Part shown: positions 1 through 64,000 of the stretch, one piece after another
How the letters are laid out: each line of letters starts with the position of its first letter
Position numbering within the stretch: position 1 is the first letter of the stretch
Source of the DNA: a virus
DNA: 64,000 bases
Strand: one strand, 5' to 3'
IMG/VR virus record: IMGVR_UViG_3300018080_008436
Coordinates: 58,998 to 122,997 of that record
Translations under genes and position numbers: made by a program
Notes under the pieces: generated by a model
Told to the model about the DNA's origin: nothing
Databases searched by the model: none
The model's input: the letters and a program-made list of their open reading frames with translations, nothing else

Positions 1-873
1 AGTTCTGGATTTAGATCAGTGTCTTTGATGATCTTTTCGCAAGCATCCTTGACTATATACTCAAGAGTTTGAATTCTATCTGATACACAGTTCATCTTTC
101 TTTCAAGAAGTTCTTGAGCCTTTTCTCTAATCAATCGATTTCGATCTGCATGGAACTTCCGTATCAATTCAGAGAATTTAACCTCATGCCCATTAATCTT
201 TAGTTCGATCTCATAGACACCATCTTTAGATTCACTTACTAATTGTTTAAATTCTTCTCTTGAAAGAGTTGTAGTGAGAGTAACCAAAGCCCAATGCTCT
301 GGTGTATCTCTTTTTTCTGCCCTGAAATTGAACAGTTCCATTATTCAAACTCCGCTTTGAGTTTCTCGTATTCCAGACGGCGTTACGATAACCGTTTAAA
401 TTAAACATTACGATGAATATAACATGTTTACTGGCAATGTCAAGTCTTCTTGCCCCATTTTATCCAGTTGATTACATTGAAGGTAAAATAGGTTATTTGA
501 AGGAGCAATAGTCCCCATAGTTGATTGGTAATCGCCACATATGTTAATAGAAAATTCGATATGGAGAAAAGCACAAAACAGGAACGATTCTTCTCTCCTA
601 TCAAATATATGGCGGGAAGTGTTATAAGGAAGGCTGATATATCAACCCAGTTAATCATTGGTCATCCATCTTCTGAAGGATGATCGAGAAGTAGCCTTCG
701 TCTGACACCACTTTTTGATAACTATTGCCACTTGATACAGATACGTTTTTCCAGACAGCAACATGAGTATCTGGGACTGGATACCATCCATCCTTAAGAT
801 GTGTATTGACTTCATTTTGAAATTTCCATGGTTCCTCTTCGTAAATCATTTTGAACTGCATTGTGTTTCTCCA

Positions 874-1467
874 TTAAATGTTGTTAATACGATCTAAGTT
901 ATCCTCAAGGATCTGAATCATTTCATCTTTGTATTCTCTTGCCCTCCTGAGCGCTTCTTCTTTTGTTGGTCCTAAGGCTCCAATAAGGCATTCTTTGGTC
1001 ATGTCTCTCCAATCGGGATACTCAAAAAATGTTGACCAGTTATCGTCTGTATGTTGAACAACCCACTTATTGTCTATCTTCCTGGGAAGCTCTCCATCTA
1101 CAATGAGTGCCTCTGGAATACCAATTCTTGAGAAGTAGGCTTCTGGAGTTATGAAGTTATATGGATAGGCGGGAGGATCTGTTCTAAGATAAACGCAACG
1201 ATAGTCCATGCTAATCAAATCATCGGCAACTTGTTCGCCATTATTTAAGTTAACTAAGACTTCATATCCTGCAACTTCAGGCATCTTTCTGTCCAACTCA
1301 ATGTTAAGAAAGAAAGCGTTTGAATGTTGGTCATTAGTCAAGATATCCACCATTCTTTGAGCGTCTTCTTCGGTTGACCATAATGAATGAGCATAATCAT
1401 TCTGGGTGCTACCCTCAAAAACTAAATAGTATACATGTTGACTTTCGAGTATGATCGTATTGTTCAT
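874..1467 (-). CDS. hypothetical protein
   Basis: 197-aa ORF with no recognisable motif; it is co-oriented and tightly packed with its neighbours. Confidence 0.4.
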   Translation of the reverse strand: MNNTIILESQHVYYLVFEGSTQNDYAHSLWSTEEDAQRMVDILTNDQHSNAFFLNIELDRKMPEVAGYEVLVNLNNGEQVADDLISMDYRCVYLRTDPPAYPYNFITPEAYFSRIGIPEALIVDGELPRKIDNKWVVQHTDDNWSTFFEYPDWRDMTKECLIGALGPTKEEALRRAREYKDEMIQILEDNLDRINNI

Positions 1468-2015
1468 CTCATCCAGTGTTGTCTTCTATTCCTTGGATCA
1501 AGTCTATTATACCATGGTTCTTGAGAGTTTGCTCTTTCTCTGCGTCTAAATTCTCGGTTAAATTCAGGATGAACTCCTTCTGACATCTCACTGATGATGT
1601 ATCTTGGAGTTGAGTCTGTTGGTTTCTTACAAGAGGTCACTCTTCGCTCTTGATGTCTTTCTTGATCTCTTCGTAATCGATCTTGATCCTCCCGCTCCAA
1701 GGCTCTTCCTTCTGCACGAGCTTCTCTTCTAATCTCTGCCATTTTGGTCATATGGTTATAGACCACTTTTAAATTAACACAACGATCATAAGAGAATGAG
1801 ATCAGACGATCATCAACTAATTCTTCATCAAGGATTACCTCTTCACCATAAAGATCTACGATCCCTTTGTACCATCCGTTCAACCAGTTGGAAGCTGTTT
1901 GCCCAGTTTTTTCATCAATGATAACAGTCACAACTCCCATATATGAGTAAGGACCTTCTGTCATCCTTCCCATAGTGCAAACTTCAGGCTTTATGTCTAA
2001 GATCGCAACATTCAT
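1464..2015 (-). CDS. hypothetical protein with Arg/Glu-rich C-terminus
   Basis: 183-aa ORF whose C-terminal third is a charged low-complexity stretch (REARAEGRALEREDQDRLRRDQERHQERR). Confidence 0.4.
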   Translation of the reverse strand: MNVAILDIKPEVCTMGRMTEGPYSYMGVVTVIIDEKTGQTASNWLNGWYKGIVDLYGEEVILDEELVDDRLISFSYDRCVNLKVVYNHMTKMAEIRREARAEGRALEREDQDRLRRDQERHQERRVTSCKKPTDSTPRYIISEMSEGVHPEFNREFRRRERANSQEPWYNRLDPRNRRQHWMR

Positions 2016-2440
2016 CTTCCCAGAAACTTCCTTGTTGCTGAAACACTCATCTTGTTCAGGTTCTTGAGATCAGGCATTTGAATAACAAAACCTTCTTTGT
2101 CTCTCATAGTCTCGATCTCTTTCCAAGCCCCTGCTGAGACAGTATTTGTTTTTGCTGTTGAAAAGGCAAGACCATCACATGTCTTTACAATTCTGACAAA
2201 GAACTTCATAATATAAGCACTGTCTTTGCCTCTTGCCTTCATCTTTTGAACATGCTTTTCAAATTTTGGATGACCAGGATCAATTACTTCAAAACCCATA
2301 TCCTTCAACATTTGGACATGCATCTTGGATCTTTTCGATCCGTAGTGCTTCATGCAGTAAGCGTAATAAACTCTAGGCTTCGCCTTCGTTTTCTTCGACG
2401 TATTCATTTGTTGCCTCTCCCCATCTTTTGTTAAGGTCAT
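2012..2440 (-). CDS. hypothetical protein
   Basis: 142-aa ORF whose start overlaps the stop of the next gene by 4 nt. Confidence 0.4.
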   Translation of the reverse strand: MTLTKDGERQQMNTSKKTKAKPRVYYAYCMKHYGSKRSKMHVQMLKDMGFEVIDPGHPKFEKHVQKMKARGKDSAYIMKFFVRIVKTCDGLAFSTAKTNTVSAGAWKEIETMRDKEGFVIQMPDLKNLNKMSVSATRKFLGR

Positions 2441-2963
2441 GCATCATGTCATAAAATAGATCAAAGAATTTGTTTTTGTCACCAAATTCTTTGTTAATTT
2501 TATGATACTTCTCGGCAATGTCGCACATAAGTTCATCCCTTACCCTTCTGGCGATATTTTGTGCAGTTCCTGAGTCTCCTTTCCCAGGTCTAACCCAAGC
2601 AATATCATGAGTGGATGCTAATGTCATAGCCGAATCTCTTTCCTCGTCACTTCGAAATCCCCCCAACTTAAAAGACCAGACGCAATATCTTGGCTTCTTA
2701 AGCATATGGTGGACTCTGACCTTCATCTCATCATAGCTTTTCTTCTTGAGGTAGTCTTGGGCTTTCTGGTCAGCACCATAGTAGTCTCCGACAACAAAGA
2801 TCGCTCCCTCTTTGATCCCTTGGTCAATCTTAGGTATGTAGTGCTCTGCGAATTCTTCGTCTGTAATATTCCTGTGCCCACTAATGAAATAAACAAGCGT
2901 TGTCAATCCTCGAACTCTTTCCGTTACCATCTTGGCCATGACATCACCTTTCAAATTGTTCAA
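2373..2963 (-). CDS. hypothetical protein, possibly a SLOG/DprA-like Rossmann-fold protein
   Basis: The motif FVVGDYYGADQKAQDYL resembles the GxxxGxDxxA nucleotide-binding loop of DprA/LOG/YpsA-type folds. This is a weak call. Confidence 0.3.
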   Translation of the reverse strand: MNNLKGDVMAKMVTERVRGLTTLVYFISGHRNITDEEFAEHYIPKIDQGIKEGAIFVVGDYYGADQKAQDYLKKKSYDEMKVRVHHMLKKPRYCVWSFKLGGFRSDEERDSAMTLASTHDIAWVRPGKGDSGTAQNIARRVRDELMCDIAEKYHKINKEFGDKNKFFDLFYDMMHDLNKRWGEATNEYVEENEGEA

Positions 2964-3558
2964 TCATCTTTTCAATGGCTTTGATTCGGCTTGGAGCCTC
3001 CCCATTGTAATGAATGACTTGTGGATGCTTAAAGTCCTTGTTCCAAGGTCTCAACGGCATAATTCCCAAACCTCTTGGTCTTTTATCCAACCAACTGAGC
3101 ATGTAGTCAGGATAGTCATCGATCAAAATCCTGCCATACACAAGGCTTTTGTCTTGGGTAATGGTTACTCCTACGTTTGGTGGAAGATGCTTTGCACACC
3201 ACTCTACTTTCTGAGTCCATGCAGTTTTGGTGGTTCTTGGTCCTTTGGTCAAGACATGAATCTCGAACCCAACACCAATTGCAGATTTAACAAGATCAAA
3301 GCCATCTTCAAGTCTTGGCAGGTTTAGCCACCAATCCTTACTGTTTTTGATCATATCAATTCTGTTCTGCAAGTATTCAGGATACTTTGTGTCGTGATTC
3401 ATGTCAAATTCGGGTTCATTGGGGGATCTCAACCTTTCGAGATCTTTCTCCAACTGACCAGTGTAATCAGCGACAGTACCATCCATATCGAGTAGACAGA
3501 TCTTCTCGCCTGTAGTGGATTCGGGGCCATTCGTCCTTTGATCGACTTGTATCATCAC
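2944..3558 (-). CDS. HAD-superfamily 5'(3')-deoxyribonucleotidase-like phosphatase
   Basis: An N-terminal DxDGT motif ([13 protein letters not shown]) on a ~200-aa protein matches the NT5C-type deoxyribonucleotidase family. Confidence 0.6.
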
Positions 3559-3770
3559 TTACCTCTATATACAATTCGACCTTTGCTCAGATCATAAGGT
3601 GACATTTCAACTCTGACTTTGTCACCTGTCATGATCTTGATGAAGTTCATTCTCATTTTGCCCGAAATGTGGGCAAGGATCTCATGATCATTGTCAAGTT
3701 TGACTTTGAACATGGTGTTTGGGAGGACTTGCGTAACAACGCCCTCAACTCGAATTGTGTCTTTCGCCAT
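3555..3770 (-). CDS. infA: translation initiation factor IF-1
   Basis: The 71-aa protein [71 protein letters not shown] aligns along its whole length with bacterial IF-1 (S1-like OB fold). Confidence 0.9.
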
Positions 3771-3787
3771 TTCTGGTCTCCTTTTGT

Positions 3788-4081
3788 TTACGTTAAGTCT
3801 GTGTCTTCATGCCAGTCTTCTGGATCTTTGAAGGCAAACTGAAATAGTTCTCGAACATCCCCTTTAATATACTCCTGTTTCTTCTTATCCTCAATATTTG
3901 AGACATACTCTTCAAGACTAGAAGCTACCTCTGAGAGGAATTCCTCAAACTCACTATGATACCCCCAACGATTAAGGGAGCAACGCATGATCTCTGCAAC
4001 CAACTTGTCAGTTTTTAGCTCCACAGAGACTTTAATTTCATTGTCAGAATCTTCGAATTCCAAATCAATAGTTTGCATCAC
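3788..4081 (-). CDS. hypothetical acidic protein
   Basis: 97-aa acidic ORF. Confidence 0.4.
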
Positions 4082-4961
4082 AAAAACCTATCTTTTGCCA
4101 CAGTTTGTTGTAATCAACATTTGCCGCAACCTTATCCATACCCATGGGATCAGTTCCCCATCCACCATCTCTTCGATAAGGTCTTCCTTCTACCCAACCG
4201 AATATCTCTGGATGGAAATGACTCACTGCCGCCGCTGGATCGTGGAACTTCTTCTCACTATGCTTTGCAAGATACATGTCCATAGCTTCAACAAACAGTT
4301 CTCCTGCTCTGTCTCTGACCTTGAGCGTAGGAGCAACCTGTTCATGAACATCCTGGTTGTAAAGAATCGTATGGCATACGTTCTTGCCGACGAATCTTCT
4401 ATCACCAATAAGCGCATTGACGAATTCAATCGTTCCCTTAACATCACCATTCATATTGAAGGTCGGGACAGTGATTTTATCTCTGAACTTGTCAAGAACG
4501 GGAACCTTGTGCTTCCCATGCAGATTGTATGACAGGAACCCTCCCTGCATAGTTGCCTTGGGGATTGTTGAATTTGAATAAGGGTAATACTCTTTTAGGT
4601 AATTACCCGTACTGATTGGAGGTCCACAGATAAAAAGATGGCAATCAGGGTCTTTATCTCTAGCTTCCTTCATCAATTCTGCACCATCACCATCATGGGT
4701 ATGTTCCAAAGGATATCCGTACTTCTTGAGCATCTTGTAGTGAATGCTTCCTGAAGATCTTTTGTTCCTGTCAAGCTTTCCAACTCCGATAGGAAAGTCT
4801 AAGTCAAGTTGATCTCGAATCAAGTGACAAACAGCAACTTGATCTGCATCTCCAGGTGAGATGTTGACGAGCTTAATGTCTACTCCTGACGAGATAAACC
4901 AAAGCAGAGCAAAAAAATCATCGGGGTCTCTTCCGATATCAGTATCAATTATCATTTTCAT
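4065..4961 (-). CDS. nucleoside hydrolase (inosine-uridine preferring family)
   Basis: The N-terminal motif IIDTDIGRDPDDFFAL matches the IU-nucleoside-hydrolase DxDxGxDDxxA signature. Confidence 0.6.
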   Translation of the reverse strand: MKMIIDTDIGRDPDDFFALLWFISSGVDIKLVNISPGDADQVAVCHLIRDQLDLDFPIGVGKLDRNKRSSGSIHYKMLKKYGYPLEHTHDGDGAELMKEARDKDPDCHLFICGPPISTGNYLKEYYPYSNSTIPKATMQGGFLSYNLHGKHKVPVLDKFRDKITVPTFNMNGDVKGTIEFVNALIGDRRFVGKNVCHTILYNQDVHEQVAPTLKVRDRAGELFVEAMDMYLAKHSEKKFHDPAAAVSHFHPEIFGWVEGRPYRRDGGWGTDPMGMDKVAANVDYNKLWQKIGFCDANY

Positions 4962-5024
4962 TGTATTTCTCCAATTTATATAAACATAGCATGTTGTTTG
5001 GGGATGTCAAGACGTTATTGAAAA

Positions 5025-5330
5025 TTATTCGCTAGGGTCTATCCCAATGACTTTAATACCTTCTGCCTCAAAGCCCATTTTTCTTGCAATAACATCCCTA
5101 TCCTCTTTCTGAAGCACATAGAACTCTGCTGAATCGATCTCACAATCTGGCATGTTAGAAAAACCGAACTTTCTTGGTTCCATATCGTCACCATCAAATA
5201 GTGGTCTGATTATGATATCGTCTCCTCCTGTGTAACCAACAATCTCAAAGATAGGTTCGCATGGAAGATCAACCTCATGGAAGAACGTCCCTATAGGTAA
5301 TTGCATTAATGTTTGTGAATTAACTTTCAT
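5025..5330 (-). CDS. hypothetical protein
   Basis: 101-aa ORF. Confidence 0.35.
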   Translation of the reverse strand: MKVNSQTLMQLPIGTFFHEVDLPCEPIFEIVGYTGGDDIIIRPLFDGDDMEPRKFGFSNMPDCEIDSAEFYVLQKEDRDVIARKMGFEAEGIKVIGIDPSE

Positions 5331-5707
5331 TGTTCCTCTTTAGCCAGCACAGTCACCACAACATTATTCTTGACGACAATTTCGTAAATCTTCCCGCTTT
5401 TGTGAGTCATTGAATAATTCCCATTGGGAATCTGAGCAGGTCTACCTTGCAGGATCTCTTCTTTCATTTGTTCGATGTCAAGACCCATCACTCGTCTCTC
5501 GAATTGTACAATTGCATGATCACTAACATCCAATCTCTTGGACTCATTCAGTTTACGTTGTTCTTCTCTAAGTGCGCTAATCCTCTTTTCAATGTTAAGT
5601 TTTTTTGATTTTGCCTGGGCCAATTCATCTTCTGCATAGATAAGATCGCTCTGCAATTTTTCCGCCATCTTCCTAATCTCTTTCAGACGAATATGTTTTT
5701 GCGCCAT
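5327..5707 (-). CDS. hypothetical coiled-coil protein
   Basis: 126-aa ORF with heptad-like charged repeats. Confidence 0.35.
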   Translation of the reverse strand: MAQKHIRLKEIRKMAEKLQSDLIYAEDELAQAKSKKLNIEKRISALREEQRKLNESKRLDVSDHAIVQFERRVMGLDIEQMKEEILQGRPAQIPNGNYSMTHKSGKIYEIVVKNNVVVTVLAKEEQ

Positions 5708-5708
5708 A

Positions 5709-6215
5709 TCACCATGTCTCCTTTACATCCTTATAGAACACTTTGATGGATTCGATTATTGATTGGAAGAAGATATACATCTTTTCCTTGAACGGCATTG
5801 ACTTAACATGATCTTCAACAGTTCCACTTCCTTCAGGAAGAGCAGAAGGTATTGTTCCTGAAACTTCTGTTGCCTCATCTAACATCTTTCTGTTTAACTC
5901 AGAAGCTTTCTTCAGAACTTTTTTAGGAACTTCAATGTAGAACTGGTGATAAATATTTGCATAAGTAAATCTACTCGAACTGTTTTGATACTTACAATCA
6001 TATCCAGCCTTTCGGATTTCCCTAACAGCTAAGTCTGCAACTTCTTTATTATTTATTTTACTCGATTCGAAATACACAATCAGTTGATTCATGTTGCCTT
6101 CAACGATACCAGCGTTAATATCGTGGGCGAGTTTTTCCAGAACCTGTTGTAGATTCTTTTCATCTTTCTTTGTGATTTCATCGGGACTGGGGCACTTTTT
6201 GATTTTTACAGCCAT
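5709..6215 (-). CDS. hypothetical protein
   Basis: 168-aa ORF. Confidence 0.35.
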   Translation of the reverse strand: MAVKIKKCPSPDEITKKDEKNLQQVLEKLAHDINAGIVEGNMNQLIVYFESSKINNKEVADLAVREIRKAGYDCKYQNSSSRFTYANIYHQFYIEVPKKVLKKASELNRKMLDEATEVSGTIPSALPEGSGTVEDHVKSMPFKEKMYIFFQSIIESIKVFYKDVKETW

Positions 6216-7117
6216 TTCAGTTCCTCTTCCTGAAAATATTTGATTGCCTCTCTTAACCCTTCTTCGAAAGGAGTGAGTTCGAACTTACCTTCTCTGAAAC
6301 GAGAACAAGGTTCGCTGTTTGAGGGTTTTCTATGTTGCCCATCAGGTCTCTCGTTGTCAAAAATTATGTCTCCTGTGAAATCTATGATCTTGGCAATCAT
6401 AAGCGCCACTTCCTTGATGGATATTTCTTTTTCAACAGAAACTATCATAGACTCACAATCATGATCCAATAGATGTAGAGCGTATTGAGCTACGTCCTTT
6501 GAGTAAATAAACTCTCTGAGAGGCGTTCCTGATCCCCAGACAATAAAAGGCTTTCCGTACTTTTTAGCCCTACAGCATTTGCTAATTAATGCAGGTATAA
6601 CATGACACTCATCTAATTGATAGTTATCATGCGGACCATAAATATTACAAGGAATGATTGTAGTGGATTTCAGACCATGCTGTAGCCAATAGGCTTTCAA
6701 CTGAACCATTGCCATTCTCTTTGCATATGCGTAGGGGGCATTGCTCGGATGAGGTGGACCATCAAAAATCTGACCAACATGTAATGGATACTTAACCTTG
6801 TCAGGAAAAATACAGGTTGATGCAAAGTTGATGATCTTCTCAACTTGATACATCTGACAACAATCAATCACATTTGTATTAATTAGAATGTTGTCTCTGT
6901 AAAAGTCTCCACCATATCTCATGTTTGGAGAAATCCCTCCAACCTTGGCGGCACAGTGAATTACATGAGTCGGCTCATAAATCCTGAAGATGGACTCTGC
7001 TTCTTGCAGGTTTCGAAGGTCTCCATGCTGTCTACAGACTTTTATAACGTCTGGATGGTCAATTGCACTACCAACCAGACCTTTACCTCCTGTAATCAAA
7101 ATTCTACGTTCTGGCAT
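6206..7117 (-). CDS. fcl: GDP-L-fucose synthase (GDP-4-keto-6-deoxy-D-mannose epimerase/reductase)
   Basis: The segments RILITGGKGLVGSAI and HCAAKVGGISPNMRYGGDFYRDNILINTNVI match the Fcl/GMER short-chain dehydrogenase family. Confidence 0.8.
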   Translation of the reverse strand: MPERRILITGGKGLVGSAIDHPDVIKVCRQHGDLRNLQEAESIFRIYEPTHVIHCAAKVGGISPNMRYGGDFYRDNILINTNVIDCCQMYQVEKIINFASTCIFPDKVKYPLHVGQIFDGPPHPSNAPYAYAKRMAMVQLKAYWLQHGLKSTTIIPCNIYGPHDNYQLDECHVIPALISKCCRAKKYGKPFIVWGSGTPLREFIYSKDVAQYALHLLDHDCESMIVSVEKEISIKEVALMIAKIIDFTGDIIFDNERPDGQHRKPSNSEPCSRFREGKFELTPFEEGLREAIKYFQEEELKWL

Positions 7118-7835
7118 CGTAGTTCTCCCTTGTTAAATACTTAGTCACATCAATGAGTCTTGGGTTGTATTTATCCCCTCCCCTCGTCAGTTTGCCTTCT
7201 TTATGAATGTACCACCAAAGAGCGTTGATCTCCTTATCTTTCAGATGGATGTTATCAGGGCTTCTGATAATTCTTCCATCTTCAACATCATAAACTATTT
7301 CGTCTTTGAACGGAGGGTTGAGTTTGTTACTCTCAACAATCCATTTGGGAATGATGGTGTTCTCGTCATACTCACTGGCACTATAGTCGCCATATAACTC
7401 TTTGACCAGATGAGCCATTTCTATGATGGCATCTTCGTAGTTGTCCATGTCAACAGTGAGATCATAGTCAGCGATACGTTCCCATTTCAAAGGGTGTTTC
7501 TTACAGTAATAATGAGGACCGCCTTGTATGCGAACCCTGACATAATCTACTTCCCATTCACAGCCATAGTACGCTTTGTAAGGAACCAAGATGTGGTCAT
7601 ACATGTCAGGGCAAGGTTCAAGTCTTTCAATGTGACCTTTTCCCAAGAACTCATCGAACCTCTCATCGCCTCTATAAACATAGGTGATGTCCAACTTAGT
7701 TAGTCCATGAATGCAAACCTCATCAACCTGAACCCTTAAAGAAGCAACGCCACTAAAGAATATTCCCAGAAAGGCTGGGTGGTTGTCAATGAACTTGTAG
7801 GCTCGACAAAACTCTGTCATATGTTCGTCAACCAT
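7104..7835 (-). CDS. hypothetical protein
   Basis: 243-aa ORF. Confidence 0.4.
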   Translation of the reverse strand: MVDEHMTEFCRAYKFIDNHPAFLGIFFSGVASLRVQVDEVCIHGLTKLDITYVYRGDERFDEFLGKGHIERLEPCPDMYDHILVPYKAYYGCEWEVDYVRVRIQGGPHYYCKKHPLKWERIADYDLTVDMDNYEDAIIEMAHLVKELYGDYSASEYDENTIIPKWIVESNKLNPPFKDEIVYDVEDGRIIRSPDNIHLKDKEINALWWYIHKEGKLTRGGDKYNPRLIDVTKYLTRENYDART

Positions 7836-8690
7836 CTTTTACCTCAGTCTGTTACATATGTCAGGTTGAGTGTATCTGCCGCATCTTTGTACATATGAGC
7901 GACGAAATCTTCAATCTTCCCATAATGGTTTCGGATTCTATGATCCTCAAACCAGTGGCCTCTGATTTCATTGATATAAGCGATGTGCTCAACAAATGTT
8001 TTGGTATTGTCCATACTCACAACACGTTTCAAAAGTTCTTTCGAATAAGCCTCTACGTTGACTCCAGTGTTGGCATCATCGTTATAAACACTTGATTCAA
8101 TAATCGTATTGTTCTTATCATCTCTTAAGAAATGAACCATGTTACACCTCGTCTTTCTTTACGATGAAAACCTCATCAGTTACTTTGTAATACATCAAAG
8201 CATCCTGTCGGTAGTGCTTGATGGAGAACTTGACAATCTTTTCCAACTGTCTTTCATTACAGGCGACATGAACAGGAATGATCTTTTCTTCGATCAATCT
8301 GTCCTCGTCATTAACCCACTGACCTTTACCAGGGGCGAAGATGGTTAGCCCTCCTGTAATCTTACGAACGTACTTATCCCACTCTTTATGGTGTTTCGTA
8401 CTGACATGACGATCTCCCATCAGAGTAGGGACTAGTATACACCAGACTTTTAATGAATTACTTCTCATTTTCTTAACCATTCAGCTACAGCTTTTGGGGT
8501 TAGCATACCATCTGATGTTTTCTTCCACTGCCCTCTTGCAAAGGTATCAGGACAATCCAGCCCTAAGATTTTCCAGGCTGGCTCACAACGTCTTTCTCCG
8601 TCCTCAGAGTAAGCGATAACAGAGATCTTACCAACTCTGTAGGCCCATTCCTTTCCATCAACAACAATCTTTCTTCCACGTTTTGATAAA

Positions 8691-9263
8691 TCAATCATTT
8701 TTGATAAACTCCACTAGATCATTAATATTTGTACTGCATTGATCTCTTCGTATCACATAATTGTCAGCTTTCAAAGGGACATTTGTGTTTGGTATACAGT
8801 CCCCTCTTTTAAGAAGTATGGCATCCCTCTTAAATGTCTTGAAACTACATCCAAAAATATAGGTGCAAAAGTCACCATTTACAGCAACCATGCAAAGACA
8901 ATCAGGGACTTTGCCTACCTTTTCCCATAGATCCATCCTCTTCTTCTCAACCAACAAACACTTTGCTCTTGGGGAAGATGCTTTTACATCTATGGCTTTT
9001 TCATTAGCAACGAGGTCTCCGTCATCTCCGATACCCTTGTCATAAATGTCAAAGTCAATGGATGCTTGTATTTGATTGTCACCAAGTACATCATAGATAA
9101 AGATCTCGGCCTTCTTTCCTTTAGCACTATCTTCGAATAATTTCTCAGAAGATCGTTCGGTATTTCTGCCGTCCATGAAATCTCTCTGATCAATGTTACC
9201 AACAATCTTTTTCGCGAACTGATTGGCAATCTCACATTCGAATGGAGTTAATTGTCTGTTCAT
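8691..9263 (-). CDS. hypothetical protein
   Basis: 190-aa ORF. Confidence 0.35.
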   Translation of the reverse strand: MNRQLTPFECEIANQFAKKIVGNIDQRDFMDGRNTERSSEKLFEDSAKGKKAEIFIYDVLGDNQIQASIDFDIYDKGIGDDGDLVANEKAIDVKASSPRAKCLLVEKKRMDLWEKVGKVPDCLCMVAVNGDFCTYIFGCSFKTFKRDAILLKRGDCIPNTNVPLKADNYVIRRDQCSTNINDLVEFIKND

Positions 9264-9868
9264 TTTAGATCCTCTATTGTGAAATCAACTCCAAACTCCA
9301 AAAGCATTCCAAGAACAAAAGCATGCCCCATCTTCATCTTAGGGTTTTTCAGAACATCATAATAAGACTTCCAAATTATTTTGTGGTCATAGCCATCGAA
9401 GTCTCTCAGATACAACTTTTGTCCTTTCCTAAGGCAAGTGCTTTCATACTCCATCTTCAGATAACTAAAAGCCTTAGTCTTCGCGATCTGACGATACAAC
9501 GGGATATAAATCTTCTCTCTGGCCTCTGTATAAGTCAACTGTTCTCCATCCCAGTATGAGTATAGGGGTTTGGCTCCTTTGCCCATAGGGTATCTTACAG
9601 CCTTTGGATTGTCCCATCCCTGTTTCGCCCATTCAAAGTACTCATATGTAGGATTCCCATCATCATCCACATGAAGGGGATAAACCTTTGAGTATTGCCA
9701 AGCATTCTCCATATTTTGAGCGACATAGTCACCATATAGTTCAACAGGACCCAAAAAGAATGGAGATAATCCCCGAGACCATGTTCGAGATCTTGACGTT
9801 GTATCAACCACCCGATCATCTGGGAATGTCTTGTCAGTCTGGCTTATGATTCTAAGATTTACACTCAT
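9260..9868 (-). CDS. hypothetical protein
   Basis: 202-aa ORF. Confidence 0.35.
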   Translation of the reverse strand: MSVNLRIISQTDKTFPDDRVVDTTSRSRTWSRGLSPFFLGPVELYGDYVAQNMENAWQYSKVYPLHVDDDGNPTYEYFEWAKQGWDNPKAVRYPMGKGAKPLYSYWDGEQLTYTEAREKIYIPLYRQIAKTKAFSYLKMEYESTCLRKGQKLYLRDFDGYDHKIIWKSYYDVLKNPKMKMGHAFVLGMLLEFGVDFTIEDLK

Positions 9869-10197
9869 TTTACATACGTAAATTCGAAACTTGCGGTATA
9901 GGATTCACAATAACCTGGCTTGTCGTAGGTGACTTTCCAACCTACTTCTCTGTAGGCATCTTCAACATCGAGCCATCTATGCTTGTAGATATACGATTCT
10001 GCATCTCCACGAGAATAGTTCTGGATCTCTTTTGGTGGATTACCTACAATCAACGAGATGACCTCATCTTGTTTGATGTAAGCTCTCCCGTTTCTGAATT
10101 TCTGAATGATCAAACGATTGAATGCGTCAAACACTTCTTCAGGAATGACATTGACTTTCTGATTGGCCACATCTTCAGGGCGAATGGGTTTTGACAT
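9865..10197 (-). CDS. hypothetical protein (paralogue of 10218..10589)
   Basis: Shares KPI(R/K)P..V...IPE(E/A)VFDAFN(R/H)LI and a C-terminal RWL...GW.V..D..G....Y.ASF.FT block with the adjacent ORF. Confidence 0.45.
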   Translation of the reverse strand: MSKPIRPEDVANQKVNVIPEEVFDAFNRLIIQKFRNGRAYIKQDEVISLIVGNPPKEIQNYSRGDAESYIYKHRWLDVEDAYREVGWKVTYDKPGYCESYTASFEFTYVK

Positions 10198-10217
10198 TGT
10201 GTTTCTCCATTAGGAGT

Positions 10218-10589
10218 TTATCTTTCAATGGGTTTCGTAAATGTGAAACTGGCAGGATATATGTGACTGAATCCTCTATTGTCGAATTCAACGCACCAAC
10301 CAGCATCTGAGTAAATTTCTTCAATGTACAACCACCTTTTTTCAAAGATGATGTTATATGCTTCCTCCAGACTTTCTACGTCCATGAGTTCTTCGGGCTT
10401 ATTCTTAACGATCTCCTTGAGCACTTCAAGTTGAGAGAACCTTGCAATCCCTTCATTACAATATTTGGCTATCAAATGATTGAATGCATCAAATACTGCA
10501 TCGGGGATGATCTCTTTCTTCTTCTCCTTAACTTCACTTGGCTTTATTGGTTTTCCCACTCGATCTTTTCTCCCAAAGGTACAGGGCAT
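10218..10589 (-). CDS. hypothetical protein (paralogue of 9865..10197)
   Basis: Tandem paralogue of the previous ORF; see that entry. Confidence 0.45.
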   Translation of the reverse strand: MPCTFGRKDRVGKPIKPSEVKEKKKEIIPDAVFDAFNHLIAKYCNEGIARFSQLEVLKEIVKNKPEELMDVESLEEAYNIIFEKRWLYIEEIYSDAGWCVEFDNRGFSHIYPASFTFTKPIER

Positions 10590-10905
10590 ATCTTCCTGTT
10601 ACAAAACAAAGGATGGCGAGAAAGACAGAAGCTACTGCAAGGATGCAGGCCATCTGAATACTACCACAAATCCAGACAAAACCCAAGACACTCATTGAAA
10701 AAAGAAAAAGAAATGTCACAACTCGGACAAATTCTTTTACGCTTTCTGCGCTCTTGTTGACTTCTGGTTCGGTTTTCTCTTCGTATTTAGGTGGTGTCCA
10801 ACCAATCTCATCATCCAGCCTTTCGTAGGCTTTCTTCAAGTCTTTTTTGTTAACTTCCTGCATTGTCATCCTCTGGATCTTTGAAACAGCCCAACTCAAT
10901 ATCAA
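10534..10905 (-). CDS. hypothetical membrane protein
   Basis: Contains two hydrophobic helices (VVTFLFLFSMSVLGFVWICGSI..ACILAVASVFLAILCFV). Confidence 0.35.
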   Translation of the reverse strand: MILSWAVSKIQRMTMQEVNKKDLKKAYERLDDEIGWTPPKYEEKTEPEVNKSAESVKEFVRVVTFLFLFSMSVLGFVWICGSIQMACILAVASVFLAILCFVTGRYALYLWEKRSSGKTNKAK

Positions 10906-11159
10906 TGTCCAATGCGTTCAGAACTGACTGATACACCTTAAGACGATTGAGGATGTCGTCAAGATGTTCAAGGTTCTCGAACTGAGGATCTTTGAGTGAC
11001 TTCATTGCTGAAGCTTTCTTTGATTCAAGCCATTTCTTGATAATTTCAGCGTCTTTCATAGTCATGGTCGGTTCTCCGATAATAACATTACTAATGTTAA
11101 AATAACCGATATATCAAGATTGTCAAACTGAACTGCAAGATTTTAATTCAGGACCCCAA

Positions 11160-11245
11160 AATTCATTATAATGCATATTTACGGCGTATTTGCGGTCTTA
11201 AATCCGCTTTCACGTCTTAATGTTCATTATAATGAATATTTACTC
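11160..11245. promoter_or_regulatory. duplicated palindromic promoter-like element
   Basis: TTCATTATAATGCATATTTAC (~11163) and TTCATTATAATGAATATTTAC (~11222) are direct repeats, each containing the palindrome CATTATAATG (a -10-like TATAAT readable on both strands), in an intergenic gap. Confidence 0.4.
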
Positions 11246-11626
11246 GTCAGTTTCTTTAGTAGGTAAGTCGTTCCATGTAGCGTCTTGCCACTCGCCACCC
11301 TTGTAAACCTGTAGTATCATGCCATTGTTACTAGAGATCAGAGAAGGATTGAGTTGAGTGTACATATGCTCTGGATCGGATGGGACATAGTCATCAGTAT
11401 GAGATTTCCTAAAACGTTGTGCGCCTTCTGTTGCCCTATCCCCTCCCAGGCTTACAACATGGACTTTGGATAGCTCTCCAATAATTCTTTTAAATCCTGC
11501 GCTGTTTCTGAGATTACGGAGAGCTTTGGATACCTCTGGACTGGAAAGGTCTCTATGGCTAATGGATTTAAGCAAGGAGTCCATGCTATTGAGAAGGTGT
11601 ATAGTCTCTTGGTCCGATTTCTTCAT
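11240..11626 (-). CDS. hypothetical protein
   Basis: 128-aa ORF. Confidence 0.35.
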   Translation of the reverse strand: MKKSDQETIHLLNSMDSLLKSISHRDLSSPEVSKALRNLRNSAGFKRIIGELSKVHVVSLGGDRATEGAQRFRKSHTDDYVPSDPEHMYTQLNPSLISSNNGMILQVYKGGEWQDATWNDLPTKETDE

Positions 11627-11883
11627 CCCAGAAGATTCTCCTGTTCATCAAGGGACTGAGACTCTATTCGTAAAATGAGTGATTCTTTCAATCCCTTGAG
11701 ATTTATGATCTCTTCGTTAATAACTTCATCAGTACAGTCAAAACAACAGGGCAAAGCAATCTTCTTTCCCCAACTTTCATAATCGACTGCTACGACTGGG
11801 GTCTTTGCCCTTATCCTCTCCCCGCACTTATAACAAGTTCGATCTTGTTCAAATTGTCTTATATAAAAACTCCAACCTTTCAT
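11623..11883 (-). CDS. zinc-ribbon protein
   Basis: Carries CxxC...CCFDC cysteine pairs. Confidence 0.35.
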
Positions 11884-12080
11884 GCTGGGTCATAGCCCCC
11901 TTTACTAAATGGGTTACATCTAAGAATCCGCCATATGGCTTTCCCACTACCTTTGATGACCCCATATTTCTTTATGGCATCAATAGCGTATTGAGAGCAT
12001 GACGGATAAAACCTACAACAATTCGTCCAGCGGTATAGTGGTGAGATGAATCGTTGCCAAAGTTTGATAAAAATTACCAT
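11880..12080 (-). CDS. yidD: membrane protein insertion efficiency factor YidD
   Basis: [44 protein letters not shown] matches the YidD (haemolytic domain) consensus. Confidence 0.75.
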
Positions 12081-12319
12081 TCCTTTTCTTCAACCTCTTC
12101 AACCTCTTCAACTTCTTCTGTTGAAGTTTTGGGTTGGACTGGGGTTTCTTCAACTTGCTTCTCATTCATGTCCCAAATCCTTGGTGGGAAAAAATCGATA
12201 TTCCACTTCTTGTCTCCGATTGTCAACCCGAAAAAGATGGCCCAGAACATCAGGATAAAAACTACACACCCTACACAAGAACACCCTCCACTCGCATTAC
12301 CTGAACTTTCTTCACTCAT
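12074..12319 (-). CDS. small membrane protein with (EEV)n C-terminal tail
   Basis: One transmembrane helix followed by [11 protein letters not shown], encoded by a tandem 9-bp repeat at about 12090-12125. Confidence 0.35.
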
Positions 12320-12688
12320 TGTACTTCTCCTATATTTAGTACAGTTATTTTATTATACCCGATACTTCCCAGGAATACAAGGCATATAAAAGAAAAGACC
12401 CTAATACATATCTATTAGGGTCTTAACTCGGACGGCTCCTACATTTAAGAGACAGCCCTTCATCTAAATATAACTAATCTAACTATATCGTAACCAAAGC
12501 GAAATCCATGCTTCCGTTTTTTCCCGACGTTTTTGACATCGATTTCCCCTGCATGAGGCAGACTATTTAGTTGGTGCCAGGGATGCAGTTTAGCAACAAC
12601 CTTTGTTGTCATTTTCGACGCAACCAATTCAATCGCTTTTGGCTACATTACTATTATAACCCGTCATTTATAGAATGCAAGTACTTTC

Positions 12689-12868
12689 TCAAATTTCATC
12701 CTCAGATTCTTCAATAATGGTAGTATCGATGGCTTGATAGGTTATGGTAAACAGGCAACCGCAATCCATACATTCAAACTCATGGGTACACTGTTCATTA
12801 TCAATATCGACAAGATCAAACTTGGTTGTCTGATCTACTTCATCACTATTACAACTTGGACACTTCAT
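12689..12868 (-). CDS. 59-aa zinc-ribbon protein (not in the ORF track)
   Basis: Hand translation gives MKCPSCNSDEVDQTTKFDLVDIDNEQCTHEFECMDCGCLFTITYQAIDTTIIEESEDEI, which has two CxxC pairs. Confidence 0.35.
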   Translation of the reverse strand: MKCPSCNSDEVDQTTKFDLVDIDNEQCTHEFECMDCGCLFTITYQAIDTTIIEESEDEI

Positions 12869-13669
12869 CTAGAACCTCACTAAACTCTTCAATTGCATCA
12901 GATCATCAAATTTCACATTGATACTGATGGAGAAAAGTCTTTTAAGAAGTCCTTCTTTAAAACGCACCGTTGCAATCTTGGGTTTGGGATTGGCAACGTG
13001 ATGATCTATGATCTGATCAGGATTCTTGAAATCGTCAACCAAACCTTTTTTCATTGCCTGCTTCCCAGAAAAGACCTTTGCGCTAACGATCTCTTCTTTA
13101 TTTTTCTCCATCTTTTTATTTGAACGTGCATTATACACCATTTCAACAAATTCTTCGTGACAATCTTCTAACAAAGCCTGGACAAGCATTTCATCTTTTG
13201 GCTCCAACGGTTTGAACGGACTAACAAACCCTTTGTTCTCACCAGCAGTGAACTCTCGGTATTCAATTTTATGATTGTCGATAAAGCGATCAAAGCCAAA
13301 ATTACTCATAATAACTCCAATGCTTCCAATAAGAGAAGAACGATGCGCATAGATCTTATCGCAAGCAGAAGCAATCATATATGCCCCTGAAGCGCAGACA
13401 TCACGACAATGGGCGACAATAGTACAATTAAGATCCTCTTTCAATTTGAGGATGGAATCATGAATCATTGAAGAACCAACAGGAGATCCACCACCTGAAT
13501 TGATATCAAGAATAATGAGCTTGAGGGCCGATTTATCAATTGATTTGAAGGTTCTGGCAAACTTCTCAGGATTGATCCCTTCTGCGGTCTTCTTGATTTC
13601 ACTTGCAGAAATAAATCCGTTTAACGGAACGATGACGACTTCTGGGGCTTCAGCTTTGAACATATCCAC
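12869..13669 (-). CDS. S49-family (SppA-like) serine peptidase
   Basis: LDINSGGGS and VCASGAYMIASACDKIYA are typical of the signal-peptide-peptidase / ClpP-fold S49 family. Confidence 0.7.
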   Translation of the reverse strand: MDMFKAEAPEVVIVPLNGFISASEIKKTAEGINPEKFARTFKSIDKSALKLIILDINSGGGSPVGSSMIHDSILKLKEDLNCTIVAHCRDVCASGAYMIASACDKIYAHRSSLIGSIGVIMSNFGFDRFIDNHKIEYREFTAGENKGFVSPFKPLEPKDEMLVQALLEDCHEEFVEMVYNARSNKKMEKNKEEIVSAKVFSGKQAMKKGLVDDFKNPDQIIDHHVANPKPKIATVRFKEGLLKRLFSISINVKFDDLMQLKSLVRF

Positions 13670-14465
13670 GCTCCTTCTTAATACTGTTTATAAATACTCT
13701 CATCTTGCGAAGTGATGCTTTCTCTATCTGCCTTATCCTTTCTCTTGTTAAACCATGCTCTACACTTAACTGCTCTAAAGTAGACTTCTTATCACTCATG
13801 AAACGTTTCTCAATGATTTTTCTCTCTCGATCATTTAACCTATCAAGTGCTTCATAAGCAATCTTCTTCATCTCTTTGTCGAAGACTTTCTTCCTTGCTT
13901 CCTCTTCAACAAAGATCGTTTCATACAAATCAATACTCGGATCTTGTGGCGCATCAAGAGATCGCATATTGTTAACAGGTTTGAATTGAGCGCGAAGAAG
14001 CTTATCTAAGCACCCTTCCTCATTAAGCATCGCCTCTTTATTGCGCTGTCTTCTCCTAATCTCATTATATGGAAGTCTCACAGTACGGGATGACTTGTCC
14101 ATGAATCCCATCACAGCGAACTTGACTGCTGTATTGAGGTAGCTCTGGAACTGAGTCTTCCCTTCGATATCGTACTTGATAATACACCTTAACACTGCCA
14201 GATAACATTCGTTCAGACAATCCATAAAAGATGAATTAGTGCTGTCAAGATGTTTTCTAACCAAGAGTACAACGAGCCTCAGATGTGAAAGAATAATTTT
14301 ATCCCTTGCTTCTAGAGCTTCGGGAGTCCAGGTCTTCTTATCTTTGTCATATCCTTTTTGCGCAATCACAACAAGTCTTCTGACTTCATCTTTATGAAGA
14401 GGATCACACTCTGATCGTTTGATATCTCTGTAATAAATATTGTCTAAGTTTACAGGTGTTGACAT
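13650..14465 (-). CDS. sigma-70 family RNA polymerase sigma factor
   Basis: Region 2 (LRLVVLLVRKH...YLNTAVKFAV) and region 4 HTH (LEQLSVEHGLTRERIRQIEKASLRKMR) are both present. Confidence 0.75.
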   Translation of the reverse strand: MSTPVNLDNIYYRDIKRSECDPLHKDEVRRLVVIAQKGYDKDKKTWTPEALEARDKIILSHLRLVVLLVRKHLDSTNSSFMDCLNECYLAVLRCIIKYDIEGKTQFQSYLNTAVKFAVMGFMDKSSRTVRLPYNEIRRRQRNKEAMLNEEGCLDKLLRAQFKPVNNMRSLDAPQDPSIDLYETIFVEEEARKKVFDKEMKKIAYEALDRLNDRERKIIEKRFMSDKKSTLEQLSVEHGLTRERIRQIEKASLRKMRVFINSIKKERGYVQS

Positions 14466-14473
14466 AGTTTCAC

Positions 14474-15322
14474 CTAGCTTCTGTCCTCGCCCTTCTCTCT
14501 TTGAATGAATCGTTTCATTTTTGCAAGGGCATCTCTTTCAATCTGTCTCACTCGTTCGCCAGACATATTGATTTCGTTTGCAATTCCTCTCAGAGTGTTG
14601 TCAACGTCTTCTTCTTTATTAAGAAACCGTCTCTCGATGATAAGCCTCTCTTTATCTTTAAGATGGCTCATGGCCTCAATAGCTATCTCTCGCATCTCAT
14701 GATCAAAAAGGATACGAGATGGATCTATCGGCATTGGTATGTCTCTAAAAGGCGAATTATGCATCTTAGAGCCATCATCGAAATCAAAGTCAATTGACCG
14801 AACATGACTGACAGGGTCGAAGTCTCCTTTTATTAATCTATCTAACGCATTAGGCGAACCGTAAATGTCATCTTCCACTTGTTGTCTTCGCATTGACTCA
14901 GCGATAGGAAGCTTTACCGAAGTCCCATGCTCTCGTATAAATCTCCAAACATGACGACGAATTGCAACCTGGGCATAAGTTGTAAAGTGAGTTGATGCAT
15001 TCACATCATATCTTGCAATACATTTTAATATCGCATAATGACATTCATTGATGCAGTCAAGGAAAAGAGGGTGCGGACTGCTGATGACCTTGTGAATGAT
15101 ATAAGGCACCAATCTGATGTTCGCTTTAACAACTTTGTTCTTAGCCTCGACTGACTCTTGCGTTTCCCATTTTTTAGTTTCAGGGTTGTAACCCGACTGA
15201 GCAACTTTGACTAGCTCTTTGATCTCTTCATTGCTGATCGGGTCATATTCTGGTTTCTGAATTTCCTTAAAGTACTGAGCTTGAGCACCTGACGATATAA
15301 CAATCCCGTCTGCGTTCTTCAA
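14474..15322 (-). CDS. sigma-70 family RNA polymerase sigma factor (paralogue)
   Basis: Region 2 (IRLVPYIIHKV...YAQVAIRRHV) and region 4 (LRGIANEINMSGERVRQIERDALAKMKR) are present; it lies in tandem with the previous sigma gene. Confidence 0.75.
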   Translation of the reverse strand: MKNADGIVISSGAQAQYFKEIQKPEYDPISNEEIKELVKVAQSGYNPETKKWETQESVEAKNKVVKANIRLVPYIIHKVISSPHPLFLDCINECHYAILKCIARYDVNASTHFTTYAQVAIRRHVWRFIREHGTSVKLPIAESMRRQQVEDDIYGSPNALDRLIKGDFDPVSHVRSIDFDFDDGSKMHNSPFRDIPMPIDPSRILFDHEMREIAIEAMSHLKDKERLIIERRFLNKEEDVDNTLRGIANEINMSGERVRQIERDALAKMKRFIQREKGEDRS

Positions 15323-15370
15323 ATTACACTTCTCCTGCCATTCTATTGTCTCTTCCCCAAACCCCTCTGT

Positions 15371-15763
15371 TTAATACAGCGGGAGATTTCCAGTGATTTC
15401 CTTTATTTGGTCAAAGTCTGCTGGCCCAATTGAAATTCCAACCCAGACTTTGATAGATTTCTTTAATGCCTCTGATGGAACCAAGTCTTCCCACCGACAA
15501 ACAGTAAGTCCTGACTTGACTGCATCATCATAAATATCTTGAAGTTCTTCTTTGGTGTTAACAGCTAGAATAGAAATGTATGGTTTACTCATCCATTCCT
15601 GTTCTTCTTCTGAAAATGGTCTCCCCGCCAGGATGCGAGATCGCATCCATTGGTCTGAAAGATGCGCGACCTGAGCCGCAAGCAATCCTTCAGGGAGTTC
15701 GAACCCTTTTCTCACTACACATGTTAATCTTGTATTAGCCATTACTCGCTCTCCTATGTTCAT
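15371..15763 (-). CDS. peptidyl-tRNA hydrolase, PTH2 family
   Basis: RLTCVVRKGFELPEGLLAAQVAHLS matches the PTH2 K-x-V-x-V-R...G-K-xAAQ-x-H motif. Confidence 0.6.
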   Translation of the reverse strand: MNIGERVMANTRLTCVVRKGFELPEGLLAAQVAHLSDQWMRSRILAGRPFSEEEQEWMSKPYISILAVNTKEELQDIYDDAVKSGLTVCRWEDLVPSEALKKSIKVWVGISIGPADFDQIKEITGNLPLY

Positions 15764-15969
15764 TAATCACATCAATAATCTTCATGCCCAAGTCATGAGT
15801 AGATGTAGATCTTGCCACGTAATCCTGTAGGTTATTGATATGAGGATCTACGCTGATAACACCTTTAACCATTAAAATAGCATTGATGATATGTTCACAA
15901 TCATCGTCCCTGTAATCCTTATCAAGAACTACCGTTAACGTTCTGATACGATCACTCATTTTTTCTCCT

Positions 15970-16719
15970 TTAGAAAGGTTCTACATCTTCAATGAAAATG
16001 CGTTGTTCCCAACTTTGTATACTTGACTGCCTTACTCTACCCAACTCAACCCTGGATGCGAAAAGGATCATGAGCGCAATAAAAGGCATAAACAGTTGAT
16101 TAAATGCAATACCTGCTATGAACATAATGATACAACATACCACTGCAAGGTAGAATGTCACATTCATAGATAAGACGATATTCTTGGTAAAGAACATCAT
16201 GATCGATCTGAAGATTCTTCCCCCATCCATCGGCCAAGCAGGTATTAAGTTGAAGACAGCAAATATCAAATTAATCACAACAAGATATGATGGGAACTTG
16301 TATCCAGGGCCTACTACTAAACTAACTATAAAGAAAATCACCGCTAACAAAAGTGAAGTCATAGGTCCAGCCAATGCCACCCAGAACTCTTGTTTGGCAT
16401 TTTTTCTGTCTATAGGGATAGAAGCGGCTCCACCAATTGCATACAGAACAATCTTGTCAGTGTAAATTCTGAACTTCCTGGCCATAAAACAATGACCAAG
16501 TTCATGTATCAAAACACAAAACATGGCTATGGCATAAACAGCCGCATATTCCCACCCATTCAAGATAAGGAAGATAAGGAAAGCGATGGTGCATGAGAAA
16601 TGAATAGTTACAGGTATCCCAGACCACTTCCCTAAAGAGAATGAAAGTTTGTCAATCATTGTTATGCCGTTGGAATGCAATTGTAATCTCCAGTTTATAT
16701 TTGTACTTGAGTCTAACAT
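15970..16719 (-). CDS. M50-family site-2 protease (intramembrane zinc metalloprotease)
   Basis: HELGH lies inside a transmembrane helix (VLIHELGHCFMA) and a downstream PMDGGRIF (LDG) motif is present, on a polytopic membrane topology. Confidence 0.8.
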   Translation of the reverse strand: MLDSSTNINWRLQLHSNGITMIDKLSFSLGKWSGIPVTIHFSCTIAFLIFLILNGWEYAAVYAIAMFCVLIHELGHCFMARKFRIYTDKIVLYAIGGAASIPIDRKNAKQEFWVALAGPMTSLLLAVIFFIVSLVVGPGYKFPSYLVVINLIFAVFNLIPAWPMDGGRIFRSIMMFFTKNIVLSMNVTFYLAVVCCIIMFIAGIAFNQLFMPFIALMILFASRVELGRVRQSSIQSWEQRIFIEDVEPF

Positions 16720-16761
16720 AACGCATTTTAAGCGTTTGTCAAGTTAGGTCAATGCTTTTCT

Positions 16762-17100
16762 TTAACTGTTTCTCAGATCGTCAAACCATTGCTTTCTTTT
16801 CAGCCATGCTTCTCGGTAAAGATGGTGATGATATTCATATGTATGATGATTCTTCTTGAAGCGCCAATGCTCTTTCTCACGAGGTTTACGCTTCTTGTGT
16901 TTTTTTGGTTTTGGAATACGGTATTGGGTTTTTCGTTGGGACTTCCAGCAGTTGCAGTCCCAGTAATAATACGAATCCCAGTGGTCCCCCCAAGGCTCTA
17001 ATGGATGAAGTTTCCATTCTCTGCTATGAGAGATGGCTTTGCGACCAGTCTTTCCACGGTTCCAGTTCTCTTCGAACCACTCCAATTCTTCTGTTGTCAT
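16762..17100 (-). CDS. hypothetical His/Trp-rich basic protein
   Basis: Unusual composition: HHTYEYHHHLY, KPKKHKKRKPREKEH, and many Trp residues. Confidence 0.3.
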   Translation of the reverse strand: MTTEELEWFEENWNRGKTGRKAISHSREWKLHPLEPWGDHWDSYYYWDCNCWKSQRKTQYRIPKPKKHKKRKPREKEHWRFKKNHHTYEYHHHLYREAWLKRKQWFDDLRNS

Positions 17101-17184
17101 AATGACCTCCTAAGTGTTTAACTTATTCGGTCATCATACTCCTGATAGATTGTCATAATAATTCCTTAATTTTAGAAATTCTTG

Positions 17185-17955
17185 TCAGTCATCGTAGAAG
17201 TGAACTCCATGATCGTTCAGGACTTCTAAAGCTTCATTAAATGCTTCCTCTCTGAATGCTATACCTGCGCCTCTTTCTGAAGGTTCATAGGCGCATCCAC
17301 CATAAACAAGCTCAAGGTCATAAAGAAGACTTGACATCTTCTCTTTAAGATCTTCATCCATATTATACATCTGAGTGAAGTGATCCTGGACCTCAATGAG
17401 TGCAGGTTTAATCTCTTGTTCGATTTCAATTGTTTTCTTGTCTGGCCAAACCGCTCTGTCATTTGCACCATGCAACATAAAGAATGAATTCAGAAGTCTT
17501 CCGAATTGGAAGTGCCTTTCTTTTCGATCCTCTATTGGCTCAAGCTGTTTCATCACATTTGTCGCCAACTTCCAGACTTGCAGAGCCAGATCATCAGGAA
17601 CGACAATAAGATTAGTCCATTTATGAAATTCACAGAATCGATATTTGAAACTCATGAATTGGCGACCATATATTTGACAATTAGCCATACTAGGGTCAAT
17701 GCCAATGGTTTTTGCCATCTTTATGACTTCTTTCTCGGTCATGACATAATCATAATCAGATTCTTTTGTAAAAGGACCATACTCACTAGTACCAGTTCTG
17801 AGACCAAAATCAGTAATCCATCCTATTAAAAGACTTATTTGTGATTCGTCCTTACACTTCATTTTTATATACACCTTCAAGAGCATCTCTTTTCTCTTCG
17901 TCGCCATCCCATGCAGGACACGAACCAGTAACCATGACAGACATTTCTCTCTCAT
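17185..17955 (-). CDS. hypothetical protein
   Basis: 256-aa ORF. Confidence 0.4.
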   Translation of the reverse strand: MREKCLSWLLVRVLHGMATKRKEMLLKVYIKMKCKDESQISLLIGWITDFGLRTGTSEYGPFTKESDYDYVMTEKEVIKMAKTIGIDPSMANCQIYGRQFMSFKYRFCEFHKWTNLIVVPDDLALQVWKLATNVMKQLEPIEDRKERHFQFGRLLNSFFMLHGANDRAVWPDKKTIEIEQEIKPALIEVQDHFTQMYNMDEDLKEKMSSLLYDLELVYGGCAYEPSERGAGIAFREEAFNEALEVLNDHGVHFYDD

Positions 17956-18103
17956 GGCCAGTATGCTTTTTGTGTTTATATGTATAAAGTTTGCAAGTTC
18001 CCCAGATACAACCTGGGTTGATGTTGGAATATTTGCAGGTAAGACAGCAGGCCATGTGTTTGTAGCCTACTTCTTTCATTTTGGCGAGTTTGTTCTCATC
18101 CAT
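17852..18103 (-). CDS. small Cys-rich protein
   Basis: CCLTCKYSNINPGCIWGTCK...GSCPAW. Confidence 0.3.
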   Translation of the reverse strand: MDENKLAKMKEVGYKHMACCLTCKYSNINPGCIWGTCKLYTYKHKKHTGHEREMSVMVTGSCPAWDGDEEKRDALEGVYKNEV

Positions 18104-18506
18104 TGTATTGCTCCTTTTAACCTAATTTATAGGTGGAGTAATGATTTCACACCAATATTCTGGTTCTTCATGCCAATCGTAGAATCTATCTTCGTATGCA
18201 TCATATACAGCCCAGCTTCCCTCATACGCTTCATAAAAAGTAAACATGCCTTGTACCCATGTAGCCCATTCGGGAGACCACATCAAGATAAAAGCTTGTT
18301 CACCTGGAGTCGTTCTGGGTAGTTGTTCAGCCGTTTTGATCCATGTACCGCTAGAATGATTTTTCTCAGTGACATCCATTGCATTGCTCCAAATAAAAAA
18401 TGGTTCGGCTTACTCATAGGATCTCTCTTATGGTCGGACTTTGAACCCGTTACAGTGCTACCAATTGCCTTCTTATTTATAAAGCACACCATTTTAAAAT
18501 TGTGAA

Positions 18507-19199
18507 TTAGGATTTCTTAATCCCAATGAAGCCAACTTCTTCGTATCCAACAAGACCGCATTTTTTTCTGAGTGGATCATCAGCGAGTAAATATGTTCTG
18601 TCTTGTCTGATAAACTTGTGGACCTCATAACAACCAAGTTCCTCAAAAATCTTTATAAGTCTCTTGTTCTCTTTATCCAAATAATCATCTACTTGTGGAA
18701 CAAAAGGATCTTTTCTGTTGATAATTGCGTTCAATCTTGCTTTAGGAGTTAAAAGCTTATACTTGGTGAAATATTTACGAGCATCCATCTCTGGTAAACA
18801 CGCAATCTCAAAAGTGCGAGATAAGGCTCTTTTTCCAGTTGTGACTTGGATGACTTCTCCAGAGCGATTCTCCATTACATAAGTCATTTCCCTTGGATTT
18901 CTTTCAATTATCGCCAACGCACCTTGTGGAAGGTTATGAACGACAAGTTTACATCTCGGAGAACTTGAAGTCTTGGAAGAAATATATATGGAGTCACTCC
19001 AAATATGCCCAACCCCCTTTAAATCACTAAAGGTACAAGATTCTTTTATTTTATTAAATAACTTTGAAGTACAAACAGTGGCAGGTATAAGTGCTAAAAT
19101 CGACTTGATAAAGTTTTTTCTATTCATTGTTCTTTCTCTTTCTTTAATTGTATGTTGGAGCGGTATACCGAACTCGAATCGGTCCCTCAACCTTGGCAA
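18507..19199 (-). CDS. hypothetical protein with N-terminal signal/TM segment
   Basis: 230-aa ORF containing KNFIKSILALIPATVCTS. Confidence 0.35.
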   Translation of the reverse strand: MPRLRDRFEFGIPLQHTIKERERTMNRKNFIKSILALIPATVCTSKLFNKIKESCTFSDLKGVGHIWSDSIYISSKTSSSPRCKLVVHNLPQGALAIIERNPREMTYVMENRSGEVIQVTTGKRALSRTFEIACLPEMDARKYFTKYKLLTPKARLNAIINRKDPFVPQVDDYLDKENKRLIKIFEELGCYEVHKFIRQDRTYLLADDPLRKKCGLVGYEEVGFIGIKKS

Positions 19200-19309
19200 A
19201 GTTGCATGCTACCACTAACACCAATACCGCATAAAGCGCCCCTCTCCTGATTTGAGCTTCACTAGATAGGCTTAAGAGATCGGACTTGACATACGTCTAT
19301 GCCCATTCT

Positions 19310-19389
19310 TGGTGGACCAAGAGGGATTCGAACCCTCGAAAGAATGCGTCCACTATCGGCTTTAACACTCTTCCTAGCCTAATTAGCCC
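19310..19389 (-). tRNA. tRNA-like gene (anticodon not resolved)
   Basis: The minus strand has a canonical T-arm GAGGG-TTCGAAT-CCCTC, a 3' TTGGTCC-A-CCA end, and a matching 5' acceptor strand GGGCTAA. The D and anticodon arms are irregular. Confidence 0.45.
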
Positions 19390-19391
19390 AT

Positions 19392-19470
19392 TGGCGCGGA
19401 GGGTTGGATTCGAACCAACGTCTCTAGGTTCTTACGCCTAGTGCAATAACTTCCAATCCAGATCCTTTTG
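19392..19470 (-). tRNA. tRNA-like 3' portion (5' boundary uncertain)
   Basis: T-arm GTTGG-TTCGAAT-CCAAC and a 3' CCTCCGC-G-CCA end are present. The only matching 5' acceptor strand (GCGGAGG) lies ~200 nt upstream at 19587-19593. Confidence 0.35.
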
Positions 19471-19599
19471 GCCTTAAAGGTCTAGAAAGGTCGAAGATTA
19501 ATAATATTCCGCTTCGGTAAAAACGTAAGATTATCTAGAAATCTTAGTCCCCTAGCATTCAATTATCAACCTGTCCTCTATGCTACCTCCGCATAAATT

Positions 19600-19684
19600 T
19601 GGAGCGAAAGAAAGGAGTCGAACCTTTTAATCAAGAGTCTCTACGACCGATAACGAGCCTTGAAGTATTACCACATACTTTCGC
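19600..19684 (-). tRNA. tRNA-like, long (type-II-sized, 82 nt + CCA)
   Basis: Acceptor GCGAAAG/CTTTCGC, T-arm AAAGG-TTCGACT-CCTTT, and an encoded CCA. The internal arms are non-canonical. Confidence 0.45.
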
Positions 19685-19815
19685 TAAAGTGAGGATTTTA
19701 ATAGCCGAGAGTACCTCACAATTCTCTCCGCAGTGATTATGATTGAGACCGTCAAATCACTCTTGGCTACGCATTACTGCGCTGTCCCAAACCTATAAAT
19801 AGGTCAACCAAACGT

Positions 19816-19902
19816 TGGAGCGGGTAACAGGATTCGAACCTGCGTAAACTATTCGCCTCGAACTTGGAAGGATCGCGCTCTACCTGACTGAGCTATACCC
19901 GC
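19816..19902 (-). tRNA. tRNA (D-arm GCTC-AGTCAGGTA-GAGC; ~15-nt variable region; anticodon loop possibly CUUCCAA)
   Basis: Acceptor GCGGGTA/TACCCGC, T-arm GCAGG-TTCGAAT-CCTGT, and an encoded CCA. Confidence 0.55.
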
Positions 19903-19908
19903 AAAACC

Positions 19909-19982
19909 TGGAGCGGATAGAGGAATTCGAATCCTCGCCAAGAGGTTGGAAACCTCGTATGCTACCATTACACCATACCCGC
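19909..19982 (-). tRNA. tRNA-Gly (UCC)
   Basis: The structure GCGGGTA-TG-GTGT-AATGGTA-GCAT-A-CGAGG-TTTCCAA-CCTCT-TGGC-GAGGA-TTCGAAT-TCCTC-TATCCGC-T-CCA closely resembles T4 tRNA-Gly. Confidence 0.8.
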
Positions 19983-20224
19983 ATAAAAAGATGCCCCTAC
20001 AACCCCCGCTAAAGGGAATGAACTGTGACGAATGACATTTTCGAGCGCTACTCCAATGTCAATTTTCACGTTGCCCAGCATCACCTGTAAGCGTCTTCTC
20101 TGGATTCATTGTCCAGCGACTCATTCACCAAAATGATTCCCATTTTCGCTTTATCCAGTAGGTTCCTGGGGTGGGCTAAAACCACCGCCATAGTTCATCA
20201 TTCTTTGCAGGCGCATAAAAAGTC

Positions 20225-20300
20225 TCCCACTGGGACTTGAACCCAGAACTCGCATACATTTCCCAAGGTTGTGCTCGTTAACTCTGACGCTCAAGGTTCC
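20225..20300 (-). ncRNA. tRNA-like 3' element (T-arm CTGGG-TTCAAGT-CCCAG, no encoded CCA)
   Basis: A T-arm and 3' acceptor strand TGGGAGA are present, but the only matching 5' strand (TCTCCCA) is ~155 nt upstream (20378-20384). It may be analogous to the small stable tRNA-like RNAs of the T4 tRNA region. Confidence 0.3.
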
Positions 20301-20384
20301 TGTACGCCAGCGAATCCTCGTTCTTATATCAGCGAATCTATCTGACCAAACAAGGAACACCTATACCATTTAGCGATGGGAGAT

Positions 20385-20464
20385 TGGTGGGTTCGGCAGG
20401 ACTTACACCTGCATTACCTCTCATGGGGGAATCGAGAGGGTCTTAAAAATTAGATGACGAACCC
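20385..20464 (-). ncRNA. tRNA-like element with non-canonical T-loop and enlarged anticodon-region loop
   Basis: Acceptor pair GGGTTCG/CGAACCC and an encoded CCA, with T-arm GCAGG-TGTAAGT-CCTGC and a candidate stem CTCTC/GAGAG enclosing 11 nt. Confidence 0.35.
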
Positions 20465-20467
20465 AAA

Positions 20468-20587
20468 TGGTGGCTCAGGTAGGATTTTACCTACAATGCA
20501 TGTTGGGGGATTTCGGCCAGCTATACCTGTAACCTACACCAATCATTGCAAGGATTGGTACTTCGCGTATAGTTCCGCCACTGAGCC
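20468..20587 (-). ncRNA. tRNA-like stable RNA (~117 nt + CCA)
   Basis: Acceptor pair GGCTCAG/CTGAGCC and an encoded CCA, a T-arm-like hairpin GTAGG-TAAAAT-CCTAC, and internal hairpins (ACCAATC...GATTGGT). Confidence 0.35.
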
Positions 20588-20826
20588 ATAAAAATGTTTC
20601 TGGTAGGTTTTGCACCTACATCCTGATGAGACTCACCGTGTAGTACAGCATTACCAAAGGCACTCTGCCGCCCCATTACGACATCAAACGCGACACTTTA
20701 AGCTCACACTATCAAGAAGGAGGTCACCGCACACTGGGTCAAATAGTGACTTTCCGAGCTTGCCTGCGGGTTACCCCGCTTCAGAAACAGTAAATTGTTA
20801 AAGATCACTTTTCTCTTTCGAGAAAT

Positions 20827-20927
20827 TGGTAGCGAGAGCAGGAATCGAACCTGCGTCAACAGAGATCATGACTCTCTGTGGGAAAGCTCATTTCGTTTCG
20901 GAAAGAGCGACCAACATCCTTCTCGCA
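20827..20927 (-). ncRNA. tRNA-like with CAU anticodon loop and an extra 23-nt hairpin in the D region
   Basis: T-arm GCAGG-TTCGATT-CCTGC, 3' TCTCGCT-A-CCA end, and anticodon stem-loop CAGAGA-GUCAUGA-UCUCUG. A GCTCTTTCCGAAACGAAATGAGC hairpin is inserted, and positions 1 and 72 are T and T. Confidence 0.35.
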
Positions 20928-20928
20928 T

Positions 20929-21017
20929 TGGTAGCGGAGGCAGGACTCGAACCTGCGAGGAATTTTACTTCCTTCTGGCTTATGAGACCAGCGAGTTACC
21001 AACTACTCTACTCCGCA
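20929..21017 (-). tRNA. type-II (long-variable-arm) tRNA with CAU anticodon
   Basis: Folds cleanly as TGCGGAG-TA-GAGT-AGTTGGTA-ACTC-G-CTGGT-CTCATAA-GCCAG-[AAGGAAGTAAAATTCCTC]-GCAGG-TTCGAGT-CCTGC-CTCCGCT-A-CCA. The discriminator is A73 and positions 1 and 72 are U and U. Confidence 0.6.
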
Positions 21018-21077
21018 ATCAACATGTTACTAGTATAACTCATGTAAAAGAGATTTCAAGCCCAAAGAAAAAAAAAT

Positions 21078-21785
21078 CTAATCAAGCCATTTTTCGCTCT
21101 GGTCCCCAAGGATCTCTTTTACAGATCCATACAGATTTTGAACAATATCAGTTCTGTGTAATTTTATCCTACACACTCCATAGGGATGCTTAACCTTCCT
21201 GCTAGATGTGTGGTAATTTTGTTTAACAGTGGCTTTGTTCAAATTCTCTTTTGACAAACCTAGAACACCCAGCCAATAAGTTTCTATATCTTCAAGGGTC
21301 AATCCATTGTTGGTATAACAATTTATCCTAACCTTCCATTCTCTTTCTTCGACAGAAAAAAACTCGTTGACACAATCAAAGAAATATCTCACCAACATTG
21401 GGTCTGTGTTAGAAAACGCAACATAATTTCTTGCTTTATCACCCTCTGCGATAAATAGCGCGTAAAAGAATCCTTTCTTGATAGAAGCTTTATCGCTATT
21501 TTTTATGTGATACCTTCCATTACTTTGGCATTTCACTCTCTTTTCCCTAAGCTGTCGATTCTTAGTCTCATGAGCGATTTTAATATCACTTCCGCTTTTT
21601 TTCAAGTTTAATGCAAATTCTTCAGGAACAATCACGTCACGAACCCAAAGGCTAACAGTGCTTTTGGCAACACTTAGCTCATTTGCAATCATCCCCAAAG
21701 ACCACCCTCTTTTTCGGAGGGAGATAGCTTGTTCTTTTTCTTTCTTTTTCATTTTCGAACCTCTGTTTTCGAACCTATATTTCAT
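21078..21785 (-). CDS. HTH DNA-binding protein, possibly a homing endonuclease
   Basis: N-terminal HTH (LRKRGWSLGMIANELSVAKSTVSLWVRD) and a weakly LAGLIDADG-like segment (GFFYALFIAEGDK). It sits directly beside the tRNA cluster, as seg-type endonucleases do in T4. Confidence 0.4.
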   Translation of the reverse strand: MKYRFENRGSKMKKKEKEQAISLRKRGWSLGMIANELSVAKSTVSLWVRDVIVPEEFALNLKKSGSDIKIAHETKNRQLREKRVKCQSNGRYHIKNSDKASIKKGFFYALFIAEGDKARNYVAFSNTDPMLVRYFFDCVNEFFSVEEREWKVRINCYTNNGLTLEDIETYWLGVLGLSKENLNKATVKQNYHTSSRKVKHPYGVCRIKLHRTDIVQNLYGSVKEILGDQSEKWLD

Positions 21786-21822
21786 TGTTCGAAATTCTCG
21801 TTCGAGTTACCTTCACAAATTT

Positions 21823-22230
21823 TTATTCTTCTTTGATAACCTCTTTCGGTTCTAAAGTATGAAACTCATAATCGATATCAGTTTTATTTCCCCAGATGCC
21901 TCTAAACACTATCTTTTTAGCAGTAACCTCTCCAGTAATAAATGATTTTTTATAAAAAATCTTGAACTTGTCATCTTCCAGGATAATTGCTCTGAAATAA
22001 TCTTCCTCTTCCACTGCCGAATATTTAATCGCAATTGGGCTTTCTTCTTTATCGACAGCAATTGCTACACTCAAAATTCCAGTCATCATCGAAATAAAGC
22101 AAAATAAACAAAAAATAGTGTGCCAATCACAACCTCTGGAGTCAGAGTTGTCAAAAAAATTCTTATAAATAGTGAATAAGAGACCCAAAAGTGCGAACGA
22201 AATAAAACAAATCATTAATAACTTGATCAT
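21823..22230 (-). CDS. hypothetical membrane protein
   Basis: Two transmembrane helices. Confidence 0.35.
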   Translation of the reverse strand: MIKLLMICFISFALLGLLFTIYKNFFDNSDSRGCDWHTIFCLFCFISMMTGILSVAIAVDKEESPIAIKYSAVEEEDYFRAIILEDDKFKIFYKKSFITGEVTAKKIVFRGIWGNKTDIDYEFHTLEPKEVIKEE

Positions 22231-23012
22231 CGTTTCCGATTCCTTGTCGCTGACCTGGGATCATATGGCTTGCAGGACTTCTTATTTAAGTATTTTGCAA
22301 CGTCATTGTAAGATATGGGACTGAACCCCCATACATCTACTCCTACGTCCATTGAGAGGGCATCTGGGTCTTCTTCCAAGGTTCCATGCGAATGGCCGTA
22401 AAGATGATAAGAACCATAATGAGAGGCATCCCAAACCCTCATCGCAAAATGCATAAGGCAAACCTTCCTTACTCCATCACTCGCATCATCATCTTTTACC
22501 TTTAAAAGGAAATAATCCTTTATCCACCCCATCTTGTCTTGGTAAAGATTAGTGCTATGATCATGATTTCCTTTAACAAGATAAATTCTCCCATTAAGTC
22601 TGTTAATAAGATCCAAGATCGGACCTCTATCTCTGCCCCAACAGAAGTCTCCTAGATGGAAAACCACTCCATTTTCAGGAACTACACTGTTCCAGTTGGC
22701 AATGATGGTTTCGTCATGTTTTTCAACAGTCTCTTGACTGATTCTCAGCTTACGACACTCTTTTACTTCTTCTGGTTCTCTAGGGAAGTCTTCCCCCAAT
22801 TCTCTTGCTTTCTCTTTTTGGTCAAGATAGCACTTTCCAGCGGCTGATTCGAAGAATGCTATCTGAGCATCCACTACTGCCTGTTCATGCTTACTCATGA
22901 ATGGGCGGTTACAATATTTGATAATGTTATTATGCCCGAAATGAGTATCTGACGTAAAGAAAACTATGTCTTTATTTCTTTCCATTGTCTTTCCTTTCGT
23001 AATTTTTTTCAA
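22227..23012 (-). CDS. calcineurin-like metallophosphoesterase
   Basis: Motifs FFTSDTHFGH, GDF and GNHD identify a metallophosphatase. Confidence 0.7.
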   Translation of the reverse strand: MKKITKGKTMERNKDIVFFTSDTHFGHNNIIKYCNRPFMSKHEQAVVDAQIAFFESAAGKCYLDQKEKARELGEDFPREPEEVKECRKLRISQETVEKHDETIIANWNSVVPENGVVFHLGDFCWGRDRGPILDLINRLNGRIYLVKGNHDHSTNLYQDKMGWIKDYFLLKVKDDDASDGVRKVCLMHFAMRVWDASHYGSYHLYGHSHGTLEEDPDALSMDVGVDVWGFSPISYNDVAKYLNKKSCKPYDPRSATRNRKR

Positions 23013-23189
23013 ACACTGATGTCGAGACGTAGTATTTGTCTTTTGTTGTGGTATTCATCAGTGCAACTTTCTTTCCTGTCATCCCATAGACTGTTGTCTC
23101 TTGGGCAACTACTTCGACTTCGGTTCCTTTTCCAGAACCATACTTCTGAACATAGATCATTGATTTGCTCCGAAAGATGTGTTTTGGGG

Positions 23190-23480
23190 CTATTTTGTTA
23201 ATTCATGGGGGAAGTCGTATCTTTTTCCCAGAAAAATCAACTCAAATATGTTAGCTTTCCTCAAGCTCTTGTTACTGGTTTTCACTGCATGCAGTTTACC
23301 AGTCCGAGTGATAAGGACGAGTTGATCTTTTTCGACAGAGTAGACCTTCCAATACTTGTCTACATCATAGTTATAGTTTTCACCATGAACTTCGGGCCGA
23401 ACGTTTTTTGCTCTCGGACCTGGGTGGTTCGAGTTTTTGTGAACTTGGAATACGACCTTGTCTCCTACCTTGAACTTCAT
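23190..23480 (-). CDS. hypothetical protein
   Basis: 96-aa ORF. Confidence 0.3.
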   Translation of the reverse strand: MKFKVGDKVVFQVHKNSNHPGPRAKNVRPEVHGENYNYDVDKYWKVYSVEKDQLVLITRTGKLHAVKTSNKSLRKANIFELIFLGKRYDFPHELTK

Positions 23481-23497
23481 AATGTCTTCCTCAACAG

Positions 23498-23881
23498 TTA
23501 GTTAAAGACCTTGTTCAATACTTTAACCGTCTTTTCTACAAAGTCAAGCTTTCCTATGTCTTTTTTACTGATATACTTCCATTTAGAAGATTCTTCATTG
23601 ATTTTTGGTTTTTTATCGCTTTCTCCAATGTATACAGCCATATCACCATAGTTGCCGAGGAACTTGACATTTTTGGGAGTGATCCCTGCCTCTTCCTGAC
23701 ATTCTCGTATGGCTCCTTCTTTGTATGTTTCTCCCTTCTTGAGTCCACCTCCAGGGAGATTCCACTTATCAGGATTATTCTCAGACTCTTTACTCCTTTT
23801 CAGGACAAGCACTTCGCCCTTCTTGTTCTTGACAACAAAAGCGGCTGAATCAATTTTCTTTCCCACTCTAATTATCTTCAT
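23498..23881 (-). CDS. NUDIX hydrolase
   Basis: Nudix box LPGGGLKKGETYKEGAIRECQEEAGI. Confidence 0.75.
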   Translation of the reverse strand: MKIIRVGKKIDSAAFVVKNKKGEVLVLKRSKESENNPDKWNLPGGGLKKGETYKEGAIRECQEEAGITPKNVKFLGNYGDMAVYIGESDKKPKINEESSKWKYISKKDIGKLDFVEKTVKVLNKVFN

Positions 23882-24145
23882 TAGTCTAAGTTCACATGTT
23901 TGTAGAATCCATTGGGAGGTAAGATCCTAATGATTCTATCTGTTCCTCTTTCTCTGATCACTGGTACGCTAAACTCGTTAGCGCCACAACCTGGAACGTA
24001 ATCTACATAATATTTCCTTTGTTGTTCAATGTGTTCGCATCCAGTAAGTGACAAAAAAAGGATCAGTATAAATACTAACTTCTTCATATATGATCTCCAA
24101 TACGTTGCCACTATTACTTAGAACAAATTGAAAGAAAACCCTTTA

Positions 24146-24760
24146 TTACCAGCGACATTCGTTTTGGCGAAATTTCACCTTTTTAAGTCTAAGTTTCATC
24201 CTAAGTCTTCCAAGCCAGGACTCTCTTCGCTTCTTTGACTCTATTTCCTGATCATAGAATTTAGAGTAGTCTTCTAAGTTTAGACTGAACTCTGGCGACC
24301 TCATACCTCTATAAATGTCATATTCAACAGGGTTAAAGACAGCATGGTCGTGCATTCTTAAAAAGAATTCCGCAAGAAACGATTGAAACTTTTGGTTCTC
24401 TTTGGAGATGTCAAACTGATATGGAATCCTAAACAGTTTGAAAAAGTCGTTCCACCACTTTTTTCTTTTGATAATTTTTACTATTCCTATGATACTATTT
24501 TCCTTCATGTCATCAAGGACTTCTTCTTCCTTCCTGCACCATGCTTCGAATTCCTCATCAGTCGCCCCATATTTCATGATTGGAAGAGCCACATTGTGGT
24601 CATCAATGTAATCCTTTTCCTCTTTCTTATCCCTAGCTTTCATTTCATTCGAAACGGCCCCCAGGTGTACTATTCCGAAGTCGGAAGATATATGTTTTGA
24701 AGCAACTTTCTTGATATTCTTTTCAATATAATTCTCGGCATTTTCACTGTCAGTATTCAT
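24146..24760 (-). CDS. hypothetical protein
   Basis: 204-aa ORF. Confidence 0.4.
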   Translation of the reverse strand: MNTDSENAENYIEKNIKKVASKHISSDFGIVHLGAVSNEMKARDKKEEKDYIDDHNVALPIMKYGATDEEFEAWCRKEEEVLDDMKENSIIGIVKIIKRKKWWNDFFKLFRIPYQFDISKENQKFQSFLAEFFLRMHDHAVFNPVEYDIYRGMRSPEFSLNLEDYSKFYDQEIESKKRRESWLGRLRMKLRLKKVKFRQNECRW

Positions 24761-24836
24761 AAAATAAACTCCTGTACAATTTTATACATTATACAGGAGT
24801 TTCAAAAAATACTGAAATTTGCACTAAGTTAGTGAA

Positions 24837-25361
24837 TCATTCTTCGTCTTCTTCGATGGCCTCATCATCGTTTCCACATCTTGCAAAGACGGCATCGAGC
24901 AGTCGTCTTTTGTCTTCCTTATCAGGTTTGGTTTCATCAACCTTTTGGGTCAAAACATTTGCGACTACTTTCTCGACAAAATCCTCTGCGTTTTTTCTGC
25001 CCATTTCAAAGGCGATCTTATTAATCGCTTCACGTCTGCCTTTTTTGAATGCTGAGACAACTGCTTTCTTATCTGCTCCTGAGAATTTGACAGCGGATAG
25101 ATCCACTTCATCCATGAGTTTGGTGGCAACTTCCTGGACCCTCTCCTTGATCAATCTATTGATAAATCCATCATGCCAGTCGTGCCATTCGATCTTCTTT
25201 CCCCAGAAATCAATACGGAATCCAAGTCTGTGGAGCACAGCTTGTTTCAGCGCTTGAGGGATAGCCTCTTTGAGTTGTTCTTCAAGTTTCTCCTGATCAA
25301 TCTCTGTCAAAAATTTATCAGCAAGTTTCTCGACTTCTTTAGCGAATTCTTTCTCATTCAT
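24837..25361 (-). CDS. hypothetical charged protein
   Basis: 174-aa ORF. Confidence 0.4.
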   Translation of the reverse strand: MNEKEFAKEVEKLADKFLTEIDQEKLEEQLKEAIPQALKQAVLHRLGFRIDFWGKKIEWHDWHDGFINRLIKERVQEVATKLMDEVDLSAVKFSGADKKAVVSAFKKGRREAINKIAFEMGRKNAEDFVEKVVANVLTQKVDETKPDKEDKRRLLDAVFARCGNDDEAIEEDEE

Positions 25362-25364
25362 TGT

Positions 25365-25688
25365 TTACCATTTCCCTTTGTTCTTGGATTCCCACGCTTT
25401 TTGACGTTGTTCCAAAGTGTTATTCGTTGTTGGTTCAGATTTTGGTTCAGATTTTGGTTCAGGTTTTGGTTCAGGTTTTGGTTCAGGTTTCTGAGTGACT
25501 TGCACATCAGGCTTCTTGGATTCTACTTCCACCCTCATCTCCACCTTAGGTTTCCGATCCGGTTCCTCTTTTTTCTTTGAAGTGGTTGGTGACAAAATAA
25601 GCCAAGCGATGACAATCCAGAAAATATACTCTGGGGCATCATTTAAAAGGCAAATTACTACTGCAACGATAGCGATGGTTGTGAGCAT
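25365..25688 (-). CDS. small membrane protein with PEPK tandem repeats
   Basis: N-terminal transmembrane helix followed by KPEPKPEPKPEPKSEPKSEP, encoded by a 12-bp tandem DNA repeat at about 25430-25495. Confidence 0.45.
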   Translation of the reverse strand: MLTTIAIVAVVICLLNDAPEYIFWIVIAWLILSPTTSKKKEEPDRKPKVEMRVEVESKKPDVQVTQKPEPKPEPKPEPKSEPKSEPTTNNTLEQRQKAWESKNKGKW

Positions 25689-25943
25689 GCGTCATCCTTT
25701 GATTATTTGTGATTTCTGATCCTCTTCAACGATGCGATTCCAATACTTCATCATTATTTTATCAACTTTCATTACGTTTGATGAAACATGGATATTAACA
25801 GCCCGTATCTCATCATGAGTACCATGTTCTAAAACATAGCTGAGAAATTTAACGACTTGAGTAAGGGTTTCCTTTTCCGTTAAATCATTATTATCCATAG
25901 CATACCTCCAATATAGCTCAAAACTTGAGATTGTCAAGTCAAA

Positions 25944-28900
25944 TTAGCTTGTTTTGAAGATATTATACCAATCATGCTGATAAACGAGATCATCTTCGTC
26001 ATCTCCTGGCTGATAGCCTGGAGGACGAGGACCACCTGGATCGTCAATGACCCTTGGGACATATGTATCCTTTTGTGGAACTTTTTTAGCTTCTTCAATG
26101 TATTGGATTACTCTTTCATAAGCAATCCTTCCACTCTTAGTCTGTAGAACTCTTCCTTCGAAAAGTGCGTCAAGTTGTTTTATGATCTGAAGTTTGATTT
26201 CTGGGGATGGGGGATTCTTGCTGATGTTGTATGCTTTAAGAGCGGCCCTTCTGATTAATCGCTCATTCTTCTTCAACATAGGATATGAGTTCATGATTCT
26301 GGTTAGCTCTTTATAATCACCCCTTTCCAAAGCAGTCTCAGCGACTCCTACGGCTCTCTTAGACTCTCTTGATCTAAATTCCTCCACATGCTTCTCTGTT
26401 ACAATTGGTTTGCCGTAAAGATCTTGAATCTGTTTGATTATTGTATCATAATATGGATCACCTTTGTAGAACATACACATTGTGCTTAAGGTAACACATT
26501 TCTTATAAAATGCTGGATTTTTGGCAAGTCTTCCGCCATATAAATCATTAATACCTTTCATTTTGTCAAGAGGACTTTCTCCAGAATCAGAACCGTCTCT
26601 TATGTTGTTCCAGTTCAAGTATGTGCTTGTAGCATATGCTACAGCTTCTCCTAAAGAATCATCTGCGATTTCCTGAACCTTCTCTTTGATAAGCTTACCC
26701 CTGGTTCTCTTGTTCAGTTCCCCTATCTTTTCCCTATCACCTCTAGCAAATGCTGTCTGAGCATCTCTCTTTATACTTTGGTAAGTCTTCTCTGCAATAT
26801 CTTGGTAATATGGTTTAAGTGGAGTTCCGATCAATCTCTTGAAATCGTTGTAATACCCTTCTGTTTGATCCCAGCTAGTGTTCATGTCTGACAAAATCCT
26901 AGAAGCATGAGTAACTGAACGTTGAAGAAACCTTTCAGTATCAAAAAGATCACCTTTGAAGTTTTGGTTCAGAAGAATTAACTGATTATAGTTACTAGCA
27001 TCAAGGTGATTAATAGCTACTTCAGTAGCCTGTTGAATTGCTTGCTGATAAATTCGTTCATAATGCACCCCTCTAGAAAGTTCATTGTTTAATACCCTAT
27101 CAACCTGTTGGAAAAGATCTGGGTTATGAACCATCCATGTTGAACTCATCCTGATTACAGCTTCTTTGACTTCGTCTCTTGCACTTAACTCTGGGAATCT
27201 CTCCAAAATATCTCTAAATGCTGTTAGATCATTCTCTGCTAAATAGTTGATCACTTTATTTTCAGCAAGTCCTAGTGCTCCCTCATAAATAACATCAAAA
27301 TATTTCGGTTCGGATAACTTCTCATCAAAGAAATCATTTAAATTGTTAAAGGCCATTTGGTCTTCCACAAGCATTAATGAAGCTCTTTCAAGCATCATTT
27401 CAAATGCCTCTTCTTTGAACTCATCCAAATTCTCTTTAAGGTCAAAGTGAACTCTTATGTTATTAAATTTGTTGAAATTATTATCTTTAATTGCATCAAT
27501 ACAAGCTTCTGTAGCTACACCCTTAAATAAAGGCGCGGCCCCAGATTGATTAATGATTGCCTGAACATCATAAAGTAAAGTTTTTTGGGTGGCACTTTCT
27601 CTTTGATTCACCAGCCTCATATAAGCTTGGAAAGCTAAGTCTTGGACTTCTTTGTGTTTAACGGGGATTGATCCCATTTGGTTGTTCAATTTAGCAAAAT
27701 CAACCCTTTGTGTATTAAGGTAATCTTTTGCACCTTCTTCGATAATAGTTTCCAACTCTTTTTTAATGAGTTCGATGGATAACTGTTGTACCACTGGGTC
27801 TTTCTTTAAAAAAGAGTATCGGCCTAAATTAAACTCAACTTCATTTGGAGAAATAGATACTAATCTATCTCGACAAACTTTGTGAAATCTCGATGCTTGG
27901 ATTTCTTTGCGCATACCATCAATTTCTTTCTTGTGGTCTTTGGCTTCATTCAACGTCCATCTGACTTTCTTGACATCTTCTCTTCGTCTTGCCTCATCCT
28001 CTTCAGTCTCGCCTCTGGTTTTCCTCAAAGCTTGTTCTTGCTTTGCTGAATCTTGAATTTTTGCATTTATCTTAGCATCCATATTTTCAAGACCATTTAT
28101 ATAAGCATCTGCTTTGGCAGAATAGAACAAATTCTCAACTTTTGAAAGCTTTGTGATCTCCTTCCTATTTACCCACATTCGATTCTTTTCATTTCGAAGT
28201 GATTCAATTTTCTTCCTAACCTCTGCAACAAGTTTTTCTAAAGGTAAATTTAGTTTTATATTCGCTTTCTCTAAAGCTATCGTCAATTCAGATCTTCCGA
28301 GACCTTGCCTTACCTTCTTTTCAAAAAGTTCATCATCTATTTTAAAACCATATTGACTAAGAAGTTTTCCTTTATCTCCTTTATGCAAGTCAGCGAAGCA
28401 CTCATCCATGTTACTGACTGCTCCTTTGGAGAATTTATCAATTGTACTATTGTCTAAGTAATAGAAAGCATGCCCATTAGAAGTTATCTCTGGATCACTC
28501 ACCATATTAGTAATTTCTTCGATGTTTTTCCCAGATAGGTCTTTAACCCTTTCCTCGTCTTCACGAAGTTTTTTGAGGTTGTAGTGACCGGTCTTGTTCA
28601 TCTCAGAATTGATATGTGGATGTCTTTGACAGAGATTATATACTTTGTCAGCATACGGGACGATAGTGATATCCTTATTATTCAGCCCTCTAACTTCTTG
28701 TATTCGGCTACCGATGAACCTGATCGCCACTCTTGGGGCACCACCCTCTACATAGAACCAGAAATCTCCTTGGTAAGTATAATCTTTTGCGGTTCCAAGT
28801 CCACCTATGCACCATCCAGCACTATTAGTCAACATACTAATAATCTTGCCTCTGGCATCAGAAGTGGTTACATCCAGACCCCTAATTTGATTTCTAATAT

Positions 28901-29846
28901 CCTCTGGGTATTTTATTTTGGCACCGACATTTCTTCCACCAGGGATAACAACCCAATCATTCTTAAGCCCCTTAATATCTTCTTGAGAGACTTTATTAAG
29001 AGCATCTTCACCTTCGAGGTTCTTTTGTGTATTAAAATATGATGAAAATATTTGCTTATTACCCAGTGGCCTTTTGGAACTCTTCATCTCTTCATAGATA
29101 GGAGCAAGTTCTTCTTTCTTCGCCAAGGCTTCTTGTAAGTTTTCTTCAGCTTTTTTGATAACTACAGGTGCTTCATTTTTCTTTTTAAGTTGATTAACCT
29201 GATTGGTCAACTTAGACACTTGTTTGTTCAAGTTCTGGTAAACTGATGCTGTTTTTTCCTCCAAAACATAGATTCCACTTTCTATGTCTTCCTGCGTAAT
29301 TCCAAATTTTGCTAAGGTCTGAGTCTTAAGTCGATCACCAGCAAGTGCCTGCATATAGTTGTCAATCTTCGGAACGGACATCTCTTCATAAGATGCTTGC
29401 AAAACCTTATCTGTTGGTTCTGCGAGGGGACTGTTGGCAACAGAAACGGAAAGAATATAAAGGAAAGGATTGCTAAGTCTGTAAGTAAATTCTTTTGGTT
29501 GTTCGCCAAATAGAAGGTTCTCCCACTTAGGGATCTGCATCATGGCTTTAAGATAAACTCTTCTGTCTTGGTAAGATAACTCTTGCTTTTGAAGATCTTT
29601 GGCATCGAAGGTTAAAATCTTCTCAAAGTTAGCCTTGGATTTTTCTAAGAGTTCTTTAGCTTTTCCACTGACAATAAACTTGTCGATTTCTGCTCGTAAG
29701 CTTTTCTCATCATTGATGGCCTGCCAGTCAAGGTAGGCTCCACCTTTTCTATCTTCCAGGTTACAGATATTGATTAAGAGGGGATCAGTGGGATTTCCTG
29801 CACTTTTCAGCTTCTCTTCAACTTTTGCAATTTTAATGAATTTCAT
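25944..29846 (-). CDS. large hypothetical protein (1300 aa)
   Basis: The longest ORF in the window, with no recognisable catalytic motif and a coiled-coil segment around residues 200-250. It may be a virion or injected protein. Confidence 0.5.
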   Translation of the reverse strand: MKFIKIAKVEEKLKSAGNPTDPLLINICNLEDRKGGAYLDWQAINDEKSLRAEIDKFIVSGKAKELLEKSKANFEKILTFDAKDLQKQELSYQDRRVYLKAMMQIPKWENLLFGEQPKEFTYRLSNPFLYILSVSVANSPLAEPTDKVLQASYEEMSVPKIDNYMQALAGDRLKTQTLAKFGITQEDIESGIYVLEEKTASVYQNLNKQVSKLTNQVNQLKKKNEAPVVIKKAEENLQEALAKKEELAPIYEEMKSSKRPLGNKQIFSSYFNTQKNLEGEDALNKVSQEDIKGLKNDWVVIPGGRNVGAKIKYPEDIRNQIRGLDVTTSDARGKIISMLTNSAGWCIGGLGTAKDYTYQGDFWFYVEGGAPRVAIRFIGSRIQEVRGLNNKDITIVPYADKVYNLCQRHPHINSEMNKTGHYNLKKLREDEERVKDLSGKNIEEITNMVSDPEITSNGHAFYYLDNSTIDKFSKGAVSNMDECFADLHKGDKGKLLSQYGFKIDDELFEKKVRQGLGRSELTIALEKANIKLNLPLEKLVAEVRKKIESLRNEKNRMWVNRKEITKLSKVENLFYSAKADAYINGLENMDAKINAKIQDSAKQEQALRKTRGETEEDEARRREDVKKVRWTLNEAKDHKKEIDGMRKEIQASRFHKVCRDRLVSISPNEVEFNLGRYSFLKKDPVVQQLSIELIKKELETIIEEGAKDYLNTQRVDFAKLNNQMGSIPVKHKEVQDLAFQAYMRLVNQRESATQKTLLYDVQAIINQSGAAPLFKGVATEACIDAIKDNNFNKFNNIRVHFDLKENLDEFKEEAFEMMLERASLMLVEDQMAFNNLNDFFDEKLSEPKYFDVIYEGALGLAENKVINYLAENDLTAFRDILERFPELSARDEVKEAVIRMSSTWMVHNPDLFQQVDRVLNNELSRGVHYERIYQQAIQQATEVAINHLDASNYNQLILLNQNFKGDLFDTERFLQRSVTHASRILSDMNTSWDQTEGYYNDFKRLIGTPLKPYYQDIAEKTYQSIKRDAQTAFARGDREKIGELNKRTRGKLIKEKVQEIADDSLGEAVAYATSTYLNWNNIRDGSDSGESPLDKMKGINDLYGGRLAKNPAFYKKCVTLSTMCMFYKGDPYYDTIIKQIQDLYGKPIVTEKHVEEFRSRESKRAVGVAETALERGDYKELTRIMNSYPMLKKNERLIRRAALKAYNISKNPPSPEIKLQIIKQLDALFEGRVLQTKSGRIAYERVIQYIEEAKKVPQKDTYVPRVIDDPGGPRPPGYQPGDDEDDLVYQHDWYNIFKTS

Positions 29847-29925
29847 ACGTCAATACACAAAAAAAGGATCTCATCCTATATCTTTCCAAAGGATGAGACC
29901 CTTAACCTGCTATATTGACAAAAAA

Positions 29926-30369
29926 TTACCAGTCGTCTTTGCTGTCGCTCTTAGGATCGCTTTCAGGCTGTCCTACAAAGGGTTTACCCTTCTTATCGAC
30001 CTTGCAATAGGCCAAGATCTGTTCGATGTCTATGGGCTTCGCATTGGGGTTTAAAACGGGGTTCAGATCATCTGTTTTTGGATCGTAATTGCTGATCAAT
30101 GTCGCCAGCATTTGCTCCAACTCATCATCATTCAGATGAGAGCTTGCACTAGCATTGCGCATAGCCTCTATCTGTTGAGCTAAACGACTTTGAGTTGGAC
30201 AGAAAGGTGAGTTACTTTTGCAATAGACAATCGTTCCAAAAAGCATGGCGAATGGGGCGAGGACACAGACGGCAATGCAGAGATACTGAGCACATGTTTT
30301 GACCATGTCTCTAACATCTTTAGATACATCGCTTACAACTTCCCAGAATACTTTTTTATTTTCGCTCAT
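29926..30369 (-). CDS. hypothetical membrane protein
   Basis: Transmembrane helix (LCIAVCVLAPFAMLFGTIVY). Confidence 0.35.
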   Translation of the reverse strand: MSENKKVFWEVVSDVSKDVRDMVKTCAQYLCIAVCVLAPFAMLFGTIVYCKSNSPFCPTQSRLAQQIEAMRNASASSHLNDDELEQMLATLISNYDPKTDDLNPVLNPNAKPIDIEQILAYCKVDKKGKPFVGQPESDPKSDSKDDW

Positions 30370-30680
30370 TTTTTATCGTCCCAGTTATCTTCTTTGGGTT
30401 TGGAGTTTTCGACAATAGTCTTTGGTATGATTGTTTCTCTATAAATGAGATATTGACACCCATCTATTGTTACTTCAAGGATCGGTGCGGTATTTCCAGG
30501 AATCCGATAAATGGTTCTTCCCACTCTCTTCTCTGGAGTACTGGCGAGGTCTTTGTCAGCACCCAAACTCTTGGAATTTTCTTTTTGGACAAGAGAATAT
30601 ATCCCTGCACATCCAATCAATAAAATCAAAAGCGCAAGACATACCTCAATTATCGAGAAAAGATTGGATTTCATCACCAA
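30366..30680 (-). CDS. type IV pilin-like (N-terminal prepilin-type helix) protein
   Basis: MKSNLFSIIEVCLALLILLIGCAG resembles the class III signal / N-terminal pilin helix F-[ST]-LIE-[VL]-x-x-A-L-x-I-L. Confidence 0.45.
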   Translation of the reverse strand: MVMKSNLFSIIEVCLALLILLIGCAGIYSLVQKENSKSLGADKDLASTPEKRVGRTIYRIPGNTAPILEVTIDGCQYLIYRETIIPKTIVENSKPKEDNWDDKK

Positions 30681-31231
30681 CCCTCATTTGTTACGGATTC
30701 CTTGGGCATAGGAAAAGAGATTGCATTATTCGCCTTGAGTGCCTCAAACTGTTCTTTAGAAAGCTCTTGAGGATTTCCAGTAACGCGATCCCAGGTATCG
30801 AAATGAAGCTCTTCAATCAAATCTTTCTCTCGAAGGATGTTGAACTGTTGCCTTGAAAGCTTCTGAGGGTTCCCAGTAAAGACAGACCATTGTTGATACA
30901 AATCACCTGATTGAACTTTAACGGTCTTGCCGATATTCCTCATCTTGGTTTTGATGATAGGGATAGTGGTTTCGCTGAATTTCTTCTTACCTTCGCATAA
31001 GTCCATCAACTCAGGATGAAAAGCTTCGGTCTCATAAACTCCACAGAACTCTTCGATTGAAAGAAGTTTCACATCTTCTTTCAAATCAAGTTGTGTTCTT
31101 GCATGGGAGCAAAAGTTGATATGCCTTGACAAACGAATAGCTCTGGCAAGTGCTGGGACCAGCATCCCTACCAGAATCAAAAGGATCGCAGTAACAACGA
31201 GAAGTTCTGGCAATGTGAATCTTTGTTTCAT
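30674..31231 (-). CDS. type IV pilin/pseudopilin-like protein
   Basis: KQRFTLPELLVVTAILLILVGMLVPAL is pilin-like, but R replaces the usual G before F. Confidence 0.45.
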   Translation of the reverse strand: MKQRFTLPELLVVTAILLILVGMLVPALARAIRLSRHINFCSHARTQLDLKEDVKLLSIEEFCGVYETEAFHPELMDLCEGKKKFSETTIPIIKTKMRNIGKTVKVQSGDLYQQWSVFTGNPQKLSRQQFNILREKDLIEELHFDTWDRVTGNPQELSKEQFEALKANNAISFPMPKESVTNEGW

Positions 31232-31294
31232 GATATCCTCCTAAAGAAAATCCCTGCCCCCGAAGAGGCAGGGATTCAGATGCTTCAACGGGGT

Positions 31295-32677
31295 TTACTT
31301 TTGGGGAGTCGCAACAGGAGTCGCTTCTGGAGTATCGCCGTAGTTGTTTTTGGAGTTGTAGGTTGGGATCTTGTTAATTGGAGTCTTGTCCAACAAGCCC
31401 ATCCCTTCCAACAGCTTCAGATTGATCAGATTGGTTGTCATACCGCCCTGTGATCCGCCTGTAGTACCTCCATTACCGCCGATGGTAACGCCTGGAACTT
31501 TGATATTGGAAAGATGTTCTGCAATTCCGATATCACGTTCTTTGGCAATCTCAGCAAGAATCTTTTCCTGCTCGGTGATAGCGCCAGCTTTCTGAATCTT
31601 TTCCTCTTCAGCCGCCGCCAACTCACGAATTGCTTCAGCATCAAGCTTGGCCGCTTCCAGTTTTAACTGAGCGACATCCACTTCCTGCTGTGCTTCGATC
31701 TTGGCCTTGAGTGCAACCTGCTCAGCTTCCAGAGCCGCTTCTTTCGCAACGGCGACCTTCTGCTGTGCTTCGATCTCAGCCATTTCCTTTTCCTTCTCAG
31801 CCTTAATGACAGCTTCGGCCTTCTCGACATTGGCTTTAGCCTCCATCTCAGCTTTCTCACGCAATCCCTTCTCTTCGACCATCAGGCGCTGTTGAACTTC
31901 CTGTACACGCTCAGCCTTGGACTGCTCTGCCAACAGTGAAGACTTTTTCTTCGCCGCAAACAGTTCGCGAGTCTGTGGATCATACTCAACTCCTGTAATG
32001 GAGAACTGAGTGATCGTAATGCCATACTGCTCCAACGGAGATTCTTTGGCGATCAATGGTACGCCGTTGTCATCCTTGACAATATTGGTGACGTAAACGG
32101 TAATTGCCTTACCGCTTTCATCTGTTTCGTCAACCTGCTGAACCGCTTCCTTACGCATCTGGTAAAGACCATTGTCCAACTGCTCTCGAACAGTCTGGTC
32201 AAACTCCGTCTTACGGGCCGACTGATGTTCGGAGGACTGCATCATTGGGGCGGTATTCTTCAAACAGTTAATAAGGTGGGAACGGCATGCCGACTTAATG
32301 TTATCGGGATTACCGCTGAACTGTTTGTTGAATTCGATACGTTTGGCTTCATCCGTAGGCAACTCAATACGGGCGTAACATGATACGTCTGCCTGACCAC
32401 CATCGTTGAAGGTAATACGAATCGACTCATCTTTGACTCCACCTTCTTCAACTGACTGGGAGAAGTAGTAGTCTTCGAACTTGTTCCATTCCCAGGTAGT
32501 GGCGAAGAAGTTCCAGTAATAACCGCCTCGGTCGATCACGCTCAGATCACCGCCAATCGTCTGCTTGACGACGAACTTGGTGTTTTCGTTGTAACCAAAC
32601 AACTGGGTTAAAATTGTGAGTGAGATGACGGCGACGATTCCTACGAATGCGAGTTTTACTTTTGTTGCGTTTGTCAT
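31295..32677 (-). CDS. SPFH (band-7)/flotillin-like membrane protein
   Basis: N-terminal transmembrane helix, an SPFH core (ITGVEYDPQTRELFAAKK...), then a long Ala/Glu/Lys coiled coil typical of flotillin/YqiK. Confidence 0.7.
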   Translation of the reverse strand: MTNATKVKLAFVGIVAVISLTILTQLFGYNENTKFVVKQTIGGDLSVIDRGGYYWNFFATTWEWNKFEDYYFSQSVEEGGVKDESIRITFNDGGQADVSCYARIELPTDEAKRIEFNKQFSGNPDNIKSACRSHLINCLKNTAPMMQSSEHQSARKTEFDQTVREQLDNGLYQMRKEAVQQVDETDESGKAITVYVTNIVKDDNGVPLIAKESPLEQYGITITQFSITGVEYDPQTRELFAAKKKSSLLAEQSKAERVQEVQQRLMVEEKGLREKAEMEAKANVEKAEAVIKAEKEKEMAEIEAQQKVAVAKEAALEAEQVALKAKIEAQQEVDVAQLKLEAAKLDAEAIRELAAAEEEKIQKAGAITEQEKILAEIAKERDIGIAEHLSNIKVPGVTIGGNGGTTGGSQGGMTTNLINLKLLEGMGLLDKTPINKIPTYNSKNNYGDTPEATPVATPQK

Positions 32678-32717
32678 TGGTGCTTTCCTTTGACTTGTTT
32701 TTGTTTACAACAGTGAG

Positions 32718-33059
32718 TTACTTTTCTTCAACAGCCTCTTCGGCTTCGTCCAACTCATTCTCAATAGCCGCTTTTGTGGCTACTTCTCTTGAGAAGGACT
32801 TAATCTGATCATTTTCCTCCTGTAGTTTGTTTGTTACCTTTTCGTTTTGTTCGACTCGTTCATCAAGAGCTTCAAAAGCCCTCTTTCCATCATTGCAAAG
32901 ACTCTCTGTGCTCTTCTTGGGATGAGGGGAACAGAGATCATTGGCGAATTGATCAATCGCCTCGCTTGTAAAGATCTTCTTGTAAAGAAGGGTTACAAAT
33001 GCGAGAACGAGAGATACGACTGCAAGGACTGCAATTAGCGTTACGAGTTTGACGATCAT
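32718..33059 (-). CDS. small membrane protein
   Basis: N-terminal transmembrane helix (IVKLVTLIAVLAVVSLVLAFVTLLY). Confidence 0.35.
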   Translation of the reverse strand: MIVKLVTLIAVLAVVSLVLAFVTLLYKKIFTSEAIDQFANDLCSPHPKKSTESLCNDGKRAFEALDERVEQNEKVTNKLQEENDQIKSFSREVATKAAIENELDEAEEAVEEK

Positions 33060-33138
33060 GTTTGATCTCCTGATTAATTAAATTATGAGACTAATATAGA
33101 TCGTCTTTAATGGATGTCAAGCGGTTTTATAGAAAAAT

Positions 33139-34212
33139 CTAGGCTTTATGGCCATTTTTTTCTTTAATAGGGTTGGCCTTCAAAGCTTCATAGTCAGCTT
33201 TATACATGATTTCAACGAGTTCATTGAACTTCACTTTCGGTTCCCATCCCAAAACTTTCTTTGCCTTGGAGTAATCTCCCAAAAGTAGATCCACTTCAGC
33301 AGGTCGATAATACCTTGGATCAATCTGAACTAGTGCATCTCCGCTCTTACTGAAACCAACTTCTTGCTGACCCTCGCCTTCCCATTTCAATGGCATCTCT
33401 GCCAAATCGAAAGCGATATCAACAAATTCCTTAATAGAATGTGTTTCATTTGTTGCTACGACATAATCATCTGGCTTATCCTGTTGCAACATCAACCACA
33501 TTGCTTCAACAAAATCTGGTGCATATCCCCAATCTCTTCTAGAATACATATTGCCAAGATACAAACAATCTTGCATTCCAAGCTTAATAGATGCCACGGC
33601 CCTGGTGATCTTTCTTGTAACGAAAGTTTCTCCTCTTCTAGGAGATTCATGGTTAAAAAGTATCCCGTTGCTTCCATAAATCCCATAGGACTCTCTGTAG
33701 TTCATTGTAATTGAGAACCCAAACTGTTTTGCAACACCATATGGGGATCTTGGATGAAACCTTGTCAACTCAGTTTGTGGACTCTCATAAGGAATACCGA
33801 ATAACTCTGACGAAGACGCTTGATAGAACTTACACTCAGGGCAAAAGGATCTGATCGCTTCCAGTAATCTCAAAACTCCCAATCCCGTTACATCCGCTGT
33901 GTATTCTGGCTTGTCAAATGACACCCTTACATGACTCATTGCCGCAAGGTTATAACACTCGGTTGGCCTTACCTTTTGAACGATTCTATTCAAACTGTTC
34001 GCATCTGATAAATCACCATAATGAAGATGTAAATTTACATGTCTGTCATGAGGGTCTTGATAAATGTGATCGATTCTCTCTGTGTTGAATGAACTGGATC
34101 TTCTTATGACTCCATGCACTTCATATCCCTTATTCAAAAGTAGTTCTGCTAGATATGAACCATCTTGTCCTGTTATCCCTGTTACCAGTGCGATTTTCTT
34201 TGATTTAGCCAT
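33139..34212 (-). CDS. gmd: GDP-mannose 4,6-dehydratase
   Basis: [46 protein letters not shown]...[14 protein letters not shown] is a textbook GMD signature. Confidence 0.9.
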
Positions 34213-34287
34213 TATGAAATTCTCCTATGTTATTGAACGTATTATACATCACAAAACAAAGGATTTACAAATTTTTGATATGAATTA

Positions 34288-34752
34288 ATGAGTGTAACGG
34301 GAGGCTTTGGAATGAAAAAGAAAAAGAACAAAAAAAGTAAATTCTGGTGCATCCTCGGCAATTCATTACTCTATGCCGTAATAGTTATCACATCTATTAT
34401 CGTTTATGACAAAGTGAGGTTCGGGGAAGCTGAAGAACCAGTTGCTGAAGAAACAGCACCAACAATTGAAGAAGCAACAGATCATACAATTGATGAGTTA
34501 GATCTAAAGAAACTTGATCTGAAAGCACTAGTAACCAAAGAACCTGAACCACTTCGCATGAGATATTCTCTTTGCCCTGCTGGATCGACAGTATTCAAAA
34601 TGAACCATGAAACTGGAGAAGTGTACTTCTTCTCTGGAGGGATGTTCCTTCCAATACAGACAATCTCTCATGCCCAGATCTATGGAATCATCCCTCAGTT
34701 AGAGAAGGAATTGAAAGAGAAGCAGGAAGCACTCAAACCTAAGGCTGAGTAA
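34288..34752 (+). CDS. hypothetical membrane-anchored protein
   Basis: Plus-strand ORF filling the gap between gmd and thyX, with an N-terminal transmembrane helix (FWCILGNSLLYAVIVITSIIVY). Confidence 0.4.
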   Translation: MSVTGGFGMKKKKNKKSKFWCILGNSLLYAVIVITSIIVYDKVRFGEAEEPVAEETAPTIEEATDHTIDELDLKKLDLKALVTKEPEPLRMRYSLCPAGSTVFKMNHETGEVYFFSGGMFLPIQTISHAQIYGIIPQLEKELKEKQEALKPKAE

Positions 34753-35515
34753 ACTTACCATCAGGCCCCCTGACGTTGTAATATCTCTTCCCGTCAGGTT
34801 TGGTGCCATAAGTTGCTTCCTCAATAGCCTCAAAACGCTCTATGATACCCCACTTGGCTTCATAGACAGTTGGAACAATGGGTTTGATCAACTGCTTTAA
34901 AGCCTCGGCATATTGAACCATTTCCCACTGAGCGCCCTCATGACTTCTCAGATTGATGAAATGGATCAAGTTGTGCAAATCAACTGTTGCGTAAAATGTA
35001 ACCATCATGTTCTGAGGCAACACTCCCCTGGCTTGCTCTCTGGCAACCCCTTCGTCAAGAAGATTCTGATAAAGCTTGAGGCACCCAATATTGTGCTTGG
35101 CCATAATGCTTTTTATATGCTCTTCGTGATCTTCTCCCTCTCCAAATCCATCTACTGATGCCTGTCTATTGATCTTCGCTTGTCCTCGGATTTTTGGGGG
35201 AACATAGAACTGCAAATCAAATTCTGTGTATCTTCTAGAGATTTCATTGTAAGACCAAGTTCTGTGTCTATGCCACTGTCCTCTAATGAACAAAGGGCAA
35301 TGTACCAAGAAAGTGAACTCGACATGTTCAAGAGGACTCGTATGCTGATTGTTAATTAGATACCGAATCAGCACTCTGTCTTTTTCTTCGATAGCGTCAA
35401 CCCTTTTCCCGAATGAAACCCTTGCGGCATTCACAATCCTGGTCTCGTCCCCCATAAAATCAATCAAACGAACGTACCCCTGTCCACCCAATACTTCAAC
35501 AACTTTAGAATCCAT
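34739..35515 (-). CDS. thyX: flavin-dependent thymidylate synthase ThyX
   Basis: ThyX signature RHRX7S (QWHRHRTWSYNEISRRY), plus SPLEH. Confidence 0.85.
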   Translation of the reverse strand: MDSKVVEVLGGQGYVRLIDFMGDETRIVNAARVSFGKRVDAIEEKDRVLIRYLINNQHTSPLEHVEFTFLVHCPLFIRGQWHRHRTWSYNEISRRYTEFDLQFYVPPKIRGQAKINRQASVDGFGEGEDHEEHIKSIMAKHNIGCLKLYQNLLDEGVAREQARGVLPQNMMVTFYATVDLHNLIHFINLRSHEGAQWEMVQYAEALKQLIKPIVPTVYEAKWGIIERFEAIEEATYGTKPDGKRYYNVRGPDGKFTQP

Positions 35516-36401
35516 AGTCTTCTTCCTCTTTAAATAAGTCTAGCACTTCAATTGGCTCAATAAATTTCTCGAAATGTTCTTTAAAGTCAATAATGTTCTC
35601 AAGTAAATCTTTTCTATCACCCAAAACAATATATGCCACATCAATTCTAGTAGCTATTGTAAAATTAGCCATTCCTTGCTCTGGGTGGTAACCATACGAG
35701 GAAACACTTTGCGAACTGTTCGCGATCAAAACAACATCTGGTTTAGGAATCATACCTTCTGTAAACAGCAACGACTGTGCAACAGCCTTTTGCATTGATG
35801 TCTTCTTTGCATCTTCTCGCAAAACATCCAATGGCCTAACATTATTTGTTGAGAATGTATAGTATTCAGGTTCCCCCTGCATAAAAGTTCTATAAGATAA
35901 TTGCTCATATGTTTCAGCATCTTCCAAATGAAAAGCAACCACTGGATAGTCCTTCATCTCCAAACGGAAAGCGTTTTTATCTGCGGCCCTTTTCATTCTC
36001 TTAACAGCAACCTCATGATACCCTTTCATGCTATCACTGAGCTTCTTCTCAACCAACCTGTCAATAGCTTGTCCAACCATCCTCTCAATACCACCAGAAG
36101 TTTGAAGCATTTCAATGACCCCTTCAATGTGAGGGTGAGAGATCTCTTTTACTTCCTCCCTTTTTTCATGCTTGGCCTTATTGACAGCACAAATAAGATC
36201 TTTTTTGGCCTCAAAAACCTGTTCGGAAATAGCGTCTTGAAGTTCCACTTTAGCTTTGGATAATTCTTGTTGTTTATATTCCTCAACTTCTCTAATAGCT
36301 TTGGCCTTTTCTCTCTCGATGTGATCTTTTACCATTTTGTCAACAAAATCAAACATCTTCTTCCTCGCTCTCATCGTATTCAGAGTCCATGATTTCATCA
36401 T
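35505..36401 (-). CDS. hypothetical protein
   Basis: 298-aa ORF. Confidence 0.4.
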   Translation of the reverse strand: MMKSWTLNTMRARKKMFDFVDKMVKDHIEREKAKAIREVEEYKQQELSKAKVELQDAISEQVFEAKKDLICAVNKAKHEKREEVKEISHPHIEGVIEMLQTSGGIERMVGQAIDRLVEKKLSDSMKGYHEVAVKRMKRAADKNAFRLEMKDYPVVAFHLEDAETYEQLSYRTFMQGEPEYYTFSTNNVRPLDVLREDAKKTSMQKAVAQSLLFTEGMIPKPDVVLIANSSQSVSSYGYHPEQGMANFTIATRIDVAYIVLGDRKDLLENIIDFKEHFEKFIEPIEVLDLFKEEEDYGF

Positions 36402-37152
36402 TGAAACCGCCGATCAGCATCTCTTCCTTCTCACTCAGTTCCTTTTCTTTTTCTTCTGAGCTTTTAGAAAAACCCGAAATGGTGTAGAAAGAATAATTAG
36501 CAACAATTTCAAGATCTGTACTCTTCTGTGACCCTCCCCAACTTTGCCATTTGGAAAATACAGAGTTCTTGATCTCCATAGTCATGAGATCAGCCCCCAT
36601 CTTCCCTCCCAACTTTAAACCACGTTTAATCGCTTCATTACGCAAAGCTCTCCGAACAGAGTCTTTGAAAGTCTCTTTATTGCCACTACCCTGATAGTTT
36701 TCTTTAAGAACAATGCTTGCGACTTTTATAAAAGTGTAGTCATACTTTTCCAACTCTTCTGTAGTTTCCACAAAAATTGGATTGGTCGAAAAACTCTGAG
36801 TTTCCACATACTCATTGAAGCACTTCTTGAATATCTCTGCCAGATCTTGAGACTCACACTCCCTGATGAAATCAGCCTTAAGACGGTCAAGGTTCGCATC
36901 AACAAACTCTTCGAACTCATCACGACAAGTCCTGAACTTTTCCTGAGTAATCCTTGTGTAAGTATCACAATGAGTTTCAAGTGCCTGCTGACTGGACATT
37001 ATCTTTAACTCAATCTCTTCTTCCATCTTCTTGGTGCGTTTCTGGAAGAATTCATCAATTTTTTCATCGAACCAGTTGAACATATTAATTACCTTGTGTT
37101 TGGATGTATCTAGAGATATTGATCTTGTTTTCTTTAGCCCATTCGGAGACAT
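36349..37152 (-). CDS. hypothetical protein with acidic C-terminus
   Basis: 267-aa ORF. Confidence 0.4.
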   Translation of the reverse strand: MSPNGLKKTRSISLDTSKHKVINMFNWFDEKIDEFFQKRTKKMEEEIELKIMSSQQALETHCDTYTRITQEKFRTCRDEFEEFVDANLDRLKADFIRECESQDLAEIFKKCFNEYVETQSFSTNPIFVETTEELEKYDYTFIKVASIVLKENYQGSGNKETFKDSVRRALRNEAIKRGLKLGGKMGADLMTMEIKNSVFSKWQSWGGSQKSTDLEIVANYSFYTISGFSKSSEEKEKELSEKEEMLIGGFNDEIMDSEYDESEEEDV

Positions 37153-38515
37153 ATTTCATCTCTGAACGTTGGATTAGCTGATTACAAGCTCCACGAATCT
37201 GGACTACCGTTCTATTCCCTCGCTTATATTCTATAGTGGCAATAGTTTGGGTAAGTTCATCATCTGTATAAATGCGAAGAGAAAAAATTGAGACCTCGCC
37301 ATTTGCACACTTACGAGCATAGCTACCAACACAATGATGCATATCCTTCCCTTCATCCTTCAAACCTTCGCGAGTAGTAATTTCCACAATCCTACGCTCT
37401 TTGTCGCTATCTCCCTTCTCAAAGATCTTCTTAGAATAGGGTTTGACAGTTGAAGGATTCCAGAAAGGAGGGATGTTGTCTCTACGAACAGTACGACGAG
37501 TGTTGAGTTCTCTATGCCACCCTTCCACTAATGCCAAAAGGTTGTCAGGATTACGACCTTTGAAAGAGAAATCTGGTTGAAGTGGAGGGAGTCGATGATA
37601 TTCCCCTTGAAGGTACTGAGTTCGATCACGAAATTTAATATCCACAACATAATCATAGATTTCTCTATACTTGTCGTTGCTAAGGAATGGATTGTTTGCA
37701 AAGAAGAAGAACATGGTAATCCAAAATTCCTCTCTAACACCAACTGGAATTCCAAGAGACATGATCCCGTTGATTACTCGCTCTTCAAAACCAAGACCCT
37801 TTAACTGTGCCCAACGAAAAGACTCATCCAGAGTGAAAGAATGAGGAGCCGAGTTTAAACAATGAGCTTGCTTCTTGCTTAATGGGATTGGTAAATCCTT
37901 CTGCTTCCGAATGTTCTGGCCCCAACCTACGTTAAGATACCACTTCTTCTGAATCTTGAATAACTTTTTGTTAGTGGCCTTGTTATCCCAGATCTTGTTG
38001 AGGCAGTAAGGGACCTCATAAAGCAAAGTGAGAAACTGTGCCAACTTGTAAACGTTATCTTTTGCAGGAACTTTCGGCTCAGGAACGAAGTCTTCAGGTT
38101 CTTTGATCCAGGTATCCTTACAGGATGCCAAATTCACAAGGATAGTCAAAATCTGAACATTCTTCAAAGGAACGCCCTGAAGATTGTCAAAACCATCAAC
38201 CCCACCACCTTCGTATCTTTCTTCATGATATTGGAGTAAGCGGAATCGTTTGGCAACAGTAATGAGTCTATTCAAAGCACGACACTCTGACTCTGTCAGA
38301 TACTTGTCTAAAATAGCTTCACGAACATATCGAACCTCTGGATGATCATCCATTGTAGGATAAAACCCAAAACAGACAGCCCTAAGCTTCTCGTAAAACA
38401 CATTGACTGGTTTGCGTTTTGGCTTGTTATAAAGCCGAACCTTACGCTCATGTTTGCGAATCTGGGCAATTTCTTGCTTATGTCGTTTGATTTTTTTGTT
38501 GCTATTCTTAGCCAT
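37085..38515 (-). CDS. hypothetical protein, possibly PcfJ-like
   Basis: Basic N-terminus and a C-terminal HHCVGSYARKCANGEVSIFSL motif reminiscent of PcfJ-domain proteins. This assignment is tentative. Confidence 0.35.
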   Translation of the reverse strand: MAKNSNKKIKRHKQEIAQIRKHERKVRLYNKPKRKPVNVFYEKLRAVCFGFYPTMDDHPEVRYVREAILDKYLTESECRALNRLITVAKRFRLLQYHEERYEGGGVDGFDNLQGVPLKNVQILTILVNLASCKDTWIKEPEDFVPEPKVPAKDNVYKLAQFLTLLYEVPYCLNKIWDNKATNKKLFKIQKKWYLNVGWGQNIRKQKDLPIPLSKKQAHCLNSAPHSFTLDESFRWAQLKGLGFEERVINGIMSLGIPVGVREEFWITMFFFFANNPFLSNDKYREIYDYVVDIKFRDRTQYLQGEYHRLPPLQPDFSFKGRNPDNLLALVEGWHRELNTRRTVRRDNIPPFWNPSTVKPYSKKIFEKGDSDKERRIVEITTREGLKDEGKDMHHCVGSYARKCANGEVSIFSLRIYTDDELTQTIATIEYKRGNRTVVQIRGACNQLIQRSEMKYVSEWAKENKINISRYIQTQGN

Positions 38516-38612
38516 ACTCTACCTCTTACTACCTTAAAATAGCTTGGGTACAGGAAAAATCAAGCTCTTTTAGAAGAAATATTTCAGGGATGTATAATAG
38601 TGGAAAATAAAA

Positions 38613-39158
38613 ATGGTTCATTTTAGAATGGAAAAGAAATATATTACAGTATTCTTAACTGGTTTACCCTGTTCTGGCAAGACAACTATTGCAAAACAAT
38701 TCATCAAAAAATGGAATGGCCTCATAACTGATCAGAAGTTTGCCCCAATTCCACTAGATGGAGATCATCTTAGATCTGGCTTAACAAGTCATCTAGGTTT
38801 CTCTCCCGAAGATCGAGCAGAAAATATGAGAATTGTAGGACATCTTGCCCAATTAATTAACGATATGCAAATGAACGTTATTTGCTCATTCGTCTCTCCT
38901 ACCGAAGCTCTACGTCAAAAGGCCCTAGACAGCATTAAAAACCCTCATGTGGTCTATGTAAAATGCTCTGCGGATAAATGCGCAGAAAGAGACGTTAAAG
39001 GTATGTGGAAACTGGCCAAAGAAGGGGAAATAGAAATGTTCACAGGTTACTCTGCTCCTTATGAAGAGCCAAAGGATGTTGATTTGGTTCTTGACACTGA
39101 GAAACTATCTCTGGAAGAATGCGTTGACCTTCTGATGGATTCTATGTTGAAGTTCTAA
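38613..39158 (+). CDS. cysC: adenylyl-sulfate (APS) kinase
   Basis: P-loop GLPCSGKTT; LDGDHLRSGLTSHLGFSPEDRAENMRIVGHLAQL; FVSP; ERDVKGMWKLAKEGEIEMFTGYSAPYEEP. These align closely with CysC. Confidence 0.85.
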   Translation: MVHFRMEKKYITVFLTGLPCSGKTTIAKQFIKKWNGLITDQKFAPIPLDGDHLRSGLTSHLGFSPEDRAENMRIVGHLAQLINDMQMNVICSFVSPTEALRQKALDSIKNPHVVYVKCSADKCAERDVKGMWKLAKEGEIEMFTGYSAPYEEPKDVDLVLDTEKLSLEECVDLLMDSMLKF

Positions 39159-39355
39159 TAAATAGGGGTGCTATCAACTGAAATCCACGTTTTCTTTTCA
39201 TTATCTTCATCTTGATGATAACGAATAGATACACTTCTTTTGATCTTTACGTTATTCCCTTTGATTGGAGTGTCTTTAGGGATATCTTTTAAAGCTTTTA
39301 CGATATCCCCAACCGTCTTGCAATCTTTTGTTGGCTTCCAACATATAGTTCCCAT
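39155..39355 (-). CDS. hypothetical small protein
   Basis: 66-aa ORF. Confidence 0.3.
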   Translation of the reverse strand: MGTICWKPTKDCKTVGDIVKALKDIPKDTPIKGNNVKIKRSVSIRYHQDEDNEKKTWISVDSTPIY

Positions 39356-39365
39356 AATTCACCTC

Positions 39366-40391
39366 CTAGAACGTACCATCTATAATGTTTACAAAATGCT
39401 TTCTAATAAAAGAAGCACATGCGTTATTGATCGTTTTGTTAACTCGTTTTTCTTCACTCTTTTCGAGTTTCTCAAAAATAGTGGATTCATCTTTCAGCAT
39501 ATCTTTTCGAACATCCTGAGCAAAGGCCCCCATGAGTTTTCCGAATTCTTTCTGACTGATCTCTCCAATATGAGACAGAACATTTCTTAGTCTGTTTTCT
39601 GTAATGTATTCGTCAGCAACTTGAGTTACTCTTTGGGCCTCTTCAGAAACCACTACAGGTTTTCTTTCTTTAGGAACTCTTTTCCTTTCTGTGAACTTTT
39701 CATTCTTTGATTTAAGAATGACTCTTGATCCACAAGGGTCACAAATAGAAACCAAAGGCTTGAGGACATTCCCCTCGCAGATGTTACCCTCAATCTCTGG
39801 AAGACCATAATGCTTATAAGTCGGATCTGGATAATCATTAGGATAGTCCAAGCACTCTTCAAATGTTCCAACATGCAAAGCTTTGGCGTAAAGGGTGAAT
39901 CCAGCTTCATCCATTACTTTAACAAAATTATCATAGCTCATAGGAGTGCTCTTCTCTCCCCTAATGTAGATATCAAATGGAAAGAAATCAACGTCTGGAC
40001 AGTACCAAACCTTGTTCTGAACCATCTTTACGCCTTGAACAGGCTCTACATCTGGATGAGGATATCTTCCACCAAACAGCTCCCCATAAATCTGAACAGT
40101 AGTGTCCTCATCCAGATTAAACATGTTAAGGATAATCTCCCTAGCCAAATTGACCCTTACTAGGTAACGATTTCTCACCTTCTGGAAGTTGAAAAAGTTT
40201 TCGTCTTCTGACAGCCAGCTTGTTCTTTTTGAGCACTTGACTCCATTACTATCAGCATACATTGAAAAATTAGCACCATGGATCTTAGTTGTAACGATCC
40301 AGGGATTTGCGGTATAACCACGGGTTACGTAGCTATCAATGGTTTTCTTTCTGTCAGAGTTGTCAATCTCGGTGTACTTCCTGAAATTCAT
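39366..40391 (-). CDS. RNA ligase, T4 Rnl2 family
   Basis: MNFRKYTEIDNS...WIVTTKIHGANFSM carries the KxHG nucleotidyltransferase motif I and is collinear with T4 Rnl2 (MFKKYSSLENH...VAREKIHGTNFSL). Confidence 0.85.
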   Translation of the reverse strand: MNFRKYTEIDNSDRKKTIDSYVTRGYTANPWIVTTKIHGANFSMYADSNGVKCSKRTSWLSEDENFFNFQKVRNRYLVRVNLAREIILNMFNLDEDTTVQIYGELFGGRYPHPDVEPVQGVKMVQNKVWYCPDVDFFPFDIYIRGEKSTPMSYDNFVKVMDEAGFTLYAKALHVGTFEECLDYPNDYPDPTYKHYGLPEIEGNICEGNVLKPLVSICDPCGSRVILKSKNEKFTERKRVPKERKPVVVSEEAQRVTQVADEYITENRLRNVLSHIGEISQKEFGKLMGAFAQDVRKDMLKDESTIFEKLEKSEEKRVNKTINNACASFIRKHFVNIIDGTF

Positions 40392-40461
40392 ATCCCACCC
40401 TCCTTGATAATGTTAGAAACATTATAAAGAGAATGGGGCGGAATTCAAGACAAAAAGAAAA

Positions 40462-40794
40462 TTATTTCATGATGCCCACAATCTTATCCAAACAGCCCCA
40501 TGTGGTAAGAATGGGCTTAAGTCTCCAATAACATTGGATATGCAGATTGGCTCTGCTAGGTAGTTGGTGATCTCTACCAGGAGTAGTAATAAACAAGAAT
40601 GCTACTAAGACATCTAGGTTCTCTGTATGAGGATCAAGCATGGCCAACATCTCATCAATTTCTTCCCATCTCCCAGCATGCATGAGATTGTTAACTATTT
40701 TGTATATAGTGAAGGTAGCTTCATCTTCATCAGTTTCGTCAAGTTTCCTGACATAATTCAACCACTCTTCTTTCTTTGTCGGATCATACTTCAT
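40462..40794 (-). CDS. hypothetical protein
   Basis: 110-aa ORF. Confidence 0.35.
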   Translation of the reverse strand: MKYDPTKKEEWLNYVRKLDETDEDEATFTIYKIVNNLMHAGRWEEIDEMLAMLDPHTENLDVLVAFLFITTPGRDHQLPSRANLHIQCYWRLKPILTTWGCLDKIVGIMK

Positions 40795-41143
40795 CTAATT
40801 CTTCCAGTACGTCATCGAAAGTCCCTATTGACTTTCTTAGTTCTTCTCTGGACTTACCCTCATCTTTAAGAGTACCAGCACTTCTCATCTTCTCAATAGC
40901 ATCATCTATTTGTTGGTCAACCATTTCTTCATAAAACTCACGATCATATTCAAGTTGATCAACAAAGAATTCCCCATTGCAGATTGAGTATGGAACGAGA
41001 ATGAACCAGAATATTGAGAACATAAAGATGTGAAGAAATCTGGGGATTAACTCAACCCTTAGAACCGAATGGTACAGTCTGAACGACAGATAGGAGAAGC
41101 AAAGTATGAATCCTATGAAATAGAATATTATGAAAGCAACCAT
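40784..41143 (-). CDS. hypothetical membrane protein
   Basis: Two transmembrane helices. Confidence 0.35.
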   Translation of the reverse strand: MVAFIIFYFIGFILCFSYLSFRLYHSVLRVELIPRFLHIFMFSIFWFILVPYSICNGEFFVDQLEYDREFYEEMVDQQIDDAIEKMRSAGTLKDEGKSREELRKSIGTFDDVLEELDEV

Positions 41144-41478
41144 TTTCTAGAATTCACAACCTCTTCTTTCATATGTTGAAACACTGACTCAATATCTGAG
41201 GAAACAAACACCTTAACAGTTTCGAATAGGTTGGAACCGAAGTAAACAGTTAAAGGAGACTCTAGGACAGATAGAACATAACGTTCATCTGAGTCACCTT
41301 CATCAACTAAGATGGCAAACCTTGGTATTGGGATACCATGTTGATTCTCCATTACGGTTAAATCAACCATATCACCATCGTCATCTACCGTAAAGGTGAA
41401 TTTTGTTTCTAACTCTTCTGAAAGCAGATGGAGTTCCTCTGTAATCATCCTTCCCCTAACCCCAGTTATTGTGCCCAA
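41128..41478 (-). CDS. hypothetical protein
   Basis: 116-aa ORF. Confidence 0.35.
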
Positions 41479-42403
41479 GTTCTTCCTTAAAGTATTTGAT
41501 CGTATGCTTCAAACCCTCTTCTAAAGGAACCTCAGGACCCCAATCCAATTTCTTTTTTGCCAAATCAATCACAGGTTTCCTTCTAGTTGGGTCATCCTTA
41601 GGAAGTTCCTTAAACACAATCTTAGAATCTGATCCTGTCAACTCTATGATCTTCTCAGCTAATTCAAGAATGGAGTTTTCTGTAGGATTTCCTAGATTGA
41701 CTGGCCCTGTAAAGTCCTGACTGTTCATCATCTTTATCATACCATCAATTAAATCACTTACATAACAGAAACTTCTTGTTTGAGATCCGTACCCATATAT
41801 TGTTATGTCTTCACCTTTCAAAGCTTGAACAATGAAGTTTGAAACAACCCTCCCATCCCCAGGACACATTCTAGGTCCATAAGTGTTGAAGATTCTGATC
41901 ACTTTAATATCTGAGTTGTATTGTCTGTAATAGTCAAAGAAAAGGGTTTCGGCACATCTCTTCCCAATGTCATAACAGCTTCTAGGCCCTATTGGGTTAA
42001 CACAACCCTTGTAAGACTCTGGTTGGGGATGTACTTCAGGATCACCATATACCTCAGAAGTTGATGCCTGAAGTATGGGGATCTTGAGTCTCTTGGCGAT
42101 CCCTAGCATATTGATGGCACCCATCACTGATGTCTTAGTTGTTTGAACTGGATCAAACTGATAGTGAATAGGAGATGCTGGACAGGCCAAGTTGTAAATC
42201 TGATCAACTTCTACATAAAGAGGGAATGTGATGTCATGTCTGATGACCTCGAAGTTTCTCATGTATTGAAAAGGGTAGATGTTTTTCTTCCTACCAGTGT
42301 AGAAATTATCAACACAAATTACTTCGTTGCCTTCTTGCAACAGTCTCTCGCAAAGATGGGAACCCAGGAACCCTGCTCCCCCTGTAACCAAAATTCTTTT
42401 CAT
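41456..42403 (-). CDS. UDP-glucuronate decarboxylase (UDP-xylose synthase)
   Basis: [34 protein letters not shown]...[11 protein letters not shown]...[19 protein letters not shown] is a near-consensus UXS/ArnA-decarboxylase signature. Confidence 0.85.
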
Positions 42404-42445
42404 TGAATTACCCTTAAATATAGATCTTCCCCACCATTATACAAT

Positions 42446-42811
42446 CTATCGTGAGAACCTTTTGATGTAAGGATCAAATTGTTCCCAAGGAATCTCATTG
42501 TGACAATTGAATTCTCCGAAGAAACTTTCTTCTGTTTTCCGATCCCTGTAGAAGCACTCCCATACTTCTCCAATCAATTCAAACTCCATGTAGTTCTGAC
42601 TGTCGTCCAGAGCAAGCATAAACTCATTCTGAACGCCAGAAGGAGCCGCATCCATGTTCAGGTTCGGATAACGCTCATGAAAGGCTTCCCAGAAGCTTAA
42701 AACGATAAGAGAAGCGTCAACCGACAACAACTGCCGATTGACGCAATCCTCAACGTACTCTTCCATGGACTTATGACTTCTTGGTGAATCGTCCATTCTT
42801 TCCTCGTACAT
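42446..42811 (-). CDS. hypothetical protein
   Basis: 121-aa ORF. Confidence 0.35.
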   Translation of the reverse strand: MYEERMDDSPRSHKSMEEYVEDCVNRQLLSVDASLIVLSFWEAFHERYPNLNMDAAPSGVQNEFMLALDDSQNYMEFELIGEVWECFYRDRKTEESFFGEFNCHNEIPWEQFDPYIKRFSR

Positions 42812-43823
42812 TGTGATATTTCTTCCCGCTAGGCTTGTAGCCGAACGACTGAGTGGTTGGGGGAGTCGAAGTCCGTTTGATGAAACGGCCTTTCACATCT
42901 CTTGCAGGAGTTGGCTTGACAGAATCACCAACTGGTGCAACAAATGCATCGTCATTAGCCTGATCATCTGTCTCGGCAACCGTTTCAGCAACCGTTTCAG
43001 CTTCCTTGGCCTTCTCAGCCTTGACATGAACCATTTGTTTATGAACATCCTGGTTGGTGTCAATGTATGACTCTTCGAACGCTTCCTCTTGTTCGCGATT
43101 TGAAGAATCATATTCTGCAATAACCTCATAGCAACAGGCGCGTCCTTTGGTGTTGTTGTAATCGCGAGGAATCGCAACAACATCGCGAGGGTTGATCTTA
43201 ACAATAACAACTCGACTATTGTGCAAACAACCATATTTTGGGAGATAGGTGAGAGAACAGAAATGCAAACCCTTTGAACAGGTCCGATCCCGATCATCAT
43301 CGACCTCATCCCGATCCATATGAACAATTGCGCCAATAGAATGATCCAAGTGAGTCCCGTCAGGAGAAGCATGAATTGACTTCAAATCCATGTTGACCTT
43401 TTTATAGGCCAAGAAACACCCATCGTCTGTGACTGGATTGTTCCCCGTCTCCAAAAAGAGGTAGAGTTCGTCTTTGGCGCTTTGAAGTGGGTTCTTCAGA
43501 ACATTTTCCAGGAAGGCAATGAGTGGCTCAAAAGGATAGCCCTTTTCGCTAAACTTAAGGATGCGGTCAACAAGAACATTGTGAATCTCTTCGCCGTTGT
43601 AGAAGATAGCTCCGTTTTGAAAAACAACTTTCCCATCAGAGCATTTGTTGATTGCTAGGGGGACATTCAGAAATTCTTCGAGTCTATCGTAGTCCTTCCG
43701 GTTCAGCTTTTCCCGAATGGTCTCGTAGTTACGATGGTCAGTGGTTACATTGTAGGGGGTGCCGTTGACGTAAACGGTAACGTCCCCAGAGTTGTGATCA
43801 ATGATGTGGGCTACATGGCTCAT
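42771..43823 (-). CDS. rIIB: rIIB-like protein
   Basis: Collinear with T4 rIIB: VLVDRILKFSEKGYPFEPLIAFLENVLKNP against T4 LVDRILDSMEKGENFEFYFPFLENLLENP. Further matches include DDGCFLAYKKV, CSKGLHFCS, and VKINPRDVVAIPRDYNNTKGRACCYEV against T4 VKVHPRDVVSIPIDYNDAKMRTCQYEV. Confidence 0.85.
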   Translation of the reverse strand: MSHVAHIIDHNSGDVTVYVNGTPYNVTTDHRNYETIREKLNRKDYDRLEEFLNVPLAINKCSDGKVVFQNGAIFYNGEEIHNVLVDRILKFSEKGYPFEPLIAFLENVLKNPLQSAKDELYLFLETGNNPVTDDGCFLAYKKVNMDLKSIHASPDGTHLDHSIGAIVHMDRDEVDDDRDRTCSKGLHFCSLTYLPKYGCLHNSRVVIVKINPRDVVAIPRDYNNTKGRACCYEVIAEYDSSNREQEEAFEESYIDTNQDVHKQMVHVKAEKAKEAETVAETVAETDDQANDDAFVAPVGDSVKPTPARDVKGRFIKRTSTPPTTQSFGYKPSGKKYHNVRGKNGRFTKKS

Positions 43824-43832
43824 GATGTCCTC

Positions 43833-46034
43833 CTATTTGTAGAGCTTGTACTGGACCATTGCATTAATATAGTCCAAGAGATTGTTAATTCCAATGGGAC
43901 CGCCATAAAATTTATCAAAATCAAGGAAAAAAGGATATCGTTGTCCAAATTCATCCAACAACTCTTGATTTTTGGCTGAATATTGACGAATGGCTTTGAC
44001 CTCATCAGTCGTCAAGGTAGAATATCCTTCAGAAATATGATCCCATACCAAACGAGTGATCTTCTTGATCCCTTTGGACGTACAACGCTTCTGCTTGTCG
44101 TACCGTTTCGCCAGTTCCTTCAGGACTGGACATTTGCATTGCTTCATCCAAGTGCTTTTTCCGATCAGACCATCTTCATGACGAGTCTCAGGATATCGAT
44201 TGATTGATCGAAAAAGTTTCACAGTCTTACCATAGTCAACATCTTCGCTATTGATAAAAGTCTGCAACTCATCATGTACATTGGGCAACAGTGCATATTG
44301 ACGAATGATCTCTTGAACGAAATCAAACCAATTGATCCAGTCATCTCGTTTCTCAAGTGACTTGACTTTGGCGACTTTAACCCCATAAACAGTATGAAGC
44401 ATGTTGGGACAAATCAACTTATACATAGCGTTGAGTTTGTGCAAGAACTCATGCGGGGACTGGGTTTCGTTATTGTGGACAGTCTTCCAACGAGAGATTG
44501 GGACATAGAACCCACCTTCGTTTATATCGAAGTTATCTTCGTCTTTAACATTTGACCAGTAGGAAGAGTTATCAATTGGACAGTTGTCATCCCAGGACAT
44601 CTTGACAAAGTTTCCAAAAGCAGACACTTCTCGTTTTGCCCGAATGGCTTTGGGTGGTTCGATCTCGCTAAGCATGCGGATTTTTATGTCCTCGCCCATA
44701 CCCATCTCTTTACGAATTTGTTCGATGATCTTTTTGTTCGATGACTTGAACAGGTAGACATCTGAGACATGTCCATTTTCTTCGAGGAACTTCTTCACCC
44801 GAAGCATGTGGCGGCTAGTGCAATCGTTCAAAAAGAACGCGCTACGCTTACCAACCTTTATTCGAGCGCAAGGTTCGGACTTTACCACAGTCTCGTTAGA
44901 GTACCGACGACGATAGCTACTATGATAGAATACCCGAGTCAGAGTGCAATTCTCATCAATTTCATGGTAGTCTTTCATATTAACGCCAATCATCTTAGCG
45001 ACAATACGATCCTTGTATTTCACTTTAACATGGTTGAACAGAAGTTCAACGATCTTGTTTCGCTCCTTTTCTTCCCAGAACCACAATGACGCATCCCAGT
45101 AGTTATTGTGCTTCTCAACTTCTTTTTGTACGCGCTCTTTTTCAAAAGCGATGATACCCTGAACTCGTTCCCGAATCGCATTAGTGGTCTTCTCATCATA
45201 CGAGAGGGATTCGCGAGACGGGGTGATTTCCAGGTCTCCGATATCATAGAAGATATCCAAAGGGAAGGAGCGAAGAATCGACCGTTCATCTGCTGAAAAA
45301 TCCACCTTGTCCAAGCTAACAGGGTATGCGACATTTCCCATGACAGCAACCGCATTTCCATTTCGATTGGCCGAAAGACCCCAAACGCCATTTTGAGTGA
45401 TATACTCGCGTTTCCGAATGGAAGGTACGTTCCCAACGAAGTTTGGCCGATGTTCGAAATAAAAGAAGATGCTTTCGGCCTTATACTTGAATTCATGGAT
45501 ATCATTTTTCTTGACAGAGAACTGAACCTTCAGACCATTCTTCTCATCTGTATCCGACTCACTAATCAATGCGATAGTCGGAGTGCCTGCTTCATTCAGA
45601 AGAGCAGAGTATACATACTGTTTCCCCTGAAGAAAGCTAGTGATTGTAAACATGTCTACATAGGAGAAGGGGGACTTGGAACCAAGACCCAGGCAACCAA
45701 CTTCGTCATTAGTATCGGTCTTGGTTGATTCGAAGTAAGTGGTGTAAATCTCTTCGATGTCTGCCTTACTAAGGCCAGTACCATAGTCCCGAATATAGAA
45801 AAGAGGGTGGAAAGGAGTGGGGAGATGAACGTCGAAAGGGATGTCGAGGGTTCCTGCTTCAACATGAGCATCGTAAGCATTACAGCTAAGTTCTCGGATG
45901 ATGGCCCGAATTTTGTCAGAGTACAAGCCGTCAGAGAGGATTCTAAAGGCTTTCGCATTTGCTTTGATCTTGAATTCTTGTTCTTTAAAGTTCCCAGATC
46001 GTTCCAGCTTGCGATTTTTCTCGATGGTCTTCAT
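43833..46034 (-). CDS. rIIA: rIIA-like protein (GHKL/HSP90-type ATPase domain)
   Basis: [31 protein letters not shown]...[11 protein letters not shown]...[21 protein letters not shown] is collinear with T4 rIIA ([30 protein letters not shown]...[21 protein letters not shown]), and the length (733 aa) matches. Confidence 0.85.
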   Translation of the reverse strand: [733 protein letters not shown]

Positions 46035-46039
46035 ACTGT

Positions 46040-46100
46040 CTTTTCCTTTTTGGTTTCTGCGGAGTTCCTTGCTTCAACTAACCTCAACGTAGCTCCGCAA
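46040..46100. terminator. long hairpin GCGGAGTTCC...GTAGCTCCGC
   Basis: Inverted repeat between rIIA (start 46034) and the gene ending at 46133; it is flanked by A/T runs. Confidence 0.35.
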
Positions 46101-46132
46101 AACCAAAAGTCAAGGCGGTTTTCGAAAAAAAG

Positions 46133-46585
46133 TTAGTTTTTCTCAACCGCCTCAGAAATCTCGAACATTGTTTTCATAGAACTTCTCACCATCTTCCCCA
46201 TATCGGTGAGTTCAATGTCCGTATTATGCTCATGGAATTCAGTAACCCGACCGACTCCTTTGAACTCCAGAATGCCATCTCTTCTCATTTTCTCACAATG
46301 AGCGAACGTTGCCAAACCCAGTAGGCAACTATTCTTGACCTTCTCACTCAACTGTTCGCTATCGACATTGCATTCCTTTTCTCCAACCAGATAACATAAT
46401 GTCAAATAGTCAAAGCATTCAAAGGGAGGTCTCTTTTCTTCTTCCTGGGAGAAGAACAATTCACTTGATTCAATGATTTGTGCGAGGATATCGTCCCCGA
46501 CCTTATGAAGCCATTTAAGAGTGTTGAAGTCTTCAGTTGACCGTTCATTACATACGAAGTATTGTGATAATGGTACTGTATTCAT
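46133..46585 (-). CDS. hypothetical protein
   Basis: 150-aa ORF. Confidence 0.35.
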   Translation of the reverse strand: MNTVPLSQYFVCNERSTEDFNTLKWLHKVGDDILAQIIESSELFFSQEEEKRPPFECFDYLTLCYLVGEKECNVDSEQLSEKVKNSCLLGLATFAHCEKMRRDGILEFKGVGRVTEFHEHNTDIELTDMGKMVRSSMKTMFEISEAVEKN

Positions 46586-46622
46586 TTTGCATCTTCCTTT
46601 CCCCCCAAAGCATTGGGTTTAG

Positions 46623-47375
46623 TTACTCAGCAACGACGAGAATGACGCTGTGACCCAGGTTTGCCGAACATTCCTTGACAGCATACTGGGAGCTAATTCC
46701 AATTCTTTTCAGGAATCGTTTGGAGATGCGAATACGGCCATCAACATCCACCTTGTATGATTTGATGGAATTGATTGGGTTGGTGGAAATCGACAGCGCA
46801 TTGACGTTCTTCCCATCCTTTCTTGCTACCGACTGGCTGATATGAGCATGGGGAGGGAAATGCTTGAGCATTTTAACTGGAATGTTAAGTCTACCCTCTT
46901 TGGTAACAGAGAACGTCTTGAAGCCGTCAGAGAGGCTTTGAACGCGATTTGCGACTGTCTGAGAGTTTACTCTCTGAACCTGGACATTCTGACTCTGAAC
47001 TGTCTGAGTGGTTGAGTCATCGTCATCATCGTCATCGAGTGGACTCCCATCAATTGGGCTGATGACAGTTTGAGTCTGAGTAGGAAGATAGGAATCTACC
47101 CAATCCTTATCATACTCAGTATCGGGGTCCTGGTGGTTCAGATGGTAGATGAACGGAGCGATGCGTCTACCGATGTTAACCTGGGTACGTTCATAGATAC
47201 CCATTTCATCGTTTTCATACATCTCATGAACTTTGTTCTTGACTTCATTATGAGAAACATTCTCACCGTCAAGACGGTGGCGCATGATGCGGGTCACATC
47301 ATAGGCAGAGAAGAGTTTGCGATTTCGGGTGAGTTCGTTGACAACTTTTTCAGTTTCTGATTGGATGTTAACCAT
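46623..47375 (-). CDS. hypothetical protein with poly-Asp tract
   Basis: 250-aa ORF containing DDDDDDDS. Confidence 0.35.
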   Translation of the reverse strand: MVNIQSETEKVVNELTRNRKLFSAYDVTRIMRHRLDGENVSHNEVKNKVHEMYENDEMGIYERTQVNIGRRIAPFIYHLNHQDPDTEYDKDWVDSYLPTQTQTVISPIDGSPLDDDDDDDSTTQTVQSQNVQVQRVNSQTVANRVQSLSDGFKTFSVTKEGRLNIPVKMLKHFPPHAHISQSVARKDGKNVNALSISTNPINSIKSYKVDVDGRIRISKRFLKRIGISSQYAVKECSANLGHSVILVVAE

Positions 47376-47482
47376 TTTTAGTACTCCTGTTTTTTAGTAT
47401 TTTCAGTTACTGGTTCTACTGTAGCTCAACTAAGTAGAATGTCAAATCGGTTTAACCGATTTTCTTATACTATTATACAAAT

Positions 47483-47722
47483 TTACTGCATGATCATAAT
47501 AATACTTAATGCAATAACCATAAACACAATCATGCCAATTTGAGCAGTAAGGAACAGGATATAGCCGTCTTGTCTGGAAGCTTCTCTATACCACTGAGGA
47601 TTTCTCATTTTTGTAAGCCACATGATTGGAAAACCAAAAACAACAAGTGTGGAAAGTAGAATCCCCAAAATAAGTTTTAGAGCGAAGGCCGTGAAACCAA
47701 AGATAAAACTTATTACTCTCAT
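47483..47722 (-). CDS. small membrane protein
   Basis: Two transmembrane helices. Confidence 0.35.
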   Translation of the reverse strand: MRVISFIFGFTAFALKLILGILLSTLVVFGFPIMWLTKMRNPQWYREASRQDGYILFLTAQIGMIVFMVIALSIIMIMQ

Positions 47723-48450
47723 TTTTTACCACAGCATTTTTTATAATTTACGGGCTTCCCGTTGACTTCCTTACCGCATGGACAAGGCTCATTTCTCCCA
47801 ATCTTCTCTGATCGTACAGTCAGATGGTCTGGAGCGACAAGCTCTTCTTGAACACCATCAAGGTGATCTTGTTCATGTTGCCAAACCTGAGCTTCCCATC
47901 CTGAGAGTTCTGCGGTTTTCTTTTCTCCTTCCTGGGTCCAGTATTCGACATCGATTCTGAGATATCGGTCAGCAATAACCTTTTTATTTGGCCATGTCAA
48001 ACACCCTTCAACTCTACTTTGAGGATCACCATGTTTGGCAACAATCCTGGGGTTGATGAAAACCTTCCATTCCCCATCACCTTCACCTTCCGCCTTGGAA
48101 CAGAACATCCGATACATGAATCTATCGCCATTGATGTCCTCTAACTGATTGGCGGCGAGTCCCACTGCATTTCCAGTTTTTCTGGAACGTTTGAGAAACT
48201 CGTTAATTATTGCTTGATTATCTTTGATCCACTGATCGATGTCCTCAATCTCTGGGACTTTGGGAGTCTGTTCATTTGTGGCAATCTTCAACATAATTGG
48301 TTTCCTTTCAAAAACTGATTCAAATTCACTGATGGCCTTTTGTGCTTTAGCCATCTCACTAAGATGCCTAAGTTTTATCCTGTCAATATCAAAATATGAC
48401 TTGGGCATAAGATGTACATTCTCAAGATCCTTGTAATCTTTATGACCCAT
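47719..48450 (-). CDS. def: peptide deformylase with C-terminal SEC-C zinc-binding motif
   Basis: All three PDF motifs are present: GNAVGLAANQ (GxGLAAxQ), EGCLTWP (EGCLS), and QHEQDHLDG (QHExDHL). The C-terminus PCPCGKEVNGKPVNYKKCCGKK is a SEC-C motif. Confidence 0.85.
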   Translation of the reverse strand: MGHKDYKDLENVHLMPKSYFDIDRIKLRHLSEMAKAQKAISEFESVFERKPIMLKIATNEQTPKVPEIEDIDQWIKDNQAIINEFLKRSRKTGNAVGLAANQLEDINGDRFMYRMFCSKAEGEGDGEWKVFINPRIVAKHGDPQSRVEGCLTWPNKKVIADRYLRIDVEYWTQEGEKKTAELSGWEAQVWQHEQDHLDGVQEELVAPDHLTVRSEKIGRNEPCPCGKEVNGKPVNYKKCCGKK

Positions 48451-48790
48451 GGTTCCTAATCCTTATCACCTTGTCTTGATGCAATCGGTGGAACTCTCTG
48501 TTAGCCTTCCTTCTCAGTGGTCTCTTAAAGAAATCTGTCCATTTCCTCCAAGATGTCCACTGAATATGAACCAGAGGCTGGTGATGATCCTCACAAACGG
48601 TAATTCCGTTCTTCAGTTCGAAAGCTTTCTCTGGGTAAATTGACTTGGGATATATGTGATGAGCATGAGCCGTTTTTTTGCATCGTTTACCGCAGACATG
48701 ACAAGTGAAATCATCCCTCAGTCTGACCAATGTTGACCAACGTCTCAAATGATACTCATTCAGCACTACTCTTCCTCGTTTCTTTCCCAA
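48440..48790 (-). CDS. HNH endonuclease
   Basis: CHVCGKRCKKTAHAHHIYPKSIYPEKAFELKNGITVCEDHH is an HNH motif. Confidence 0.7.
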   Translation of the reverse strand: MGKKRGRVVLNEYHLRRWSTLVRLRDDFTCHVCGKRCKKTAHAHHIYPKSIYPEKAFELKNGITVCEDHHQPLVHIQWTSWRKWTDFFKRPLRRKANREFHRLHQDKVIRIRNHGS

Positions 48791-49050
48791 TAGTCAAACG
48801 GATTGTACCCACTGGAGAGTTCATTCTCTTCGAACAAACCAAGAACGGTAGGTTCCTCTGTAACAAGAGTAATGTCCCCTTGTCTCATGTTGTCATAGAC
48901 TTCTGAGTGTTTCCCCAGAACCTCACCGAAATAAACACGCTTGCCGATGATTTCCTTAACTTCCTTTCTGGTAGCGACAAAGACTCCTTCCAGGTCCCCT
49001 TGTCTACCACAGTTCCAGTAAAATTTGTAAATACCTTTTGTGTCTTCCAT
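48766..49050 (-). CDS. hypothetical protein
   Basis: 94-aa ORF. Confidence 0.3.
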   Translation of the reverse strand: MEDTKGIYKFYWNCGRQGDLEGVFVATRKEVKEIIGKRVYFGEVLGKHSEVYDNMRQGDITLVTEEPTVLGLFEENELSSGYNPFDYWERNEEE

Positions 49051-49062
49051 TTTCTTTACCTA

Positions 49063-49845
49063 TTAAATGTCATCAATCGTTGGGGGCGCTTGATGTTTGT
49101 GTTTATTTGCATAATGCATCTTTCTGACAAATGCACCAACAACAGACTTTTCCCATTCGCCTGTTTCTTTGAATCTTCTGATAACAGGTTCCATCTCATC
49201 GTAAGTGTAACCCAATTCTTTTTCGTCAGTCTGCCCATCCCAAAGTCCAGCAGACGGGACTCTGTCAATATGACGTTCTTCAATGTCGCCTCTCTCAACA
49301 AACCATTCAAGCATACCATACACTTCAGATTTGAAAAGATGACCGATGGGGAAGAAGTCTGCGAGAGCATCCCCACCCTTGGTATCATAACCGATAAAAT
49401 CCTCCGAAAGGTTCCCCGTACCCATGACTCGAACTCTTTGGTTGCTGTAATCCCTGGCGAACTTTTCTGACAGAGTACAACAATAAGTGTAAAGAGCGAC
49501 CATTCGCATACGACTTCTCATATTGCCAGAGTTCAATTCTGAAATTTTGAGATGTCCAAATTCATCTTCAAGAGAATCACAAGTTTCCCTGATGAAAATC
49601 ATTTCGCCCTTTACTCCAAGATTACTAGCGATATCCAATGACCTTGCATTGAACTTGCTTCCACTCAAATCTCGGTTGTCATAAGGCATATGCAAAACGT
49701 AAACATTCTCTGCCCCAAGAGCTTCTTTGCACAGAAGCGTTACCAGAAGAGAGTCAACTCCCCCACTTAAACCAATTACGGCCTTATCAGTGAATTTCGC
49801 AATTGCATCTGTAATTCTTTCAATTTCTCCTGGGATTGATTCCAT
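49063..49845 (-). CDS. nadE: NH3-dependent NAD+ synthetase
   Basis: PP-loop GLSGGVDS, and GNLSEDFIGYDTKGGDALADFFPIGHLFKSEVYGM matching the NadE GYFTKYGDGxxDxxPLxxLxKxxV block. Confidence 0.8.
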   Translation of the reverse strand: MESIPGEIERITDAIAKFTDKAVIGLSGGVDSLLVTLLCKEALGAENVYVLHMPYDNRDLSGSKFNARSLDIASNLGVKGEMIFIRETCDSLEDEFGHLKISELNSGNMRSRMRMVALYTYCCTLSEKFARDYSNQRVRVMGTGNLSEDFIGYDTKGGDALADFFPIGHLFKSEVYGMLEWFVERGDIEERHIDRVPSAGLWDGQTDEKELGYTYDEMEPVIRRFKETGEWEKSVVGAFVRKMHYANKHKHQAPPTIDDI

Positions 49846-49857
49846 TCTTCCACCTCT

Positions 49858-50274
49858 TTATATGTTTACTATTGTACTTACAGTGTCTTCTTGATTCTCA
49901 TAAGGGAAATGAATCCAAAAGTCATACTTGTTTTCAAATCCAAAATAGGTTGGCTGGATAGTTGAAGTTTTGTTAAGGACTATCACCGCTACATCAAGAT
50001 TTTTGTAGTCGATATGTTTGAACAGTCTCTCCAAAGTTCCCCCGCTATCAAGGATATCATCACAAATCAGAGTATTGAAAGAGATATCGGATTCACTTAC
50101 AATAAGAGGGATATCCAAAGCATGAGAAAGCATAACAGCAGGGATAAGACCGCCTCTGGGAACTCCATATATGTTTTCATACATATCATCACCCTTTCTT
50201 TCCTTGATCTCTTGGGCGATTTTATCAACATTGTGAGCGAAGTACTTCCAACTTATGTCTCTAATCTGCTTCAT
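49858..50274 (-). CDS. type I phosphoribosyltransferase (xanthine-guanine PRT-like)
   Basis: YGVPRGGLIPAVMLSHALDIP, ICDDILDSGGTL (PRPP-binding loop), and DFWIHFPYE resemble the Gpt motifs AVSRGGLVPGALLARELGI, VIDDLVDTGGT, and DTWIEQPWD. Confidence 0.6.
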   Translation of the reverse strand: MKQIRDISWKYFAHNVDKIAQEIKERKGDDMYENIYGVPRGGLIPAVMLSHALDIPLIVSESDISFNTLICDDILDSGGTLERLFKHIDYKNLDVAVIVLNKTSTIQPTYFGFENKYDFWIHFPYENQEDTVSTIVNI

Positions 50275-50777
50275 TACTCTTCAGTCCTTGGTTCCATGGC
50301 CATTTGCTTACCAATATGCAAATCAAATCCTTGTCCATCCCACTCATACAACTCCTTTTCGTATTCGACAAGAAGTCCGACAATAGAGTTTCCATTTGAG
50401 ATTTCAAATCTTTCCACAAGATCCTTTATGGACTCAAGGAATTCATGTAAAGGAATGGGGTCCTCTTTACACAAAGGACAAATTTGGTCAATCTTTCCTG
50501 GGTGCTCTGCAAAGAACTCTGCCATCTCATCGAAAGTTATCTCATTGATTGGGGGAAGTTCTGGATCGTATCCAAAATAATCATTAGATGCTTCAAGCTT
50601 GATGTTGAAGTTTTCATGCATCTCTTTGAATTTTTCGAACACTTCTGGATAGCATTCTTTACAAAACGTATGTCCTTTGGAGCAACAAAGAATACCAGAT
50701 TCATATCCAGTAGATTGAGTGGCTGTACAGATTTCGTATGAACATTTGTCGCAAGTAAGAAAGTCTGAGGAATCCAT
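50274..50777 (-). CDS. zinc-finger protein
   Basis: CDKCSYEIC...CCSKGHTFCKEC...CPLCKE. Confidence 0.4.
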   Translation of the reverse strand: MDSSDFLTCDKCSYEICTATQSTGYESGILCCSKGHTFCKECYPEVFEKFKEMHENFNIKLEASNDYFGYDPELPPINEITFDEMAEFFAEHPGKIDQICPLCKEDPIPLHEFLESIKDLVERFEISNGNSIVGLLVEYEKELYEWDGQGFDLHIGKQMAMEPRTEE

Positions 50778-50800
50778 TGTAATTCTCCTGTGTTAAAAAT

Positions 50801-50878
50801 TGGTCGGGGTGAGACGATTCGAACGTCCGACTTCTTGCTCCCAAAGCAAGCGCTCTAACCAGGCTGAGCTACACCCCG
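50801..50878 (-). tRNA. tRNA-Pro (UGG)
   Basis: The minus-strand sequence CGGGGTG-TA-GCTC-AGCCTGGTTA-GAGC-G-CTTGC-TTTGGGA-GCAAG-AAGTC-GGACG-TTCGAAT-CGTCT-CACCCCG-A-CCA forms a canonical cloverleaf. Confidence 0.85.
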
Positions 50879-50885
50879 ATGTTAA

Positions 50886-51206
50886 TTATTTCACTCCGAA
50901 AAGACGAGCGACAAGACTTTCAAGAGGCCCTCGTTCTCTTTCCTCACATGCACAACCTTCTGCACAGTTTCCTGAACAAGTGCAATCATCCAACTTACAA
51001 TCGTTGTAAGGCTTGGATTCGACTTCGGGTTCAGGGATGGGTTCGGGTTTGGGTTTGGGTTTTGATGGCTGGACCGACAAAGGAATGTCGAACTTAGTGG
51101 CAAACTTTTTGACCTCGACAAGATCAACTTGATTTGCCAATGCATCAGTAATGGCCTGAACGGCCTCATCTCTGGTTGTAGCCAACGCTCTTGTTTCCCA
51201 GTTCAT
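50886..51206 (-). CDS. small protein with (KP/EP) repeats and Cys-rich C-terminus
   Basis: PSKPKPKPEPIPEPE followed by CKLDDCTCSGNCAEGCACE, with tandem GGGTTT DNA repeats at about 51040-51065. Confidence 0.4.
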   Translation of the reverse strand: MNWETRALATTRDEAVQAITDALANQVDLVEVKKFATKFDIPLSVQPSKPKPKPEPIPEPEVESKPYNDCKLDDCTCSGNCAEGCACEERERGPLESLVARLFGVK

Positions 51207-51480
51207 TGTTGCTCTCCTGTCTAGGTTTGTATTTAAGTTACTATATCATAACTCATCAAAATCAAATGTCAAATCGTTTTGAGAAATTTACCATGTATTT
51301 GGGGGCGACTGCGTTATATTCGAAAAAACAACAGCCCCTAATACTATTAACACATTGATAAATGAGATCAGTATAACTGTCCAAATCAATTGAGTTAGAC
51401 TCATTGACAGAAGAAACACCAGTAATGCTTCTGGTAGCAGAATCATAATGCCAACTCCGTTCCTCTGCACCTCTTTTCCA

Positions 51481-51915
51481 TCACCCCATTACCTTTACCA
51501 ACTCTTGAAGACCATAATTACTGCAAAAGTCCTTTCGAATATGATCCCCCTCAATCAGTTCCTGCACTTTTTCCACTATTTTTCTGGCCTTCTCTTCTTT
51601 ATCTTTCAATGGAACTACGTTGAACAAAGACTTACCTTCCCCAGGACAGTAGTAAATAGTTGTCAGACAGTTCTTCGGATAGAATCGAGTCTCATGCCAC
51701 TTCAATGTAGGATTACTGTCTTTGTCATACCAATTAGCTTTGGCGAACTGTTTGTTGTATTCTTCCCAATAAGAAAAATCAAGACTGATTCTCCAAACAC
51801 CATCGTTATCTACATGAGCATCAACAACTTTTGCTCTTTGCCTTTTATCAAAGTCCATGTCATGTTTTTCAACATAGTCAGTGAATTCAACATGCTTACC
51901 AATATAGCCTTTCAT
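51481..51915 (-). CDS. hypothetical protein
   Basis: 144-aa ORF. Confidence 0.4.
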   Translation of the reverse strand: MKGYIGKHVEFTDYVEKHDMDFDKRQRAKVVDAHVDNDGVWRISLDFSYWEEYNKQFAKANWYDKDSNPTLKWHETRFYPKNCLTTIYYCPGEGKSLFNVVPLKDKEEKARKIVEKVQELIEGDHIRKDFCSNYGLQELVKVMG

Positions 51916-52283
51916 TGTGTTTTCTCCAACGGTTTATTTCTGTAAAATTTATTTCCATCAGTATGCAGTCTTCTCTTTTCAATAGAACGAATCAAATTGA
52001 ACATTGCAGACCCTACACCTTTCTTACGAAACTTTTTGCGGACGAAGATCCCAATGTTCGGAGTACCAAGACATCCTCTGTATCGCATCCTGGCTTTTGT
52101 TGTGCAGGCGACTCCGATGTATTGTCCCTGAAATTTTGCCAGAACCATTAATGAAATAAGTTCTGGAGTCGAATAGACCTTCCTCAATGTCCATCCGTTA
52201 ACGTATAACCTATTAGAAATTGCAACCTTCGTCATCTCTCTAATCTCTGCCCTACGTCTTGAAATTTCAAACTCTATCTTCAT
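51912..52283 (-). CDS. GNAT-family N-acetyltransferase (putative)
   Basis: Motif A-like R-x-x-G-x-G/A (RKKGVGSAMF) on a ~120-aa protein. Confidence 0.45.
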   Translation of the reverse strand: MKIEFEISRRRAEIREMTKVAISNRLYVNGWTLRKVYSTPELISLMVLAKFQGQYIGVACTTKARMRYRGCLGTPNIGIFVRKKFRKKGVGSAMFNLIRSIEKRRLHTDGNKFYRNKPLEKTQ

Positions 52284-52745
52284 CTAACACCTTTCAAACT
52301 AATTAGACAGACAACTATCATCCCAGTAGCCAAAACCATGGCCGAATTAGAAGAAATCATTGTTGCAATCAAAAGCATGATCGTTACTCATCCAGGATCA
52401 ACATCACTTGAGTCTTCTGGGAAGTTAATGTCAGACCAATGAGTGATTCTGACATGTCCCAAGAAATCTAATCCCTCTCCATCAAACTCACCACCATCCC
52501 CTTCTTTAATATTGAATCTGGTGATACAACAAACTTTTTTGTTAATAATACCAATTATTCTTCTGTAACCGCAGGCCAGGACTTTTCGTCTATCATCTGG
52601 CACTCTTACTTCTCTGCTGATCCAGTCAATCATTTTTCTTCACTCTTTTGTAGTAATTAGAAAGCCTGGGGTTCTTGTCGCAAATAGATTATGCATCTCT
52701 TTGCAATGAGGGTATTCACCCTGCCACCTTTGCGAGTCTTTTTCA

Positions 52746-53069
52746 TTAGCCCAAATCCTCAATGTCGATGAAGTCAACCGAAGGGCTTACACAACATTCG
52801 AATCGACCTTTCTCAAAATAGAACTCAGGGCCATACGACCACTTTATTCCGACCAAGTCTTCTACGTCTAATTCGAACTCTTCTTCGTAACCCTCGTCAT
52901 AGTGAGGTTTACAGAAAGTATTGACGATCTTTTCTAAAAACCCAGGTTTGTCTTTCAGATAGTTAAACCCCTCTTCATAAGTTTCAATCTCATCAGGGAT
53001 GATGAAACCAACTGGGCACATATATCCACCGTCTTCACGGTCAATTATTCCGAACAACATTATCTGCAT
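52746..53069 (-). CDS. hypothetical protein
   Basis: 107-aa ORF. Confidence 0.35.
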   Translation of the reverse strand: MQIMLFGIIDREDGGYMCPVGFIIPDEIETYEEGFNYLKDKPGFLEKIVNTFCKPHYDEGYEEEFELDVEDLVGIKWSYGPEFYFEKGRFECCVSPSVDFIDIEDLG

Positions 53070-53480
53070 TTATTCTTTCTCCCTTGCAATCCACCCGAAG
53101 GGATCATGTTGACCACCCCCAGTTCTTCTTGTTAACTCACTATGACAGTTCCCGCACCTTCTGGACATCCCAGGAAATGGAGAGCATCTTGTTGGGCCAT
53201 CACCAACTTCATCATGACATTGGTAACAAAGCCAAGCAACATTTTTTAGCTCTTTCCACTGACTCCACTTATCACGATCATTCAAATCGTTAAAATATTC
53301 GATGTCTTGATCGTCGTAAGTTTCTTCAGCTTCAGATTCATCCTCTGCCATTCCCAGAACCTGGATGACCTGATTTATACGCCGTTCTGCTTCTTCATAG
53401 GCATCTTCATCAGACATAGGATGCTCTTTTTGAAGGATCTTCGCGAGTTCTCTGATGGCTCTAGACATATTATTCCTCAA
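53070..53480 (-). CDS. zinc-finger protein
   Basis: CYQCHDE...CSPFPGMSRRCGNCH. Confidence 0.4.
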   Translation of the reverse strand: MRNNMSRAIRELAKILQKEHPMSDEDAYEEAERRINQVIQVLGMAEDESEAEETYDDQDIEYFNDLNDRDKWSQWKELKNVAWLCYQCHDEVGDGPTRCSPFPGMSRRCGNCHSELTRRTGGGQHDPFGWIAREKE

Positions 53481-53669
53481 TCATTTCATGGTCTTCGCAC
53501 CATTTCGGGACTTTATGACGTAGCACATCTGTCGCCCATTTTCGGCATCTACCAGAATGGCTATTCCTTATGTCTCCAGAATAGTGTATACAATTCATGC
53601 ATCTGGGCTTAGTATGATCGAACTGATGTATGTTGTACCAGGGCAGTTTGGTTTTACCATCCATACTCT

Positions 53670-53945
53670 TCATCTCAGACTTCTTACAGGTTTGTTGCAA
53701 AAGGGGCACTTTTTTGTTTTATGTATTGCGTCTGACATCTCTTGAAACTTTTCACTTCCAGGTTCAGCGTTGATGAATAGCTTCTTTCCCATAAAATGTG
53801 CGTCCTCGCACCATTCGGACTCTTTTTCTTGATTCATGATTTCTTTTTCACATTTGTAGCAGAGTCCATGGCTCAGAACTTCTTCTTTAGTAACGAACCC
53901 TTTGCACTTAGTGCATCTGAATTTTGAAAAGTCTACCCAGTGCAT
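53670..53945 (-). CDS. small Cys-rich zinc-ribbon protein
   Basis: CTKCKGF...CYKCEKE...CPFCNK. Confidence 0.4.
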   Translation of the reverse strand: MHWVDFSKFRCTKCKGFVTKEEVLSHGLCYKCEKEIMNQEKESEWCEDAHFMGKKLFINAEPGSEKFQEMSDAIHKTKKCPFCNKPVRSLR

Positions 53946-54144
53946 TAATCGTCCTCTTCATCCCAGTCTTCATCTTCCCCATCCCAATCTCTTCCTTCTT
54001 TGACTTTGCCTCTCAGCGCATCAATTTCAAGATCAGAGAGACGGATGAATTTACTCCCGTTCCTCGACTCAACTTTATCAAGAAGTTGCCTAATGACTTT
54101 TTTCAAATCACTGATCTCTTCTTGCATTCCTTGGAAATCGTCAC

Positions 54145-54519
54145 CTAATCCATACATGATGGAACTCCTTTTTGCCTCGGATTTCTGGTCTTCTTATAGA
54201 TCTTCTCAATCAGTGCTTCAACCTTATTTTCTCTTTTTTGAGTTGGCTTCCTGATATATGATCTTGACATCGCTACCAATGACCTGAGTGTTTTGGCCTC
54301 AACAACGATAGGATAATCAAACTTCTCATCTGACATCACTGTGACGAATTGCTCGTCAAACCCGTCATCATCTTCGTCAAACACTCCAGTTTCTTCAGCA
54401 AGGCCGTCAGTAAGATTCTTCATCTCAGTGCGACGAATAGAATCTTCTGGGAATCTATTCTCAACGGCTGACATAGCACAATTAAGAAGCCAACGGAACT
54501 CCTTTTTACTGATGTTCAT
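54145..54519 (-). CDS. hypothetical protein
   Basis: 124-aa ORF. Confidence 0.35.
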   Translation of the reverse strand: MNISKKEFRWLLNCAMSAVENRFPEDSIRRTEMKNLTDGLAEETGVFDEDDDGFDEQFVTVMSDEKFDYPIVVEAKTLRSLVAMSRSYIRKPTQKRENKVEALIEKIYKKTRNPRQKGVPSCMD

Positions 54520-54799
54520 AACAATCCCTCAGATAGTTAATTGTTTCAACGAGCCACTCATGAGGCATTGGCATCATCTCATTTTGATTCAATGAATCTG
54601 CCAACTCTTGTTTGCTTTCATAAGTGTTAACCATGCCATCAGTCATTGATATGAGGCAATACTTAGTTCCCTTTGCGGTTGGCAGGAAACCTATTTTGCT
54701 TGTCCACTTGGCTGAGTTCCCTGTCGGCTTATCGAACTTTCTGTTCTTGCAAACAAACCGACCTGGGATGATATCTTCTTCTGTCCATGTATATTTCAT
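54506..54799 (-). CDS. hypothetical protein
   Basis: 97-aa ORF. Confidence 0.35.
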   Translation of the reverse strand: MKYTWTEEDIIPGRFVCKNRKFDKPTGNSAKWTSKIGFLPTAKGTKYCLISMTDGMVNTYESKQELADSLNQNEMMPMPHEWLVETINYLRDCYEHQ

Positions 54800-55303
54800 T
54801 GTATTCTCCTAAAGTTGATCTATTGATCCTATATTCAACTTCTTAAACATAGCATCTATTAAGGTAATGTCAAGCGAAGAATCAAGATTTAAGTCTGAAA
54901 CTACGACATGTCCTATTATGATCCCAACTCGGAAGTTGTTCCGACAACTCAGCGCAGATTAAAATCTCCTTCTCCCCATTAATAACCCTAAAATGTGGAG
55001 TATTTCTGTTTTCGGTACTTAGTCATTTCTTTAATGACCTTCTTTCTGTAGCCTGTTTAAAACTCGCATCATCCCATGCTTATGAATTGTATGATGATAT
55101 GATCCGTCCCAGACCTCTCGGATAAGCATTACCTCTTTTCCATTAATCACTGCCAATACTTCAGCCCATATACCACTTCTCCGCAATGTAATTGATGATA
55201 TGCCCACCTCATCCTCTTTGAGATCATGAGAGTCCAAGGTAACAATTTTTGTTATTGTGTCATCCATTAGGTCTAGTGTTCCATAGCGATATATCCAAAA
55301 GGA

Positions 55304-55636
55304 TCATTCTGGGTTTGGTAAAGACTTATATCCACAGTTACTGCAATAATACCCCATAGGAATCACACGAGAGAAGTAAGGGTCTGGCTTATCACATTCG
55401 CAGACCTTCTCTTCTTTAGGCTCTGGAAAAAGCTTACACTTACAACACCGACCATCTTCTAAGAGAGTATATAATCCATCATGCCTACAATATGATTGAG
55501 AGTTATCAATGCAAAACTGAGCGACCTCAAGAACGTCTTTCGCTGTGACGTTTCCCAGAACCTTAACTTCTGGCTCCCAAGAAGAAACACATTTCTTCAG
55601 TTCTTCGGCCTTCTTTTTAATGCTCATTACCTTCAC
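55304..55636 (-). CDS. small Cys-rich protein
   Basis: CRHDG...CCKCK...CECDKP...CSNCGYK. Confidence 0.4.
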   Translation of the reverse strand: MKVMSIKKKAEELKKCVSSWEPEVKVLGNVTAKDVLEVAQFCIDNSQSYCRHDGLYTLLEDGRCCKCKLFPEPKEEKVCECDKPDPYFSRVIPMGYYCSNCGYKSLPNPE

Positions 55637-56037
55637 CTGCCTCCGTTTCCATCTTCTTTAGGTCTAGTATTCCACGCAGTTACTGCCCAACCTAGTCTTG
55701 ATTGTTCGACAGACGCTTGGCATTTTGGATTTTGACATTTGATGATGCGACCTCGCACTGTCCCACTATTGTCGGTATAACGAGGCAATATTTTGATATC
55801 ATCACCTTCACAGAATGGACATAGAAGCAACTCATGTCCACTTACAAGAACTACATGGTCGTGCGCATGGACGGTCACACTGGTTTTGCTCTGCTTTGCT
55901 TCGTCTATACAGTCAAGACACCACATTATACCATAACCCAGGTTTTCCTGAGGATACTTGGGTTTCATGCATTTGTCACAAAGACCGATTCCTTCTCGAA
56001 TTTCGCACTTACTCTTTTTTGCGGTTGAGTCAGTCAT
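55633..56037 (-). CDS. Cys-rich zinc-finger protein
   Basis: CDKCMKP...CLDC...CPFCEG...CQNPKC. Confidence 0.4.
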   Translation of the reverse strand: MTDSTAKKSKCEIREGIGLCDKCMKPKYPQENLGYGIMWCLDCIDEAKQSKTSVTVHAHDHVVLVSGHELLLCPFCEGDDIKILPRYTDNSGTVRGRIIKCQNPKCQASVEQSRLGWAVTAWNTRPKEDGNGGR

Positions 56038-56606
56038 TGTTTGCCATCCTTCTCTCTCGCCTTTCGTTCAAGAAAATTAAGTTCATCTCGCTCAAATACT
56101 CTGGCTAAAGAATCCTGTAACTCTGACCACTCATATGATGTGAACTGGTCGTAATAATTCTCAGGATTTTTCAACACAATATTAAGGGCTTTTCTTGTCG
56201 CCTCCCACTCACCTTTATAAAAGGTAGCAGGGCGACAACGATGTGTTGATTCTTTTTCAGCTTCTTTTTGTTCTTCGAAGCCTGCTCCTAAGAATGGTTC
56301 CCCAGGTTCCACTTCTCCATTCCAGAGAGCCATTGCCCATTGAATCATGAATTGATACATGACTCCATAAAAGCTTAAATCTTCATCCCACATGTCAACG
56401 AATTCATCAAGAACAACTCCTTCATCATCACATATGGATTGAAAACTAATTTGAGGACCCCGACACCTACATCTTTCGCAGGAAACCGCTCTGGTTTCAT
56501 AATCCATAGGTCCAACGTCCAAATATTCTGCTGTCTTGCAGAATGGACAATCTCTTAATCCTTCTACCATTTTAACAATCCTCAATAGCTCGTCCCATAA
56601 AACCAC
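56034..56606 (-). CDS. Cys-rich protein
   Basis: CPFCKT...CERCRC. Confidence 0.4.
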   Translation of the reverse strand: MVLWDELLRIVKMVEGLRDCPFCKTAEYLDVGPMDYETRAVSCERCRCRGPQISFQSICDDEGVVLDEFVDMWDEDLSFYGVMYQFMIQWAMALWNGEVEPGEPFLGAGFEEQKEAEKESTHRCRPATFYKGEWEATRKALNIVLKNPENYYDQFTSYEWSELQDSLARVFERDELNFLERKAREKDGKQ

Positions 56607-56814
56607 TAACCTTTACTTCAGGAGACTTTGGAATCCCCTGTTTCATTGTTTCTTGAAATTTCTTTAAGCAAGGACTACACAGAGTCACAGGATTTGCAAC
56701 TACTGGAGAGTTTCCTATTACGGTACATCCGAAATTTCCACAACATGAACATTCTCCAACTGATTTGTAGACAAATTTCAAGTCCAAGTCCATTTTTCTT
56801 CTCCTTTGTTAATT

Positions 56815-57069
56815 TTACCAATCTCCACTGATCCACGCATCCCCTTCGTCACAGGATATTTGTAAACTAATCGCTTCACATTCATTGTCAGTGCATCTTA
56901 CTGGATCACCATCATAAAACATTTGATCATCAGACTTTGTATAGACCTCAATGGTAGACCCACAACATGGACATTCATCCCATTCGCAAACAACCCACTT
57001 TTCATTAATGTCTGTCATTTTCTTCTCTCTTTTCCTTACGAAGAACTCGAACGATTTCTCGCAATTCAA
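56815..57069 (-). CDS. small zinc-ribbon protein
   Basis: CEWDECPCCGST...CTDNEC. Confidence 0.35.
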   Translation of the reverse strand: MNCEKSFEFFVRKREKKMTDINEKWVVCEWDECPCCGSTIEVYTKSDDQMFYDGDPVRCTDNECEAISLQISCDEGDAWISGDW

Positions 57070-57479
57070 ATTGAGTAAGTTCAGGATACTTGCCTTTCAG
57101 CATTCTTTTGATCTTGATATAGCTGACACCTTTACTGGCATAAATTCGAGCAAGGTTAAGTGGAGCATCATCATTTCCCTTTTTGTCGGGATAGACAAAC
57201 ATTGGACAGTTGCTCATAATTTCCGACATAGTCATTGCTCTTCTCCAATCAAAGCATGTTTTATCACATGAAAGGACATCGTCCCACCATTCTCATGCAA
57301 ATCAGAATCCTTCGTTTCACTTCTTAATTTCTCTGCATGAGCCTTCGCGTCATCTTCGTTTTCAAAAATAGATTCTATATATCTCCAGCGTAGTGAATTC
57401 AATCCATGCACCTGGGCTTTGTTCTGTCAAACTGACGAATTCCCCAGAATCCATTTTTATTTTCCATCTTCTACCTTTC

Positions 57480-57944
57480 TCACTCTTCAGGTTCATGCTC
57501 GTCATTCACCAAAATAAATTTCGGGGGTTGAGTGGGGGACTCTTCATGAGGACTGGGAGGACCACCACTTTCCTCAATATCAATCAACCATCTTTCTTCT
57601 TTAAAATTCCATGACCAAGCAAATCCATCCCATGTGCAAGATACATCATCAATCTCTTTTCCATTGATCTCTTTTCTGTACTGCTCTGGGAACGATGGAC
57701 CTCTTTTACGTCCAGTAACCCATCTTTCTTCATAACCTCTCAGAACTGCATAGAATGTTGCCATGCCCCATCTTTCGTCTTTTGCTACTTCATGAAGAAA
57801 ACGAAGGGCATCATCTTCTTTCGTAAACATCTTCACTTCATGAATCAACTGTTGCATCGTCTTGCAATCTTTAACAGTCATTTTATCCCCAACCTTCTTT
57901 ATCTTTAGGTTCGCACCAGCCTTCTGCCCATTTATTTTCATCAT
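57480..57944 (-). CDS. hypothetical protein
   Basis: 154-aa ORF. Confidence 0.4.
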   Translation of the reverse strand: MMKINGQKAGANLKIKKVGDKMTVKDCKTMQQLIHEVKMFTKEDDALRFLHEVAKDERWGMATFYAVLRGYEERWVTGRKRGPSFPEQYRKEINGKEIDDVSCTWDGFAWSWNFKEERWLIDIEESGGPPSPHEESPTQPPKFILVNDEHEPEE

Positions 57945-57963
57945 GTTTCGATGTCGGTCATTG

Positions 57964-58437
57964 TTAGCCCCTGGTTACTTTGACTAGCTTACCGTCTTTT
58001 AGCTCTTTGTAGTCATCTTTGAAGTAGTTCAGGTATGTTGTGGGTTTCTTATGAACCGACCACCTTTTGATAAACTTCATAGCATCACTTCTTCTATAGA
58101 AGAAAAGGGTGAGTTCCAATGAAGAACCAGTCGATCTGTACTCATCATTCCCCATGCACCATCCCTTTTCCCCCTTACACGAACTTGATTGATTGTCTTT
58201 GACGTTTTCATTCAGCCAATCAATGACCTCTTGCTTCAGGAATGGAACATTTTTGATTCTGAGAAAGACATCTTCAACTTCCATTCTCTTCATTTCCACG
58301 AGATTGTGCCAGTCTTCTTGTTCCGTTTTGTAGTCTTGGCGACTAAACTTGTCTATGCCAACCATGTAGGAGCAATCAAAAACTTCTCCGTCCCAATGAG
58401 ATTTGGAACACCAACAATGGTTTTGATGAAAGTGCAT
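57964..58437 (-). CDS. hypothetical protein
   Basis: 157-aa ORF immediately downstream of the PARP-like gene. Confidence 0.4.
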   Translation of the reverse strand: MHFHQNHCWCSKSHWDGEVFDCSYMVGIDKFSRQDYKTEQEDWHNLVEMKRMEVEDVFLRIKNVPFLKQEVIDWLNENVKDNQSSSCKGEKGWCMGNDEYRSTGSSLELTLFFYRRSDAMKFIKRWSVHKKPTTYLNYFKDDYKELKDGKLVKVTRG

Positions 58438-58467
58438 TTTATCTACCTTTTTCAGACTTGCCGTTGA

Positions 58468-59793
58468 TTATTTTCCGTTAGGTGAAAACTCAACCAAGTA
58501 CTTCAGGTTAACTTGGGACGTTCTGTAAACGATCATTTCGTTGTTCATGACCCCAGACTTGTTCGCCTTAGCGAAAGTGGAATCAGTATTACGAACAGGG
58601 AAACCGCTTCCGTAACGAGCAGGGACATGATAATTGCCCATTGCCATATCCAAAAGGAACATGAAGCAATTGTTGTCAGCCTTTCCGCCCCAATAGCCAT
58701 AAGCGTAGTTTAACGCCTTCGTAGACTGATCTGAGGCGTAGACCCCATTCCCGAACATTCGGCCCGTACAATGGCTTGAAGAGGCTGGAGGAATGACCAG
58801 ACCGCCCTTCAGGATCGAAAGAAGGTTGGATGCTCTTGTACCATGCCATAACTCCCAGATGTTGTCCATCTTCGCCCCATCCAATTCGAAAGCCTGACGG
58901 ACAGTATTGATGTCAACCTTGTAAATGGTTTTGACATCCAGGTGATAACAGGCATGTCTTGACTGACGGGTTTTCCCATACATCTTTTTAATATGGGCCA
59001 GAGTCTTGGAATCTTCTACCAGATCCAGTTGAACATCGAAGACCTGTTCTTCAGGAAGTTTCACAGTCTTCTTGCGTCCAGGCTGAGTGGTTGCAGTAAC
59101 CAAAGATGCCTGTAAAGCATCAACAATTGACTTCTGTTTCTGGACCTTGGCAAGATCAGACCAGAAATTATTCACATCCAGTCGCTTTCTTCCAATGTTC
59201 TGAGGGACCAACATAAGGTAGTCATTGGTCAAGTCGCCTAATTTTGCAGTGTAACGACCTTTGGCAACCATATCACCAATCTTGACCAGGATGTCATTGG
59301 CATCATCAATATTACCTTGAGTGACGATACCCATGGGCGTTGAAAACAGCCCTGTAGTATCATTGAAGGTAATCTGACCGCCAGTAGCAGATGAGATCTG
59401 ATGGGCGTTGACTTTCGTCAGATAGGTGATCAACTTTGCAACGTTGGGGTTGTTATATTTGATTTGTTTCTTGGCAACGCTTTCGAGGTTGGCCTTCGCA
59501 ACGGTTTTCTGAGCGGTCTGAGTCGTTGTTCCACCTTCAACGATCTCAATCTCTCGATAAGCGATCTCACCATTTCGACCAGAACGAAGTTTAGATCTAA
59601 TCTTGCTTTCAGCAAACTTTCGGCCTGCCGCTTCACTACCTTTCTGGTAGGTTCGGCTTTGTCCTGAATCTCCTACGCGACCATAGCGGACGGTTACTTC
59701 TCCATCGTCATAGATTTCAACATTCCAGAATTTGTTGTTGTTCTTTTTGTGATCGCTTTTGATGAAATGGCGTTTTTCGATTAATGTACCCAT
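58468..59793 (-). CDS. WGR-domain poly(ADP-ribose) polymerase (PARP)-like ADP-ribosyltransferase
   Basis: N-terminal WGR domain (KFWNVEIYDDGEVTVRYGRVG). C-terminal PARP catalytic H-Y-E triad region: LWHGTRASNLLSILKGGLVIPP...GRMFGNGVYASDQSTKALNYA...NNEMIVYRTSQVNLKYLVEF. The last segment is near-identical in pattern to the PARP1 C-terminus [24 protein letters not shown]. Confidence 0.8.
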   Translation of the reverse strand: MGTLIEKRHFIKSDHKKNNNKFWNVEIYDDGEVTVRYGRVGDSGQSRTYQKGSEAAGRKFAESKIRSKLRSGRNGEIAYREIEIVEGGTTTQTAQKTVAKANLESVAKKQIKYNNPNVAKLITYLTKVNAHQISSATGGQITFNDTTGLFSTPMGIVTQGNIDDANDILVKIGDMVAKGRYTAKLGDLTNDYLMLVPQNIGRKRLDVNNFWSDLAKVQKQKSIVDALQASLVTATTQPGRKKTVKLPEEQVFDVQLDLVEDSKTLAHIKKMYGKTRQSRHACYHLDVKTIYKVDINTVRQAFELDGAKMDNIWELWHGTRASNLLSILKGGLVIPPASSSHCTGRMFGNGVYASDQSTKALNYAYGYWGGKADNNCFMFLLDMAMGNYHVPARYGSGFPVRNTDSTFAKANKSGVMNNEMIVYRTSQVNLKYLVEFSPNGK

Positions 59794-59804
59794 TTTTTAG
59801 TCTC

Positions 59805-59845
59805 CTGTATTGCGGAGCAGAACTCCGCTGTTTTTAGTTTTTAAG
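59805..59845. terminator. GC hairpin GCGGAGCAGAACTCCGC followed by T-runs on the plus strand
   Basis: The inverted repeat GCGGAG-N5-CTCCGC is followed by TGTTTTTAGTTTTT, between the PARP-like gene and the upstream gene. Confidence 0.35.
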
Positions 59846-59905
59846 TCTTTAGCGTATACAATAGTTCATCTAGGTCTATTGTCAACCTGTACTAAGAAAA
59901 AAATC

Positions 59906-60634
59906 TTACTTAGTATTTCTCTTCTTCAGACCTCTTTCATATATGAAGGCAAGTCTGGCGCTTCTAAGGCTATTCTCGCAAATTCTTTGGACATCTGTAA
60001 TCAAATTGCTGGCCAAAGTATCCAAGCTGATGTCACTTTCACTTCCTTCCTGCAAAATCTTAATGATTTCAAAAGCGTCATCAGATAAAGAAACCATGTT
60101 TCCCTCTGTTACTTCTAACTTGACATTCTCCACTTCAGATTCAACCGTTTTTGACTCAGGGTCATCAACAGGTGCTTGATCTTGTTTAGGGACTATCGTT
60201 CCTTCTCGAATTCTTCTTGCGATATGTTTCTCAAATCGATAGATGAAACTCTTGACCGAGTTCTTTATCTCTTCAGTACAACTTCTCATTGAGCAAAGAG
60301 GCAGAAGAAAGTCACGAACAAAATCTCCAGAAACATAATGCTTCCCATCAATTTCGATACAATGTCTGTTAATTTTTGCACGATAATGCTCTCCATCTGT
60401 GAGCCATTCTCCCCTCCTTTCAAGGGAACTTGCATAATGACTAAGGCGACCACCATCCTTATAGGTTAAGACACTAGAGATGTCTTTCAATTTATAGAAA
60501 TTCTTAACCTTAGATCCCGTTAATCTAGCACACAAAATGCTTCGCCCGTTGATTTCTTCTTCTATGAGAGTGCAGTTTTCAGAGTCTTGGGATGAGAAAG
60601 ATCTGAGTTTGATTTGATTTACTTTTGTAGACAT
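59906..60634 (-). CDS. hypothetical protein (possible KilA-N-like N-terminal domain)
   Basis: 242-aa ORF. The N-terminal ~100 aa loosely resemble KilA-N/APSES-type DNA-binding domains. This is a weak call. Confidence 0.3.
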   Translation of the reverse strand: MSTKVNQIKLRSFSSQDSENCTLIEEEINGRSILCARLTGSKVKNFYKLKDISSVLTYKDGGRLSHYASSLERRGEWLTDGEHYRAKINRHCIEIDGKHYVSGDFVRDFLLPLCSMRSCTEEIKNSVKSFIYRFEKHIARRIREGTIVPKQDQAPVDDPESKTVESEVENVKLEVTEGNMVSLSDDAFEIIKILQEGSESDISLDTLASNLITDVQRICENSLRSARLAFIYERGLKKRNTK

Positions 60635-60743
60635 TTTTTAGTTTCTCCTTTTTTAGTTTTTAGTTTGAAACATGGACATATTATACAGGGGGCACGGGAA
60701 AAACTTCAGTTCACAGAAAAATTTATAATTGCTGTGCCTAATC

Positions 60744-61601
60744 TTAGAAGATATCCTCCATGACCTCAATGGAGTCGTCTTTTTCGTCCACTATTGGTTC
60801 AACCTCTTCTGCGGAACCAATTCCTAATGTTTCTTGGATCTCAGATTGAGTCAACGGTTCTCTATCCTTAAGATATGAACCACATGGAGCACCACCTTCG
60901 AAGTAAAAACCTGAATAGAACAGTTCGCTGAATGTTAGTGTAATAAGTTGAGATGTCTTCTTAACTGATCTCAAAATCAAACCATCAAACTTTCCACTTT
61001 CAGTATCGAGATTCAACCCCTGAACGGTATATGTCTCGCCTTTACTGTCAAAGATTTTTGTGCTTATAGCACCGTTATCTTTCATTACATCTTTGTAGCT
61101 CATTGGTTCAAAACATTTGTCGGTAATCAAAAGACAGGCTTGTTGTATACTTTTCACTTCAATATCTTCATCAGTTGCGATATCAACTAACCGTATTTTG
61201 TTCGCCTCAATAATAATTGAACACTCAACTGGAATCCAAAGCTCAATATTGTCAATGGACTCTTGAGAAAGGGTAAGATTGGGGGCATTAGAAATCTGAG
61301 CTATAGAGACTTTGTAATCAAGTTGCTCCGCTTTCTGCAAACACAATGAGCATGTCGCAACAGAAGGATCTTCCGTATATCTTGATGGAGTGGTGTAACT
61401 TCCATTATAAGAAGAGTATTGCGTTGTATTAACAAATCCTCCGCAAAACTTATGCTTATACGAAGGGACTCCTGGGAAAATCTCTTTTAACTCTTCCCAC
61501 CTCGCTTTAGTTCTAATTGAGAGGTGAATATCTCCTGTCGCGTTTTTGTTGGTAACATGAGGATCGAAACGTACACCTTGTCTGGATACAGAGCTAGACA
61601 T
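60744..61601 (-). CDS. hypothetical protein
   Basis: 285-aa ORF. Confidence 0.4.
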   Translation of the reverse strand: MSSSVSRQGVRFDPHVTNKNATGDIHLSIRTKARWEELKEIFPGVPSYKHKFCGGFVNTTQYSSYNGSYTTPSRYTEDPSVATCSLCLQKAEQLDYKVSIAQISNAPNLTLSQESIDNIELWIPVECSIIIEANKIRLVDIATDEDIEVKSIQQACLLITDKCFEPMSYKDVMKDNGAISTKIFDSKGETYTVQGLNLDTESGKFDGLILRSVKKTSQLITLTFSELFYSGFYFEGGAPCGSYLKDREPLTQSEIQETLGIGSAEEVEPIVDEKDDSIEVMEDIF

Positions 61602-61641
61602 TGTATTGCTCCTTTATTAATATTCGTTGTAATAATTAGTG

Positions 61642-62277
61642 TTAGTCTTTCTTAACGAACTTCTTGATTTTCTTTTCCATTGGAAGTTCGACACTACCAG
61701 TAGTCATAAACCTTAGTCCCAAGTTTATCATAGCCAGGACAGTTGCGGGGAGATACATTGATGTTTGGGGGTCATCAGAAACAAAAACCCCTAGAATACA
61801 CCCAGCAGTGGCCAAGACATTTGAAATAACAGTCTTGGATTTATACCAAGGTTTCTTTCCTTCAGTGACCTCCTTGTCTGGATTATTGGCAAAGATCTCT
61901 TGCACATCTTCAACAATCTCAGGAAGGCTTTCAATAACATCTTCTGCGACTTCCATGAGATCCAAGCCATCTTCCGACTCTTCAGGTTTTATCTCAGGTT
62001 CTATTTCAGGTTCGGGTTCTGGTTCCTCTTGGAGGTTTTCACTCTCAATGGGACTCGTACTGGGACTCTCTTGTGGAACAGTTTCCTCAACTGGTCGATC
62101 AAAATACGGATTAACATCTTCTTTTTCCTCTTCTACAACGGTGCTTTGATCGATAAGGACTAAATCACCAGCTTTGAGTTTCTCTCTGAACTCATCAATG
62201 TCATCCAAAGAAGCAGGACCGACATTTTTTACCTCAAGCTGAACAGGTACATTATTAATTTTTACATCCAAATACAT
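61642..62277 (-). CDS. acidic protein with C-terminal membrane anchor
   Basis: A central PEPEPEIEPEIKPE acidic tract and a C-terminal transmembrane helix (VISNVLATAGCILGVFV). It is the last gene before the CRISPR array. Confidence 0.4.
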   Translation of the reverse strand: MYLDVKINNVPVQLEVKNVGPASLDDIDEFREKLKAGDLVLIDQSTVVEEEKEDVNPYFDRPVEETVPQESPSTSPIESENLQEEPEPEPEIEPEIKPEESEDGLDLMEVAEDVIESLPEIVEDVQEIFANNPDKEVTEGKKPWYKSKTVISNVLATAGCILGVFVSDDPQTSMYLPATVLAMINLGLRFMTTGSVELPMEKKIKKFVKKD

Positions 62278-62416
62278 GTCGCATTCGATTTAGGAAATAC
62301 CTAAATCTGCACCTATTGTTTAAGTTGCTATATATTTATTCAAGTTAAAAATCACTTTTTCCTTTTCCGTAGCTCGTCTAGGTTTATTATATCAGTCAGG
62401 TTGTCTGTCAGCGTCT

Positions 62417-64000
62417 GTCACATTTGGCTCAAGTTTTTCTTGAGCCTATACCCGTATCCAGCAGACGTTTGACGGGCAGGTCGAGTTGGTCACAATTAGC
62501 TCAAGTTTTTCTTGAGCCTATACCATATCAGAGAGCAAAAAAGAAGTTTGCTCAAGCCCTGTCACATTTGGCTCAAGTTTTTCTTGAGCCTGTACCTAAG
62601 AGAGCTTATCTGTTCCAACGATTCTTGTATAGTGTCACAATTAGCTCAAGTTTTTCTTGAGCCTGTACCACAGGATTCTAAGCCTCGTCACAATTAGCTC
62701 AAGTTTTTCTTGAGCCTGTACCTTGTTGAAACCGTCAGAAGCGGCGGGTTGGGAGAGAGTCACATTTAGCTCAAGTTTTTCTTGAGCCTGTACTAAGTCT
62801 GGGAACAGGGCAAAGAGCATGTTCTACACTCGTCACATTTGGCTCAAGTTTTTCTTGAGCCTGTACCATTTCTCTGCCTTGAATCGCTTCAGGTTGTCAC
62901 AATTAGCTCAAGTTTTTCTTGAGCCTGTACCGAAAGAAGCTCTGGTAATTCAGATAATCCAGGTCTTGTCACAACTGGCTCAAGTTTTTCTTGAGCCTGT
63001 ACCGAATTCTGGGTTCAGGGAGACCCACGTCGGATCATGTCACAACTGGCTCAAGTTTTTCTTGAGCCTGTACCATTTCTCTGCCTTGAATCGCTTCAAG
63101 TTGTCACAATTAGCTCAAGTTTTTCTTGAGCCTGTACCTTAGAAACCTTGTTACTACTGATGAGGTCACATTTAGCTCAAGTTTTTCTTGAGCCTGTACC
63201 AGTTGATGGCCGCTAACCTGTGGAGCCTTGGCCTGCGTCACATTTGGCTCAAGTTTTTCTTGAACCTGTACCATTCGAAATCCATTCCGTCAACCAGATT
63301 GCTCAGGGGTTACAATTAGCTCAAGTTTTTCTTGAGCCTGTACCTTACAGTCTAAAAACGCTTCCAGAATTGGCGGCAGGTCACATTTGGCTCAAGTTTT
63401 TCTTGAGCCTGTACCTCAATGAAAACGATTGGGTATTGCAGAGTCTCACTTTGTCACAACTGGCTCAAGTTTTTCTTGAGCCTGTACCGTGCAAACGCAT
63501 TAGTTTGAGCAGGTCTTGCCAGCAGTCACAACTGGCTCAAGTTTTTCTTGAGCCTGTACCAGATTTCATAACGGGGTTGATGTCACAATTAGCTCAAGTT
63601 TTTCTTGAGCCTGTACCAGGAGTAAGGATCAGTTCTGTTACACCTACCTTCTTGTCACAATTAGCTCAAGTTTTTCTTGAGCCTGTACCAGAAGTAATCG
63701 AAATGATTGACTGGAGAGCATTCCTCGTCACAATTAGCTCAAGTTTTTCTTGAGCCTGTACCACCTGCATTGCGCTCGACTGCAAGTTGTCAGGCGTCAC
63801 AATTAGCTCAAGTTTTTCTTGAGCCTGTACCATTCCCTGTCGGAGGCTGAGAAGTGGGATTTGATCATGTCACATTTGGCTCAAGTTTTTCTTGAGCCTG
63901 TACCAGAATACGTGAGGGGAGAACGATTTGCAGATATCCATGTCACATTTGGCTCAAGTTTTTCTTGAGCCTGTACCATTCCCTGTCGGAGGCTGAGAAG
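62417..64000. CRISPR. CRISPR array of at least 22 repeats, running off the window edge
   Basis: The 36-bp repeat GTCACA[AT][TC]T[AG]GCTCAAGTTTTTCTTGAGCCTGTACC has an internal 8-bp palindrome GGCTCAAG/CTTGAGCC. Repeats start at 62417, 62489, 62561, 62634, 62687, 62759, 62832, 62896, 62968, 63039, 63103, 63165, 63237, 63309, 63380 and onward. Spacers are 17-37 bp, mostly 35-37. The two repeats nearest 62417 carry CCTATACC instead of CCTGTACC. An AT-rich flank lies at 62280-62416. Confidence 0.9.

What the first reader, a model, noticed from the sequence alone, without database searches (positions are those of the whole stretch)
62417..64000. CRISPR array (at least 22 repeats) in a T4-related phage with no cas gene in 62 kb of flanking sequence
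The rIIA, rIIB and Rnl2 homologues place this genome among T4-like phages, which are not known to carry CRISPR loci. The array has 36-bp repeats with a central 8-bp hairpin and spacers mostly 35-37 bp, which is typical of type I-B or type III geometry.

Read on the minus strand, the strand on which nearly all genes lie, the repeat ends in ...AAUUGUGAC, resembling the 8-nt AUUGAAAC-type 5' handle of type I/III crRNAs. The degenerate repeats (CCTATACC) sit at the 62417 end, so the leader probably lies beyond the window edge and the array is transcribed on the minus strand.

No Cas10, Cas3, Cas12 or Cas1/2-like gene is visible in the window. The array could therefore be a stand-alone 'hijacker' array using host Cas proteins, or the cas genes could lie just downstream of position 64000.
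Basis: partly seen in the sequence, partly recalled or inferred. Interest (0 to 1): 0.85.

Follow-up and report, generated by a model that had tools for sequence, protein, structure and literature searches.

The report
Huge-phage CRISPR array with Cas12 and Cas3
The repeats are a real 26-repeat CRISPR array in a roughly 524-kb phage genome, and its cas genes (a large Cas12 nuclease and a Cas3 helicase-nuclease) lie just past the window edge, making it a rare single-effector-plus-Cas3 hybrid that has been noted computationally, but I found no experimental test of how it destroys its targets.

Summary
The window holds 23 copies of a 36-nt repeat, and the full array has 26 repeats and 25 spacers. 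The array is not orphan. An identical 523,871-bp metagenomic contig continues past position 64000 with 3 more repeats and a 216-nt leader. Next come a complete cas3 (820 aa, HD and helicase motifs intact) and, overlapping it by 4 nt, a 1119-aa Cas12 with a conserved RuvC triad.

No cas1, cas2, cas4 or Cascade gene lies within 10 kb upstream of cas12 or in the 62 kb of window downstream of the array. No tracrRNA-like anti-repeat was found.

The Cas12 belongs to the Cas12b/Cas12h/Cas12o1/"Cas12X" group. Relatives sit next to a Cas3 in 6 of 9 loci examined, and the two proteins co-diverge (r = 0.85). The repeats share one covarying stem-loop and a 3' AUUGYRAC end.

This matches the "Cas12h variant associated with Cas3" described computationally in 2023, so it is a new member of a known but mechanistically untested kind. 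The host is a huge phage, not demonstrably T4-like.

The stand-alone "hijacker" idea and the type I-B/III geometry are not supported. No spacer target was found.

The parts
62417..64000 (-). CRISPR array: 23 of its 26 repeats and 22 complete spacers. The array continues 193 nt beyond the window. In minus-strand (crRNA) sense the repeat is GGTACAGGCTCAAGAAAAACTTGAGC[C/T]A[A/G][A/T]TGTGAC.
   Evidence: L012 8278-20636 is 100% identical to window 64000-51642. The full array is L012 8085-9861.
62417..62524 (-). Trailer-end repeats R26 and R25 carrying the degenerate GGTATAGG 5' end (plus strand CCTATACC), and spacer S25 between them.
   Evidence: The degenerate repeats lie at the end farthest from the cas genes and the leader.
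62868..63102 (-). Polymorphic block. Near-identical 28-nt spacers S19 (62868-62895) and S16 (63075-63102) flank three units that are absent from a second assembly (L002, Ga0180437_10211429).
   Evidence: (alignment of L002 with the window).
62278..62416 (.). Trailer/intergenic stretch between the last repeat and the next gene.
61642..62277 (-). First gene downstream of the array: 211 aa, no family match. It is not part of the system. It served as the anchor that recovered the DNA beyond the window.

Best explanation
The repeats are the CRISPR array of a compact type V-plus-Cas3 system in a huge phage of about 524 kb. No adaptation gene lies within 10 kb upstream of cas12 or in the 62 kb downstream of the array. 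On the window's minus strand the order is cas12 (1119 aa), cas3 (820 aa, overlapping cas12 by 4 nt), a 216-nt leader, then 26 repeats and 25 spacers. Everything except the array lies just past position 64000.

Shown:
- The array, its orientation and its leader.
- An intact Cas3 with HD and SF2 helicase motifs.
- A Cas12 with a conserved RuvC triad (D618, E904, D985) and a Cas12 fold.
- Conserved, co-diverging Cas12-Cas3 pairing in related loci.
- A conserved, covarying repeat stem-loop.

Inferred mechanism: the array is transcribed from the leader. Cas12 itself processes and binds crRNAs made of a full-repeat stem-loop followed by the spacer, as described for its relative Cas12h1, without a tracrRNA. 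The complex forms an R-loop on matching DNA and cuts or nicks it with RuvC. Cas3 then loads on the displaced strand and degrades the target processively. The likely targets are competing mobile elements or host DNA, but no target has been identified.
For: Continuation of the locus: L012 is 100% identical to window 51642-64000 and continues past it.

Gene content beyond the window:
- The 820-aa protein matches PADLOC Cas3c at E = 5e-65 and several Cas3b models down to E = 2e-52. It also matches TIGR01596 cas3_HD above its cutoff and Pfam Cas3-like_C_2.
- Its HD residues H69, D70, H101, H131, H132, D228 and H229, the Walker A motif and the DE motif are conserved.
- The 1119-aa protein matches TnpB and Cas12 RuvC models and Cas12o1/Cas12X chains at E = 3e-15.
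- A family profile matches Cas12o1/X at 3e-64, Cas12h1 at 3.5e-25 and Cas12b at 1e-12.
- The AF2 model has pLDDT 79.8. Its best Foldseek matches are Cas12X, Cas12o1, Cas12b and Cas12h1, at E = 4e-24 to 1e-18.
- D618, E904 and D985 are conserved in at least 90% of 78 relatives.

Pairing with Cas3:
- Cas3 sits adjacent to the Cas12 relative in L012, L018, L019, L021, L024 and L026.
- The Cas12 and Cas3 identity matrices correlate at r = 0.85, with an exact Mantel test of 2/720.

Repeats and leader:
- The repeat folds better on the minus strand, -11.9 to -13.6 kcal/mol against -9.9.
- The consensus structure over 12 repeats has compensatory changes at 10 of 12 pairs.
- The window's repeat variants fall on a G-C/G-U closing pair and a 3-nt bulge.
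- The leader carries an 11/12 sigma-70-like promoter and motifs shared with homologous loci.

Other points:
- No anti-repeat was found.
- Pooled spacer GC is 46.1% against 40.5% for the window, reached in 0 of 2000 resamples.
- Precedents are PMC10691335, PMC10910872 and PMC11830025.
Against: - No protospacer was found for any spacer. The searches covered INPHARED phages and PLSDB plasmids with the whole array, IMG/VR with five spacer cores, GTDB genomes with one spacer, and the phage's own 82 kb. Interference targets and the PAM are therefore unknown.
- The array looks partly static: interspersed repeat variants, two duplicated spacers and five short spacers.
- No adaptation genes lie within 10 kb upstream of cas12 or in the 62 kb downstream of the array.
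- The Cas12-Cas3 physical or functional hand-off is pure inference. One relative on another ~507-kb contig (L023) and the Cas12o1-like locus L025 have arrays but no Cas3 within the DNA held around cas12 (8 kb each side in L023; the whole 5.8-kb contig in L025), so Cas3 is not obligatory for this Cas12 group.
- crRNA processing by Cas12 is extrapolated from Cas12h1.
- About 440 kb of the genome was not examined.
Confidence: 0.8

Rival explanations
1. Cas12 alone carries out crRNA-guided interference. The neighbouring Cas3 does something else, such as acting as a decoy against host type I CRISPR immunity, general DNA degradation or recycling during infection, or helping spacer acquisition with host Cas1-Cas2.
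For: - The RuvC triad is intact, so Cas12 needs no extra nuclease.
- Relatives in L023 and L025 have arrays without a Cas3 nearby.
- Viral cas genes acting as anti-CRISPRs have been reported; a preprint titled 'Diverse viral cas genes antagonize CRISPR immunity' appeared in the listing but was not read.
Against: - cas12 and cas3 overlap by 4 nt here and by 1 nt in L018.
- The pairing recurs in 6 of 9 loci, in both gene orders.
- The two proteins co-diverge: r = 0.85, Mantel 2/720.
- The HD and helicase motifs are all intact, which a mere decoy would not need.
Confidence: 0.15
2. The array is a decaying relic that is no longer used. It persists next to cas genes but has lost function, which would explain the repeat heterogeneity, the duplications and the truncated spacers.
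For: - Interspersed repeat variants, duplicated spacers and 17-28-nt spacers.
- An indel polymorphism between assemblies.
- No adaptation genes in the region examined.
- No spacer matches.
Against: - Every repeat variant preserves the predicted stem-loop, because the changes fall on a G-C/G-U pair and the bulge.
- The related L023 array shows compensatory changes within its stem.
- Both cas ORFs are full-length with intact catalytic motifs.
- The leader motifs are conserved across loci whose proteins are only about 30% identical.
- Lack of database matches is usual for environmental phage spacers.
Confidence: 0.1
3. This is a stand-alone 'hijacker' array that relies on the host's type I or type III Cas proteins.
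For: - The repeat's 3' end (AUUGUGAC) resembles the AUUGAAAC handle of type I-B, I-C and III repeats (sequence; the comparison itself is from general knowledge).
- No Cascade gene is present in the 82 kb examined.
Against: - The array is 216 nt from a cas12-cas3 operon on the same strand.
- The same repeat architecture accompanies Cas12 relatives in seven other loci, L018, L019, L021, L023, L024, L025 and L026.
- No exact copy of the repeat core exists in 185,579 species genomes.
Confidence: 0.03
4. It is a non-CRISPR minisatellite, or an assembly chimera joined at about 62.3 kb.
For: None beyond the absence of any Rfam CRISPR-DR match.
Against: - Unique spacers of non-triplet lengths, adjacent cas genes, and a conserved leader and repeat structure.
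- The gene-array junction is identical in contigs from at least four separate assemblies.
- The array-cas junction is present in the ENA contig and in JGI contig Ga0180434_10000228.
- The two JGI contigs that break inside the array sum to 522,761 bp, against 523,871 bp for the ENA contig.
Confidence: 0.01

Closest known systems
Cas12h-variant associated with Cas3 (Altae-Tran et al., PNAS 2023, PMC10691335)
   Same: - A Cas12 of the Cas12b/Cas12h lineage with a predicted active RuvC.
- An adjacent Cas3 with an active HD and a complete helicase.
- No adaptation module.
- A CRISPR array.

All four features were verified here.
   Different: - The paper gives about 900 aa for the Cas12h family. This protein is 1119 aa and its closest homologue is 1137 aa. 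These two form their own sub-branch with the order cas12, cas3, array, rather than cas3, cas12, array.
- I could not compare sequences with the paper's loci, so identity of the clade is inferred from the description.
- Here the carrier is a ~524-kb phage and the array is long, at 26 repeats.
'Cas12-Cas3' putative class 1-2 hybrid (Altae-Tran et al., Science 2023, PMC10910872)
   Same: - A single Cas12 effector genetically coupled to a type I-C-like Cas3. The best PADLOC model here is Cas3c.
- In that study the Cas12 co-purified with crRNA.
- The same mechanistic idea: Cas12 targets and Cas3 degrades.
   Different: - That Cas12 is described as Cas12m-like, non-cleaving, and about 690-740 aa by the supplementary coordinates.
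- Here the RuvC triad is conserved, and a Cas12m structure matches the family profile only at E = 1e-6.
Cas12h1 (type V-H), solved structures 8y9l/8y9n, PMC11830025
   Same: - Profile homology at E = 3.5e-25 and fold match at E = 1e-18.
- A 36-nt repeat forming an elongated stem-loop whose 5' and 3' ends pair.
- No tracrRNA and no adaptation genes.
   Different: - Cas12h1 is 870 aa and is not reported with Cas3 in the paper read.
- Single-sequence search does not connect the two proteins.
- Cas12h1's preference for nicking the non-target strand has not been tested for this protein.
Cas12o1 / 'Cas12X' / 'Cas12-2' (PDB 8xca, 8zqb, 8wru)
   Same: - The closest solved relatives by sequence (E = 3e-15 single sequence, 3e-64 profile) and by fold (E = 4e-24).
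- The repeat of a Cas12o1-like locus (L025) has the same architecture and ends in AAUCGCAC.
   Different: - About 908 aa, with only about 15% identity in structural alignments.
- The Cas12o1-like locus examined has no Cas3 and sits in what looks like a bacterial context (acetate kinase, cupin genes).
CRISPR-Cas systems of huge phages (Al-Shayeb et al., Nature 2020, PMC7162821), including CasPhi/Cas12j
   Same: - A phage genome above 200 kb with a type V effector and an array but no Cas1, Cas2 or Cas4.
- Rich in tRNA and auxiliary genes.
   Different: - CasPhi is about 750 aa and only a distant fold match, at E about 4e-6.
- That paper describes a helicase replacing Cas3 in a type I-C variant. 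In the passages retrieved it does not describe a Cas12 paired with Cas3.

Membership tests
CRISPR array | Series of near-identical direct repeats (about 23-55 nt) separated by unique spacers of similar length | tested here: met
   26 repeats of 36 nt and 25 spacers, 24 of them distinct sequences, mostly 35-37 nt
CRISPR array | Adjacent cas genes and a leader on one side, with degenerate repeats at the far end | tested here: met
   cas12-cas3 lies 216 nt from repeat 1. The leader has promoter-like sites and motifs shared with homologous loci. Degenerate repeats R25 and R26 are at the distal end
CRISPR array | Spacers match foreign genetic elements (protospacers) | tested here: inconclusive
   No significant match in phage, plasmid, IMG/VR or GTDB searches. 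Only six spacers were searched in the large collections, by exact match. Spacer GC differs from the phage's own DNA
CRISPR array | Transcription and processing into crRNAs | not testable with these tools
   Needs RNA-seq. Only indirect support is available: strand-asymmetric folding and covariation
Type V (Cas12) CRISPR-Cas | Single large effector with a C-terminal tripartite RuvC domain and a bilobed Cas12 fold | tested here: met
   Cas12f1-like_TNB at 2.9e-7, above its cutoff. TnpB, Cas12f and Cas12b models match at 1e-8 to 1e-13. D618, E904 and D985 are conserved. Foldseek's top 25 matches are all Cas12 effectors
Cas12h-variant + Cas3 system (PMC10691335) | Cas12 of the Cas12b/Cas12h lineage, predicted catalytically active | tested here: met
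   Profile against PDB gives Cas12h1 3.5e-25 and Cas12b 1e-12. Foldseek gives AacCas12b 6e-20 and Cas12h1 1e-18. The RuvC triad is conserved. Placement in the authors' tree was not tested
Cas12h-variant + Cas3 system (PMC10691335) | Adjacent Cas3 with active HD nuclease and complete helicase | tested here: met
   PADLOC Cas3c 5e-65. cas3_HD scores 50.8 bits against a cutoff of 43.45. HD, Walker A and DE motifs are conserved. There is a 4-nt overlap with cas12
Cas12h-variant + Cas3 system (PMC10691335) | No adaptation module (cas1/cas2/cas4) | tested here: met
   None in the 10 kb upstream of cas12 (precomputed Pfam) or in 87 ORFs of the window. The remaining ~440 kb of the genome was not examined
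Cas12-Cas3 hybrid with Cas12m (PMC10910872) | Cas12m-type, nuclease-inactive effector of about 600-740 aa | tested here: not met
   1119 aa. The RuvC triad is conserved. Cas12m4a matches the family profile only at 1e-6, over the RuvC core
Type V-H proper (Cas12h1) | Cas12h-like effector of about 870 aa, with a 36-nt repeat forming an elongated stem-loop and no tracrRNA | tested here: inconclusive
   The repeat length and fold, and the lack of an anti-repeat, fit. The protein is 250 aa longer and is linked to Cas12h1 only through the profile
   No such family in the window ORFs or among the genes flanking cas12-cas3. Only the Cas3 is type I-like
T4-like phage (Straboviridae) | Close kinship of core genes to T4 and a genome of about 160-250 kb | tested here: not met
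   RIIA, RIIB and Rnl2 are present, but RIIA's best hits are roseophage and Rhodobacter phages and a 595-kb uncultured phage. The contig is 523,871 bp. Structural genes were not examined

The most novel reading that the evidence does not exclude
A phage of about 0.5 Mb uses a true class 1-class 2 hybrid. A RuvC-active Cas12, possibly a non-target-strand nickase like Cas12h1, finds the target with crRNAs from this array and hands the R-loop to a co-evolved Cas3. Cas3 then shreds the DNA over long distances. This would give the phage an offensive weapon against host or rival genomes that is kept without its own adaptation genes.
Probability: 0.45. Interest if true: 0.75.

Novelty: new member of a known kind. 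Interest (0 to 1): 0.55.

Why it matters
A single-protein RNA-guided effector coupled to a processive Cas3 would blur the class 1/class 2 divide. It could also give a compact tool for programmable long-range deletions.

The pairing has been noticed only in brief computational remarks. In the literature I could search, I found no experimental test of its interference mechanism.

This locus offers several things for such a test:
- A complete, apparently intact example: both genes, the leader and a 26-repeat array, in a genome that appears fully assembled.
- Six co-diverging relatives for comparison.
- A conserved crRNA fold.

It also adds to the evidence that very large phages carry CRISPR systems without an adaptation module.

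Tried and rejected
- **Repeat core searches.** Exact searches in IMG/VR and in GTDB genomes found nothing. The metagenome scan found only a second copy of the same array plus single chance hairpins.
- **Rfam.** No CRISPR-DR or other family matched the array or leader, at gathering threshold or at E <= 1.
- **Spacer targets.** All of these gave nothing significant:
  - whole-array blastn against 50,697 phage and 72,556 plasmid records, where the best E-values were 0.1-0.6;
  - five spacer cores against IMG/VR and one against GTDB genomes;
  - all spacers against the window, L012 and the other loci.
- **tracrRNA.** A search for an anti-repeat in the window and L012 found no match longer than 11 nt.
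- **Word-indexed protein searches with Cas12.** The single-sequence search and the search with alignment A1 returned only the query itself. The exhaustive HMMER search was needed to find relatives.
- **Structure prediction.** Single-sequence AlphaFold2 was useless, with pLDDT 33.5. The 78-sequence alignment was required.
- **Link to the published Science 2023 loci.** I looked up a 686-aa relative (P0202), which returned only a 2.6-kb contig. The Cas12o1 paper, the Tordoff et al. paper and the Al-Shayeb 2022 paper are not held.
- **Rejected readings.** I rejected a coding repeat (spacer lengths are not in frame), replication iterons or a terminator array (unique spacers plus adjacent cas genes), and a chimeric assembly.
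Full report
**1. The observation**

Window 62417-64000 holds 23 in-register copies of a 36-nt repeat. The plus-strand consensus is GTCACAATTAGCTCAAGTTTTTCTTGAGCCTGTACC, with start-to-start spacing of 53-73 nt. Spacers are unique apart from two duplications. Their lengths (17-37 nt, mostly 35-37) are not multiples of three, so this is neither a coding repeat nor a simple minisatellite.

The array runs off the window end.

PADLOC and Pfam scans of 87 window ORFs found no Cas family.

**2. What lies beyond the window**

I looked up the 211-aa ORF next to the array (61642-62277, minus strand) in public assemblies. This returned a 523,871-bp ENA contig (locus L012) that is 100% identical to window 51642-64000 and continues past it. 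Read in the direction of the window's minus strand, the locus is:

| Feature | L012 coordinates | Would-be window position |
|---|---|---|
| 1119-aa ORF (cas12) | 2050-5409 | about 66869-70228 |
| 820-aa ORF (cas3), overlapping cas12 by 4 nt | 5406-7868 | about 64410-66872 |
| Leader, 216 nt | 7869-8084 | about 64194-64409 |
| Array, 26 repeats and 25 spacers | 8085-9861 | 62417 to about 64193 |

The same junctions occur in several independent assemblies. In JGI sample 3300017991 a 435,133-bp contig ends inside the array from one side and an 87,628-bp contig ends inside it from the cas side. Together they make 522,761 bp, about 1.1 kb short of the ENA contig. This argues against chimerism and suggests a genome of about 524 kb whose assembly tends to break in the array.

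**3. The cas genes**

*Cas3.* The 820-aa protein is a complete Cas3:
- PADLOC Cas3c at E = 5e-65, and several Cas3b models down to E = 2e-52.
- TIGR01596 cas3_HD above its cutoff, and Pfam Cas3-like_C_2 and DEAD.
- Solved Cas3 chains at about 1e-16.
- HD residues (H69, D70, H101, H131, H132, D228, H229), Walker A (G312, G314, K315, T316) and D424/E425 conserved against 15 homologues.

*Cas12.* The 1119-aa protein matches only through its C-terminal RuvC region in family libraries: TnpB 9e-13, Cas12u3/Cas12f about 1e-10, Cas12b about 1e-8, and Pfam TNB above its cutoff.
- An exhaustive HMMER search found 123 relatives, 55 of them below 1e-10.
- D618, E904 and D985 are conserved in at least 90% of 78 relatives.
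- The family profile matches Cas12o1/"Cas12X" structures at 3e-64, Cas12X2 at 1.5e-41, Cas12h1 at 3.5e-25, Cas12b at 1e-12 and Cas12m only at 1e-6.
- An AlphaFold2 model built on that alignment has pLDDT 79.8 and pTM 0.78. Its best fold matches are Cas12X, Cas12o1, AacCas12b and Cas12h1, at E = 4e-24 to 1e-18.

*What is absent.* No cas1, cas2, cas4 or Cascade gene lies in the 10 kb upstream of cas12. That stretch holds a 5'-3' exonuclease, a SIS-domain protein, a caspase-like peptidase, a sigma factor and a RuvB-like ATPase. None lies in the window either. No anti-repeat was found.

**4. Is the Cas12-Cas3 pairing meaningful?**

I looked up nine loci that encode relatives of one or the other protein.
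- Cas3 and the Cas12 relative are adjacent in six: L012, L018, L019, L021, L024 and L026.
- One contig (L022) is too short to judge. The 23 residues after its cas12 begin ...AHS..., like a Cas3 N-terminus, which is only suggestive.
- Two have arrays but no Cas3 in the DNA held around cas12: L023 on a 507-kb contig (8 kb each side), and L025, a Cas12o1-like locus on a 5.8-kb contig in a bacterial-looking context.

Two architectures exist. L012 and L018 have cas12, cas3, array, with Cas12 of 1119-1137 aa. The other four have cas3, cas12, array, with Cas12 of 891-984 aa.

Across the six pairs the Cas12 and Cas3 identity matrices correlate at r = 0.85, and only 2 of 720 permutations reach that value. 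The two genes have therefore diverged together as a unit.

**5. The RNA**

In cas-gene sense the repeat is GGUACAGGCUCAAGAAAAACUUGAGC(C/U)A(A/G)(A/U)UGUGAC. It folds into an outer 4-bp helix, a 3-nt bulge and an inner 8-bp helix, at -11.9 to -13.6 kcal/mol (z = -4.1 to -4.9). The opposite strand forms only the inner helix, at -9.9 kcal/mol.

The interspersed repeat variants in the window fall exactly on the closing G-C/G-U pair and the bulge, so they do not disturb the structure.

Repeats from L018, L019, L021, L023, L024, L025 and L026 have the same layout and a 3' end of AUUG(U/C)(A/G)AC or a near variant. The consensus fold has compensatory changes at 10 of 12 pairs. L023's own array shows compensatory variants within its stem.

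This layout resembles the published Cas12h1 crRNA: a 36-nt full-repeat elongated stem-loop with no tracrRNA (PMC11830025).

The leader has the best sigma-70-like site in the region (TTGACA-16-TATAGT, 11/12 matches; L012 7875-7902). It also has two motifs shared with homologous loci: GTTCWTTGACAAYTDAATAT and GAGGYKCGCKGAAA-like.

**6. Targets**

No protospacer was found in any search. The pooled spacer GC of 46.1% exceeds that of the phage window, 40.5%, and no 2000-fold resample reached it. This fits spacers of foreign origin but does not identify them.

Duplicated spacers, five short spacers and an indel between assemblies suggest turnover by recombination rather than active acquisition.

**7. 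The carrier**

The window encodes RIIA, RIIB, an Rnl2-type RNA ligase, sigma factors, four tRNAs and many auxiliary enzymes.

RIIA's best matches are Rhodobacter and roseobacter phages and a 595-kb uncultured phage. T4-like phages reach only about 34% identity over 61% of the protein.

"Huge phage" is supported. "T4-related" is not. No capsid or terminase gene was examined, so the phage assignment rests on these marker genes and the contig size.

**8. Comparison with what is known**

Huge phages with type V systems lacking adaptation genes were reported in 2020 (PMC7162821).

Altae-Tran et al. [quoted passage not shown] They describe an active HD, a complete helicase and a predicted active Cas12. 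That is exactly the feature set verified here.

A Science 2023 paper lists a rare "Cas12-Cas3" class 1-2 hybrid, but with a Cas12m-like, non-cleaving effector of about 700 aa (PMC10910872). That defining feature is not met here.

The 2025 classification does not mention Cas3 in type V in the passages retrieved.

I therefore file this as a new member of a known, computationally described kind. In the literature I could search, I found no experimental test of how that kind carries out interference. The larger Cas12 and the cas12, cas3, array order mark a distinct sub-branch.

**9. Mechanism**

*Shown:* the anatomy, the intact catalytic motifs, co-divergence, the conserved crRNA fold, and the conserved leader.

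*Inferred, with my estimate about 0.5 for the Cas3 step:* Cas12 processes and binds crRNAs, forms an R-loop and cuts or nicks with RuvC. Cas3 then loads on the displaced strand and degrades the target processively.

Cas12h1's reported preference for nicking the non-target strand makes a hand-off to Cas3 attractive, but it has not been tested for this protein.

**10. Verdict**

This is a real CRISPR array and it is not orphan. It belongs to a phage-borne Cas12(h/o-like)-Cas3 system. It is interesting as a clean, complete example of a rare hybrid, but it is not a new kind of system.

Noticed in passing
window 58468-59793 (-): A 441-aa protein with a WGR + PARP regulatory + PARP catalytic architecture, that is, a eukaryote-style PARP1-like enzyme encoded by a phage (Pfam E = 1.4e-27). 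The only DNA-level similarity of this region to cultured phages is 164 bp at 72% inside this gene, to the 319-kb Stenotrophomonas phages CM1 and RAS14.
   Followed up: partly
window 19819-19902, 19912-19982, 20932-21017, 50804-50878 (all -): Four tRNA genes detected by Rfam. Anticodons were not determined.
   Followed up: no
window 25944-29846 (-): A 1300-aa ORF, the largest in the window, with no Pfam or PHROGs match.
   Followed up: no
window, whole (coordinates of the individual ORFs not determined, except 33139-34212 for GDP-mannose dehydratase): A dense set of auxiliary metabolic and translation genes: ThyX, NAD synthase, APS kinase, three GDP-mannose dehydratase/epimerase-type proteins, peptide deformylase, peptidyl-tRNA hydrolase PTH2, NUDIX, an S49 peptidase, an M50 peptidase and two sigma-70 region-4 proteins. 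This is typical of very large phages.
   Followed up: no
window ORF set (members not identified): The PADLOC scan of 87 ORFs gave two MzaA-like hits (best E = 9.5e-13), one PDC-S07 hit (2.5e-13) and weak PtuB hits. These may be defence or anti-defence genes carried by the phage.
   Followed up: no
L012 1871-2053 (just upstream of cas12, outside the window): A 60-aa ORF with several cysteines (..CSTCPARSIC..) whose stop overlaps the cas12 start by 4 nt. It has no family match. It may be a small accessory protein of the system or may be unrelated.
   Followed up: no
L012 7930-7960 and 8001-8020 (leader, outside the window): A terminator-like hairpin with a T-run (CTCTCGCAGAGAG TTTT) lies between the strong consensus promoter (7875-7902) and the leader motif conserved among loci (TTCTTTGACAATTTATTGAT). 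The array may therefore be driven by the second element, with the first producing a short transcript.
   Followed up: partly
L023 11572-12918 (507-kb contig ERZ27297473 k141_487181): A second huge-phage-sized contig carries a 1093-aa relative of the Cas12 and a 19-repeat array, but no Cas3 within 8 kb. Its repeats also exist as interspersed variants, with compensatory changes in the stem.
   Followed up: partly
L018 6368-6462: The closest homologous locus (Cas12 31% identical, Cas3 39%) has only a two-repeat mini-array with one 23-nt spacer.
   Followed up: no
window 62868-63102 vs L002: The array is polymorphic between assemblies. L002 lacks three repeat-spacer units lying between two near-identical 28-nt spacers, consistent with recombination between duplicated units or with assembly collapse.
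   Followed up: yes

Follow-up and report, generated by a model that had tools for sequence, protein, structure and literature searches.

Near the end of the 64,000-nt stretch of phage DNA that was analysed here (the window), positions 62417–64000 are occupied by an array of direct repeats that vary in sequence, with spacers that in two cases occur twice and in several cases are strikingly short. The question raised by this segment is whether it belongs to an array that is falling into disrepair or to one that still serves an effector. The initial annotation, made from the window alone, favoured the former, proposing an array with no acquisition machinery that was drifting neutrally. We arrive at a different reading: the segment is probably the promoter-distal part of an apparently functional array, in which the fold of the guide RNA would be constrained and the order of repeats and spacers would have been rearranged by recombination or slippage.

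An ungapped scan combined with a repeat search located 23 repeats of 36 nt each at 62417–63977 on the minus strand, with 22 complete spacers between them and a 23rd that is truncated by the window end, past which the array continues. The complete array is held by a 523,871-bp contig (ENA ERZ27256796, k141_941235; the part used here is designated L001), in which 26 repeats of 36 nt enclose 25 spacers, 23 of them unique and most of them 35–37 nt long, so that the window holds the 23 repeats farthest from the promoter. Regular direct repeats within the 23–50-nt range, unique spacers of similar length, and adjoining cas genes with a leader identify the segment as the far end of a genuine CRISPR array carried by a phage of approximately 524 kb. 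On the trailer side, an intergenic region (62278–62416, minus strand) separates the last repeat from the gene for a 211-aa protein (61642–62277, minus strand). The short spacers in the window measure 17, 21, 26, 28, 28 and 33 nt, all other complete ones 35–37 nt. The 17-bp spacer that had been reported at 62670–62686 is indeed there, and the several spacers of 25–29 bp that had been reported correspond to those of 26, 28 and 28 nt, the full set of short ones also including 21 and 33 nt.

Two spacers are duplicated. One is a 28-nt spacer with a trailer-side copy at 62868–62895, starting AACCTGAAGCG in crRNA sense, and a leader-side copy at 63075–63102, starting AACTTGAAGCG; the copies differ at guide position 4 and are identical at 27 of 28 positions, with 24 matching bases after the mismatch (E=5e-11), as the initial annotation had described. 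The other is a 37-nt spacer in an A-B-A arrangement, its trailer-side copy at 63832–63868 starting ATGATCAAATCC and its leader-side copy entering the window with only its last 23 nt in crRNA sense (63978–64000) before being truncated by the window end; the full 37/37 identity of the two is seen in L001 and in a further contig, L008 (E=1e-18). This repetition, too, had been noticed, with coordinates offset by one base. The alignment of all repeats and spacers that had been suggested as a check yielded the 23 repeats, these two duplicated spacers and, with all spacers compared, no other related pair.

All of these features could in principle be produced by misassembly of a repetitive region or by a mixture of strains, an outcome that the initial annotation had itself named as fatal to its observations. 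A look-up of the 211-aa protein retrieved contigs from several assemblies. When the window is reverse-complemented, it aligns without a single mismatch to 12,359 nt of L001, beginning at L001 position 8278. All of the variants, short spacers and duplicates are reproduced both in L001 and in JGI 3300017991; parts of the array are reproduced in ENA ERZ27256783 and JGI 3300017963 as well. Since the same layout appears in ENA and JGI contigs, random misassembly is excluded; a systematic one at the A-B-A duplicate would escape this comparison. It is at this duplicate that the JGI 3300017991 assembly broke, and the contig from JGI 3300017963 (L005) differs by a 207-bp block, both of which would be in keeping with an artefact; against this, the two JGI 3300017991 contigs overlap across A-B-A and agree, the ENA k141 assembly shows the 26-repeat layout base for base, the copies of the 28-nt duplicate share about 50 nt at the longest (hand count), less than the k=141 implied by the contig name, and complete repeats flank the short spacers. 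An artefact thus ranks as an extremely improbable source of the irregularities. The flanks are 100% identical among all these contigs, and the array shows just two differences between contigs, a changed loop base in a single repeat of L002 and the absence of 207 bp from L005. The contigs represent one near-clonal phage population and not separate lineages, the samples being possibly related. The comparison with other strains that had been proposed therefore reproduced the layout and brought to light the deletion form, all within one near-clonal population, and the agreement among assemblies is silent on long-term stability because a single population is involved.

The genes that the array would serve lie just beyond the window end, and hence outside the view of the initial annotation. 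The locus consists, in order, of a gene for a Cas12-like protein of 1119 aa, a gene for a Cas3 protein of 820 aa, a leader of 216 nt and the 26 repeats; the genes of the window are all on the minus strand, and there are five tRNA genes among its features. The 1119-aa protein matches the Pfam TNB family (PF07282, Cas12f1-like) with 31 bits against a cutoff of 26.3 and, weakly, several Cas12 models in PADLOC. Of the three RuvC residues, D618 and E904 do not vary across 25 relatives and D985 hardly does; the combination of one large effector, a RuvC domain split in the D/E/D manner and a TNB insertion is that of type V. When the profile of this Cas12 family was compared with solved structures, it matched Cas12j19/Cas12-2/Cas12X at 1e-64, Cas12X2 at 2e-41, Cas12h1 at 7e-25 and Cas12m at only 1e-6. 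The 820-aa protein matches Cas3c in PADLOC at 5e-65 over residues 13–814 and cas3_HD with 50.8 bits against a cutoff of 43.45, and has the HD nuclease and SF2 helicase that define the Cas3 of type I systems. No Cascade genes (Cas5, Cas7, Cas8) were found in the Pfam annotations of the 10 kb upstream of the effector or, with PADLOC, among the 95 ORFs of the window, and the four ORFs nearest upstream of the effector have no Cas match in either resource. The absence of acquisition machinery that had been noted from the window holds more widely: Cas1, Cas2 and Cas4 were found neither among those 95 ORFs, which cover 62 kb to one side of the locus, nor within 10 kb upstream of the effector. A search of the window and of 16 kb upstream detected no anti-repeat or tracrRNA longer than 11–14 nt; the absence of a long anti-repeat is consistent with an effector that uses crRNA only.

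Relatives of the effector are scarce. Among 1.84 billion representative proteins, one is full-length at 31% identity and about 120 are distant, and none occurs in IMG/VR. The pairing of Cas12 with Cas3 recurs in the locus of the 31%-identical relative (L022), in a second locus (L046), whose Cas12 shows 24% identity along most of its length (E=2e-37), and in a more distant one (L048). The repeat of L022 was not found in IMG/VR; separately, the idea that this solo repeat acts as a self-regulatory guide was discarded, since a search for complementary sites of at least 12 nt came back empty. A near-identity search of positions 58000–64000 against INPHARED gave no match.

Two described groups of systems invite comparison. 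The huge-phage arrays reported by Al-Shayeb et al. 2020 (PMC7162821) share with the present one the position of a phage array beside a type V effector, the lack of Cas1, Cas2 and Cas4 nearby, which extends to almost all huge-phage CRISPR systems, as well as the great size of the genome and the presence of several tRNA genes. They differ in that their CasPhi has approximately 750 aa, whereas here a 1119-aa Cas12 is paired with a full Cas3, and in that the present repeat matches neither an Rfam family (no CRISPR repeat family was hit at gathering or E ≤ 1 thresholds) nor, when its core is searched, any other IMG/VR contig. The Cas12-Cas3 'class 1-2 hybrid' candidate of Altae-Tran et al. 2023 (PMC10910872), the only other candidate system of this composition in the literature searched, likewise has a Cas12 beside a type I-C-like Cas3 and an array. 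Its Cas12 is described as belonging to a different lineage, however, namely Cas12m (PMC10910872), for which no cleavage of DNA is known, whereas the present protein, with 1119 aa and a match of only 1e-6, is not a Cas12m. Judging from these sequence comparisons, a Cas12X/Cas12h-like effector whose catalytic triad is conserved, accompanied by Cas3 in a megaphage, appears to be a rare variant.

Four agreeing lines predict transcription of the array on the minus strand of the window. The cas genes share the orientation of a minus-strand array. The leader contains a promoter-like TTGACA-16-TATAGT (L001:7875–7902) that agrees with the consensus at 11 of 12 positions, and no promoter-like site pointing into the array was found on the trailer side (62278–62416). 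The five repeats at the leader side are uniform, and two degenerate repeats lie at the 62417 end. Finally, the pattern of changes among the repeats, in which paired positions keep their pairs, fits the minus strand only. The proposal that the variable bases would lie in a crRNA 5' tag if the minus strand is transcribed thus survives in part: the minus-strand reading and the location of the variable tetranucleotide in the 5' handle both stand, whereas 'tag' is a class 1 notion and the effector here is a Cas12.

On the plus strand, repeat positions 7–10 read ATTA in ten of the 23 window repeats, TTTG in seven, ACTG in four and TTTA in two, which are precisely the four variants that had been listed. 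Five of the window repeats further carry single-base changes, at four positions: gtTaca at 63309, the one previously noticed, together with three kinds that had been missed, gtacT at 62759, ttgaAcc at 63237, and ccTAtacc in the two trailer-end repeats at 62417–62452 and 62489–62524, corresponding to C5>U in crRNA sense. No repeat has an indel. In crRNA sense the repeat reads GGUACAGGCUCAAGAAAAACUUGAGC[C/U]A[A/G][A/U]UGUGAC, and all four variants are predicted to adopt the same fold, with an outer helix of 4 bp (positions 3–6 with 31–34), an inner helix of 8 bp (7–14 with 20–27) and, on the 3' side of the repeat between the two helices, a 3-nt bulge at 28–30. The minimum free energies lie between -11.9 and -13.6 kcal/mol (z-scores between -3.6 and -4.9), and no shuffled sequence equals them. 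The variable tetranucleotide coincides with position 27, which closes the inner helix by a G-C or G-U pair with G7, and with the bulge (A28, R29, W30). As for the single-base changes, C5>U and C9>U turn C-G pairs into U-G, G34>A turns a U-G pair into U-A, and G1>A affects an unpaired position. A tally over the ten distinct repeats finds every one of the 120 cells paired in crRNA sense, as compared to 103 of 120 on the other strand, where the failures are A-C or C-A mismatches.

Four pairs vary in crRNA sense, each on one side only. Under a model in which every substitution is equally likely, all four paired-position substitutions would keep the pair with a probability of 0.001, which rises to 0.09 under a model that allows transitions only; taken alone, the evidence within the array for selection on the fold, amounting to four substitution events, would be modest. 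The divergent loci add to it. The repeats of L022 (GUGUAGCAUAUGGGGAAAACAUAUGCAGAUACAACA) and L046 (AUUACAACCUACUGAUGAUACAGUAGGUGAUUGUAAC) have different sequences and yet are predicted to fold likewise into two helices, with a short bulge or internal loop on the 3' side, and between the present array and these two Cas12-Cas3 loci, 8 of 11 consensus pairs show compensatory changes. The bulge itself reads AAA, AAU, AGU, AGA or UGA across the loci. Because the bulge differs from locus to locus while the pairs are compensated, the variable region would be the part of the handle that is unconstrained in the family. In type V systems generally, for example those of Cas12a and CasPhi, the crRNA handle is a repeat-derived hairpin 5' of the guide with a constrained stem; the handle predicted here differs from these in having two helices and a 3-nt bulge 7–9 nt upstream of the guide. 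In the light of this model, the odd repeat variants would be harmless changes in the bulge of the guide-RNA hairpin and in its closing pair. The repeats appear to be polymorphic only where the handle tolerates change, at positions that are unpaired or whose pair is kept, which implies selection on the fold.

These observations bear directly on the proposal of neutral drift, in which an orphan array that serves no effector gathers random mutations, deletions and duplications. The lack of Cas1, Cas2 and Cas4 nearby and the irregular spacer lengths would be in line with it, as would the outcome of the target searches: the whole array gave chance-level matches only (E=0.5) in a distant-mode comparison with INPHARED phages, four spacers searched in IMG/VR had no target there, and the single 15-nt match within the phage sequence was judged to be due to chance. 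The spacers have a GC content of 46% versus 40.5% for the phage (P=0.0045), a difference that fits a foreign origin of the spacers. What argues against drift is an apparently intact Cas12, with its triad conserved, and a Cas3 directly upstream, with a promoter-like leader, together with repeats that are free of indels, paired-position changes that without exception keep the pair in crRNA sense, a shortest spacer that still measures 17 nt, and variation that is concentrated at the closing pair and the bulge, which vary between related loci as well. The kept pairs and the family-wide fold thus speak for a constrained crRNA fold over neutral drift, and we regard decay as unlikely.

If the fold is what constrains the repeats, the order in which their variants occur calls for a separate explanation. 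Copying of repeats in an ordered manner at the leader side should leave variants in blocks. Such blocks are present at the leader end (five CAAA, four TAAT and two CAGT), and farther along the variants alternate. There are 16 runs of variants in all, and the same variant stands on both sides of 10 of the 25 spacers; a clustering of the variants along the array was considered and set aside as not significant (16 runs, P=0.17). By a hand count of the repeat order, a history of ordered copying would have to invoke some 26 recurrent substitutions, confined to three sites and yielding the same four haplotypes again and again. The two trailer-end repeats (62417–62524 with the spacer between them) have C5>U in common and differ in their tetranucleotide. 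Recombination or slippage between repeats explains the variant order far more simply than does ordered acquisition alone.

The duplicated spacers point in the same direction, as the initial annotation had surmised in invoking recombination or duplication within the array. The two copies of the 28-nt spacer share an atypical length and the same variant of the upstream repeat, and it is thus likelier that a unit was copied and one copy then underwent a point change than that two acquisitions took place. L005 lacks exactly the 207 bp, or three repeat-spacer units, that separate the two copies (62896–63102 or, equally, 62868–63074, minus strand), and its form is the product expected from misalignment of these copies. 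The 37-nt duplicate, with its A-B-A arrangement, may reflect either re-acquisition or a duplication followed by a loss. Arrays of bacteria show comparable events, with duplicated repeat-spacer units in mid-array and deletions that end inside duplicated spacers (PMC11472070, PMC4524480); approximately 3% of the spacers of bacterial arrays qualify as candidates for duplication, and duplicated spacers may be lost faster, being able to misalign (PMC11472070). The present array, with 2 duplicates among 25 spacers against about 3% in that survey, differs from the bacterial ones in its four interleaved repeat haplotypes and in that a quarter of its spacers are short. Repeat polymorphism, spacer duplication and deletion are known and ordinary kinds of array evolution and not marks of decay.

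The proposed mechanism, accordingly stated in conditional terms, would be that a locus of Cas12, Cas3, leader and repeats is transcribed on the minus strand and that homologous recombination or replication slippage has rearranged the array, with most crossovers probably falling within the invariant 5' portion of the repeat (26 bases). Crossovers of this kind would leave each spacer joined to the variable bases of the repeat upstream of it. Such a tie is suggested by the short spacers, all six of which follow a repeat with U at position 27 (U27-type, that is, TAAT or TAAA in crRNA sense). Apart from the 28-nt copies, these are the 17-nt spacer, which follows a TAAT repeat and is present in L001, L002, L004 and L005, a 26-nt spacer (63139–63164) after a TAAA repeat, and spacers of 21 nt (63561–63581) and 33 nt (63763–63795), each after a TAAT repeat, all on the minus strand. 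Short spacers make up 6 of the 12 that follow a U27-type repeat and none of the 13 that follow a C27-type repeat (Fisher P 0.005, or 0.014 with duplicates collapsed), and they show no association with the variant of the downstream repeat. We infer that each spacer travels together with the 3' end of the repeat upstream of it, which fits the association and does not account for the shortness itself. The link between U27-type repeats and short spacers is left unexplained by the recombination model.

The same association is the chief attraction of a reading in which the spacers were imported together with the 3' part of the upstream repeat from other arrays, of related phages or hosts, by recombination within the conserved hairpin, or were supplied by a host Cas1-Cas2 acting in trans, the tetranucleotide being a barcode of origin and the U27-type source having a sloppy spacer ruler. 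That short spacers go with the upstream and not the downstream variant, that the trailer-end repeats share a 5' change and differ in their 3' variant, and that adaptation genes are absent nearby, as from almost all huge-phage systems (PMC7162821), would all agree with such an import. The arrays that should have been the source are not seen, however: the repeat core was found in no other IMG/VR contig, in the JGI metagenomes as an array in the same phage only (plus 12 single hairpin matches), and in 185,579 species genomes as 22 single hairpin matches with no array, so that no host array or related array was found by these searches. The association, moreover, rests on five or six spacers. We consider import possible and rather doubtful.

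Short and full-length guides might alternatively be two functional classes, U27-type repeats with short guides directing binding without cutting or Cas3 recruitment, for instance in gene silencing, and C27-type repeats with full-length guides directing destruction. The association of U27-type upstream repeats with short spacers would agree with this, and the mini-array of L022 has a single spacer of 23 nt. Yet half of the U27-type units carry full-length spacers, the related array of L046 is regular, with uniform repeats and spacers of 32–34 nt, no targets are known, and the fold is predicted to be the same whether the closing pair is G-U or G-C, which together make a division of this kind very improbable. 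The regularity of the L046 array also means that irregularity is not a trait of the family. Other type V effectors are reported to need only the first 17–20 bases of the guide, and the short spacers are most likely truncated or imprecisely acquired ones that would be tolerated if 17–20 guide bases suffice here too. A combined claim, that the array was built without an integrase of its own by recombinational capture of modules from other arrays, consisting of the 3' part of a repeat and a spacer, with the tetranucleotide recording the origin of the guide, or else that U27-type short guides form a separate Cas12-Cas3 class, seems to us improbable.

On our preferred reading, that of a constrained fold with rearrangement by recombination or slippage, a phage array of 26 repeats with no integrase nearby would be maintained and reshuffled and not decaying. 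Its repeat variants would fix the transcribed strand from sequence alone, and they map the handle positions that this family of Cas12 probably tolerates. The more valuable point lies beyond the window, in the association of a triad-conserved Cas12 with a full Cas3 in at least three phage-like loci, with a fourth that is more distant.

Past the window end, a Cas12-like gene and a cas3 gene occupy positions 2050-7868 of L001, part of a contig of the same phage population, which correspond to positions 10001-15819 of L007, another contig covering the same cas genes. The first gene encodes a 1119-amino acid Cas12-like protein, in which the RuvC triad is conserved, and the second a type I-C-like Cas3 of 820 amino acids with both HD and helicase domains; leader and array come after them. 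The solved structures nearest to the Cas12 are those of Cas12X/Cas12j19 and Cas12h1, Cas12m not being the nearest. Cas12 and Cas3 are also paired, in a phage-like context in each case, in the locus of the nearest Cas12 relative (L022) and in two more distant loci (L046 and L048). In L022, one repeat stands alone upstream of cas12 (positions 124-159), and a two-repeat mini-array with one 23-nt spacer lies downstream of cas3 (6368-6462); a search of the 10.6-kb contig gave no complementary target for the lone repeat or for the mini-array.

Elsewhere in the window, positions 52621-52635 match exactly 15 nt in the middle of a spacer (positions 12-26 of GAGGAATGCTCTCCAGTCAATCATTTCGATTACTTCT). The chance expectation for such a match is roughly estimated at ~0.07; because it lies outside the spacer seed, the match is probably fortuitous. 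The repeat hairpin with its tail (GCTCAAGN5CTTGAGCN4TGTRAC) gave 12 single matches in JGI metagenome contigs (L009-L021), compared with only a handful expected by chance; several come from one bog or peat series, and none of the 12 lies in an array.

A gene 2.6 kb from the array (58468-59793, minus strand) encodes a 441-amino acid protein that combines a WGR domain with the regulatory and catalytic domains of PARP (E = 1e-27), and a full PARP-type ADP-ribosyltransferase is unusual for a phage. Among the 95 window ORFs scanned, PADLOC matched MzaA in two (best E = 9.5e-13), PDC-S07 (2.5e-13) and PtuB-like HNH models. The largest ORF of the window (1300 amino acids; 25944-29846, minus strand) had no match in Pfam or PADLOC.

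The tRNA-Gly(tcc) and tRNA-Met genes (19816-19902 and 20929-21017, both minus strand), members of a four-gene tRNA cluster, are 87 and 89 nt long, far above the usual length for these tRNAs, and possibly contain an intron or insertion; a fifth tRNA gene, for tRNA-Pro, lies at 50801-50878. Two tandem sigma-70-like genes (271 and 282 amino acids; 13650-15322, minus strand) and a third upstream of the cas genes (L007, 5440-6270) suggest that the phage has its own set of sigma factors. Also on the minus strand are three genes of the GDP-mannose dehydratase or epimerase type (6206-7117, 33139-34212 and 41456-42403), a ThyX thymidylate synthase gene (34739-35515) and a T4 Rnl2-like RNA ligase gene (39366-40391), a set that represents the auxiliary load typical of a huge phage.
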